DNA from: Phoronis australis
Taxonomy: Eukaryota > Animalia > Phoronida
Length of the DNA stretch: 64,000 nt
NCBI GenBank assembly: GCA_002633005.1
Contig: NMRA01000175.1
Span: 594,734-658,733, forward strand
Reading direction: 5' to 3'
Under the pieces are notes generated by a model. That model worked only from the letters and a program-made list of their open reading frames with translations. It ran no database searches and was not told the DNA's origin. Below, one piece after another: positions 1 through 64,000 of the stretch. The number at the start of each line of letters is the position of its first letter. The stretch's first letter is position 1. Made by a program: the position numbers and the translations under genes.

Positions 1-222
1 TGTTTCTGTGGTGCTTTAAGCAACTGGTGTATAGGATGTGCTTGTATTATGAAGATTACTCACATTTTGCCCCTAGCCTATTGAGGAGACAATGACCATG
101 CCTTTCCATTTTGCAAAGTATGCCCTCTACTGGCCACTTTATGGTACCAATAAACAACCCTAGAAGGATACCGTATGCGGTGCAATTGTGGGCGCATTTC
201 AACGCTCCGCGTTGCTCTTGTT
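1..222 (+). mobile_element. 3' end of a Helentron-associated non-autonomous element (HINE), near-identical to 6338-6557
   Basis: 1-220 repeats at 6338-6557. It ends with subTIR TGTGGGCGCAT, hairpin CAACGC-TCC-GCGTTG and CTCTTGTT, which is the typical HINE/DINE 3' end. Confidence 0.8.
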
Positions 223-800
223 AATTTATAGTCACAGTTCAAAAGAGAAATAGGTCTCCAATTATCTAAAGATAGTAATTCCTCGGACTTTTTACTTTTT
301 GGGATTAACGTGATTACGCCTTGCTTTTGAGAACTGGACATGTGACCGATTCCAAAGCTGTATGTGACGCTCGCCAATAAATCGTCTTTAATTACCTTCC
401 AAAAGGTTTTATAAAATTCATAGCCGATGCCATCATTACCAGGCGTCTTGTTAGGTTTTGTCTCTAACAGGGATTCATACAATTCTTCTTCTGTTAGGTT
501 TTTTTCTAAACCGTCAGAATCTGCAGGAGATAGCTTTTTATGTATTGGTAAATTAAAAAGGTCGATTGGATACGTTCTTTCGATGTTGCATTCTTCAATA
601 TCGGAGTAAAGTTTTTTGTAATAGTTCACTTGCATGTTCCGTATGCATGCTGCATCATGTATAATTTTAGCACCATCTTTAAGGGCGTTAATATGTTTTT
701 GCTTGCTGTGGCGCACCTCTAGGTTTTTGAAATATTTTCCATTCTCGCCTTGTTCTGCCCATTGTGCTTTACTATGCAGGATCGAGCCCTTAATTTTATG
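221..800 (-). pseudogene. Truncated non-LTR retrotransposon (L1/Tx1-like) ORF2 fragment, N-terminal part of the RT region
   Basis: Translation contains KAQWAEQGE..KYFKNLE, KTPGNDGIGYEFYKTFW, QGVITLIPK and NWRPISLLNCDYK, all LINE ORF2 motifs. It is cut at ~220 by the HINE 3' end. Confidence 0.85.
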
Positions 801-3800
801 GTTGCCCCTATACCCGGGTTACGCATTTTATTGATTTTGACCTAAAACTGGGTAGGGATTCCTCCTATCCCCAGGTTACGCTGGGGATATGCCGGCATTG
901 TGGGCATTTTGATGAGCAAGGCATTTAGGTCCAAAAACATTAACATAACTTGTGGCTTGCAAATTAAAGCTAAATCGCAGTAGTGAATATAAAATTCATT
1001 AAGTAACAAATGGACATTTGCTTTACCTTGCTTTCTTTTGGCCGCCGCAGAGATAGTTCTGACATTATCACTTGCAAACGACAAGCGGCACACAGTTGAA
1101 CATTTCATTGCGGTAAAAGAATGATTTCAGGGGGAGTGACGAACATCAAATGCAACATTCGTTTGCTATTTTTAGGACTCTGAATCGAAGTAAGAATGCT
1201 GTTTGTGGCGCGACTTGATTCGAGCTGATTGTGAGTTGACATGGGAGTAGGCGTCCCGAAATTCATTTTTATTGTCAAGTTGCAAAAGCATTTGCCAAGT
1301 TTACCAGTGCCGCTCAGAACTGGTGAGCGGCTAGACAGCACCTACCTAGCCAAGGGTCTGTGTGAGTTAAAATTGATTTTAACCTTGAGGGGAATGTTTT
1401 AATTCATGGAGGGTAATTTTTGGATCTGATGAGAGGAATTTCGCCTGTGATTTTAAAATATTTTTCAGAGGGGATGGGACTGATATTCAAATCATCGATG
1501 GCGCGGTACTCATCTGTAGTGCTGTGCATGAAAGCGTTTTTTTTTTGTGAATCTATGAATGCGTTGTACACATTGTTTCATAACCAGTGATAATGACAAG
1601 TCAAAGTTAGTAACTTAGTGTAAAGCATGTTTAATTGACTCGGCCTTTGGGCAAATTGTGGCTCGTTTGATTAAGGCGCTTGTATGTGCGTATATAACTA
1701 CCATGTCAAATCAACCTGCAGGAATTGAACCTGGACTAGCCAGGTAACTAAATAAAAAGTGAAGCAACATTGCCAATAGTCTAAAATCTCGAGCTCTCCT
1801 GAACATTGCAGCAGGGAAAATCCATTATACAACTGACCAAATTTCAAAAGGTGAGGTTGCTAAATATTAATTTTCTTAACTGAGACAGATAAGAAAAGAT
1901 CAATATTCTGTGCCTTATCTAGCGTATCAATTGTTGCCAGTACTGCAACTCCATAGTAAGATGTTATTGGCATTAGGCTGTGCCTTTTGATGAGATAATT
2001 CTTCAACTGAGGAGAAAATCCTATCACCCTTGGTCAGCACCAACTCCATTCAAATTCTTAAGAAAAGGACTAAGTCTTACATTTTTGACAGCCAAGATCT
2101 CAGTCTAAGTGGCCTGAAAGAAAATTACAGAAATGCTTTTGCACTCAACAATAGGTTGGTATAAAATCCAAAAGTAATTATACTAAAACAGAGACTTTTA
2201 CTTCAAATTTTATGGTTTACAGTAATATATGGCTAAATGCACCGACTTGCAGATCAAGTTGACCCTTTCACTGTTTAGTTTTATTGAGAGCTCCATGTGC
2301 CAGTGCCAAATTTTTTTCACAAAAGAAAAACAAATTGAATAACAATGATTTTTGTGTGGGATTTGGTGAAACTCTCCTCGTGTCATCTGCTTATGTCATC
2401 GAGCTGTAATTAGCTCCCACGAAATTTAGGATTAGCTGGATCAAGAATGGCAAAATAGCCAACTCACTAATCTGCTCATTTGCTAGTGAGAGTTAATCAT
2501 AGCATTATGAGTAAAGCCACTCATGACTCGCATGATTTTATGCCAACCACTGGCTCATAATTTGGTGTGGTAAAATGTGGCAGCAGATTCCTGTTCTCAA
2601 TGTTTGCGTAGTATTTGTGCACTTACCCACGTGAGTTGTACATTGTTTGCAACAGAAATGGTCCACCTTTTAATTTTTTTTTCTTAAAAATGGTTTATTT
2701 AATTAAAAGTCCAAATTTTATAGTACCTTTTAGTGCACATGTTTAAGAGAGTTCTGCATTGTTTACGTTGGCTGCCTTTTAAAGTCTGCTAATTAGATCA
2801 AGAAAAAACCATGAAATTCCAACTCAAATATCGTGTGAATCCAATTAGCCATGGCGGATCTTCCTAATGAAGTAATTAATGAACTCCATTTACTACTTTC
2901 TAAAATTCGCCATGATGCTTGTAGACGAGGTGTAATGCGTCCAAACTATGACACGCGCGCTTTCGCATTTGCGATGTTAAAAGTGATGTTAAACGAGGCA
3001 TTGTGTCCTCAGCACAACAATCAGTTTTTCAACGCAACCAAAGTTTGCAAGTAGTGAATTTGGTCTGTTGTGTATGCTTTTTCAATATTTTTTCAGAGGG
3101 AATGAAGCCGATATTCGGCTCCAAAAATCGAGGGATTGAGGGCCCTGAATAGCATGATCAAATTTCGACTTCGTAGTTTTTAGTGTTAAAGTTGATATCT
3201 TAAATATTTTGTTGCAGTTTTTGAATTACAATTTCATTTTATTCAACTTTTGATTTTTTCATAACAATCTTAAAAGACCTATGTTTCTGATACGTCCTCA
3301 TGCAAAAGGAGTACATTTTAGACATTTCCTAACAGCAAGTTGGAGATGAGTGCTTATGTCACTGAGTACCTGAAAGTTTCATATGATTTTTATCGGCTGT
3401 TTTCAGAGATATGATTTTCCCAAGATAGCCAATTTTGCCATTTTTCTATGGTCCTTACATAGCATTAATTGACAGTTCTATGAAAGATGGAGAAAGTCGA
3501 AAACGAAAACTGAGATACAATTTATGATCCAAGTTGTCATTATAAAACAATTCAGTTTATTAATATAAAACCATTATCAGGGATTATGAGTCGCGTCTCA
3601 GTTTTCATTTTCAACTTTTTCCTGTTTCTTTGGCTAAAAACTAGACAGTGTTATTCTATGAAAGATATTTTGTAAATATGTTACTACCTTTTCACCTTGA
3701 TTATTGCATACCATTTGACATTAATAAAGCAGGTTGTCTTGGTAACTTCAATCATTTCCTAATTATGGTAATTGTCTCCTGGCTCATTATGAAGGTTGTT

Positions 3801-4569
3801 TGTCACACTGGACACTAGCACCACTGCTTATGTCCAATGCAGATTTGCCAATTTGATGGACAGGAGGTTTCTGAACAGAAAAACGTGACACCCGCGTAGC
3901 TTGGCAAATATAATAGATCTGACTATTGAGGGTAGCCGATCACTTTGTGGACTGCTAGGAATGGAGGTAGATAACCGTGTAGTTGGTAGGTGTGAAGTAA
4001 TTGCTTTCTCTATTTGGTCACTTGCCATTATGCCTGTCCTTTGAGAATTTAGGCAGAAGCTTTTTTGTACTAAGTTGGAATCTCTGAACCAGTTGATATC
4101 CAGTATCAGTTGATAAGTTAAAGTCATCTTTGTTGTGGACGTCACCCTAGGTTGTCCAAAGTGTTCATAGGCAAAAATGTACGCTCAATAAATAAGCCAC
4201 AGGGTATTTCTAGTTCATTATGTAACCTTGTATAGCAACAGGTTCCTAAATACAGGAGGTGAATGACAGTAAAGTATTCCTATCAACTTGCCCTGATAGT
4301 AAACAACAGAAGCTTCACATCTTTTTATGCCCCTACCTGTTTGTATGTGGGTGTGTAATGCCGTCATCCCTGTCCCTCAGCTGCTTTGTATTCAAAATCC
4401 CTTGATGGATGTTTGTGAAATTTTGCAGATGTATTCCTATCATGAACTGGGCAGCATAAGCAAATTTCCGTGGAGATCTGAGCAATTTTTGTTTTGTGTA
4501 CATTTGCCTGCATCGTTGGAGTTCTTTAATGGATATTCCTGAAATTGGAAAATAGGAGACGAAGGCGTA

Positions 4570-6557
4570 TTTTTATGCGCCCACATATTTATATGTGGAC
4601 GCATTATGCCGTCATCTCTGTCCGTCCGTCCGTCCGTCCGTCCGTCCGTCCGGGCGGCGTCCGTCCGGCGTCCGCTGCTCTATCTCCAAAACCCTTTGAC
4701 ATACGTTCATGAAATTTGGCACATATGTTCCATTCATGAATGGGACGGCATGTGCGAACTTTCGGACGGATCCGACTACCGGTGTGCCCCCTAGTGGCAA
4801 TTTTAGTTTTTTACGCTTACCTTTGTATCTTCAAAAGTCCTGAACGGATTTTCATGAAATTTGGTATGTAGGCACCTAGTAGTGAGATGACGCTATCCTG
4901 CCGTTTTCGGATGGATTCGACATAGTTTGCGCCACCTAGTGGCCATTTTTACTGTTTTCGAGTCTGTTTTTGTGCTTCCACCCCTCTATCAACCAAACCG
5001 CTCAAAGGATGATTGTGAAAATTGGCATGTATGTGCTTACTATGTAGAGGACGGTTGACGATGATTTTCCGACGATTTCGACTACTGTGGCGCCTCCTAG
5101 TGGCAGTTTTGTTTTTTTTGCGCCTATGGCTGTATCTCCTAAACCGTTCGCAGGATCTTTACGAAATTGTGTAAGTATATTTATATGATGTTAACAACGG
5201 AAGATGACGACTTTTGGACGGATCCGACTACCGGTGTGCCCCCTAGTGGCAATTTTAATTTTTTTACGCTTACCTTTGTATCTTCACAAGTCCTTATTGG
5301 ATTTTCATGAAATTTGGTATGTAGGCACCTATTAGTGAGATGACGCTATCCTCCCGTTTTCAGATGGATTCGACATAGTTTGCGCCACCTAGTGGCCATT
5401 TTTAGTGTTTTCGAGTCTGTTTTTGTGCGTCCACCCCTCTATCAACCAAACCGCTCAAAGGATGATTGTGAAAATTGGCATGTATATGCTTACTATGTAG
5501 AGGACGGTTGACGATGATTTTCCGACGATTTCGACTACTGTGGCGCCTCCTAGTGGCAGTTTTGTTTTTTTGCGCCTATGGCTGTATCTCCTAAACCGTT
5601 CGCAGGATCTTTACAAATTGTGTAAGTATATTTATATGATGTTAACAACGGAAGATGACGACTTTTGGTCGGATCCGACTACCGGTGTGCCCCCTAGTGG
5701 CAATTTTAGTTTTTTACGCTTACCTTTGTATCTTCAAAAGTATTGAACGGATTTTCATGAAATTTGGTATGTAGGCACCTATTAGTGAGATGACGCTATC
5801 CTACTGTTTTCAGATGGATTCGACGTAGTTTGCGCCACCTAGTGGCCATTTTTACTGTTTTCGAGTCTGTATTTTTGCGTCCACCCCTCTATCAACCAAA
5901 CCGCTCAAAGGATGATTGTGAAAATTGGCGTGTATGTGCTTACTATAAGGAAGACAGCTGACAATGATTTTCAGACGATTTGGACTACTGTGGCGCCTCC
6001 TAGTGGCAGTTTTGTTTTTTTGCGCCCATGGCTGTATCTCCCAAACCGTTTGCAGGATCTTTACTAAATTTAGCAAGTGTATTTATGTGATGTTGACAAC
6101 GGACGATGACGACTTTAGGATGATTCTGATTACCGGTATGCCTCTAGTGGCAATTTTAGTATTTGCCTCTAGTGGCAATTTTAGTATTTTACATTGACCT
6201 CTGTATTTTCATAGGTCTTCAGGTGTATACTTTGTGTTACTTCGTGACTGTGAAGGAAAAGTTCCAAGTAGAAATTTGTTTCTGGCATTCTAATGCTGTG
6301 CTAATCTCGTATGTTGGTAAATTTGTTTTTAATTCTATGTTTCTGTGGTGCTTTAAGCAACTGGTGTATAGGATGTGCTTGTATTATGAAGATTACTCAC
6401 ATTTTGCCCCTAGCCTATTGAGGAGACAATGACCATGCCTTTCCATTTTGCAAAGTATGCCCTCTACTGGCCACTTTATGGTACCAATAAACAACCCTAG
6501 AAGGATACCGTATGCGGTGCAATTGTGGGCGCATTTCAACGCTCCGCGTTGCTCTTG
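4570..6557 (+). mobile_element. Complete HINE (Helentron-type non-autonomous element) with a central ~451-bp tandem array
   Basis: The 5' end is TTTT-ATGCGCCCACA with partner TGTGGACGCAT, followed by a (GTCC)n microsatellite at ~4620-4670. About three ~451-bp tandem units start near 4769, 5220 and 5671. The 3' end has subTIR TGTGGGCGCAT plus hairpin CAACGC-TCC-GCGTTG. Confidence 0.85.
4769..6185. repeat. Higher-order tandem repeat: ~451-bp unit made of three ~145-160-bp subunits, each with a CCTAGTGGC core
   Basis: GGATCCGACTACCGGTGTGCCCCCTAGTGGCAATT recurs at ~4769, 5220 and 5671, with a degenerate copy at ~6120. Confidence 0.9.
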
Positions 6558-7084
6558 GCAGTTTTGGATGGATTTGACATATTATGTGCCATCTAGTGAC
6601 AATTTTATTGTTCCTTTTAGTCTTGTTTTTTGACATCCACCTCTCTCTCGGCCAAACCACTCTAAGGGTGAATTATAAAAATGGGTATATATATATATTA
6701 TGTGTTCCTAATTGTGTTCGCTTAGATATCTACCACGTTTGTTGAAGGATGTTTATGAAATTTGGCAAATAAGTACCATCATGTAGACAACTGCACCAGC
6801 CTTGTTTCAGATGGATTTGACCTACGTTGTGCCCCATTGTAGCCTTTGTATTGTTTTTGTGCCAAGAAAAATCTTCAATCATGATGAAAGGTGGCAGGTG
6901 TGCTCCTATTGAAGAGATCATTTCTGACTTGATTTGCAGCCCTCTAGGGGCTATAATTCATTTTATTAGCATTGATCCATTTTATAGGAATGTTTAAAAT
7001 AATGACCATCTCTTGTTTTTGCACTGCTGTATACTGTGAGTGCATAGTAACAGTTCTCGGAGCTCTTGTTCTACAGGCTCTAGG

Positions 7085-10000
7085 ATGATGTTTTCTGGAG
7101 AACATCACAACACATTGGGCTCGGTGAACAATAATTCTAATGGTTTCCATGACATCAACCTCCAGCAGACATTAAAACGGCGAAGAACTGACGCCATAAG
7201 CTGTGAGTGTCTTGCCAGTGGGTCTCAAGTGCAATTCAGGAAAGGTAATTGGAGTCTTGGGTGGGTATTCTGTTTTCCTCTTACCATTTTTCCAATTTTT
7301 TATTTATTTTCCAATTTTTATATACTTTCCTTGGGTTCATGCTTGCTTACACATCAAGTACTAGTTCTAGTATGTATAGCTTACATGCCATCCACTAGTT
7401 ACAGTAATCGTGAGTTCATATGTTCTGAAACACAAGACTTGAGTCTTGAAATCACCAAACGTTGTGGACTTGAGCTTTAATTAAGTGACCAATTGCATAG
7501 CACTCTTTGTGTAGCTTCAAATCCATGTGTTTGGTTAATTTTAGACTGAGTCTTGAGTGCTTTTCTATGATCTCAGTGGAGCCTTGGAATTCAATAAAAA
7601 TATGTGCTCTTACATGGCAATGCCTGACACCAGTGTGTCATAGGCTACACCACATTTCCCTACTTTATGGGCGACTTGACTTGTGCACAACAGTGCTTAT
7701 ATTGTAAAATTTGACTGGTGGAGCATTTCGCACATTTTAGTCTTGGAGGGGGTAACTAGTGCCCATACTAGTAATTGACATGCAAGGTCAGTGAAAGTAG
7801 TTTCTTGTGAACTCTGCTCTTATTATACATCTGACCCAGTTGACCTGTGTAAGTAAACACAGCTTAATAAAAGGTTTGTGATCCTGGATGAGAAGATAAT
7901 TATTTTATTACCCACTGTAGATCATTGAATAGCCAAGCCCAGAATGATATACTCAGTAAAGTTAAGTTACAGCTGTTACAGAAGCTTATTTGCATCATTG
8001 TATAGTATCTGTTCCTAAGTTTGCTTTTCACTGATGCTTCTAAGGAATTGTGTGCACAGAGAAATCCTGGCTTCTGTGTAGGCCAGAAGTAAGCTTTCAG
8101 GGCTGTGGCAAGTCAGGGGCGAGGTTTTGTGAAATTGGTGATAGATGTGATGCAAAAGTGGTGCTTGGGAAGAGGCAGAGTGAGATTATAATTACTAAAG
8201 TTGAACATGTTCCTCTTAAAAATTTTTACCGTCTTACGCCACTAATACTGTGTAACATTTCATTAGTTGACATTTTGTATCACCTTTGGTTATTTTACTT
8301 TCTTTGAGCGTTCATATTATGTTAAAGATTTTCATACTTTGTGCAGGTAATCAGTTCCTCTCCATGCCAGGGTCAGAGTTCATCTACCATACAGAGGTGT
8401 GGAAGCCTAAAGGTGGCTCCCTCTATCTTCCATTGAATCAAGATGTCCTCATCAATATGTCCCCTGTTGAACAGATGTCATTTGAGACAGGTGTCTTCTT
8501 CACTGCCAACTCCATTGGAGAGTATCAACAAACGCTGGCTGGTGAGTTTTTTTAAACACTACAGTTGTTCCCTTGGGCGCAATTAGCTCATTTCTCCAAG
8601 TGTCTTGCTCTACTGTTGGAATTGGTGGCATAACTTTAGTGCAAATGCCTTTTTACAAAGGAAATCGGTTGTAAATAACCATGTGCCAGCACCAGCACTG
8701 ATAAGCCGTTGAGTCACAATGCATCAGTTATGTTCAGGAGAGATATATGAATTGTAATAGCATTAATATCATCACAGGTTTCATCGTTGGTTCCATGAAA
8801 AAGTCACACATCCAAAGTAGGGTTTAGTTCGAGATCCGACACCACACTTGGCAGTCTTCTATACCTTTTGTAGGGACTCTTGTCTTTTTGTCTCATTAAG
8901 GCCTGAAAAAATACAAGAAGGCATGTTATCAAAAAGGAGTATATTATAGCACTTCTGTTGACTGTGTAGCTGGAAAAGGGGAACTCTTGTGGAGTCTCCC
9001 GCGGGTTAAACTATACTTCATTAGTTAAAAGGATACTAAACCGTGTTCTGATGATTTCAACCAATCCTCATTCTGTGCCCTGTTAATGCATCATTGGCGT
9101 CAATCTTGTAAGATAAAGGCAGGAATTCACTAAAAATTTATAGTTACTCCCTGTGTCATAGATTAGGTATTATAACTCTTGCTGGGTCACCTTTCCCAAC
9201 AGTCACCGCGTAATTCTCCAAAATCGTAGCTCACACTTGCCTGTTTAGTAGACTTTGAAAGGAGTTTTCAAATTTTCCTCCAAACTTTTGAGGGTTTTAG
9301 AGTGTTACAGAGCACTATATAATTTTGTTTAAGAGAATTGGATGGCGAAAGTGGTTTTTAATGTCTGTTAAAAGGCCGAAACCGAATTCGGTATCCTTTT
9401 AATCTTCATGAAGCAAATTTCAACACAAAACAGTTTCGTCAATATTTACTATTAAATGTTGGTATGATTTCTTAGAGACTGTTGTTGTTTAAAGCCCCAT
9501 ACTATTGTAATTTTGGAGGTCAAATTCAAATTGAAATAGACCTATTTTGAGATGGAAAATCTTATCCCAGAAGCGTTAACTGAAACCCATTTGGTTCCTA
9601 GAACTACTGTAGAATGTTCAGTGGTTACTGCCGCTATTTAAAAAATAGAAAAGGTTTCACCCAGTAACAAAGTTAACATGTTTTTTACAAAATTGTGCTG
9701 AATCATCTTTTCTTTCAGAGCGAGACATACGTAGCAGATTATACAGTCAAGTAATGAGCTGTTCAAAATAACACGAAAATTAAGGAGCTTTAATTTTGTA
9801 ATTTCTTGTGGTGCACCTCTGAATATAATTTGAAAACTTAAATATCACCTAAGCATCTACTGATAGGTACAATTTTCATAATAAAAATTCTTTTTTTAGG
9901 CTCAGCCGTGCATTTCTGGAGGTATGACCTTCACCAAAAAAGGCTCTTCATTTCAAGGTCATTCCTGGTCACAGAACCACATGTAAGTTACAGTTTACAT

Positions 10001-11412
10001 GGGATACTTAACTATAGTGAGAACCAGTCTTTTGTGGCCGTGTGTGCGTGTGTAATGTCAGTTACTGTAAAACTTGTAATAAGTCTATTCCTTATGTGAA
10101 AGCTGAGCTGCTGTGGTTCAGAAATGCAGATAAAATGTACTCACAGCTAAAATTACTGACTAAAGCTTTTTGATGGCGACCCACCAGAGAATCAGAATAG
10201 ATCAAAATATATGGCTTCAGCCTCAACAGGAATGGTTGTACGTTTACTTAAAAAAAACTAGAGTCTACTAGCAGAAACCTAGCCCACTTAATCCTGGCAG
10301 ACGCTTCGGATCGGCACCACGTACAACACCTGGCATCGGCAATCAGAATAAGCAAGATGGCGGGTCGTCATCGAAAGGCTCGCAGTAAAGACCTTAGTTG
10401 TGAGAATGGTTTAAACCATTTTTGTTATCTATTTTCAACATTCTCAGAACCCAGGTTCAATTGCAGACGGATACTTATTAGAGATCGAACATTTATTAAT
10501 TATCCTAAAGCTATTTAGATGGAAATTACCTTTGTCAGATTAATGCATTTCAAGTTCACAAATGCATCCCGTTTCCAGCTGGTACTGGAGAACTGGCTTT
10601 TATTTTAGAGCCTGCATCTATTTGGAGTTTTAGGCTCTAGTCACTCGTCTGCAGAATCATGCTTTTAATTGGTCCATTGTCACATGTCAAAAAATAGTTT
10701 TCTTAGCTTTGACGACATATGGGCCTACATTATCTGCTAACAACATTTAAACTGGACTCTTAGTCAAATTGTTTTCTGATGAGGAAGTTTTAACCATGTC
10801 ATCTTTATGGCATGGTCACATGTCCGGTGATGTCAGGTAATTTTCTATCGGATTAGTTGAAGCGGTGTACTGATTGGTGATTTTTGATGCTGGACTCTAT
10901 TGCGGGGCTCCCGATAATCTCCCAATAATCACCTGATTGGCCATTTTTCTGCCACATACTCATCGGATCAGTGTCGGAAGATTCACGCAACTGAGGCGTT
11001 AAACCTTGAGATTTTAAATTTCAGATACCGATTATTATTCATTCCACCTTTATGTTATCAACATTTTCGTCGCTAAAACTGCTTTCATAGTCCTCTTGCG
11101 ATTATTTCTACTGCTACGGAAGAGTAACCGTTTGAGTAGATAATTGATATGGTAATGGCTTGTCTGGAGGCATCGCTGAATAATAGGGGTAACCTATGTG
11201 AACATAGTATTCATGTCTTGGCAAATGCTCTCAACTCAGTTAATACTCCATGATGATACCATGAAAAGTGTCAGCCTTTCTAAACCTCGGTGAATGAAAA
11301 TTTACTTTTTTAACTTGTAACTTTCTCAGAACATTTTAATTGTTAGTAATCCTGTTCACTTTCTTCTTTATAGGTGTTTGATGCGCTGCGAGAGTGCTTA
11401 CAGTCTATGTGA
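7085..11412 (+). CDS. Uncharacterised ~160-aa protein, 4 coding exons (7085-7244, 8347-8541, 9900-9982, 11374-11412)
   Basis: All three introns are GT-AG with matching phases (1,1,0). The joined ORF reads MMFSGEHH...KRRRTDAISCEC...HTEVWKPKGGSLYLPL...HFWRYDLHQKRLF...VFDALRECLQSM*. An acceptor at 7075-7076 suggests an upstream exon. AATAAA is at 11845. Confidence 0.7.
9029..9398. mobile_element. TTAA-flanked non-autonomous DNA element (Kolobok-like MITE)
   Basis: TTAA|AAGGATAC ... GTATCCTT|TTAA: short terminal inverted repeats flanked by TTAA on both sides. Confidence 0.5.
10140..10404. mobile_element. Degenerate MITE with ~45-bp imperfect terminal inverted repeats
   Basis: CTCACAGCTAAAATTACTG..GCTTTTTGATGGCGACCCACCA matches, imperfectly, the reverse complement of TGGCGGGTCGTCATCGAAAGGCTCGCAGTAAAGACCTTAGTTGTGAG. 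Confidence 0.45.
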
Positions 11413-11864
11413 AGTCATGTGACATGGCAACGCAGACTATTGGTTGGATGTGAAAGTACGAGAAAATTGTTGAGAAAATTTCGGTTGCAAATTCCACCAA
11501 CTAAAAGAAGTGTGTGGGGCGTTTTTGTTGAAAATATACAGAGGTGCTTTATACAGTTGAAACATGTTAGTTATTTAGTGAAGATGATGGTGACTATATT
11601 AAATATATCGTTTTGTTAGGTGAAAGGTAAAGATAAGATGTAGGTATTAGGTAATATGAGGTAAGGAATGCATTTTAATTAGCAGTTTTTTTACCAATTT
11701 TCATGACATGATGAATCTTTTCAGAAAGAGGTTCCACAGCCCCAAAACCGTGTTCATGGACTGGCTCAAATACACTGTTATTGGTACTTTTTTGATCAGT
11801 TCAAGCATTTTGTGCCTAGCATAGTAAGGGCATTTCTTGTTTTTAATAAAGTCTGCAATAATTG

Positions 11865-13509
11865 TTTTTATGTGCCCACATATTTATATGTGGTCGCATA
11901 TTGCCGTCATTTCTGTCTGGCCGTCCCGCGTCCACAGCTGTATCTCCTAAACCCCTCACAGTATCTTGATGAGGTTTGGCAGATGTGTTCCTATTAATCT
12001 GACGACGGATGACGACAAATTTTGGACCTTTCTTAGTGGCAATTCTGGTTTTTTACTCTTACCTCTGTATCTTTGGAGGTCCTCAACCAATTTGCATAAA
12101 ATTTAGCAGTTAGGCATCTATTAGTGAGCTGATGCTACCATCCCGTTTTCGAACGGATTCGAGGTAGTTTGTGCCACCTAGTGGCTATTTTTTCTGTTTT
12201 CGAGTCCGTTGTTTGGTGTCCACCATTCTATCAACCAAACTGCTCTAGGGATGATTTTGAAAATTGGCATATATGTTCTTGCTGTGAAGAGGGAGACTGA
12301 CGATGATTTTCCGATGACTTCAATTACTGTGGCGCCTCCTAGTGGCATTAATTTTATTTTTGCGTCCATGGCTCTATCTCCTAAACCCTCTGCAAGATCT
12401 TTATTAAATTTAGCCATGGTATTTTAAAATTTATGAACTTGACAACAAACGACAATGACTTTCGCATAGATCGGACTTCGGGTTTGCCCCCTAGTGGCAA
12501 TTTTAGTTTTTTGATTTTACTTCTGTATCTTTGATGGTCCTCAACGTATTTTCATAACATGTAGCAGACAGGCATCTATTAGTGAGCTGATGCTATCCTC
12601 CCGTTTTCAGTTTGATTTGTGATATTTTGCGCCACCTAGTGGTAATTTTTACTGTTTTTGATTCTTGTTATTTGGCGTCTGCCCCTCTATCAACCAAACC
12701 ACTCTAAGGATTATTGTAGAAATTAGCATGTATGTTCCTAATGTGAAGAGGAGGGCTGACGATGATTTTTCGATGACCTCAACAACTGTGGACCTCCTAG
12801 TGGCAGTTTTTTACGCCCATGGCTGTATATCCTAAACCTTCTGCATGATCTTTATTAAATTTAGCCAGTATATTTATATGAACTTCACAACAAACGACTA
12901 CGACTTTCGGATGAATCGGACAATCGGTGTGCCCCCTAGTGACAATTTTAGTTTTTTTTTAATTTTACTTCTGTGTCTTCGATTGTCCTCAATGGATTTT
13001 CATAAAATTTGGCAGATAGACATCTATTAGTGAGCTGATGGGATCCTCCAGTTTTCGGTTTGATTTGATGTATTTTGTGCCACCTAGTGGCCATTTTTAC
13101 TGTTTTTGAATCTTGTTATTTGGCGCCTGCCCTCTGTAAACCAAACCACTGTAAGGATGGTTGTGGAAATTGGCATCTATGTTCCTAATGTGAAGAGGAA
13201 GTTTGACGATGATCTTCCCACAACTCATCTGTTGAGGTGCCTCTTAGTTGCAGTTATGTTCTTTTTTTCACCTGTAGCTCCTAGTGGCAATTTCATTTAT
13301 TTTGTTTTCCTCGGTTTCTCAGAAGTTCCTTGACAGATTTTTATGAAGTTTGCTAAATAGCTTTGATGACACGTACCAGTTTTCTGATTGGATTTGACAT
13401 ATTTTGCATCATCTAGTGGCCATTTTTATGTTCCAAATAAACACCCCTAGAAGCACACCGTTTGTGGTGCATTCGTGGACGTATTTCAACGCTTTGCGTT
13501 GCTCTTGTT
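11865..13509 (+). mobile_element. Diverged complete HINE of the same family as 4570-6557
   Basis: The 5' end is TTTTTATGTGCCCACATATTTATATGTGGTCGCAT. The same three-subunit array is present with CCTAGTGG cores. The 3' end is GTGGACGTATTTCAACGCTTTGCGTTGCTCTTGTT. Confidence 0.8.
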
Positions 13510-16149
13510 TAACACTGTTACAATGCTGTGTCACCTTTTAGTAAATGCAGTTGGTTTAGTATGAACATATTGCCTGGAAAAGCTACAGTTTGTATTCCTG
13601 TAGGCTCCATTCGCCTGTGTATTATCGTATGTTGTTTTTAAGGTAAACATTGCCTAAATTTCAGAAACTTGAAAATTTTTTATTTTGTAAGAAACAAATT
13701 TCAGAGGCTTATCCATGTAAATTATTTGGTGTCAGAAATTATCAAAATATTTTCAGAACAAATCAACTTCCTTTGAATAATGAAATTGTAAAAATTTTAC
13801 TGTATTATGATGTCCCAGTTACCCAATTAATAGAATCGCACTGATTAAGGGATTTTTTGGATAGTATTGAACTCACATGTAAAGATCTGTGTTGTCGCAA
13901 TCCATCATTCTTTTTTGTTTTCAGCTATGTTGAATATGATATTGATCTATAACAGTAAAACTACACTAATTTTCATGCGCCCACAAATTTTTTTTTTGGT
14001 CGCATATAGTCAGTACTTTGTCCATCTGTCACTGCTTGTCTCAAAATCCTGTAACAAGTCATGATGAAAACGAGTTTGAGTGTCAGGAAAGGTGGTTTCC
14101 ACACGGATTTTACTACCGTGCCACACCCTGTTGGTCGTGTTAGTTTTTGATTTTGCCGAGACATGACTTAAAGGAATGTGGTGTGATTGTGCCAACGCCT
14201 TGTTTGTCAGTTTTTGGCACAATGAATTATTGGAAAAATTATTAGTTTTAGATTTTCCAAAATCTGGCTATCTTGCTATAAGTGATAACATTTTACAAAG
14301 AATTGTTTAGCAAACAGTTTTATATTATGAACTGTCTTGATATTGGAGTAGAATTATCTTCTTTGAGAAATTTTCTGTGTTCATGAACTTGCATGCTGAA
14401 TAAGCATAGAATTGCTGTAATTGATTAAATACAGTTTGTTATTGTCAGTTATTCACACTATTGTGTGCAATTAAAAAGTTCAATTTTAGGGCTTAGGTGT
14501 TACTCTTTTGAAAAAAAAGATGGATGAATTGATTGTTGTGAGTTAATCACATTTTTACTTGAGCTCAGTTACTCTGTGAACCAAATCACAAATATGGTAT
14601 GATCATTGACAGATTTAAGGGGGGCCAAATGGGCCATGTCCCCCCCCCACCTCCCCTCCCTAAAATTCTCCCATATTCCGTTTGGCACTTCAGGGGTCCG
14701 AATGTCTGAGAGGCAAAATCCTGGCTAATACTCTCCCCTGGCCCCCTTAACTCAAAATCCTGGATCCACCCCTGATGATGTATGTTGTCTTCTGTTGTTA
14801 GTTTTCTTACTCTGGATCTGTCAGCACTTTGTATTCAACTTTGTATATCAATTTATCACCCAGTGTCAGACAACTGAAACTTGTCACGTTTTTCACAAAG
14901 GAAGGTAGCACCAAATAAATGTATTACCATTTTTCAAGTTATGTTTGGTAACTACATCAACAGAAAAAAGTACAGGCATTTTCAAATGTTAGATGCCTTT
15001 TTCATAACTATTTTTTTGAAATTGGGGAGATTTTATATAAAATTCATGTGTGCACCATCCAAGGTATCTTCCTCTGGTCTATTTGAACAATTGTGGGAAT
15101 TTGCAATAATGTAAGGAGCCAAGCCCTTGACTTTTGGATGAAATGTTACCTTGCTTTGATTCAGTTTTTATACAATCATGGTCTTTTAGAAACAAATTAG
15201 GCAGCTAGGTTGCATTTCACGAAATGCAATGCAAAATCTAACAAAACAGGGTACTGTGCATGCACCTATGTAAAATTGTGTTCTATATTGGGGCCTTGAG
15301 TTTGCCATTTGTTGAAAAACACTATAAGGTTTTAAAACCATGTGCAAGCTTGTGAAGTCCACTGTTGTTTTGTATCTACAATTTGATAATTTTTGTCAGT
15401 AATGAGGTCCACAAAATTAATGTTATTAGGTATTGTCGGAATCTTGTCTTGCCATTTGCTTACTGTTAAGTCTTTGTATTGAGAATTGAAATTCAGAGAA
15501 CATCGAATAAACTGTTATTTAATGGTTTTGACTTGTTACATTTGCTGAAATATGACGATTTAGTCTTAGGTTTCATTGGTGGCTGGCATTTATGAACCCT
15601 GGAGTATGACCTCACACGCACTGTCCAACATGATTAACACCCAATTATGTGGTGTGATTCTTGCTAACAACCTCTGGCGGTTTATCTTTTCCAGGAAAGT
15701 TTCTCTGGTCTTATGTAACTATCAATGTCATTAATAATTTAGTCTTGTTCCGTTTTGCACAGAGGGTTTTCACTTCACTGTGCACTCAAAGTTCTGTTTT
15801 CGTTTCAAAAATGTCTGCAGGTGCTACCAATAAAATGGGGATCCACAATAAGCTCTCACTTCACCGGCCCAGTCCGCTGTAGGAAAGTTAACACTATTGG
15901 AGGATTTGTCTAATATGAATTTGCCAACTGAAAATCTTCTCCCCCTCCCCCAGCAAACACCAACTTGAGTACTTGTGTTGGGAACAATATTTCACGATAA
16001 GCTGTGCTATTTCGGGGTCGGATTATTGAGATTTCACCGAAAGTTCAGGTCGCATATAGTATGAACCGAACTGAACATCAATTTCTTACACTTCAAGCTA
16101 ATTAATGCAATAACATGTCTATGAATCAGTCTCATTCTGTAGAGACCAA

Positions 16150-16317
16150 GGGCCCATTCCAAGAAACTGGTCTTAAGATTTGTCTCAACTTATAAACTTT
16201 GAAACTTCCACATCCGGTAATTTAGAAAAAAATAAGACAAAACTTAAGTCAAACTTTAGATCTCTTTCTGAAATTTAAGATTTGTCTTAGCAAAGTCAGT
16301 GTTCTTGAAACGGGCCC
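16150..16317. mobile_element. PIF/Harbinger-like MITE
   Basis: TIRs GGGCCCATTCCAAGAA / TTCTTGAAACGGGCCC, flanked by a 3-bp direct repeat CAA. Confidence 0.6.
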
Positions 16318-17522
16318 CAAGTTATCAGAAGGAAATAGCCTTGGCATAGTTGGGCCATCGCATGGCAAAAAGCAGCTCATCTTTAGAGTTAGACAGCTTT
16401 TTTGAAATTCGCCAAAGTCAGTGACAGTTTCGACTTAATATACTATGAGACCCAACTGGTGTGTGAGAGTTCAAATAATGAATGCAACTTACTAAGACAT
16501 TGAAATGCCGCAATAACGCAGTTTTAGACTTTCAGTACTTGCACGTCATCTTATTAATTGGTTTGAAATGTAGATCTACACTGAACACGGTCATAAAATT
16601 CATAGGCCTATACTCTCGGGCCCCTGAGTTTGGTCACAAGTGGGAATCCAACGGCCAAATCCTTCCTCATCAACAATGCTTTCCTAATAACGATTTTAAA
16701 AGCAAATTCCATAATTACCATTGATAATATTGTCTTTGTGTAATTCACAATTGGTGGTCTTCAAGTTGTTGAAACTTTCATCGTTTTCGATGGCTGTCAT
16801 TATTTCTTTGGGCCGCATGTTTTAATTATACTGTGCTTCACATGAAAATGTTCCTGGTTCTGTATTTTTTTCGACCACTTTGAGATAGATAACACCTGAA
16901 TAATTGCATGGCAGAGCCAGATATAGGGCGGGTAAAAAGTAATTACGCGGTCCACCCATCCAGGGGGTCCTCGTTCCAGACTGTAGCTGTGTACCGGGAA
17001 ACCATGCAATGTCCTAGGCCCTAGTTGGGGCCCCTGTCAACTAAAAGGGGCTTTATGTGGTATAGTGATGTCTATTGAGAAAAGTTTATTCCTTTCATTA
17101 GCTCATGTATTATACGCCTTCTCATTTTTTTCTGTGGGTCTTAGCTAGATAAAAATCGACTCTGACATAGCTGGCCGGCTTTCTGGCCAACGATTGATTT
17201 TTACAAAACCAATGTGTAAGTTATAGAAAGTTCAACTACAAATTTTTTCCGAAAAATAACAATACAGTTCTATGTTATACAATAATGAAACACAAATTAA
17301 AGCGTCGTCGGACTATATTTTTTTCATGCGCGCACCCAGCCTTCAATATGGGGGGAGGGGCTCGATTCCTGGCGTTGTGGACCTTTTAAGTTGGTAACAA
17401 AAAAGCGGGCGGACTAAAAAATGGGGCACCAATGTGAATTGCGCGTTTGTGCTTGTTTTGTGGACTTTTTCTCATTTTTTCAGACTTTTTGTTTCTCGAA
17501 GGCGGACCTTTTTGCCCACCGT

Positions 17523-18060
17523 CATTACGGCGTTTTCCCGTTGCTCCCAACTTGTTCTATTTTATAGCCCAACAACAAGTTGGGAAGTTTACCCCTGTAG
17601 TCAATATATTACACGACTGATTATATCCATTCTGGCATTCAGGGTTGGAGGGCCAGCTCTCTTTTGTTCGATAATTGCTCTAATCTTCTATAAGATCATC
17701 CTGCCCTGACTGGGCTGTGCTGTTAAAAATAAAAGTTAGGTTATAACATATTTGAACATAAACCAATAGTATTTCTGAAATTCTTGTCAAATGGTGATAA
17801 TATTTAGTTTTTGAATCGCCAAAATCGCCCAACTGCAACCGAAATTACGACAATCTATTCTTTCCGATATGTATACCAATTCACTCTGGGTTTGACGGTG
17901 TTCACACGTGGTCTACAATCAGCCTGGTAGATAATTGGCGTGCCTGTTGTCATAACAGACAAAAGACTGTGCTTGGCAGTAAACAAAGAAGCTAGATGTT
18001 ATCACACGCTCAGAACCCCCGTCGTCTGGTAAAGTCATTGAACAGGAAAATGCTGTCATG
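17523..18060. mobile_element. ~530-bp non-autonomous TIR element, copy 1
   Basis: Imperfect ~20-bp TIRs CATTACGGCGTTTTCCCGTT / AACAGGAAAATGCTGTCATG. It is highly similar along its length to 26481-27006. Confidence 0.75.
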
Positions 18061-19027
18061 TCGCCAAATGGGGTAATTAGGTCTCGTTCGAGCCCCCCNC
18101 CCCCCCCCCCCTGGGTGCGCGCATGTTCTTCCATACGATAGTGGGCACTCGCAGCGTTCCGATGGTGTCACGTACGTGTGGCATTGGGAAGTCGCGGCAA
18201 AAAAATCTCAGATCTGCAGTTTTAGTTCGAGGCGATATTAGAATAAGTCTAATGTTTCCGCTCTTTTCTTGTCGGCCTTTTAATTTGAGTAGTTTATTAT
18301 AAATGAAACACGGTAAATAGGAGGGCAAATGGTCAACATTGTAAGCTGTGATCATATAATGATTACCAGTTATTAACCCGCCTATCCGGCGTCACCCAAA
18401 AAAAAACAACATGAGTCTGTGCCGGATTTAGATCAGCTGAGTATCGTGATGATGAAATTGATCTAGTAAAATCACTTCTTACTTAGATAGGCGCGCTTTC
18501 AGTATCGGCCACTCAGGCATCCAGCAATCGGAGACTGACTTGGCGGCCCGTAGTGTCACCGCCCATGCCGCAGTGGGGGTGTTTAAAGACGTATGGCTCC
18601 TGCAACGAGAGCACTGTCTACGACGGTCCCAAATTGACATACTGCGCGGGTTCTATTATATGGGATTGTGTTAAAAAAAATACAATGGGGAGCGGAAAGT
18701 CCTTAGCTGCAAGTGCATGCCAGCGATGGCGCGGGACCGCTGGGCTCGGGTCGGTCGGCTCGGCGCCAAGCCCTTGCGGCGGCCGATTTAGGCGTACCTA
18801 GTCAGTCATAGTTTCTCTTCCTGGACGCCCGACACTAAAATTTATATGCTACTAGTTTTGCGACTGATCGAGTCGAGAAGCGAGCACGTGCACTGACAAA
18901 ATCCAACTCAGAGATGCCGCGGGAATTCAAGGCTGTTCACTGACCAACCTGTGCCCACGGCGGATAGGGTAAACTAGGGCCAAATTTGAGGACAGTCTAA
19001 GTTCGGAAAAGTCTCGCCTAAGGATGA

Positions 19028-19312
19028 TCAGGGGCGGATCCAGGATTTTGAGNGGGGGGGCAGGGCACAGGAGTAACCAGAATTTCGCAACATGCGAGCG
19101 CCCAGCCTACTGAAAATATTGGGATGCAGGGATCTCGAATTTTTGGACCTTATTACTGACGGCGACAAGCCTATTGCCGTTGCGGCCCCCGACGCCCCCC
19201 CAGGCAGTGGGGGTGCGCGGCGCATATGCTAGTCAGCAATTCGCACCCCGAACTGTCATGGTATCTGGAAGAATTTTAGGGCGCCATGGTCCCCTCCCCC
19301 TGCCGCCGGATA
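19028..19312. repeat. GC-rich interspersed repeat (CAGGGGCGGATCC-type MITE family); related pieces at ~14610-14775, ~18080-18125 and ~20480-20718
   Basis: It starts with CAGGGGCGGATCCAGGATTTT. The block CTAGTCAGCAATTCGCACC..GGTATCTGG..AATTTTAGGG is shared with ~20620-20690. Related ends GGATCCACCCCTG (~14770) and ATCCGCCACTG (~20715) are present. Confidence 0.55.
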
Positions 19313-19608
19313 ATGGCGAATACTGAACTAAGTTTATTAAAGAACTTTTTTTCATTTTTTTCATGTCATATAGTGGCCATGCAGACAACGGCGGAGTGTT
19401 ACGATAAACTGTCGACATTCAAAAGAATATTAATGGTCTTTTAAGTAAGAAAATTTTAACTCTTTTGAATATTATTTTGTTCGGAAAGTCGTTAGATTTT
19501 ACCTTGTCAGCGGTGAGGCCTATAAAGATTTGACGATTCTTGGCATCGGCGAGGCGATTCCGCTTGGGTCGCTGCTGTAGGGATTGCGACAACCGAAAGT
19601 GAACTGCG

Positions 19609-22600
19609 ATGTCGGCGCTGATGGTACACCGTCATGTCTGGATATTTATCTTGTTTTTCTCATCATTGCACTTGAATCTGGCTGAAGAGGAAGACCTTTA
19701 CAGTGTACTTGGTGTTAGTCGGTCAGCAACCCAATCTGAGATCAAAAAGGCGTATAAAACTCTGGCACGGGAATGGTAATCTGAACTCACTTTCAGTGTG
19801 CAATGTTCATCTGTTTTTTTTTTTAGTTTTAGTACTGTGTCTGTACTGTCAAGTGATTTGCGCACTAATGTGTTGAAAAGTCGTGAGTAAAACAAAGATT
19901 GTGCCCAGTTGGCTGTCGAACTAAAAGTGTATTGATATCAACAAATAATAGAATATAATTCAGAAATGTACAGGAAGTCAATAGGTTCTAGGAATATATA
20001 GTCCGATTACCTCTCGTCGTCAGTCTCCAAAGGTCGTCCGCCATCTTGTTTCGCGTGCAGCGCTGCCACGCGGGACTTAGCGTTCCAATTTGGAACGCTC
20101 GTCTGCACGTTAGGTACTAACCTCTCGGGAGAAACACGCGTGGAAGAACTGAGACTAAAATTAATGCATTTACCGACTGTTTTTTTGAGACCACTTAAAA
20201 ACTTGTTGATTTTACTAATGCACTTTTTNNNNNNNNNNNNNNNNNNNNNNNNNNNNNNNNNNNNNNNNNNNNNNNNNNNNNNNNNNNNNNNNNNNNNNNN
20301 NNNNNNNNNNNNNNNNNNNNNNNNNNNNNNNNNNNNNNNNNNNNNNNNNNNNNNNNNNNNNNNNNNNNNNNNNNNNNNNNNNNNNNNNNNNNNNNNNNNN
20401 NNNNNNNNNNNNNNNNNNNNNNNNNNNNNNNNNNNNNNNNNNNNNNNNNNNNNNNNNNNNNNNNNNNNNNNNNNNTCTAAAATGTAGGGATGCAGGGGTC
20501 TCAAATTTTTGGGTTTGCGGATCTTTTGACTAAAAAAAATTTAAACCGGTAAACGGGGTTTCTTCAGGGCCTATGCATTATTTATTCACCCCCCGAGCCC
20601 CCCTGGTTGTGCGCATGTTCTAGTCAGCAATTCGCACCTGAACTGCCAAATGGTATCTGGTAGAATTTTAGGGGGAGCCATGGCCCCCTTGCCCCTCTTC
20701 CCCTAAATCCGCCACTGGATACTCAATGCTTCCAACTTACTTTGAACATGGCAACATTGTTTATGTATATTGTATAATATATATACATTGTAAATTTGTT
20801 CCTGAATTGAAAAAAGAGCCAGCACTATGAGATCACTTCTGTCTTGAGTTAAGTGTCTCTTTCATTAACTGGGCTTCCTAGTACTCGTTACAATGTGTGT
20901 GTCCAAACTTGAAAGGTTCTGATTGACAGTGGGCGTCCAAATGATACATTGGGCGTCCAAGTGATACACTTGGCGCCCTTGCTCTATATTGGTGCTAGGG
21001 CGTCCATTTGGACGCCCAAGGACCTACGTTGTCACGAGCCTATCATTTTTGATACTATGATTTGGGAGTAGCCTTCAATTATGAATCATTGTCTATGGAT
21101 GACCTTGGCTAGTCCTCATTTGGTTTTGCAGCAATAGGCAAATTAAAAGGCTACCCTTGATCGTCGAAATGACAGTAGCACATGGAAAAGTTGTAAATTC
21201 ACAGTTGTGGTATAGGATCCTGCAATTCCTTGCTTGTAACTCAACCACAAGCTTATGTCCTCATCCAAAAGCAGAACTTGCTGCGAATGTCTACGCGTAC
21301 TTCCAGTAGTTTCAGCAATTATTTTCTAATTCTTGTGAACAGAAAGATGTTGGCTTGGCAGGATTCATAATTTCAAAAAATGCATAAACTGATGCGTTAT
21401 TTGAAGTGGATGTTTCATGGTAAAGTTTTACCAAGTTCGGATGAAAATAATTTTCAGAGATGAAACTCATCATTGAGAATTCTCGAAGCACAGTCTGACA
21501 CAGTAGCAGCCATAGTACGATATAGCATAGCAGCAGCCATAGTATGACATGGCGTATAGTTGTATAGTATACTAACAACTTAACTGTGCTGCTTGTCTTG
21601 CATGAAAGAATAAAAACAACAAAATTTCACATCTACTGTATTGTATCTTATTAGTAAGTTGGTGAGATTTTATTGTACATGATTATAATTGTCCACTTCA
21701 TCAAACATTGTATTCTTATTGATTGGTGATCTGTATGATACAGAAGAAATATAATTCCTTCCTAGACTTACTCGAGAATTGAAAGCGTCTTGTTGGCAAC
21801 TGCCGACTTTTTTCATGCTTTAGTGTTTGTCTGGAGATCGGCAGATGCCACTAAGTGTCACATAAACTTGAGAAAGTCGGTAGTGGTCGATGAAAGATTG
21901 CTTTCAATTTTCAAATCCAGGAAAGAACTGCAATTTTTCTGTATCACATTTCTCCACTCGACAAATGATAATCTTCTTCGACACGCTCTGTTTATGTATG
22001 TATGGATATAAGCTGTCCCTGCTGATGTCACTCATCTGTATTTACCGCAGGCATCCAGACAAGAATAACGAGGAGGGTGCACATGAAAGGTTTCTCAAAA
22101 TTAATGAAGCCTACGAGGTAACGGGATATTCCACGACAGTTTAGTGTTATGTTCTTGTAATAGGTGTAATGGATAGTAGAAATGGAATAGCGATTGCGCT
22201 TTAGTTGTGTGTCTGACATACATGGATGTAGTAGCACTCGAATAAGTTGGAGTCCTATGGAATTATTTTTGGCAAAATTTTTATGGCGAAATTGCTAAGG
22301 TTGTCAAAAAAGTCATGGTTACTCTTGAGAAGTAACCCAAAAGCCTTTGCTTGTTCGTTTGGGTTTTTCAACTAAGACCATTTCTTGGATTAGAAAGTGC
22401 AGATGGTGTTTGAGATGATTTTGGTGATGGTAAAACTTGCGTTTGATAAGGACTTGGTTTTTATTGACTCTGCTTATCATTTGCTTCTCATGGTGTTTTG
22501 CAAGCTGTGAAGTTTAGTTAAAAAGAAATTATAGAGTTTGTGTCTGTTTACTGTTAAATGTTTCTGTGAAATTAACAACTTTACAGTCATTAAACTGTAG

Positions 22601-25600
22601 AACAGTCAGATGCTAGAATTTTGGAGAAACCATAAAATATAATCTACAATGCAGGTTTATCTTGCAGACTTTGGGTGACAAACAGCGCCGTGCGGAGTAT
22701 GACCACTATGGTAGCACCTCCAGTATGCACTCACATACAGGGCCAGACCCTTTCGAGACGTTTGAGAGGTTCTTCAGCAATCACGATTTTGGGGGGTTCT
22801 CATTCAACTTTGGGGGTGGAGGTCATAGGTCAGACTTTCAACAGTACAAGGTCTCTTACAGGTTTGTATCTTTGGTTTTATTGACAATCAGTAAATGTGA
22901 AGTTAGTCGTCCTACCTTTGTTAAGGTCTGCGATCAACTACCAGTAGTACTACGTAAATGGAGTTAGTCAACCTTGTCTGATAATGGCCATGTGTATGAC
23001 ATCGTATTTTGTCTAGCTAACTACCAAGAAAGAATGGTGTATAGATCTTGTTCTTTAAAACAATTTTCCAATGAAAGTTTCCTTTGGAGGTCAAGCAAAT
23101 TTTTTAGCAGTTACATCATTTATGTTTGAGTCATTGAACTATACATACATCTGCCTTAAACTTACAAAACGATGGGTTCGTGTTGAAGCAATTCTTTTTT
23201 TGTTGGTATTATTTATTCTATTCTTCCCAAGCACAGAAATCATTCTTTTAAGGGTTGAAACCTTGATAAGAGACTACTGGGGTACCACTTCAGGTCTATC
23301 ACAGTGCTGTTGACATAAAGCAATGTCGAGAGCTAACATTGTTTGACACAATGTGTTGCAAAAATTAATTGGTATGTGACAAAGTGAAATTTCTCTAAGG
23401 CTGTCGCTTTTTTGAATTTTTATTTGTTGTTTGTACACACGGTGCAGGTTGCATTTTTGTGATTGACGTAAAATTTATGTACAACATGTATCTCGTTAAA
23501 AGCGTTTTTTGAGACCTTCTTCTGAATTTGGTAGGTAAATAGATCTCGTCAAGTGCTATCTGGAATGTGTGATCTGTTTCTCTCTACGACTTACCATTGA
23601 AATATGAACTATTTTACGTATTGTGAATAAAAACATTTTGAAGTGTGAAGCATCTTGCACTTTCCTACATTGTGTTGGCATACAATGTGCTCTCTCTTTA
23701 CAGGTCATTCACTTTAAAGATTTTACCAGAAAGCAAGACCAAACCTTATCTTATATATGCCTACAAAATGCTATGTTTTGAATGTCGAAGATTTGACCGG
23801 ACTTGGGATAAAGTCATTCATGACCTCAAAACCATCGGCAAGTGACATTAAATTTTCCACTCCATATTCATTAGGGTTAAACGTCTACCACCGATTGTTT
23901 ATTGAAATTCCACTTGTACGACTAGGCTTTGTTGCCTTTCTTTTTTTAACACCTATCCCTTAATTATTTAGATTCTCAACTTAAACAGTCCCGAGTATTA
24001 ACCTTGATAGATAATGGTATTCTACATGTTTGTTATTACAGCCAAACCATGTAGTATTTAACTGGGTGAACTGATAAGCTTTGGAGGAGTTCGAAATACA
24101 TGAAAGGCTAGATAATGTATGTGAGCCTCTATTCAACATATTATTGAGAGTGTAACATTACAAAAGCCCTACAATGCAGCTGTTCATAACATTTAGCTTA
24201 TTCTGAATTGGCATGGTAACAGTTTTATGTACATTGCACTAAATGTTGCTGAATTACTGCAAAATCTCACCAATTTCAGACAGAAATAATTTCCAGAATT
24301 ATCATTTTTCAATTTTCGAGTACTTCTGACATTTTAAGTTTTTTCAAAATATCGTACAAAACTTGAATCTAGTGAAGTATTAACTACTTAGTATTACGTG
24401 TCTTTTACGGAAAAATGAGAAAGTAAAATTTCCTTAGTCGGCCATATTGTGCTCCACATTCATATCATACTTTGTCTATATTTACTGTGTTATATGATGT
24501 TGACGCTTGGTTGAACAAAGTTTCTGCCATTCCTCAGGTATGGGTATTGGTACAGTTAGTCGGGAGGATGATGCGACATTGTTTGGCGAGGTCAAGATAC
24601 ATCACGTGCCCGCGGTCATCGCCGTCATTGATGGCCGTGCCACATTTCTCCGGGGTGAACTGGGAGTCCATGCCATCCGCGACCACATTAGAGGCTTGTT
24701 TCCCAGGACTTTGGTCACCAAAGTAATGTCGTTATCGAAGTGCTCAATGCAAATTATCTGTAAAGCAGTGATAACACAACAGTTTAGTTGTGTCAGACTC
24801 CTCATAGGTGTCGCCACCTATTACATGTTAATTACTACAGTCAATTCACTCACACATTATTCAGAGGTTGTTTCACCAAACTGACCTTTGCGTTTAAATT
24901 GTTCCCTTACCTGAAGTAACTGTAATTCAATTATACTCTTAATAGCTAAAACTTTAAGTTATGGTATAAAACATAAAACAAGACTTTTTAACACCACCTT
25001 TGGTGTGCTTTGAAAAATTTAAAATATGGGCCCCTTGACACTGATCATTTCAGGTGAACGACAAAAGCTACAAGAGATTTCTGAATGATTGGCATGACAA
25101 CCGTGTCCGTGCATTGTTCTTCTCCAAGCAAGACCAGCCTTCGTTGAGATTCTTGCTTATGGCCTTCGCTTTCCGCCATAGAATTGCTGCAGGCTTTGTC
25201 TGCACCTCACAGTCGGACGTGTCTGAAATGCGACTGGTGTTCAACATTCAGTCTAACATTGAGAATCTGCTGTTTTTTAATGAAGATACAACTATGCCTG
25301 TTGCCAGTCTTAAGGTACGGTCATATGTTTCGTGCTCCATGTTTTTTCCATATTAGGTAATGCATTGTATTTAATGTTGCATGGTAGCCCAAAATTCAAC
25401 CTGAAATTTATAAAGAAAATATTGGTAGTGATTGCATATTTTTAAGGTTCATTGATCATCTCGTAGATGATATAATTGGTATATTCCAAAAATGTATGAC
25501 TGAGGTTTCAAGCAGTATAAGATTCCACCAAATCTTATTTCGGGGTGCTCAGGACTGCTTTATGAAAACAAAGTTGGTAAAAACTCAAAGAAATGTTTGC

Positions 25601-28600
25601 GTAATAGAAATTTTCGTACTGTAACCAATGCTTTCTCATATGAAATGAGATTTCTTGAAGGTCTCGAAATTTTCCTTTTGCCTGATTCAATTGAAAGTGT
25701 GAGCAATGGATAGACTTTCTAACTGTGGTTTCATTTCTGTACCGAATTTGCCAAAATAACTGTTTAATTAGCTGTAATTAGCTTTCAAAAATCCTATGTA
25801 CCATGGGACAAACAATGTTTCTTCCATGGGGCATTGCATTTGAATGTCCCATGGGACGTTTCTTTAAATGTGCCACGTGACAATACGAATGACACAGCAT
25901 GAAATTACTGTAAAAGTTGAATGTTCTCAATGTAATTCCTTATTCTGTAGATGGCGAAAATTGCCCGAAGTACGATGGATGAGTTGGCTGATAAAAATAA
26001 GTACCTGATCTTACCGAGGATATCTAGTCCATCCCACTTCCATGAACTCTGCCCTGTGCAACCACGTAGGGGTGGGAAAAAGTGAGTGTTGCTGACATAT
26101 TCAGAATGACGTAAATATTTTACTTGAAGTCCCAATGTACATGCTATTACCCCCATCTATGCAAATATTGGGAGGCGGACTGATGCTTTACGTCAGTAGC
26201 CTCTGAATAAAGATTGTCTTATTAGCGAGGTATTCAAGGTAAGACGGTAGTCACCTTAATTTCAATCAGATTTTAATTGCTAATATGTTTAATCTTTTTC
26301 TTGACTATTTTGACATGTGTGTAACTTTTACTTGTAATCACTTTTATTTTGGTCACTGCTTTACCATGACAAAACACCTCGCCCTGTGTTTGCGAATTGT
26401 AAACTATGACACCGGTCTCAGTATGGTGGTCCAGGATTTTATTCAGCTTTTGTTGATTGAGATCCATGGACTGTTCTTAACATTACGGGGTTTTCCCGTT
26501 GCTCCCAACTTGTTCGATTCTATAGCCCAACAACAAGTTGGGAAGTGTACCCCCATAGCCAATATCTTACACGACTGATTAACTCCATTCTTCCATTCAG
26601 GGTTGGAGGACCAGCTTTCTTTTGTTTGATAATTGCTCTAATCTTCAATAAGACCGTATCTAGCCTGACTGGGCTGTGCTGTTAAAAACAAAAGTTAAGT
26701 TATAACATATTTGAACATAAACCATTAGCATTTCTGAAATCCTCATCAAATGGTGATCATGTTTAGTTTTTGAATCGCCAAAATCGCCCAACTGCAACCG
26801 AAGTTAAGATGATCTATTCTTTCCGAATGTACCACTTCACTCTGGGTTTGACGGTGTTCACACGTGGCCTGTATTAAGCCTGGTAAATAATTGGCGTGCC
26901 TGTTGTCATACCAGACAAAAGACTGTTAACCAAGAAGCTAGATGTTATCACACGCTCAGAACCCCCTTCATCTGGTAAAGTCACTGAACGGGAAAACGCT
27001 GTCATGACAGAAAAGAATCACAATCAAGGCTGCATTTTTAATTTGTGTGTTGTTTAAGATGACATCTTTGAAACTAACACCTGTCTGATCTGTCCAGATT
27101 GTGTGTGGTATTAGTGTCGCGGAACACTGTCGAGGACCAACAGTACAGAGCCACCTTCAGGCAGTATGCGGAGACATACAGCTCGACATCCAATAGAGTG
27201 CGCTTTGCTTACATCTACAATGATGTACAGGAAGAGTTTGTTGGAGCTGTGATGAAAGGTCGAAACCCACCAAGCGATCATTTGCAGGTAATTATAATAA
27301 TTTTCAATCTTTGTTTCTCTGCTGTTGAGTGACATAGCTTACCCCGTTTAAAATGTCAGTACTTGAAAGTAGGTGTAATACACTACATGTTGGATGTGAA
27401 ACAGCAGCAATGAGAAATATTTTACATGCTTCTTACATCGTTCAGACCTTGCACTTAATTGGAAAAACCCAGTGAAATTTCTATCTCATAGTAGTTTTAA
27501 TTCGTATTATAGATCGTCATCCTGTTCCAATACGATGAGAACAAAATCAAATACGACGTGCTGGACAATGGCTGGTCCACTGACCTCACCTCGACTGCCC
27601 CTAGTGACCAGCTGACCTCCACACTGGACAAACTGACCAATCAGAAGACAATAGACTTTCCATACAAGATTAAGCTGCCGACCATCATAGACGAACACGC
27701 TAATGTAAGTCCTTGTGCTGTGAAAAGTCTTGCATTTTAATTGCAGCTTCAAACTGTCTTCCTGAAACCACTTTGAGGTTGTGATGTGGTGGTGTAAAGT
27801 TAGAGTACTGGACTGAGAATCTGAAGGTCCCTGGTTCGACCACTGTTTGCGCCAACAAAAAAGAGTGGTCTAATTAATTCATCCATGTTGGTTGTGCCCT
27901 GTTTCAAGTGGCAAATCATTTGATTTCTTGTTGCATGATAGTAGTTTCAAGCAAATCCTATTCACGCGTGTGACAGTTAAACCTGTTTTGTTGGATCTGA
28001 ATAGTTTTAGGTACATGCCATGGGTCTAATAGTTTTAGGTACATGCCATGGGTCTCATGAATTCTATATTCATAAACATGTCAGTTTCCGCTCTCCTCAA
28101 AATAATTGCAAGCTGTTCAGACAGGCCCCTTACACTGATCACCTGGAACCATTTTTATGCTGTATTGATATATAGCTAAAACCGAGTATGGGAGCTAGAG
28201 ACTTGTCTCCAGGGTCTACCAATGTGCCCCAGTGGGGCTCGGAACCCACGACCTTGAGTAAAGAAACCGACACTTATCCCACCGTTCTTATGTTGCAGGG
28301 TATTTTTGTTCGTGTGTGGTTGAAATTGGCTGATTGGTCGGGCGTGATGGTCGACTATTTCTGGCGCTTTGACGCTCTCACCGCGATGACTGCCATATTA
28401 TTTATGGTCATGTCCTGCTTCATTATGTATATCGGGGCCAGTATTGAGAATGAGCAGGTGGATGGGACTAAGGCTGCCAAGGTAGCTGCCAAGAAAAGGT
28501 AAGTGTTATGGAATGCGTATGTGGTACCACTGACGTAGACTCGGAAAGTGTGGCACCACTATTATGGGGTTATCTGGAAGATTCTACACCCTTGGTTTTC

Positions 28601-31600
28601 TTATGACCACTTCTATATGGGAAATTACGTGGTCGCAACTTTTGTAACTGAAACTTTACAAGTTAAACACAATCTACCAAATGTAAAAATATTGAGAAAA
28701 GATCCCTTTTGGAACCAAAGAACTGTTTCTTGATATGGATAGTGTACAGCCGAAAGGGATCTTTGCTCAATATTTTTATCACTTAAATGGAACCCAGTAA
28801 CATACATAGACTCATACCAAACATGTTGTTAATGTGCCAATCTGAATGAATGGTTTGCAGATGTGTGATATTGACCTTTGAGAATTATGTTTGTTGATTT
28901 TATTGTTTGTTCAAGTCTGCATTTATTTATAAGTAAGCCTCTCACATTTTGTTTTATCACCTTTTCGGACTTGCTAGAATTTTGACGTCATCACTTCCTG
29001 GCTCTACGGTTAGTGATCTATGAAAACTATGCATACGTGCCCCAGTATTCAAAGTGCTATTATTGGACAACAAAGTGAGACATAGCTCTTTGCCTGTGTC
29101 TATTTTGATTGTCCTGTAGTTATATACAGTACAAGCCAAAAGTATTCACTAGACAAAATGACCCGTAATTCATCGTCATGACGGGTGGAAGAAATCCAAA
29201 TTCATCACCAGAGTAGTAGTCTCCCCTGTAGTAGTCTCCCCTGTAGTAGTCTCCCCTGATGATCGAGAATGAAGGGTAATAAATGGAAAAGTTAGTGAGG
29301 TGGTTCAGCCATTTTGTAATTGGTCCGGGATTTTGCTGCCCTAATAGATACCAATCAAATTTACTGTTAACCGAATTAGCCATCATCATGGAGAAAAGAT
29401 ATTTTGTCTGATTACTTTTGTCTTGTACTGTAGCTCGCTGTAGCATCCTCATGCTCAGTTGTGTGAATCTTTAACATTTATCTACTGGCTAACAGTGATC
29501 ATTTCATGATGTCTAAAGCTTGAACAATTAGGCACCTTATTGTGTGATCGTGTGATGTTGTTATCCAACATACGACTCATAAAACCATGGCGAAATATAT
29601 TTTAAAGGCAACCAATTGTTAAGGTGAGACTTATTGTCTTCAAAAATTGTTAGTTATTGTGCAGATAACTTCTCGTTCAGCTCGTAATAAAGTCACTGTT
29701 TGCTGTGAGTTCTTCAGAGATAGTGTCCTAGCAGTTTGTGACAATTAATTTCATGGACAGTTATTGATTAATATGATCATGTGCTCATATCCTTTATGCA
29801 AAGCTTTGGTAATGGGGATTTAACAGACTTTGTAGAGAGTTTTAAACTTGTCTTGATTTTTAGGGTCGATGAAAGTTACAGAGCATTGTAGTGTTTCAAA
29901 GGTTCAAGGGATCCTATCATAGTCTGTGTACCTCTAATTAAAGTATTTTCTTCTTTTTGAAATATCTATAGTAAATAACTAATGACTGTCAACCCATAAA
30001 CGTGTATTTTATTTTCTGAAGCTAGGAGTCGAGGCAAATGTGTTCATGTCATTCACAACACTGCCATTCTCGTGGTCACATGACCATGTGTTTTTGGGGA
30101 AAATTTTTTGAAAGTTATATTTATAGGTAAAAAGTCCATTCATCAAACGTTCCATATTAAAACTTTGACAAAAATGGCCGAAACCATGTCTCAGATTTTG
30201 CATAATTAGTAGTGATGTTTTAGTTGCAAAAATAGGTTCAGTACTTAGCATTTGTTTAAGAAAAATCTGAGACACAGTTTTCAAACTAAAACATTGTGGT
30301 GCCAGAAAATTCAAACCCAATTAAAATGTCAATAAAGTTTTTCTTGATATTTTGTGTTCTGAAGTCTGGAGCAATCACTGAAAAACACAATAGTCAGTGT
30401 TTTGCTCTCAATTTTTGTAACAGATTATGACTTACAGACTTAACAGTCACTAATTTACTGACAGGTTTATTTAATTTTTCAAAATAACGCTAAAAGTACA
30501 AAAGAATAATGTGTCCATTGCAGGTAGAGTTCAATATAGGTCATAGGTCAGCAGGTCACATTTGAGTGAATCACAGACAATGTTCTGTTTATTATGGAAT
30601 GAAATTGCGTGAAACTACACAAAATATTTGATGAGAGTTGTGTGACATCATAATTTGGGTAGGATTTGCAGTCTGCAATTTTTTGAGGGTTTTGTGGAAC
30701 CTTTGGCTCATTTTCTAATCCAGATAATCCTGTGCTCAGTCGGCAAACTTCATCTGCAGGTCTTTGACCACTTCAGAACTGAGTGCGACTTAGACCGGGA
30801 CAAAGAATCAAGTCTCGAATGCTGTTGGCTTACATATAGATTTCCTCTTGCATTCTGACGTTTATTTCTTTTCACATTTTGACTTTTATACAACATGTCA
30901 ATGAATAAAAATGTTCAGAATTTGAAATGCTACCGAACTGTAGATGGCTGATTCACTTGTCAAAGTGTGTGACTTAAAAACAATAGAACTAATGCATTGT
31001 GGGAACACTTTGGCTAGAGATTTGATTTGTTTGACACGTTGCACATAAACAAAGAGTGTGTGTTGGTGACAGCCTTTCAAAAAGCGTCATTTTTCACTTT
31101 ATGTATGAAATTAAATTCATTTGAAATCCTCACATATTTTGCTGTATGCACTACCCATATTTTTTAAAAATAGCTTTCTTAACATTCTTTTTTAGCCTCA
31201 ATGGGCAAAACGTATGTTTAGGAGCCCTTCAAGCATCTATAGGGAATTGGTAGTCGTCAACAGACAAATAATGGGCAAAACGTATGTTTAGGAGCCCTTC
31301 AAGCATCTATAGGGAATTGGTAGTCGTCAACAGTCAAATAGATTTTTTTTTCATTTTGTCACAGGATAGATAGGTAGTTAGATATAGATGAATTATTTAT
31401 TTCTCAGTTCAGAAATCAGTAGAAACACTATAATAGGGCTTTACTGGAAAATGATAACTTGAATTAAAAACACAAAAATATTACGATAAAAATAATAGTA
31501 AAGTGATATTACTTATTGCTAATGGATTATTTCAGTCTTTGACAAAGATATGTTTGAATGCCACTTTCAGGTATGATAACCGTCAGGTGGACATACATCC

Positions 31601-33427
31601 TTTCTCTGAGTTGACATACAGTAACCTAGTGAGCAAAGCCCCGTCAGGTCACTACACAATTCTGGTGCTGGTAGAAGAGAGGACACAGGAGAAGATGGTC
31701 CAGGATTTCGCTAGAGTAGTCTTCCCATATTCCAGGTAAGAGATATTTCCATTTGTGTCGTTTGATGATGCTGTAAAGCTTGACAAAAGTGTTGAAATGG
31801 AACTGAGTAATACCATGATCTCAAAATAGCATGAATAAGACAGACTGTGCATCAATGAGTCCCACAAAAAGTGAAAAAAGCTACAGTGTGGTTAAATACT
31901 AAGTTGTCACAACCACAAACCACATGAAAACGAGCAGCAGTCGAGGATGACTAGTGCTGTGGTTGGTTGTCCCAATTTATGTAGAATGTTTTGACCAATA
32001 AATGCTTGTAACTCGAGATCAGCTATTAAACATATTATATATATATCATCAGATAGTGTTTGCAGGTGTCATAATTTGACAGCTGATCGACTGTTGGGGT
32101 TGTTTTTTGTTGTTTTGATAGTTACGAAATTGGTGATTTTAAGCACTTAAAGTACGGTTCAAATTCTCCAGTTTGGGGCAATCTCTAACATTTGGGATAA
32201 CACAATTTGAATCAAAGTTACATTTTCTTAGACGAATTTCTCATACATCGGACATTGTGTTTTGTATAGTCTGAAAATAAACTTGGCAGTTCACAAAATC
32301 ATTGTAAATAGCTTCCATTGCAACAGGTTCATGTGTCCTCATACTGAGCAACATTGAGGGGAATGATCGTTTGTCTAATTCTCGAATTTGGAACGGGCTG
32401 TATAAAATATTTCTTAACTTTGGTATCAGCTGCAATCTTGGGCAAATAATTAATTTTCACCCGTTTTTAATTTGCCCACCTTTCAGGTCGGTGTACCTGC
32501 GTTTCTCTTTCCTTCTACTGGACCAATACTTGCCATGGTACAAGCAGCTCTTGGAGGACACACTGGATAGGAGGCGAGAGCTGGACATCAATAAAGACAA
32601 CTGTGTTGGTAAGCAATCACAAAATAATGTTTTACACTATAGACCAATTTTCTGTTAAGAGATTGTACAATATGGACCGATCCTTATGGCAATATATCAT
32701 TACATGGGCATTATTCTCCTGTATACAAATATGTGTTGATACCTAAGATGATATCACATCATAGGGACATTGCTGTCATGTGATCCATATTTCCTGATAT
32801 GTCCAACAGATCACTTTGCTTTAGTATGTGGCCACTGATCCTTCTTTTTCTTTCTTTGTTTCTTGATTGGCACGTTTTTACCTGCTGTGATGTACTGTCA
32901 CTATCTGCTCACCTTGTTTTCCCAGTCAGAGTTTTATGAATGTCTACTAGCTTTAATTGGTCAGGATATGAATAGTTATATTTGAGGTCTGGGTGTCGTG
33001 AATACGAAGGGACATTCCTTGGTTATCTGGTTAACATCATCTAGGAGTTATCGTACTGCGTGTTAACCAGAGGAAATATTAGTATCAGTGAGTGTAATTA
33101 GAGTTACTATCTATTATTTCAGGTACCGTTCTAGCCATCAATGGACATCGCAAGTACTATTTTCTATATCACCCTATTGTCAGCTTAGACCAGTTGACCA
33201 AACCGGAAAAAAGTGGCGGTGATTTCCTCGGCATGGATGCATCAGACGAGAGTGACACCGAGCAGAATTCGCAGGCAGAGTCTAGTCGTCAAAGTGACAT
33301 TTTCAATGGGCTTTCCAACTGGATGGATAGAGTGTACGAGGGGTCATTAAAGAGGTTAACTGTCCATAAGTGGCCAGACTTGTCAGCCATGTTTCACACT
33401 GATCCAGAAGACAAGAAGAACGAATAA
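19609..33427 (+). CDS. DNAJC16: DnaJ homolog subfamily C member 16 (signal peptide, J domain, thioredoxin-like domain, TM helix); 13 exons
   Basis: Exons: 19609-19775, 22051-22117, 22668-22861, 23704-23837, 24538-24722, 25054-25314, 25951-26081, 27098-27287, 27513-27704, 28299-28498, 31571-31735, 32487-32608, 33123-33427. Phases are consistent. Motifs: [32 protein letters not shown] (CxxC), [24 protein letters not shown]-terminal [13 protein letters not shown] and [14 protein letters not shown]. Confidence 0.92.
20229..20475. other. Assembly gap (run of N) in DNAJC16 intron 1
   Basis: Contiguous Ns. Confidence 0.99.
26481..27006. mobile_element. ~530-bp non-autonomous TIR element, copy 2 (in a DNAJC16 intron)
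   Basis: TIRs CATTACGGGGTTTTCCCGTT / AACGGGAAAACGCTGTCATG, in the same orientation as 17523-18060. Confidence 0.75.
27783..27850 (+). repeat. Degenerate tRNA-like/SINE head
   Basis: TGGTGTAAAGTTAG (A-box-like) ... GGTTCGACC (B-box-like), with no complete cloverleaf. Confidence 0.35.
28098..28285 (-). mobile_element. tRNA-derived SINE, same family as 58535-58755
   Basis: The reverse complement reads TTTACTCAAGGTCGTGGGTTCCGAGCCCCACTGG..AGACCCTGGAG..TCTAGCTC..CTCGGTTTTAGCTA..TTCCAGGTGATCAGTG..TGCAATTATTT, matching the copy at 58.5 kb. Confidence 0.65.
31200..31340. repeat. Near-perfect 70-bp tandem duplication
   Basis: ATGGGCAAAACGTATGTTTAGG...GTCGTCAACAG(A/T)CAAATA occurs twice. Confidence 0.9.
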
Positions 33428-34656
33428 CATGAAGTGAAAGCACTTTACTATTGCATGGCATGTACAATCTGGAAAGGGTTACTTTGTAATGTTGGTGTTT
33501 GTGTATGAAAGTCACAAATTTCAAACACAGAAAAAACCTATAGATACAACTAAGAGTCTTCTTGTTTTCGAATTTGATTACTTTTTTCAGTTTGTCGGTG
33601 TGAATATTTTGTGCTGTTAGATGTGGTATGTTAATTCTTGTCTACATTGGTTAAGAATTATCAATTTTCCTTCTAGTGAAGTAATGTTACCGAGATTAAT
33701 TGCTGACAGATGAAAAATTGAATTTAGCAAGATTAATCTCACTTTTCTCATTCCCTAAGAACAGTGCAATAAGATTTGTTCTTTGACTTAGATCTTAGCG
33801 GTTAGTTTTAGTGATATTGTTGTTTTCAGTTATTTTCCAATCTCAAATATACATTATCATTGTCTCATTAGTAAAGGTAGCGCTAAACTGTGTGAGTAAG
33901 TAGCGTTTATGCACATTAGAAAAGTTAGCAATGAAAAAGCACATCATTCAGACACAAATGACTAACCTCCGGATCTTTTAACCATAAATAAATTTCTGAA
34001 CATGGCTGCCACCAAAATGTTGAAAAACGTGTGATATTAATGCTCTGACATCACGCCACATGTGACACAGGAGACAAGTAAAGTCAATTCATATCTAGTC
34101 TGAAATAACGGCTGGTGAAACAGCGAAAAAAGTGTGTGGCCTTCACATTTTGCTCTAAAAAGTGCCACTTTTCAAAAAGTGGACATATCCAGAGGAGTAG
34201 GTGGCAAAAGTTTCCACTCACACAATGTCGTCTAGTTGGTGTTTGCGGCATAATCCTATTATATTAAATTATTGATTGTGGACATGTGTAGTGTAGTGTA
34301 GTTTCAGTGTTGTGTCTCTTTTTCTTATTCTTCAAGTATTTACTTAAAATCCCAGCTTCATCGCCGTTCATATTATATTTGTCAATAGATCACACACAGT
34401 ACAATATTGATCAACTCTAGTGTGTTTTTGCCATCTGTTGTCAATGTCAGCCAACTCAGTAATGGGAGACCTGAGTTCAGCTTCTGGCATGGTAGAATCT
34501 AGGCAATTTGTCGTGTACATTCTTTGTATGCACGGTTGGAGTCCTGGTGTATCCTCAATTCCATGTAAGCTTTAATACTCTAAAGCCACAAAATGCCCTT
34601 TCCTAGTGATTTTCAGTATCACTTTGATCACTACCATAAACTTGGTCTTGTATTTC

Positions 34657-36190
34657 TTTTTATGCACCCACTGGCAGGTGGTCGCATATTGTTGCCGCTT
34701 TTTCTGTGTGTCCGGTTGTCTGGGTGTCCGCTCTAAAGACTCCTTGTTGGATTTTGATGAATATAGTAGCAAAAGAGTGTAAAGCATCACTAGAAGAACG
34801 GTTCATGCCTCTTTTCAATCTGTCCCGTCACCGAGTAGGCATGGCTTTTTTGGAAGAGGGTTTCGGATGATATCTAACGGATTGACAGATTTAAATGAAA
34901 CTTGGTACAATGGTATGGGATATCAATGGGCCAGCATCATTAAAACTTCAGGTGGATTTGACTGCTTCAGCACTTGCTAGTGGCCATTTTGTTCTTGACA
35001 AGGGGCTTTTCAAGTGTAGTTTTGGGCGGAAGAGCATTATGGATGATATCTAAAGAAACAATTGTTGGATTTCATTGAATCTTAACACAGAGGTATATTA
35101 TGAGATTGCGCTGGCACCATTTGATTTTTGGGCAAATTTGACAACTGCAGCGCTTCCTAGTGGCCATTTTATGTGAGAGCATTTCTGGATGATATGTAGA
35201 GAACCGAGTGAAGGATTTCAATAAAAGTTGATACAGAGGTATATGATATAAATGTGTGAGCACTGTCTATTAAATAATTAGACGGATGGATTTGACCATT
35301 GCAGCACCTCCTAGTGTCCTAGTGGCCATTTTGTTCTCGTCAATGGGGCTTTTTGAGTGTTGTTTGTGGGAAGAGTGTTTCTGGATGATATCACGAGAAC
35401 CGACTGACGGATTTCGATAAAACTTGACACACGGGCATGCGATGTCAATGTGCCAGCACCATTTAACTTTCAGATGAATTCAACCACTGCAGCACCTTCT
35501 AGTGGCTATTTTGGGAGAAGAACATTTCGGGATGATATCTTTTGAACCGATTGATGAATTTTAATGAAACTTGATACATAGATATGTGATGTCATTGTGC
35601 CATGACCAATAAATTTTCGGACCGATTTGACTACTGCAGCATCTTTTAGTGGCAATGTTGTTCTCAAGGGGTTTTCATGTGTTGTGTGGGGTAATAGCAA
35701 TTCTGGATATCTAAAAACACGATTAACTGTTGTTAAGGAAACTTGACACAGACATATGTGATGTTAATTCGCTGGACCCTTCGCTTCTGGGGAGCCATTT
35801 GCCCTCTGCAGTATCGGGACACGGTGCTTTTTCAGTTAGTGTTGTTTGGGGGAAGAGTATTTTTGGATGGTATCTAGAGAACCGATTGACGGATTTCAAT
35901 GAAACTTACAACAGTTGTTTCAGTATATGAGGACCATTTGGCAGCACCATTTTATTCTCGACAAAGGACTTTTCAATTTGAAGTAGTTTAGGGGAAGACA
36001 GCTTCCGGATTATTTCTAGAGAACTGATTTTGAGATTTCAACGAAACTTGACCCAGAGGTATATGATGACGATGTGCCAGCACCATGATTTTTGGGCTGA
36101 TTCGACTACTGCAGCTCTTCCCAGTGGCTCTTAGAAACATAACTTATGCGATGCACCGTGGGTGCATGTCAATGCCCCAGGGATTTCTTG
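34657..36190 (+). mobile_element. HINE of a second family, with a degenerate ~160-190-bp tandem array
   Basis: The 5' end is TTTTT-ATGCACCCAC..GTGGTCGCAT followed by a GTCC/GTCT-like microsatellite remnant. Subunits GATTTCAATGAAACTTGACACAGA..CAGC(A/G)C..CTAGTGGCCATTTT repeat. A perfect 3' subTIR GTGGGTGCAT lies at 36158-36167, followed by a weak hairpin and TTCTTG. Confidence 0.7.
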
Positions 36191-36819
36191 CCTTCAAAAA
36201 AGTTAAGAGATTTCTTGCCTTCAAAAGAGTTTGTGTAATGCTATTGCTCAAGACTGATTGTAGTGGGTTGTCCCGATTAGGTGCATTATATTCAGGCACA
36301 GAAAGCAATATGGCTGATAGCTGGTTGGTGTTCCCTTCCCACACACTAGATGGAGTTGCAATATCCTGGGCTTTTTGTGGTTTTGATGAAATGTAGTTCA
36401 CTACATCATTTGTTGTTATTAACTTATTTGTTATACTGTTTGTTTCTCAGTCCTTTTGTTGATAATAAAAAGAAACATCACTGTATTTTATAGGATTTAT
36501 TCTAAGGCTTCTCCCATTTTGGTTGGAGCTGTACGTATGTTGCATTGTATGATGTTGGTAAGAATCAACAGTTGTCATAACACCTAGTATCATTTTTATA
36601 TTTTTACTCCTAATTAGGATTTGATGCAGTGTATAGTAGGCTCACACACAATCCTGATTTATTTGCTGTGATATCTTGTAACGAGGATGCATTACCCGAG
36701 GACACAAGCAGGTTGACGTTCTTTAGGACGCACGTTTCGCTGCTGTTCGTTTCGGTTTTGTGTTGGTTAAAAGATGATTGAAGGCATTTGTAAAAGTGGG
36801 ATTTATAGTGTCTGTCCTG

Positions 36820-37482
36820 TGGCCCGTTTCATGAAAATTACGACCAAAAACTTGTGTACGTTTAGACCACTGAAAATCTGGCTAAGTTAAGAACAGAAGA
36901 TGAAAATTCAGAAAGACTATTTTAAGGATGTAAAGGTGGTTTTTGGTATTCGGTCTTAACTTAAACAGAAATTAAGTCAGGTTTTGACGTAGGTGAGCAT
37001 ACAAGCTACACTTTCACCACCTGCTGCAAATTCACAAAAACAGGCGGCGTGTGAAATACAGTTGTTTCAAGAATAATCATAGCCTTGGACTGATAATTGA
37101 TTCAGAAGATTTATTTAATATTAAGGATACAAAAGGGATCATGTTTGCATACAAAAACCCTAGTATGACGAAAATATTTCTCGTGCAAGTAAGCCGCCCG
37201 AGTCCACATCACTTTGTCAGTTCTCAAATCGAAAGCAGACGATCTTCAATTTGACATTATTCATCAGTGTGAAAAATATCAACAAAATTTGTTCAACAGT
37301 TTACAGTGGTGATAGTCATAAAGTTTGGTCATTTAGGCTAGAAGTCAGTAGCAGGCCAACTTTTGGTCTTAGTTTAAACAAATTTCGGTCTAAATTTTAG
37401 TCTTAAGAAATTTCTTGTTACGGAGCTAAGACATTTTGATCTAAAGTTGGCCTGATTTCGGTCAAAAAGTTGAATCGGGCCC
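36820..37482. mobile_element. PIF/Harbinger-like MITE
   Basis: Ends TGGCCCGTTTCA / TGAATCGGGCCC, flanked by a 3-bp direct repeat CTG. The termini resemble those of 16150-16317. Confidence 0.55.
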
Positions 37483-37764
37483 CTGGGCTTTTAGTGAAAG
37501 CATGACGTTACCGAGCTTAGTTAGTAACCAACCATCTTAAATATCATTAACAAATAATTGAAACATAAAACTTTATTCACAAACATTTTTACAAAATAAC
37601 TATTTTAACAGAATAAAATAATCAGTAATTATGTAACATTTAGGATAATTTACAAAATTTTATAAATGATCATTTATAGTACACAAAGAAACTTGAGCCA
37701 GAAATTTAGTTACAGTATATTCAACCTTGTGAAGCACTGAACCATCTTGGCTGAAGTCTAGTCT

Positions 37765-40700
37765 TCACTCCAGAGTGTCTGTCACTAAAATGAGAAAAAT
37801 ATTTGTCAATGAATTCAATCCATCGTGATCTAATCAAACTGGGACAACACAAATATGTAAAAAAGCTTAAAGCTGCTTTTCAAGAACTACAAAAATACAA
37901 CTCAAGTTTTGTCTTAGTAAAAATGGGTTGTGTTTATGTCTTGGTTATCTCCTGCCATCACTTAATATTGGCTACTGAATAAATAGCTCTTGAAAAGTTG
38001 GCAACTCCACTTAAAAGTGAAGGAAAACAATCTATGAAAAGCTATCTCTAACATGCCCAAACATTCCAAGATATCAAATTAGTAACAAGACTACAGTATC
38101 CTATTTTTTGGCTGGATTAATGCAATTTAATGATTCCACAAGTTCAAGAAACTGGCACAGACTTAGATTTTACAGGACTTCATACCAACCCATATGCATT
38201 TTTCCTGTCCACAGTTTTAACAATCAAATGCTTAAATACTTATAAAGCCATTCTACAACATTACCAGTCATAGATTATTAGTTTAAAATATGCACAGCTC
38301 ACACTCTTGCAAAAGTTGATGTTGGACTCTCAACAGCCCATGAGAACAGTATACTCATAACACTAGTGCACCCTGGTGGTACTGTTTATATCTGGTTAAT
38401 TAAACCTGAAAATACAAGCTTGCAGTTTGAGAACAAGTTAGAATATACCTCGAACAAAAAATAATAAAAGTGTATCTTATCAAATCCCGACGGTGCAAAA
38501 TGTCCCTCAGTTACTAAATACAATAGGTCGCCAATGCCTTTACAAAGAATCTAGTAATTAAATGAAATAATTTATGGTACCACCAGGAATGAGTATGCAA
38601 GAGGAGGTATGCATCTTTTAAGCTATAACCAAAGCTGTAGACGGACATTAAATGTGAGGTTTTACAATTCACATCAGGCATTATTACTGCTTTCACACTG
38701 TCCTGATGCAGTCACAGAAAGTTTGTTCAGTAAAGACGCTCGTATTTTAAAGCTCAACAGATGCTTCATTTGAGAAAAACTTGCACCTCTTCGAGCCTTG
38801 TTCAGAAGTTTGCTGGTGTTAATGAGATTCAAGGGAAGTAAATTGATTTTTTTTGAAAATCACAAGACACTGTGTCACACAAAAGTAGAAGCAGAATTTC
38901 ATTTTTTAAAAATCCTCAATCAAAGATAAAATTATAATTAAAAAATTATTGGTAGAAGTATGTTTCAAAGTGTTTAGCAGTTAAAACAATGCTTTGTCAA
39001 ATTTTGACCATTAGGAACACAGCTATAGTTAGATTACAAAAAACAAACTCGGATAATTTTTGCAAATATTTTACTTTTGACTCTGCTGCTGTACAAATAC
39101 CTAAAACGAGCACAAAATGGCATCATAGTCTCAGTGTAAAGGGCATGGACTGAGTACATTTCATTTCACTTAAAACCAGGGCTCATAGAATCTCCAAACT
39201 TGAACTTAAAGACCAAACTGTTTTTGAATTTTTTCCATTCTACTAACAGTGCAAACTTCAGATAAGTGTTAATAATTGCATACTCCAGTTCAACCTCAAG
39301 ATTAAGTTCAGATTTGAAATTGGGTCATCAAGTGCAAACAAGGACTAGGTATCCATCCATATAAGCAATATGTACTCAAGCACAGAATGAAAAACACTTA
39401 TCTTCAGTCCATACTAAAGTAGAATGGAAGATGTTAAACAAATGTGGAGTGCTGTTTGGGTTCAGAGATAAGAGCCTGGATCTGTTGGGCACAGAAGTGT
39501 GAAAGCAGCAATATGCAAATAATGCAGTCTTGTGGTACACAGTGTCACACTTACACAACAGACAGGTGAATACAACCACCTAAACACAAGTTTGCACTTT
39601 TGTTGTATTAAGGTGCATGTTGAATGCTATGCATACATAAAAATAGAGCCAGCAATGACTGTTGATAATGGTGATTATGATACCAGTAACAATGATGATA
39701 CAGGTGGTGATGGTGTTATATGATTGTGGTGACGACGACAACAAAAACAACGATGACAGTGTTGCATGAAGATGATGACGATGACAATAATGGAGGTGAT
39801 GATGATTATGATAAAGCTGGACAATGATCCACTGAGCCAACATAATGTAAGCTTGAAGTATTTAGTTGTGTGCAAGTCTTTCCTGATCCATTACATTCTG
39901 CCACATGAATGAAATTTCATAGAACTAATCATAAGTAATTAAAGTTAGCCCTGTATGATGATAAAGATTTTGGCAATTTAGTATTATTAAGCGATCATCT
40001 CCAATATTAAACCAAAATGGTACATTGCATGATGTAACTGGGCTCCGTATAGCTTCCAGAAACCAGATAGTGAACAGTATGATTTAAGTGACTGGAACAG
40101 CAAACAAATATCTTGGACAGCAGCTCAACAACAATAAGCCAAGCACTCAACAACAGCGATCATGTCTTACAAGCACCTTTTTAGTGACTTCCACATAATT
40201 ACCTAAAAGCGTTATCGGTATGGAAGGTTAAAACTGACAGTGTAAACTCTCAAGCAACTCTTCATATTTAGAGGTATTTCAGTGACACTCCCAGTCGTAA
40301 TCACATGAAAAGCATTGTAAGTAATGGGAAGACAAGACGATCACATATGGACTGTACAGCCATTTACAATTCAATCGGAGCTGAAAATTGTGACTGCTCA
40401 ATTTTTGACAACTATGTATTAGGTCCACAGCTAAATTTAATGCAGTACAAACAATAAAATCCCATTTTCAGCAAGTCTGAATTTTTTCCAAACAAATTTA
40501 AACAGGCATCAAAGTACATGAGGGAAAGTTCTCTCCGTATAACAGTGCAACAGCAACAATAGATCCAATATTTCGTCTGTAGAAGCATTCTCAGAAGCAA
40601 TTGTAGGGCATAATTGTTATGAAATAAAGGCAATTAAATATGCAATTTGGACAAAACCAGTAAGCTTTAATTTTCGAGCAGTGAAAAACTTTGAGAAATT

Positions 40701-43700
40701 TAAAGGAGAAAGGGCATCTAAGCACAGAATGATTTAAGCATTAAATAAGCAAAGCAAGTTATTTTTCAGTCAATGGCTATCGACAGAAAACCAATCACGG
40801 CTTAATCTTGACAATGATCCGTTAACAGCAAACAACGTAAGACACTTCAGTACTGTCTGTTGGAAAAAGTTAATGGGAGCGGGGGAAACCAGTGTCACAC
40901 TGAAATATTAGTTAAGTCGACAGAGCCCTCTGTTGGCAACTCTGAATACCTCAGCTTAGTCTTCATTTGTTTGGGGTAGAGCTGAAAGTTTCACATTCAA
41001 AACAGTTCAATTCCAGAATATCAACTGGATGGGCCAACCTGTCATTTCTATGTTCTCTTATTCATATGTTATACTTGTCAAATTGTAGTCATGGTTATAA
41101 AATTATCAACTAGCTATATGTACTAAGTAAGAAGAAGTATAAGTCAAACCTGTAGTTATTTTGCTTACTATAGGAAACAAGTGAATAATTTGTTTGTGGG
41201 ATCGTCAGTACTACTCAAAATATTTGCTACAAAGGTTCAGGTGCACAATGAAATCATATGAACGATGTGACTATGAATTATGTCGTGACTATCATAGATC
41301 TTGCACATTCTCATGAGAACACCGAGGGGTCAAACCATTGTCTCTTTCTATGACCTGACAGACGGAATAATAAATAATCTTTTCTCAATCAAATGAATGT
41401 TGAAACTGCAAATCCAAGGTATACCTGTCTCAAGTCTAAAAGCCCAAAACATAGTGGGCAAACTTAATACGAACTAATTGACTGATAAAGGCCGTACTAA
41501 AAGTCACAAAGGCACATTAACCTTTTAGTTAATACCATGGGATTTGTAAGCCGTAGAATACCTACTGGTGGCTATTCACAGAGAATGTGCAAGAGACTAA
41601 ATTATTCAACCAATCCCTGGCTAATGTGCAATTATGGAACACTTTTATTTACTTCACTCAAGACCATAGTCGCCTGGGTCAATTTTCTTTGCTTCAACTG
41701 TTGAATAATGTTAAACATGAACAATGTTTGAAATAAACACCACATACATTAAACCCAGAGAAAATTGAACTGTGATACAGTTTAAACTGACCTAAAACAT
41801 AAGATGCCATTGTAATCCCAAATATTTTCATAATCAAGAATATACAATTCAATGATATGTAGCTCACACAATCAGACACTCTTAGTCTCCTTTCTTCTGA
41901 TGTGCAGGAATGAAGTAACAAACCAAGAGACATAACAAAAAGTCTACTTGTATATTTAACGAAGTTTGTGTAAACGAAGGGCTACTACCGAATATAGTAA
42001 AAAAATGCAACTTACTGTAACAGATTGGAGCAATTAACAACAGGTTAAGTTCAAATAGTCTTCAAATTTTATTCCAAAAATAGTTTAAAAAATAAAATAC
42101 ATTAAATTTCTGACAACAAAAAGCTTTTTTTGCTAAAGGATTAGGCACAACATGTTTTATAAAAAAACGATATCCCTTTGGTAATTAAAACGGCAACAGT
42201 CATTCCAGTTTCATCTGATAGTGAAATAGATGTCAATATGTGATACTTACATCCTGGAATGTTGACTTTGTTGGATACCAGCACATCGGCCTCCACAGAG
42301 GTCATATTGACATAAAGTCCTTCCGCGTTATTCTGAAACACAACATCAAGGTAGCATTTATGCAACTGCAGCAAAAACAATGAAATGTCTAACAGCATAT
42401 AGCATTAGATGCCAAAAAGAATCGCACAATCAACCATTTGCATATAGACAAATATAAATAGTTTTTTTAATTGAATCAGAATAGTCAAAATATTTACAGA
42501 ATGGCAAAAAAGAGATTTCTTTGCAACAAGAAGACCAGAAATACAAACCATGTAGTACAATATTGTGGAGGAGACTGCTTCATCCAACTTTAATCATGGT
42601 TTGCAGTTTCAGGTATTTAGTCTACCACTGACAAGGTTTTCCCTCCAATGTCAATGGATTACCCATCCTCTCCCATTGCCATCACCTACCGTAGTGTACA
42701 TGGCATAAAAATCACCCGAATCCTGTAGATCCTATGAATTCTTTCCCTCCAGCTAAATGGGAAAGACCCATAAAGAGATTTTTTCCTAAAGCACAAAACT
42801 GAAATTCATGTCGTAGATTTTTTCTTTTCAATGCCACATTTTCCACAGGGAAGTGAGTCATAATTGCAAGTTTTACAAAGCAGACAATAGACCAAAGTTG
42901 GTCTTACCATGAATGAGTCATACAGCGCCTCTCCCAGTGCTTCTCTCACGTGATCATCAACTATGGGGAATGTACGGCAGAGATACTAAAATGAAACGCA
43001 GAGTTTATGACGTGTATGTCGGAATGTGAACAAAGAATGAAATGAATAAAAAAAGAAAAAATGATTCATAATGAACTTAAGGCAACTATAAGCCCGAGTT
43101 TCATCCAAGAAGGAAATTTTTGATTTAGTAAACTATTGCTACTTGTTCCTTACTCAACTGAGGAGTGATTTTTGGGTTTGCAGAGAACTGGAAATTTTTA
43201 CTTATTGAGACCATGCTCGGCGGAGAAGAGACGCAATGAAAAGCCAAATTTTAGGGCTATATCTAGAGTAATAATGACTTGTCTATTCATTCAAAGTCCT
43301 GAAATCATCAAATCTTCAATTTGACTAAGGAACACTTTGAGACTAATTTCACAACATTAAGAAGTTTAAAACAAAGAAGATTTTTGTGATAGAGGGCTGG
43401 TTCACAATGCTCCTAAGAACGCTTAAAAATTCTGCAAAATTTTTAGATTTCATGATCTCATATTCTCTGTGTGACTTCGACCTATGACCCCACTCACCTC
43501 CACCGTAATACAAGCTTGTCTCTGACTGTCAGCGTAGTCCTGGTTACCCATAGTGTACAGCAAGTTATAGACAACTCGGTTCTGGATCAGCTTCTCAGCG
43601 AGTTCAGTTGACTCTCTTGACAATATCCTGTAATAACACTAAACAGTTAAGTGAAGGAGATATTGACACCAAATATGCTTCATACAAGACAAGCTAATGT

Positions 43701-46700
43701 TTTATGTGAGGGGAACTACATAACCATGGGATAGAGTTGAGGTCTGTTAACCTGAAGAAGAGAGGAAATCCCAAGATCTGACAATACTATTATGAGCTGG
43801 CAATAAACCCACGCTTCCTGTCAAAAACCAACTTTTGATTTAGGCCACTTACTGTTAGGAAATTGATATTGTCTTGTTTGTTAACCAGTTTAGAAGGGGT
43901 TTCTGGCCTCAGGAAGAACTGATATGTCATTATATTTATGGGACAAACTCATGATGTGACCTAATATTTTATAAGTTTGGTGTAAAGTAATGATAAACTG
44001 ACAGTTCTTTCCAAGCTCAGGTATCACACTAAGAACAGCAATTTGAGACCAATTTCATAAAAGTTACTCACTAACTAAGGGACCTGAACTAGAACTTGTT
44101 TTTTGACAGAAAGCATAGGTTTAATGCCACTTTTCATGATTGATTTGCATTAAAAAGTTTTTTGATACTGAGTAGGATGCATCTATAATCTGGTGCAATA
44201 ACATTGTGAAGTTGGAGTAACTGAGAAGCTTAATATGTGACTATTCAGTAAAACTTGCATTCAACAGAGAAAGGCAAAATCCATCTTCTGTGAGGGACTA
44301 AGAGCGAAAACCAGTACACCCCTTCCCTGTACCACTGGAATTTGTGTGTTGTAAGCCAAAATGGAACAAATTTTACAACTCATTTGAACGTGAGATGGAA
44401 CCTCTCCCAGAGATGAGAGTACATAGCCTCTTACCCGACAGTTTTAGCAGCTGCTGCCTGCTGTACAAAAACTGGTAATGGAGCACCGATCTTTGGTACA
44501 TCAGGGTCTGAAATTAAATCATCAAGGTTCACAATTCTGTGTTTAGCTGAAGACAAGTATAAACTGATAGCGGCACTGGAGGTCCAGACAACAAACCTCA
44601 ATATTCAATAATTTCGAATTATGTTTCAGCACAAAATTAATTCACACAGTTTATGGCATCTTCAGTTTGTACTGGATAGTTTGAAGAGGTATCAAAACAA
44701 AAAGAAAACTGAGTGGCTACCAAACATTTTTGACTAGAATATTACCATCCAGAATCTCAGGTTTTTTAATCATGTCTTCTTTCGCAGGTCGCAGAAGTCG
44801 CACCAGGCCTTTCAGAATTTCATCTTGTATTGGATATTTCATCAAGTCTTTGATGAGCTCAATAGCTGAAAAATTAATTTTAATTACATGACTGTCTTCA
44901 ACTACAATTATCACAAGTGGATTAAATTAAGCAACTAATGAGTGGACATGCATAATAACTAAATATCTACACAATTACAAGCCACATAATTGTGAATGTA
45001 GAAGGCGTGCAGAAATTATATTTAGGATAAAAGTTAAGTAAATTCTCATTGTGTTTTCATTTTAAGCAACTTTGCTATTTTTTCTTAAAAATCCCAAAGG
45101 TTTTACTTGGTTTTATGTAAAAGGAAAACTTTAAAAACAACTATCATTTTGGAGAAATACTTTCATGTAAATCTGATCAACCACTTATGAGATGCGATAT
45201 TCTGAAATAGACTGACATTTTCCTAGGGTTACACATAACCTTAATTCGATTTTGCATGTTATTCTAAAAAAATACAAGAAAATAGAACAAAACCCACCTT
45301 CAAACTGTACTTCCAGATGCAATGTTCTCAGAAGGTTCAATAATGGCTCAACAATGGTAGGATTCACTTGACCAACAATAGGCTGAAATGGAACCATATT
45401 AACCAACTAGTAAGCTGTTGGAGTTGCGGAATTAAGACAGAGTGATTGGCATTATTATACGACAGTCCAGTTAGAAGCCATGGCTTAATCTTTTCTCCTT
45501 GCCAACAGGATACACATTGCTTGTCATGGCCATCTCACTAAACACTTTAAGAATGTACTTATTACCTTGTAACATCTGAGATAATAGCTTTTATCAGTTT
45601 AATAAAATCTGTAATTTCATGTTCAAGACATTTAATCAGCTTGACAGGTAGGTGACAACATGTTCACTGAATGTAACATCTACTTGTTTTTAGCACAGAA
45701 ATTTTTCATTACCATCTGAAAACTACAAATACATACTATAGTAAATTTTGAACAACCACATTAAGAATCCGAAACTTTCACGAGTGTCACAAACATGAGG
45801 TGTTGACTGCCAAGCTTTTCAGAATATGATATTGACAAGTGGCAGTTAATACAAACCTGTACAACTCGAAGGCTCTGTGCTGCCATCTGCTGGGCTTTAG
45901 GAGAAGTAGCGGGAAGGAGTGCAATCAGACCTTTGTAAACTTGAACTTCGAACTTTGGGTTTCCTTGAGCTAAAGCTAGGAGCAAGACTTTGGCTTGTTC
46001 TTGGGTCTCCTCAGATTTAGATTTTGCTAGACACTCGGCAATGGCACGAATACCTAAACAGACACATTGGGATATAATCTCATTAGCAGTGAATGCAATG
46101 AACGCAAAGAGTGACATAATACCTTCCAAATAGCATTAAAATGATAGTGAATCTAAAATAAGATATAATTGGCAATGTAAGAATTCAAGAAATACATTAA
46201 ATGATTAGGAAACTTGAACTAATCAACTGTAAGCTGAATCCTGTTTTGACAGAATAATTTGTACAAGACTAAAAACCAGGTTTTAAAACATCAGGGATCA
46301 CCAAGTTCAAAACTGTCGGTGATTAATTCCATCAGTGTTTACCCATGCATGCATGCATTATGGACTACACCAAGTATAGTACGCTGGTGGTGCAGTTGTA
46401 CATAACCATACCCGCTAGGCTGAGGGCAACAGGTGTCACTCAGATACAGGTTTGGATCCAAGATCAAGGTCAAAGCGAGACCTGGCAAGTGACTGGCAAA
46501 GGGGTGCATTTCACATTAGTTACCTTCATTACAGCCATATACATACAGTGTAGGAGGCTTATCTATGGGTGTCCAGATGCCCTGGAAATATGCCTCGGTA
46601 TGATTTTCATAAACTTCAGCATTAATAAATTGTGTGACAGTCAATTACCATAGCTTTCACAGATCAGCTCTTTATATTTCCTGCCAGCCTCTGCAACACA

Positions 46701-49700
46701 CTGTAGTAATCTTAATGCTTGTTCCTTGTTTTCTTCTTTGGCTTGTTTCAGGCCAATTATCTCCAGTGTCGTGAGTATTCCTCCAACTTCAAGAAACTCT
46801 GCTAGAAACTTGTGTCTGTAATTCAACATCAACCCAAATGACTAAAAACAACAATGAAAACAATACCTGATTTCAATGCATATATCTTAAGCACTGGTCA
46901 TACAAATCAGTCCCTGATTTTGGCTATAGTTTTTAAATGGAGTCAAATTTGGCACTTCTGAAATATTGTTAGCAAATTAAGGCAATGCGTTAATTGTACA
47001 CGGAATGTGACTAAGTCATGAATCTAGATGCCCTGTAGACATCTTTACTGCCACACACAAAATCCAAAGGAAGGTCAAGTCACAATAAGTGCACAGCACA
47101 AATTATACAACTGTGAAGTTTTGAAAATTTGTGAAAAAATCTGCGCACTCAAAACTAAGAAAGATCAAAATAAATTCATTTGGATCAATTGTCAGACCAA
47201 TGCTTTGCTTAATTCACTTTGGTTCAAATCTGTATATACCCGGTAAATATAAAAAGTGGACAAAACAAAATCTTGCACAAAGTTGGTGTCAATAAAACTT
47301 CTCCTCCTTGCAAAAAGAATGTTGTTTGTTCATTATTCTGTACTCGTGTTTGTGGAGTGATCATGTGTGTCAACTTTGAGCATTATGAAACTGAGCGCTA
47401 TTTGTTGGTCAATCTCTGTTTTTGCCAATTCCTCAACCACTGTTCTTTATTCACAAGATTCTTCACAATTCATAAGAAATTACAGATGTAGTTGCACTGT
47501 TAGTAATTTTGAGTAATTTACTACCAGTGAACTAACACTCTGATGAACAGAAACTTTATTTGATAGGTGAATTTGTAATCATCTCTCAAAATGTATCACT
47601 TCAAAAAATCAAGCACAAAGCACATGCGTGTGTTATAAGTGTAGTTTTGAAATCATCGGCTGATTTTTCATTGATAACATAAGTGGGCAAGAGACAGAAA
47701 ATGACGTTCATTAGATTGTGTTTCTTTTAAACGGTCATAATGGACAAAGTAGCTGTTGTCATTTGAGCATCTGTTACAAAAACATTTTTTCCCATGCCAG
47801 TAAGGCCTGTGGGTGGCTGTGCGAAACTTATATGCAAACCACCTAGGTAAAAAGGTCGAAAAAAGGGCAGCATTTTCGATATAGGCCCATGACCCTATCG
47901 GCACTAGTCGGATATAATGGACCCTAACTTATTCCAAATAAATCCACTAAATGTGGGTCTAAATGAATGATTTTGATATCGTTGCATTCCTCAGACATCT
48001 GGCTATCCGTACATATCCACCTTACAACCCTCAATTACTCCGTTCTATAACTACGCTATTCCGAACTCGGTCCACTTTAGCCACGCGCATTGTAAAATCG
48101 GCAGCNGCAGTTGAGGCAATACAAACTTTACCACAATTTTTGAAAATACACCAAGGAACTCTGAAGACAGAGAGGTAAACGTAAAAATTTGCCATTAGGA
48201 TGCACAGCGGTAGTCAAAACGATTGTGCCTATATGCAAATTAATACACGGATCTCTACAGGAGACATTACCTGAGCTTATATGCCAACTTAATTAGGTGC
48301 AAGCGCCAATATTCTAACCACTTTGGTAAAAAAGGCTGCGAAAACTATTTCGGTTATAGGCCAATGGGCCTACAGGCGCAGCAATACAGTACGCACGGTT
48401 GGACGTGCTTGATTTTGATGTAAATTTTGCTCTGAGAGGACCGCGAACAGAATACAAGACAAGGTAGGCCTATGGCATTCAGTCACTATACATAGCTAGC
48501 TAGGTAGGTAACACGTAGCCCCTCGGCTGGCTACATACATCGGTTTCTGTACTAATCTAAACACGCGTACTTTAAATGAGTGATAGCCAAAATACGGTCA
48601 CCAAATAAGTAGTTTTCATCTCGCCAAGAATACATTTTACACTAAAAATTGTCTCTCAAAAAAGCGCTTACTTTCTCCAGCGATCCTTTCTGGTTCATTA
48701 ACCTTGATGAACCATGTCTATGGGAGTTAATGTGAATTTGGCAAAGAATTCCAAATCCACTTTTTTGTTGGTCTTAAATTTTTTATGTGCTTGATTACCA
48801 AAAAGTATTTCAATTGATGTCATGCGAGTTAGGCGACAACAAGCCTGAGATTGAGTGAAGCGTGTGAAACTTGCAAAAAGTAGCATGGGATAATACCCGG
48901 GGAAATTTGCAAGCTTGTGTCCCTTGGACTTTTGTGAAGGTCAGCAAGTGGGATTTTGAGGAACTTCAGCAAAATGGCACCTGTCGAGTGAACCGTGACA
49001 GACTTTTTTTACAGTAGTCACTTTGATTTGCCACGGTTTCATAATAATGTAGTAATAGCCGAGATTACCCGTCCCGGGGATCGAACCAGTGACCCCATAA
49101 AACCGGCAAGCATCCTAACCATTCAGCTAATAGGCAATTGCCCGTTAGCGAGTAGCTAACAGAGGCCTATATGATTCACCGGAAGTACATATACACATTC
49201 CACCCTTTCCTACGGAACGGGCACGCCACCAGGAAGGTGAACACCAGGATGTCTCGCATACAGGTTATCAACGTCCCTTGGTACCTTTACCACCACAACA
49301 CAGGTGAATACAAGGTAGTCTCTCATACAGGTCCTTGACTCCTGGAACCTTCCATGTGCGCCGTCCCGAGGTCCGCGGGTACTAGTTAGCAGTACTTCAT
49401 CGGTAGATCATACTGTGCCATTTGTAGTAATAGCCGAGATCACCCGACTCGGGGATCGAACCCGCGACCCCCATAAAACCGGCAAGCGTGCTAACCATTC
49501 AGCTAATAGGCAATTGCCCGTTAGCGAGTAGCTAACAGAGGCTCATATAATTCACCGGAAGCACATCTACAACAGCTAACAGACGCCCATATGATTCACC
49601 GGAAGCACATCTACAACAATAATAAAATCAATAGACAGTGACCAGCGATATTTGCTTATTTTACTAAACAAGCACTCACCCACTAGATGCCATTAAAAAT

Positions 49701-49954
49701 ATCTTTATTGCTCTCAGCTGTTCATTCAGTGCAGTTCCCAACATATACGTTAAACGTAACCAGGCAGTCAATCGAGTAAGAAACAAACTTGCAGCTTGTG
49801 CAAACTCTTCCTCTAGTTCAGGTCCAGTTTTGTTTTGATTCTGTGTGATAAAATCTTCTAAAATTTGTCTTCTCATGGATTTTGAACCTTTATCCCACTC
49901 CTGGAGCAAGTTCATAATTCTGGAAATTTGACTTTGTTGCTTAGCAGAACCCAT
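37765..49954 (-). CDS. ARMH1: Armadillo-like helical domain-containing protein 1 (C1orf228)
   Basis: Exons (minus): 49954-49680, 46815-46649, 46053-45857, 45382-45298, 44865-44746, 44507-44435, 43627-43498, 42985-42908, 42332-42251, and a tentative last exon 37784-37765. All are GT-AG and in phase. LQEWD..KTGPELEEEFAQAASLFLTRLT, EFLEVGGILTTLEI, YKELICESYGIRAIAE.LAKSKSEETQE and GNPKF..QVYKGLIALLP match ARMH1 as I recall it. The terminal exon is uncertain. Confidence 0.88.
39655..39830. repeat. Degenerate (GAT/GAC/GGT)n trinucleotide microsatellite
   Basis: Low-complexity GATGATGACGATGACAAT-type run. Confidence 0.75.
49048..49571 (-). mobile_element. Miniature non-autonomous LTR retrotransposon (TRIM) with tRNA-like sequence inside both LTRs
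   Basis: Direct repeats 49048-49195 and 49423-49571 are each bounded by TGTA...TACA, with a 227-bp internal region. On the minus strand, a PBS-like AA-TGGCACAGT follows the 5' LTR and purine-rich GGAAAGGGTGGAATG precedes the 3' LTR. The LTR contains A box TAGCTGAATGG and B box GGTTCGATCC. Confidence 0.8.
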
Positions 49955-50472
49955 TTTCGCCTAGTCAGGTGGAGTTTGGAATGAAAACAAATTATGGGCG
50001 ATGAAATCCAACTATCTTTTGCTTCTTTTAACACTACTTTCAGGTCGCAATTACGAGGTAAACGCAGTATAAAATCACGTTTTGCGGTTTGTTTTCATGT
50101 TGCCAACCTCTTGGTCTCCATCTTGAAATATTGAACGTATATGCCCCCTAAAACCTACACCCATTGGTCCACTCATTGTTGCTTGGCCAATGAACAATTG
50201 CTTTATATTTTTGTTTTCATTTGATCTTCAAAACCCTTATGGCAGGAAATGGATTTGTTAAGTTTTGATAAAATTAGTTTCTTACTAAACAGAAACAAGA
50301 TAATTTTCACACTTAATCATATTTTTATTTCATATACAATTATTTTCTTTGTTAATATTGGAAATTTCCTGAAATATAAATTAAAGAACTTTTGTTATTC
50401 GCACTCACCTACTACTGAAAGCTCTCCCTATATTAAATTTCGATCCCTGAAATCTGACGTTCAGCGGTGAAA
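49955..50472. promoter_or_regulatory. Putative bidirectional promoter/5' UTR region shared by ARMH1 and TMEM53
   Basis: Only 518 bp separate the divergent ATGs. Oppositely oriented CCAAT boxes are present (ATTGG ~50163, CCAAT ~50187), plus a YY1-like CCATCTT at ~50118. Confidence 0.6.
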
Positions 50473-51626
50473 ATGGCCGAGGACGACTTGGATTACCACG
50501 TCTGTTTCCCTTCTCCTGATCCACCATCGGGGGACGAGTTGTATAACGACTTTGCAACAGTGCAAGACGACACAAGGAACCCAGTGATTATTCTTCTTGG
50601 GTGGACCGGGTGTGACGATAATCAGTTGTGGAAATATAGTTCAATTTATGAAAAGAAAGGGTCAGTACTTGTTGTACAACTACAAGGTGTACTAGTACTA
50701 GCTAGTGGTACACTACTCGTTGCCATTAGTTGATAATGGTTGAATTTCATACAGAGCAGGAGATGTGTTAGTGTTTGCAAGCTACTAATCTAGGAAGTCA
50801 ATTTTATTGAATTTGTGGAGAGTTACTAAAGAATTGTGTCGTCAAAGTGCAAGCTGTGCATGAGTGTGACTGGCTACATTTGCTGTATTAATTATTATTA
50901 TTATGCGAATATTTCTATGTCTAGATTCTCTTGTTTATAATGGCATCATTTCAAGTACTATTTCTTTATTTCAGATATATAACTATCCGATACACCACAC
51001 CAACCAATGATGTGTTGTCAACGCCAGCCCAGTTGAGAAAGAAAGCCATCAAGGTTCTTGAACTTCTGTTCGACCTTAATCTCGAGGACAACCCTCTGTT
51101 TTTCCATGTCTTTAGTAATGGTGGTGGACAGCTATATCACTGTATTGTGGAACTACTGTTGACAAGAAAAGAAAACAGAATGCTACAAGTCCACGGGACT
51201 ATATTTGACAGTTGTCCATCAAAAAATCAGTTGCGTGTTGCAGGAGATGTCCTTATGCATGGATATGACGCAGGATTTTGTAGAGTTTTGGCGTCATTTG
51301 TGATCAGCCTCTTTCTCAGTTGTTGGTTTGTTTTCCACTATGTCTGGTGTTTGTTTTCCAAGAATAAAACGTGGAATATCCAACTGTGGGACTCCATTAG
51401 GGATCACCATTCGCGGTGGCCCCAACTGTTTCTGTATTCCAAGAAAGACAAATTAGTGAAGTATAGTGATATTGATGAGCTGGTAAAGTGCCGCACATCC
51501 CTTGGAGTGGATGTGAGCGCCACCTGTTGGGAGGATTCTGCCCATGTACAACATCTACAGGCTCACGTAGAATCGTACACTCAGCAGTGTTTAAGTTTTG
51601 TAGACGACTGTACACCTAAATACTGA
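50473..51626 (+). CDS. TMEM53: Transmembrane protein 53 (DUF829 alpha/beta-hydrolase-like); 2 exons 50473-50660 and 50975-51626
   Basis: Motifs PVIILLGWTGC.D..L.KYSSIY, FFHVFSNGG, GTIFDSCP, RWPQLFLYSKKD and WEDSAHVQHL are present. There is one phase-2 GT-AG intron. Confidence 0.92.
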
Positions 51627-54600
51627 CTAATGTGTCTTGATAAGAAGTAATTGCATGAGTTTTCTAACTTCGTGCTTTTTCATTTCACTTTGACAAGTTG
51701 CCTCCTCCTCGTTGCAACAAATTCAGTGCCTAGTTTTCTCCTGAGATGAGTGTTGCTCACTATAGTTGGGAATGCTCAGCCTTGGGTGGTATCAGAACTT
51801 CAGATTTTGAGCCTGACACCTCAGCAGGAGATGGTTAATATGCATCCCAGTTGTTCAATTTGGTTGTGGCTATCCACTGTTAAATTTAAAATTCATGCAT
51901 TCACAGTGACGCGACTAATTGTTATTTTTGCATTCATCTAAAGGAAATGCATTTTAGCAACTTCGAAGTGAATGAAAAAATGTGTTCACCTATGAGAGAA
52001 GTTACATTAATTTTTAAAAGTGTGCTATATAACTGCTTTGTGGAGAAACTTGACATCCCAGATGTTTACTTTGTGTAATGGAATTAGGCTTAACTCAATG
52101 CAGCTCTTTTGGCCGCAGGAGAAAACTTGGCTGTGTGTTTGGTGTGAAGGGCTTTGCCATGACCTGTGATACAGCAATTTTGCCATGCATAAATGTGCAA
52201 CTGGTATTTTTCTTATCCATGAATAGTGATTTGAAAGTCCCTGTGGAAATAATTCTGTATACATTTTCAGGCTGTTCTAAATCATGAAATTAGTCTGGAT
52301 GCATGAAGGAATAGAAAATTGGGCTTAGGACGAGGATGAAAAATTTGTTAGTAAATCGTGAAGTCAATAATTTTACAATTTAGATAAAACTGTTTTGCGA
52401 CCTCCCTTCACTTCCCCCCACATAGCCATCTTGTTCTTATATTGTGTTGCTTTTAGATTTTTCCCTTTTTGGTAGTATAGTACGAGAACATTCCACATTT
52501 CATATGTCTAATATATTTTGGAAAACTTTACATTTTTATAAATTTGGTTACTCTTGATGGATGTATATACAGATCTGCTTTTTTCAGTTGGACTGCTGAA
52601 ACAGTTTGAGTTTGTTGAGATTTATTTGTGATAAACAGTTGTGTAGTACTACTCTTAAGTTGGGTAGAAGTACAGTGAAACTGGTATTATATGTCGGGTC
52701 CAATGGATCAAGATTTTGTCTGGTGAGTCAAGTGAACTGTCTAGAAGTAACTGTACTATTGGGACTGAGTTAATAGAAGATCTGACTTTAGTGTGTTGGA
52801 TTTTTTCCAGATTGACTTTTTTAAGTTGGCATTAATTACAAAAAGAAACTAAGATACTTTTTGTGATCACATTTGGTCGATTCAAAGTCCGGCTTTTTGC
52901 TTCAAACTTTAGGCTTTTAAAAAGCCTCATCAATAACAATAGCCAGTGGTGAAGTGCATAGTTTAGTATGAACCAAACAGTAAATTCCAGGAGTCGCTGG
53001 TGTAGCTGTGCTACTGTAAAATCTCACCACTTTAGAATGCCACATGGCAGAGAAGTGAAATTTTATTTATTTTTTTTTCATGAATGATAAGTAGCATATT
53101 AAGGCTTAAATGTCAGTTTTAACTTGCATACCACTGTTACCATCAAAACAATGTTTTAAGAATCTCAAGGCATTCAATGTTTGGAGCCTTTGAAAAAATT
53201 AAGTGCCAATTTTGGCAAAATTTTTGTCTGATATTGGTGAGATTACAGCATACTGCAGTTTCTGGTACTTCCGAACTTCATGGTCTTTCCTTTCACATGA
53301 CTGAGTAGAGTTGCCTACTTATTCTGCTCACAAAGTAATCTGTTCCTATTAATGTGGATGGCAGAATTATGTCTCTCACTTGGAGTAAGGTATTTCAGTA
53401 TTACTTCCATTTTTGTGCTATGCACATTAAGCTCTTGCTCATACGATTTTCTACTTTGTTTTGAAAAATGTTTGTGCTGTTTTTTTTAAAAATTTTTTCT
53501 TTTGCTTAATAAGATTAAGCTGCAGTGATGTTGTTAAGAGTTTTTTAAGAGTTTGGTTGAGATTTACATTTTTAACGCTTCTTAGCTGTGTTGTTGTTGA
53601 CACGTAATAATTAATTTCAAGTGGTATAGTGATATTTTTTGAAACTGTTTTTATCAGTTTGTAGTTAGCACACCAACTTAGGGGCATAATGTCATGGTCG
53701 TAGACATCCAGTACTGTGATGTCTATTGGTCATGGTGCTATAGTACCGGTAAAATACTGCAGATTCAGTGTGCATGCGTGTGAGTACAGAAGCCTTAGTT
53801 CTACTTTGAATTTTTATCCGTGGCTTGGTGCAGATGCTTCAAGCCATTTATAATATTCAAGCAAACCAGGCCTATTTCAAAGCGTGGGTGATTTTAGTAT
53901 TTAAGTACCACTGACTAGAATTGATTATAGATTTTGTGTCAAACAAAATAAATGATCAATGTATGAGTGTCTACTTTGTACCCTTTGTGTATTTGGTCCC
54001 TTTTTTGTTGTAGATAACCTATTTACTAGGCGCAAAAATGGTATAAATGATTGTTTTTGTAATTTTTGAGAATTGATTTTGTGATGAAATATTTCATGTT
54101 CATTTTTTCAGGATAAGTCACCCAGTATGAGTTGAAGTGGCATGGGATCCCCCCAAACTTCAGCAGTGCGGTTACAGTATTCTTGTCAAAGGGGGAGGGG
54201 GGTTGACCACGACATAAAACCACAGCTGCGTTGTTAAAAACAACCTTAATAGCTACGTTTGTATAGTTTTTTTTGAAAAGAGAACTTCACTGAGTGATGC
54301 AAGGAGGCTCTTTTTTTCTCTACAAACAGTGAGGCTCAGGTTTTGAAGTGAGCTGGATGTAGATTGCAGACCAAAACCAATCGTCCTATTTTCTTACCTT
54401 AACTTCATATCTTAATTACACCTAGTATTTGGCGTAACATTTGTGAAAAAGAAACAAAAAATACTTAAACCCACTGCAAAGTTGAAACTGGCATCTCTAT
54501 AAAGTGCCATAAAATGCCTCCATTCTCCACTTTCTCCCAACTGACAATCTATCAACTCATTTTGACAGCATACCAGTATTGAAGGCAAAATACGGTTACA

Positions 54601-56396
54601 TCAAAAACTGATAATTTGCACGTGTTGCTGAGGAGCATAACACATCATTGAACAGTCTGCTATGCTTTATTTACAAACCGTACATATATAACAAGATATA
54701 GAAAGATAGCTGCCCAGTAAACAATGAATTTTTCACCACAATTACATAATGAATGTCACAAATTCTTTAAACCTTTATTCACAGTTGGGAAGGAAAAATC
54801 TTGGCAACACGATTGTAACGCTAGGTTCACATACGAGACGAAACAAAAACAGTTTTTAAGTGCCGAAAATGCTAGCGTTTAAGCCACAAGGACTTGCTGT
54901 AATTTTCGGCAGAATGAAACTCATTTCCTTATCACCCAAATCTCTTTTTAAGTAAATCCTATGTTAAAGTATGCTCATTAATTGCAGTACTAAATTGATC
55001 AAAACAACAAACCTCTGTCACGTATACAAACTGAGTCCTCTAAAATGAGCAGGTGACCCTTGCAACAGTTCACAGTTCACAGGACATTTCGGAGGAGCAT
55101 CACTGACACTGAATTATGCGTATGATTTGATAGAGCTAGAACAAGCATTTCAATGTTATTGGCAGATGAGATATGTGAGTGTCTGCGTGCATCTGGCCAT
55201 AGCTCAATGTTAAAAACCACAAGCAAATACAATATAGAGTATTTAGTCGCCAATGAGCTGCTGTATTTAACGCAACTACTTGATCTTCCATGCTTCAAAG
55301 AACAGTCAAAACGTGATGAAAAACCTAAGGTGAAACATGCTGGTTGAAAACACTGGTTAGCAGACCAATTGTTAATGACTTGTTTTCATCGGATTTCTTC
55401 AAGGAAAAAATGACCCTGTTAGACCTATTCACGAGGGATTCAATTCCAGAGGCCAAACGGATTGAAAACTCACCAACTTCAGTCCCCGATGCTACAATTT
55501 TTTTAGCTGGCATTTCATTGGTATGCATTCATCGCCAATGCCATAACTGCTCTGCTCAATACCAAATGAACTTTCATCAGTGTTTGTGATAACGATAATT
55601 ACTGATGCTCTCAGTTCTTCTACAATTGACAAAGTACACAGTGCCATGATATGGGTTGTTTTTAATGAATTTGTAGAATGGTACCTTGTAAGCGAGCAAA
55701 CATTCTAAACCAAGTTTGTTGTTCATTTGACTACTCAACACAAGTGTTCTGACCTCTCATGACTTTTGTCATACACAAGAAACTTCCCACACGGGTGACC
55801 ATGGTAACACAATTAAGCAAGTAAAGAGAAAGTGAAAAAAGTGAAAACAAAACCAAAGCACTGTTGATTTTGAGGTATCCTATTGCTTGGACAAAGGCAA
55901 TTGTCAAATGAATTTTGTCTCCGTCACCACAAAGACAGCAATTTATCTTAATAACAAGTGTTTCTGGCAAAAAAGCTGTCAATGCTGACCAAATAGAACA
56001 ACGCTAGCTGACAATGACACTTCACCTTCACGATTTCTACTTTACATGTAGGTAGCAGCATGTGGTCTAGTGGACTTACCAATCACAACAACTGGGTTAT
56101 TGTATGACAATAAATAATCTCATTATAGGAAAATTACGGAACTTATGTAAAAAGATAGCACTGGGTGGCACTTTCAGCTCAATTTGCTGTGTCCTACTAT
56201 AATAACTGAAGTTGCACATAATTTACGAAGTTCTGAATTTTTACTGATTTTAGTAAAATTATTTTTATGTTTTTTCCCACTGCAAGACTGAATAGTCATC
56301 ATGTGGACATTTGTTGAGCTCCTTTCAAAAACCCAAGAGAAAATCTTAGTTGCTTTCCCTTCCTTATTTCTTGTGACAACACTTGATGTTTCATCA

Positions 56397-59300
56397 TTAG
56401 AAAAATGCCTGTAGTCCGGTGATAGCCCTGCCAAGAATTAGTGCATGAATGTCATGGGTTCCTGAAACACAGGATGAAAATATTTAAAATTTGTATTAAA
56501 AGCGTACACTCTAGACCAAGCATTCTGTTGGATAACACACACACAAGTAAGTGTTTTATGGCAGAAAGCCTTGTTCAAATACACGAGGAATACCTGACCT
56601 ATAACCAAATACTTTCCACTTAACAAATAAATTATTTGCGATTAAGGATTGCTTCTTAGGTTTTTAGCAAATTTAAAAAGCATAAGAAGTCTTAAAACAT
56701 TTTTATTACCAAGATCTTTTCAAGACAAGTTTTTTCAATGCTAAAATGTCTGAAACAATAAAAATTTAAACCACACCAAACCTTAACATGATTTATAAAT
56801 CTGTCTTCAACCTGACGGCAGTATAAAAACAGAAGCCCAGAGCTAGTAAATAAAAATTGACATACAATGTCATGCTTCCTACCTTCGTATGTATTGACAG
56901 CTTCTAGGTTCATGACATGACGAATAACGTGATACTCGTCTGATATTCCATTTCCTCCCAGCATATCTCTTGCCGTCCGTGCGATGTCTAGTGCCTTGCC
57001 ACAAGAGTTCCTCTTGAGCATACAAATCATCTCAGGACATTCCCTACAGGACAATTACGTGATGTAGTGAGGTAAGGAAAGCAAGACGGATAAATATGTT
57101 TAGTAAATAAGCCATTAAAAGCGCATTGAACATACTCTCTGTCAAAAATAGCCTATTTTTTATTCAATATAATAGATTCGGTACAGATCACACAATTACA
57201 CAATACAATAACTTTTTTGTTTAGTCAAGGATCAATTAAGGTCAACTTACAGACGTGCTGATATGTACAAGGTAATTTAACATTAAAAACAGATAGAGGA
57301 TATGATTCATTCATAATAAACAAAAAAAGGCCTTGCCAGCACTCTATAAATTCACCGTACTTCACTTTGTTTACATATATGTACCGTTCAGTGGAAATGT
57401 ACAATGCAACTTCCTTTTTAAAAAGTGCAAGGCAGGGATTTTTGCAGCTATTGGTTTAGACCACTAATAAGTGTAAAACTTATTTCGTTCCTTATTCAGA
57501 TTAAAAGTATTTAATGGGCTTTAGATGAACTGGCAGTTCGTTGCTGATTGAGATCATGCATGGCGCATAAAGCAACCACCAGGGTCAAACCAATCTGTTG
57601 AGCATAGTTCCACGCAACAGGGAACTGCTATAATTTCTTCTCAAGTCCAAAATTGTGTCTAATTTGAGTAAGAACAGGACAGTAGAGACCAGTTCCACAA
57701 CAGTAATTAAGAGTTTATCATAATAACTAAAAGTTAAAACTGGTAAATTAGTTTAATTTGTAGATAGAGGGTTCATGTTATATGTTTATGTTTGTATTAT
57801 ACTAAAGATGAAACGGTTTTGCATGTTGTCTGCAGTTAGATCACTAAAATCCTTGAAAGTAACCAGCGTAAGATCTTTTGTGACTACAGAGTCAGACAAT
57901 AGGTGGTCATTTTTGCACTTGCATCATGAGGAAATATTTCAAAACATTTGAGTATAAATCAAACAGCAAATGGTGGAAAGTAAAATTGAAACTGCTGTTA
58001 ACTTTAACATGCTTTAGACAAAATTTTGCTAATAAATCCTTCTGAAAAATATTGGAAAAAAAATTATTAAGTTTCAGGAGACATTCTCACTTACTTTCCT
58101 TCATCCTTCAGTCGTCCAAGCTGCAAACAGGCATTCAGTCCTATACTGATTTCAGTATTCATGTCTGCCATTTTCTTCTGAATCAGCTGGTTCTGAGCTA
58201 GAGGTCGGCCAAACTGGATTCTGGGAAACAAAGCGTCAAAAAGTTTTACAACACAGTGAATATAGATTGACCACGAACATTTCACACTTACCTATAGTGC
58301 CCTGACAGTAAAAAAGAAACAAATATCACGGTCTACAACAGGCTTAGAGCAATCCAACGAAAAATGCTACTATACCCGAGTTCCAAATTTCAGGATGAAT
58401 AGACGAGTATGCCTATTTTGAGCAATCTTAAATAAGATCAAACGAAAAATTCCTGAACACGTAAAAACGGAAAATAAAAAGAGCTGTCAACCTGCAAATT
58501 AGGATTCGAACACCAATCAAAAACTCAGAGAAGGCTATGTGGCCTAGTGTGATGGTGCCCGCCTTCTTTACCCAAAGTCATGGGTTCGAGTCCCACTGGA
58601 CCACACTGCTAGACCCTTGAGTCAGGTTTCTAGCTCCTCAGCTCGGTTTTAACTAAATATTATAAAGCACAAAAATATTTCCAGGTGATCAGTGCAACGG
58701 GCCCACATGCGCACGTCTGGCACAACGTGTACCAGACCGCCTGCAATTATTTATTTTTTATTAATCAAAAACTCAGCACTGACAACGGTATTTTTCAACT
58801 ACAGCCAGCTTAATATAAAGAGAGGAGCATATTGAACCTAAAGAAGCATAGACCAAAAGCTGAACTTATCATTGATACCAAACACATGTTTTAAGATGCT
58901 AAACCACTGGCTATGATAGACTCGCACTGACCTGTCTAGCGTATACTGCCTGGCTGCTTCAAAACAGAATTCTGCCGCTCCCAGTGCACCCCAGGAGATC
59001 CCATACCTAGCGCTATTGAGACATCCAAACGGGCCCTGAAATATGAACAAAAGTGCAGACCAAAAGAACAGCTGTTTGAAACTGATGTAATTTGTTAAAC
59101 TATTTAGCATGTGATATAGGCAGCATAAATGCTTCATGAATCAAGTTAAATTGACCTGTTCATAGAACGAATTGTCTACCAGCGATGCGACAAAAATTAC
59201 ATAACAAAAGAGAATGAACTTTTTGGATTTCAAAATTGAACCATAAACGGAAGAACCTTCATTCCGAGACCTTGGGCTCATAAAATGAAAAGTACAAAAA

Positions 59301-62300
59301 CATGAAAATAAATATACAGTAAGGTAAGCAAAAATGATCAACTCAGGGCTTGGAATGACAAATGGCGAAAGACGCGGAAATTTTTACGGCCCGGAACATG
59401 CGCGCAGCCAGCCTTGAAAAAGTTGGTGTGGACCTTTTGCCGACAAAAATCGAAAAAAAAACCCCCATACCACCTCCGGAAGCGTGCGTCTGCGTCTGTC
59501 TTAGCTCGTCTGCCACTCCCACATCCAAACATTTTTGGCTGCAGAGTACTAGTATTTGTCACCGCGGTTTAAAATCACACGAGCCACCATTGAGGAAATC
59601 CACCACGCTATCCCAGATGCCCCGGCAATGTTGACAATTTATGTTCCTCAGAAACATAAAGAGCAACTTCCGCTTTTCGAGGTGAAAGTCGTCGGCAACG
59701 CGGCGGTAAGAAAGAAATTTGCCGCGGTAATTTTATACCAAATCCGATTTTTTTACGTGGAAATATAATAAAATACGCGAACAGAACATTTGAAAAAAGC
59801 GGAAATCCGCGTTTCCGCAGAAAATTCCAAACCCTGTCAACTGTAGCAACAGCATCAACCTATGTGGTTGAGATGACATTACTACTAAATGCTTAAACAA
59901 CACTGCCAATCCTGTTTCAGCTATTCCATCATAGAAACACACCCCCAATCCAGTGGCATTAGGCAGTAGATTCTCTTCTGGTACTTCCACATCCTCCATT
60001 ACTATCATTCCTGTGATGCTGGCACGGAGAGAGAACTTGCCCTCAATTTTTGGAGCTGTCAGGCCTTTCATTCCCTTCTCTAGGATGAAACCTTTGATTT
60101 TCCCATCGTGGGCATCAGATTTGGCCCAGATAATAAACACGTCTGCAATCGGGGAGTTGGTAATCCTGAAATCAAAAATCAAATTTTTATTAATTTTAAC
60201 AAAACCCCATAGCAAAAATTCATATTAAAGGAGTGAACAAACTTAAAAATAAAAAACATAATGTAAATGCCAATATTTAATACTAAATGAAGTGAGATAT
60301 AACATTTTGCTACTCACCATGTTTTTGATCCATTTAGTACAAACACTTTCTTTGCCTCATCAAAAACGGCTTTGGTCTCCATTCCTCCAGGGTTACTCCC
60401 ATGGTTTGGCTCCGTCAGACCAAAACAACCAATTAAATCAGCTTTGGCTGAAAGAAACATACAAGCAGACTACCCTTGATTTACCTTTATTTACCTATGA
60501 ATTCCAATCATTGTTTAATGCTAAAAAGCGCAGGAGAAATATATTTCTACCAAGGCTTTGCACAGCACCAAAAATTGTGATTTCACATGGGTGTCTAAAT
60601 AAAAAACTAACATCAGGTGTCTAAAAATTATCTCAAATTTGACACTGCACCATATAAATTGAGGGTATTCTAGAACACTAAAAAAGTGCTTGAAGGGGTA
60701 AGATGTCCTTTTAACTTTTGGTAAAACTGAAACCGATATATAGTAACTTGAAAAAGTGATGCATGAATCAAAAACGCAGCCTCAACTCATTTTTCCCAAG
60801 CAGAATGTTTCATTGCAAATACCCCAATACACAGTATGAAGTATGATTAAAAAGACAGCACATCACTTGGTAAACCGGACTATTTCCAAAATAGTGTTGA
60901 CAAGTAGCGACAAGGAACTCATGTTTATCAATTGCTAAATGCATTTAAACACTTTTATCAACATGTGATCATCACTGTGAACTCTGTAATATTGGTCTTT
61001 AGTGCATCACCAAAGTCTTACAGAAAATTAGTAAGTAACACAATTCGCCCATTATTTTTTTAGATGACAATCAATAAAACCATCCCATGAATGTACAAAA
61101 CCAACAGCAAAAGAAATTTAATGATTGTATTCAATCAACAACATGAAAAAAAAAACAACTTTTTTTTAAAAACTGTTCACAATCAATGATTTGACAGAAG
61201 TCATTTGCGATGTTACGACATTGAAAATAGACAAACAATAACTAATTACCACACCTAGTTTTGCCAGATATTTGTCCTTTTGTTCTGTGGAGCCGTACAT
61301 GTAGATGGGATGCATGACCAGTGAGGACTGGACACTCATGGCCGATCTGTACCCACTGTCCACTCTGGAAAAAACAATAATGTGAGAATTTTATTGCCAT
61401 CAAATGAGCATTTGTAGTAAACAAAATCTTTACAAAAGGGTTTGTGTGTGTTTAAAATGAGACATTCAGTCACCAGGAGGCAGTCATTATGCCAAACATG
61501 GGCATGTAACAGTGTTAAAAAAGACAAACATTGGCATATTTCCAGAACAACTCAGTCACATGGGTGTTGCCCAAGATGTTGCATTGATGTTGACTCTGTC
61601 ACTTAACGTGGTGAAGAGTAAACAATATAAAATTCATTAGCCACAGGTGAAGAGACCGCGTGTACTTTGAGAGCTGAAATTCTCTTTAGATGAACGTTCA
61701 CAAAGAAGGGAGAAAAAGTCTTGACTGACACAAAAAATCGGGTATGAATGAATAACCAACAGGACCACTATGTAAATTTGGAAAATACTAGTCAGAAATG
61801 AGCATTGACTGTAATTTAAACAAAAAAATCTCATCTCATCCAAAGTTGGTGAAATTTCTGAGCAAAAACATCACCTTTTGCTCCTAAGTCTACCACAACT
61901 AAGTTGCTCTGATTTCTGTCACATTTTTTGTTAACTCTGAACAACAATGAACAACTTTTACGAGGTTCTTGCCAAATTTTCAAAAATTTCAGAAATAACA
62001 ACTCCTGCTACCAACACAGACCTCACTATCCTACCTCTCAATTTCCCGGGCGAGCAGTCCATACGCCACAGAGGAAACGCCCGCACAGCCGTACCCCTGA
62101 ATAGTTGGCCCCAACACGCCCAGATCACCCATCTCTTTCATTATTTCTTTGTGGAAGACTGGAAGACAATGAGACCACTCGCTGTTAAGATCTGACAATC
62201 TCAAATACATTCAGCATTTCATATTTATTCATCATGAGTTCACATACAGTGCTCACAAAATCGTCGATGAAAGCACCTCAACTCTATCTCATTTGACGAA

Positions 62301-64000
62301 AGTTACAAAGAACTATGTGAAAGAAATCAAACCAAAATAACTTTCAAAAATCCTCTGGAAACCAGACAACAATACTCAACAATCTGATTTCATATTTTTT
62401 CCCTGAAAACTATTCATGAATGAAGATGAGATTTAAATCATTTTAACTGTGCGACTTTAAATAGCACCAGATGAAATGATACAGGAAGTCTACATCTAAT
62501 GGTACATTCCAATGCCAGGATTTGAATTGTTTCTATCTTTCAGGTCCATTTCAGAAAGTACGCATAAGGAGTTAAGTTGGGGCAAAGCTTAAGAAAGTGT
62601 CAGTTTTTGATCTTCCAAGGCTTCATGGAAACTGCCACTACAAGATCTCATCTCACTTTCATGTCTATTGGCCTCTGTGACTCTTGTCATCAAGTTCTCT
62701 TGACAGTAATCCCTGAATTGGTCTCTAACCATCACCTCTTCATCAGTTAGACGACCTTCCAAATTCAGCGCATCCTTGTAGTCAAACGAGACTCCTTGAA
62801 AAATAACAAGTCACAGACATCACTACATTATCTCCACTGGATGGCATGCTGGTGATAAGATCAGTTTTTTAGTGTATCACGTTATGCTGGTGATAAGATC
62901 AGTTTTTAGTGGATCACGTTTAGGGTTGAGTAACACACTAACTCCCTGCTGCCAGTGACAGGATATTTGACTCAAAAAAAAATTGTGTGGTTTAAACGAC
63001 ATGTTTTTAGAATTTTGAAAACTGCATTTAAGAGCCATTTCCTAATTCCTGCTTGGGTCGATGTTTACCATGATGCTTGTCAGCCGCGAACTTGTCGCCC
63101 ATAGTTACATCACCAAAAACTATCAACTGGATACCAGTGCTTGTACATCTTTACTATCCCCAACAACAATTTAATAAACCAGGCAATTACAAATTAATGG
63201 GCCCATTACTCAGTGGATGAAACTACATGATTCTCTAAATCAGGGTCCACTATATCCAACCAGTGATGCCTGTGACCGGGGTATCACACTATCACAGACA
63301 TGGGCAAATTCGTCCTCAGAAAGAACTGTTAAACAAGACGTTAATACCTGTCAATTTGTTTATCAATAAGCTCACGAGACAACTAAGGGACAGAAACTCC
63401 GACAGGGATTATCCAACATGAATTGGAATTCCAGTGCATGAATTGGAGAACACTGGTGAATGGCATGGAAATGACTTGCCTGGAACTGTTGTGCGTGAAC
63501 TTGGAATCCAGCTTAATCTCAAGATTAAGCGGAAGTGAGTGTGAAAAGAATTTTTGTAATTATTGGCCTCGCGATCAACCAATTTCTCCTTTACCGTAAC
63601 TTGTGTCCCTGAACTAGAGGAATATGTGACTGGCTAAATCGATTATTGTTTGGACTTTGGTGAAACTGATCGCCCGTAGTTGAAAAGGTTAGTTAAAATT
63701 GACATTATTTTACTCAAATGTAACTTGATTTAGTGCAGTGCAAATTTTTATGAACATGAACGTGATTATTTGAGTGAACTTGTCAAGTTGCCTCGCGTAT
63801 TCCAAGTTCACGCAACACTCACTTCCGCTTAATCTTGAGATTAATTAAGCTGGATTCCAAGTTCATCACGTAGCCTACAGCAGAACTGCATGAACAAGAT
63901 TACCGTATTCTAAAAAGATGGTAAAAACACCAATAACAAACCAGAGCTCATGAGACGCGTCAGTTTCCGGGCCAATTTCAATGAGGTCGACAGAGGGCGA
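56397..64000 (-). CDS. GCDH: Glutaryl-CoA dehydrogenase, mitochondrial (5' partial)
   Basis: Exons (minus): >64000-63942 (presequence-like [19 protein letters not shown]), 62794-62657, 62158-62035, 61364-61255, 60447-60318, 60165-59943, 59035-58932, 58220-58095, 57043-56883, 56461-56397. Motifs: [76 protein letters not shown]. Confidence 0.96.
58535..58755 (+). mobile_element. tRNA-derived SINE in a GCDH intron
   Basis: A box TGGCCTAGTG and B box GGTTCGAGTCC are present. The body is shared with the inverted copy at ~28.1-28.3 kb, followed by an AT-rich tail. Confidence 0.65.
59344..59836. mobile_element. Non-autonomous TIR element (hAT-like CAGGG termini) with a 6-bp target-site duplication
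   Basis: TCAACT|CAGGGCTTGGAAT ... ATTCCAAACCCTG|TCAACT. Confidence 0.75.
63490..63870. mobile_element. MITE/foldback with ~50-bp terminal inverted repeats in a GCDH 5' intron
   Basis: TGAACTTGGAATCCAGCTTAATCTCAAGATTAAGCGGAAGTGAGTGT at ~63496-63542 is the reverse complement of ~63815-63865, apart from a 4-bp TTAA insertion. Confidence 0.7.

What the first reader, a model, noticed from the sequence alone, without database searches (positions are those of the whole stretch)
49048..49615. Tiny LTR retroelement whose LTRs embed a tRNA-like Pol III promoter (SINE/LTR hybrid TRIM)
Seen in sequence: two ~148-bp direct repeats with TGTA..TACA ends enclose 227 non-coding bp. On the minus strand, a TGG-initiated PBS-like site sits 2 nt after the 5' LTR and a polypurine-like tract abuts the 3' LTR. 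Each LTR carries TAGCTGAATGG (A box) and GGTTCGATCC (B box) in the same orientation as the PBS/PPT. The internal region has an imperfect ~50-bp repeat, and the last ~44 bp of the right LTR are tandemly duplicated (to ~49615). Established knowledge: plant Cassandra TRIMs carry 5S-derived promoters in their LTRs, and I recall tRNA-in-LTR TRIMs (Helenus-type) being described. Inference: this element is transcribed by Pol III from inside its LTR and mobilised in trans by an autonomous LTR retrotransposon. It may be an undescribed family in this lineage, and repeat annotators would probably call it two SINEs. The TSD is unclear (ATAA/ACAA).
Basis: partly seen in the sequence, partly recalled or inferred. 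Interest (0 to 1): 0.85.

Follow-up and report, generated by a model that had tools for sequence, protein, structure and literature searches.

The report
Helenus-type tRNA-promoter mini LTR retrotransposon
A 571-base gene-less repeat with tRNA-type promoter boxes in both terminal repeats sits in an intron of an invertebrate gene; it is one decayed copy of a many-copy family that fits the 'Helenus' mini-retrotransposons described in 2024, is likely transcribed by RNA polymerase III and likely moved by another retrotransposon's enzymes, so it is a new family of a known kind.

Summary
The feature is real, with corrected ends. It spans 49048-49618 on the minus strand: a 152-bp 5' LTR carrying a 44-bp duplication of its first bases, 225 non-coding bp, and a 150-bp 3' LTR. 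The corrected ends give a perfect 4-bp target duplication (ATAA/ATAA). Read data show a dispersed family with fixed ends, LTR-internal junctions in other copies, and a tRNA-Ser-type primer site that this copy has partly lost. It meets Kojima's 2024 Helenus criteria. Five diagnostic words match none of his published sequences, so it is likely a new family, in a non-conchiferan lophotrochozoan. Pol III transcription was not shown: RNA reads lie on both strands and mostly run on into unrelated sequence. This scan has noted Helenus-type elements before (119 notes, at least 21 genomes), none resembling this sequence. One extra lead: a hairpin-palindrome-T module just before the A box also appears, by eye, in published bivalve, nemertean, coelacanth and fish Helenus. 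That hints at one ancient animal lineage.

The parts
49048..49618 (-). Whole element, 571 bp, non-coding (longest ATG-started frame 55 codons)
   Evidence: end at 49048 from loose-end piles, end at 49618 from the TSD
49423..49574 (-). 5' LTR, 152 bp, TGTTG...CTACA
49575..49618 (-). Duplicate of LTR bases 1-44, only at the 5' LTR and inside the TSD; 3 substitutions from the 5' LTR, 4 substitutions plus 1 gap from the 3' LTR
49048..49197 (-). 3' LTR, 150 bp
49198..49422 (-). Internal region, 225 bp, with no run of three T on the sense strand
49411..49420 (-). Primer-binding-site remnant starting TGG, 2 nt after the LTR; 10 letters shorter than in other copies, which match the tRNA-Ser(AGA/UGA) 3' end
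   Evidence: indel rows at 49413-49416; tRNA-Ser sequence
49198..49210 (-). Polypurine tract, 12 of 13 purines, directly before the 3' LTR
49495..49505 (-). A box, 5' LTR
   Evidence: no variant at 30% or more listed
49452..49462 (-). B box, 5' LTR
   Evidence: the only common variant (49454) keeps the consensus
49119..49129 (-). A box, 3' LTR
49077..49087 (-). B box, 3' LTR
49509..49536 (-). Hairpin (6-bp stem, 5-nt loop, 49536-49520) plus 10-nt palindrome GGCAATTGCC (49518-49509) just before the A box; identical in the 3' LTR (49160-49133)
   Evidence: similar layout in published animal Helenus by eye
49475..49478 (-). Only T4 run of the LTR, between the A and B boxes (3' LTR: 49099-49102); candidate weak Pol III terminator
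   Evidence: role inferred
49226..49332 (.). Internal imperfect direct repeat, 40 nt twice, 78% alike, spacing 67
49044..49047 (+). Left target-site duplication ATAA
49619..49622 (+). Right target-site duplication ATAA (a 7-bp match also fits because the site is a TAA repeat)
49680..49954 (-). First coding exon of the host ARMH1 (C1orf228) gene; the element starts about 60 nt into the following intron, in the gene's orientation
   Evidence: spliced reads

Best explanation
This is a decayed, intronic copy of a many-copy, non-coding LTR element of the Helenus type, whose RNA is likely made by RNA polymerase III from the A and B boxes in the 5' LTR and is likely copied and inserted by the enzymes of an autonomous, probably Gypsy-type, retrotransposon. 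Steps: (1) shown: fixed LTR ends, PBS, PPT, a 4-bp TSD at this locus, dispersed copies, and A/B boxes without disruptive common variants. (2) Inferred: Pol III starts about 15-20 nt upstream of the A box (spacing recalled), reads through U5 and the internal region, which have no T run, and stops inside the 3' LTR, leaving a short terminal repeat. (3) Inferred: host tRNA-Ser primes the minus strand, the PPT primes the plus strand, and a borrowed integrase makes the 4-bp duplication. (4) Inferred: the 44-bp duplication arose by slippage during plus-strand strong-stop synthesis, which would give a duplicate that starts at LTR base 1 and is present in the 5' LTR only. (5) Inferred: this copy is old and dead, because its LTRs differ by 8% and its PBS is shortened. 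Odds: Helenus-type TRIM about 0.93; Pol III makes the genomic RNA about 0.6; Gypsy partner about 0.75.
For: Loose contig ends with unrelated flanks (agreement 0.36-0.46) pile up at 49574 (69, 56 and 19 contigs in X1, X2, X4), at 49423 (17, 23, 9) and at 49048 (18 and 14 in X1, X2). In X1, 1555 contigs lie on the 662-nt stretch, spread from over 99% to under 90% alike; summed depth reaches 294,495 on the LTR against 35 on the neighbouring exon (the tool warns this is no copy number). The LTR-to-PPT joint appears in 8, 3, 3 and 1 contigs of the 4 runs. One 416-nt contig from a second study holds part of one LTR, the internal region and a second LTR. Other copies carry 10 more letters at the PBS, which then fits the 3' end of human tRNA-Ser over 14 nt (read by eye). 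TSD is 4 of 4; chance at this spacing is 0.56%. Animal Helenus have 4-bp TSDs and share PBS types with Gypsy elements (PMC10886601). None of the variants at 30% or more falls in the A box or the B-box core. The three copies of LTR bases 1-44 are about equally diverged (3, 4 and 5 substitutions).
Against: No discrete transcript was seen in 3 stranded RNA runs. LTR reads lie on both strands, with more antisense (102-264) than sense (61-119). 65-70% of laid reads run on into unlike sequence, and no start or end pile lies in the element. A T4 run sits between the A and B boxes and would be met in the 5' LTR too. The lack of T4 downstream is not significant (P 0.50; lack of T3, P 0.03). TSD length rests on one locus in a TAA repeat, where 7 bp also fits, and I chose the end from 4 candidates. 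ARAGORN and Rfam see no tRNA. No autonomous partner could be sought. The host's own tRNA-Ser was not available.
Confidence: 0.85

Rival explanations
1. It is a Helenus-type TRIM, but the full-length RNA is made by Pol II (host read-through or an unrecognised U3 promoter). The A/B boxes give only a short RNA ending at the T4, or act as a TFIIIC-bound insulator.
For: Element RNA is on both strands and mostly embedded in other sequence. The T4 lies between the boxes. Several published Helenus LTRs have T4-T5 runs after the B box, before the PBS (for example Helenus-1_LiLo, -1_NGe, -1_PiNo, -1_BaPl). Kojima states that the promoter is not validated.
Against: This family has no T3 run from the T4 to the PPT (277 nt, P 0.03). 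On the sense strand the LTR:internal depth ratio is 1.5-2.1, against 3.8-13 antisense (by hand; weak, since a few host transcripts dominate antisense). Cassandra is reported to make its RNA by Pol III from inside the LTR.
Confidence: 0.3
2. Two tRNA-derived SINEs in tandem, or a one-off local duplication of a SINE.
For: LTR-only copies seem to outnumber the internal part in summed depth. An unrelated tRNA-SINE-like repeat occurs in the window.
Against: The boxes sit in the 3' half of the repeat, after 69 nt of other sequence. Both ends are fixed TG..CA with no tail. Internal region and LTR are joined in contigs of 4 of 4 runs. PBS, PPT and TSD are present.
Confidence: 0.02
3. The tRNA-like LTR segment supplies its own reverse-transcription primer.
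For: Earlier scan notes raised this for diatom elements (unchecked).
Against: The longest match between the complement of this copy's PBS remnant and either LTR is 6 nt. The longer PBS of other copies fits a cellular tRNA-Ser. Kojima found no such complementarity in Helenus.
Confidence: 0.02

Closest known systems
Animal Helenus TRIMs (TRIMp3), Kojima 2024, PMC10886601. Read: main text parts 1-5 of 6; supplement parts 1, 5, 6, 7, 10 and 11 of 11, plus word searches of the whole file; figures not held.
   Same: Under 1 kb, non-coding, two TG..CA LTRs with A box (TRGCY..YGG) and B box (GGTTC), PBS to a tRNA 3' end 2 nt after the LTR, PPT, 4-bp TSD, no functional tRNA. Sizes (LTR 152, internal about 235 in intact copies) are close to the Ser-primed mussel families Helenus-2_MyGa (144/226), -2_LimFor (141/251) and -2_MoPh (156/268). 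Hairpin-palindrome-T layout before the A box.
   Different: None of 5 diagnostic words from this family occurs in the supplement (line breaks can hide a word). The PBS word differs from both Ser types in Fig. S2. The host protein is only 70-73% identical to Lingula, Lineus and bivalve orthologues. The T run before the A box is reduced to TATT, and there is no T run after the B box.
Cassandra (plants) and Ajax (nemerteans), TRIMs with 5S rRNA-derived LTR promoters. Seen: Kojima 2024 text; passages of PMC7215508. Kalendar 2008 was not held.
   Same: Pol III promoter inside the LTR of a non-autonomous LTR element; for Cassandra an 18-nt terminal repeat is reported.
   Different: Type 2 (A/B box) promoter here, not 5S-derived; Ajax has a 5-bp TSD.
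tRNA-derived SINEs (SINE2)
   Same: A and B boxes at tRNA-like spacing; dispersed high copy number.
   Different: The boxes are internal to a TG..CA repeat; no tail; PBS, PPT and a short TSD are present.

Membership tests
Helenus (TRIMp3) | Shorter than 1000 bp and non-coding | tested here: met
   571 bp; longest ATG-started frame 55 codons
Helenus (TRIMp3) | Two LTRs with fixed TG..CA termini | tested here: met
   loose-end piles at 49048, 49423 and 49574
Helenus (TRIMp3) | A box (TRGCY..YGG) and B box (GGTTC) inside the LTR | tested here: met
   no disruptive common variant
Helenus (TRIMp3) | Sequence similarity to a tRNA beyond the boxes (identifiable parent tRNA) | tested here: inconclusive
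   ARAGORN 0 genes; no Rfam tRNA hit; only a 15-nt T-arm-like match to tmRNA at E 1.6. Censor and tRNAscan-SE, used by Kojima, were not available.
Helenus (TRIMp3) | PBS complementary to a tRNA 3' end | tested here: met
   Met in other copies (indel rows; tRNA-Ser; read by eye against the human tRNA); only a remnant in this copy
Helenus (TRIMp3) | PPT next to the 3' LTR | tested here: met
   12 of 13 purines; similar tracts at the joint in other contigs (table 5c)
Animal Helenus | 4-bp TSD | tested here: met
   ATAA/ATAA at this one locus; 5 and 6 bp fail, 7 bp also fits; paired flanks of other copies could not be read
Helenus (TRIMp3) | Interspersed multi-copy family | tested here: met
TRIMp3 | Transcription by Pol III from the LTR | tested here: inconclusive
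   Ordinary RNA-seq showed no start or end pile and both strands; library selection is unspecified
Animal Helenus | Autonomous Gypsy partner with the same PBS | not testable with these tools
   no genome held
A named published Helenus family | Sequence identity to a listed family | tested here: not met
   0 of 5 words in the supplement; no match by eye in parts 5-7; Repbase and Dfam not searchable
SINE2 | tRNA head at the 5' end and a LINE-like or simple-repeat tail | tested here: not met
   A box at LTR position 70; fixed CA end

The most novel reading that the evidence does not exclude
Most animal Helenus descend from one lineage older than the protostome-deuterostome split, or one spread between phyla, marked by a hairpin-palindrome-T module just before the A box. 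The module is how a Pol III unit works as an LTR. Pol III starts inside the hairpin's second arm in the 5' LTR, so no hairpin forms there. In the 3' LTR the whole hairpin is transcribed and turns a weak T run into a terminator. This leaves a short terminal repeat that carries the palindrome, a possible dimerisation or strand-transfer signal. Shared ancestry alone is about 0.5 likely; ancestry plus the switch function is scored here.
Probability: 0.22. Interest if true: 0.65.

Novelty: new member of a known kind. Interest (0 to 1): 0.33.

Why it matters
As a family, it widens the known host range of Helenus to another lophotrochozoan lineage and adds a further Ser-type primer site; that is incremental. 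It is a high-copy repeat that annotators could file as a SINE. The upstream module matters more if it holds. It would argue against the proposed separate origins of molluscan and fish Helenus. It would also give a direct test of how a Pol III unit can start in one LTR and stop in an identical one.

Tried and rejected
No whole genome is held, so genome-wide BLAST, TSD counts and the partner search were not possible. Inside the window there is no second copy of the element. ARAGORN and Rfam found no tRNA; the Rfam rows at E 1.6-9.9 were treated as chance. A 24-nt LTR pattern found 0 stretches in metagenome and viral contigs, as expected for an animal repeat. No indexed holder was on record as RNA; that blank is not evidence. 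No empty-site joint (49047 to 49619+) was among the rows shown, but 76 joint rows were hidden and contigs do not show absence. The 44-bp duplication was not shown in any other copy among the rows displayed. The ends at 49571, 49574 and 49615 were rejected for lack of a TSD. Self-priming was rejected. The ARMH1 tree is the quick tree only, since the careful search did not finish. It used 55 of the 120 listed homologues. It places the host outside the gastropod-bivalve clade (support 96), in a weak group (83) with Owenia, Lingula and nemerteans, and cannot name the phylum; no phoronid or chiton name was among the hits. Scan notes had nothing by sequence, by place, or for the hairpin-palindrome words. 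Literature searches: Helenus+TRIM+retrotransposon since 2024 gave 3 listed papers, of which I read only Kojima's; TRIM+Phoronis+retrotransposon gave 1 unrelated paper. No age in years is given because no substitution rate is known for the host.

Full report
1. Observation. The two repeats are real. Read on the minus strand, the order is: 44-bp duplicate (49618-49575), 5' LTR (49574-49423, 152 bp), two A residues, a TGG-started PBS remnant, 225 bp of internal sequence ending in a 12-of-13 purine tract, and the 3' LTR (49197-49048, 150 bp). The LTRs differ by 12 substitutions and 2 gap columns. With the end at 49618 the flanks are ATAA and ATAA; the three other ends tested give no duplication. 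A random 4-mer match at this spacing occurs 0.56% of the time. A 7-bp match also fits, because the target is a TAA repeat. Each LTR has an A box and a B box, 32 nt apart in the 5' LTR. The pair occurs nowhere else in the window and in 0 of 200 shuffles, while the A box alone is chance-level. There is no tRNA cloverleaf.

2. Is it a family? No genome is held, so I laid public runs of the same coded organism on the locus. Contigs end on unrelated flanks exactly at 49574 (69, 56, 19 contigs in X1, X2, X4), 49423 (17, 23, 9) and 49048 (18, 14 in X1, X2), with flank agreement of only 0.36-0.46 (tables are cut to the best-supported rows). In X1, 1555 contigs lie on the 662-nt stretch: 257 at 99% or more, 408 at 95-99, 513 at 90-95 and 377 under 90% alike. 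Summed depth is up to 294,495 on the LTR and 5,600-34,000 on the internal part, against 35 on the adjacent exon. The tool warns this is no copy number; hundreds to thousands of copies is my inference. The LTR-PPT joint stands in contigs of 4 of 4 runs, with varied linking letters. One 416-nt contig of a second study holds part of one LTR, the internal region and a second LTR. This rules out a SINE dimer or a local duplication.

3. Primer site. Other copies have 10 more letters at 49413-49416 (one X5 contig and the deepest X4 contig; one of the inserts in 17 of 23, 14 of 26 and 16 of 20 RNA reads). Read by eye, those copies match the first 14 letters of the human tRNA-Ser(AGA) antisense probe in PMC13478228 and the tRNA-Ser templates in PMC3299991 (passages only). 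The window's copy is shortened there and is likely unable to prime. Self-priming by the LTR is not supported (6-nt best match).

4. Host context. The element lies about 60 nt inside the intron after the first coding exon of ARMH1, in the gene's orientation. RNA reads splice cleanly at 49680 (48 and 27 reads in X6, X7), and intron depth beside the element is 0-5 against 41-64 on the start of the exon in those runs. No effect on the gene is visible. The best homologues are lophotrochozoan: ARMH1 73% to Lingula and Crassostrea, 72% to Owenia, 70% to nemerteans; TMEM53 44% to Lingula. The quick tree excludes the gastropod-bivalve clade but cannot name the phylum. The host is not Lingula anatina or Lineus longissimus. 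A phoronid, another brachiopod or an early-branching annelid remain possible (inference).

5. Expression. The three RNA runs are stranded, as the exon control shows. LTR depth is 61-119 sense and 102-264 antisense; 65-70% of laid reads run on into unlike sequence; no start or end pile lies inside the element. Most of this RNA is therefore read-through of host transcripts. The internal region is relatively richer on the sense strand (LTR:internal 1.5-2.1 sense, 3.8-13 antisense; by hand from six LTR and four internal bins), which is a weak hint only. Pol III transcription is neither shown nor excluded.

6. Mechanism. Shown: structure, fixed ends, dispersion, and boxes free of disruptive common variants (none at 30% or more in the A box; the B-box variant at 49454 keeps the consensus). 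Inferred: Pol III transcription from the 5' LTR across a 277-nt stretch without T3 (P 0.03; without T4, P 0.50), priming by tRNA-Ser and the PPT, and integration by a borrowed Gypsy-type integrase, as Kojima argues for animal Helenus from 4-bp TSDs and shared PBS types. The 44-bp duplicate starts at LTR base 1, occurs only at the 5' LTR, lies inside the TSD, ends at the first arm of the hairpin, and is about as diverged as the LTRs (3, 4 and 5 substitutions among the three copies). From established LTR replication (recalled), a slip during plus-strand strong-stop synthesis gives this pattern. A later tandem duplication that happens to end at the terminus is the alternative.

7. Comparison. Kojima 2024 (PMC10886601) defines Helenus as TRIMs under 1 kb with tRNA-derived LTR sequence, found in six animal phyla with 4-bp TSDs. 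The element meets the testable criteria; similarity to a specific parent tRNA was inconclusive. None of 5 diagnostic words occurs in the supplement, and no family in the bivalve, brachiopod, nemertean or vertebrate lists matched by eye. Supplement parts 2-4, 8 and 9 (fungi, wasps) were word-searched but not read. This scan has 119 earlier notes with these words in at least 21 genomes, one in a likely annelid, and none like this sequence.

8. An extra lead. Just before the A box this LTR has a 6-bp hairpin, a 10-nt palindrome and a T-rich spacer. Common variants there fall in the loop (49530) or keep a G-U pair (49520); one palindrome variant (49516) is common in run X8 only. By eye, a similar layout, with different palindromes, stands in 33 of 51 bivalve, 3 of 3 nemertean, 2 of 2 coelacanth and 13 of 14 ostariophysan fish LTRs. 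It appears in a different sequence form in 2 of 2 sturgeon-group LTRs, and in 0 of 3 Lingula and 0 of 1 ctenophore LTRs. Wasps and fungi were not counted and there is no statistical control. Word counts back this in part: 'gactgagcta' occurs 5 times, in a coelacanth, a pearl-oyster and three mussel LTRs; 'ctttagc' occurs 39 times. The paper's text has 0 hits for 'hairpin' or 'palindrom'; its figures are not held and may show the region. Kojima speculates separate origins for these groups. In yeast, an adjacent hairpin makes a T4 run a moderately efficient Pol III terminator (PMC9278858, abstract and one Discussion section), which suggests the 3'-LTR-only termination switch. Against it: the T run here is only TATT; most published runs are T3; and several module-bearing families have T4-T5 after the B box, which would stop Pol III before the PBS. 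In this family the fold with U3 included (-22.5 kcal/mol) differs from the fold without it (-13.2) and closes about 10 nt before the T4, so the T4 could play that role. This is untested.

9. Verdict. A real, high-copy, likely unlisted family of a published kind; this copy is old and probably dead. Novelty: new member of a known kind. Interest 0.33, raised a little by the shared upstream module.

Noticed in passing
window 48600-48950: A second multi-copy repeat in the same intron, next to the element (summed contig depth up to 5,856 against 35 single-copy); type unknown.
   Followed up: no
window 58564-58703 (+) and 28124-28265 (-): Two 81%-alike copies of a tRNA-SINE-like repeat with a B box at 58583, unrelated to the LTR.
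   Followed up: partly
window 42246-49954 (-) and 50473-51626 (+): ARMH1 and TMEM53 genes head to head, about 500 bp apart; likely a shared promoter region.
   Followed up: partly
window 78-818 (-): ORF fragment that looks like the LINE endonuclease-to-RT region by recalled motifs; no Pfam hit. Bases 1-220 recur identically at 6338-6557.
   Followed up: partly
window 4668-6164 and 12034-13432: Tandem arrays of about 450-bp units, 76-93% alike; another degenerate array at 34842-36132.
   Followed up: no
window 56692-60228 (-) and 22617-25356 (+): Exons of a glutaryl-CoA-dehydrogenase-like gene (Acyl-CoA_dh_M) and of a DnaJ/thioredoxin (DNAJC16-like) gene (name recalled from motifs).
   Followed up: no
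run X1 record 6, laid on 49412-49546: A contig with two LTRs and 210 unlike letters between them: a sub-family that shares the LTR but has a different internal region.
   Followed up: no
PMC10886601 supplement, Helenus-2_PiNo and -3_PiNo LTRs: By eye the closest published layout to this LTR: same GTTAG..CTAAC stem, AATGG A-box end and similar bases around the B box.
   Followed up: partly
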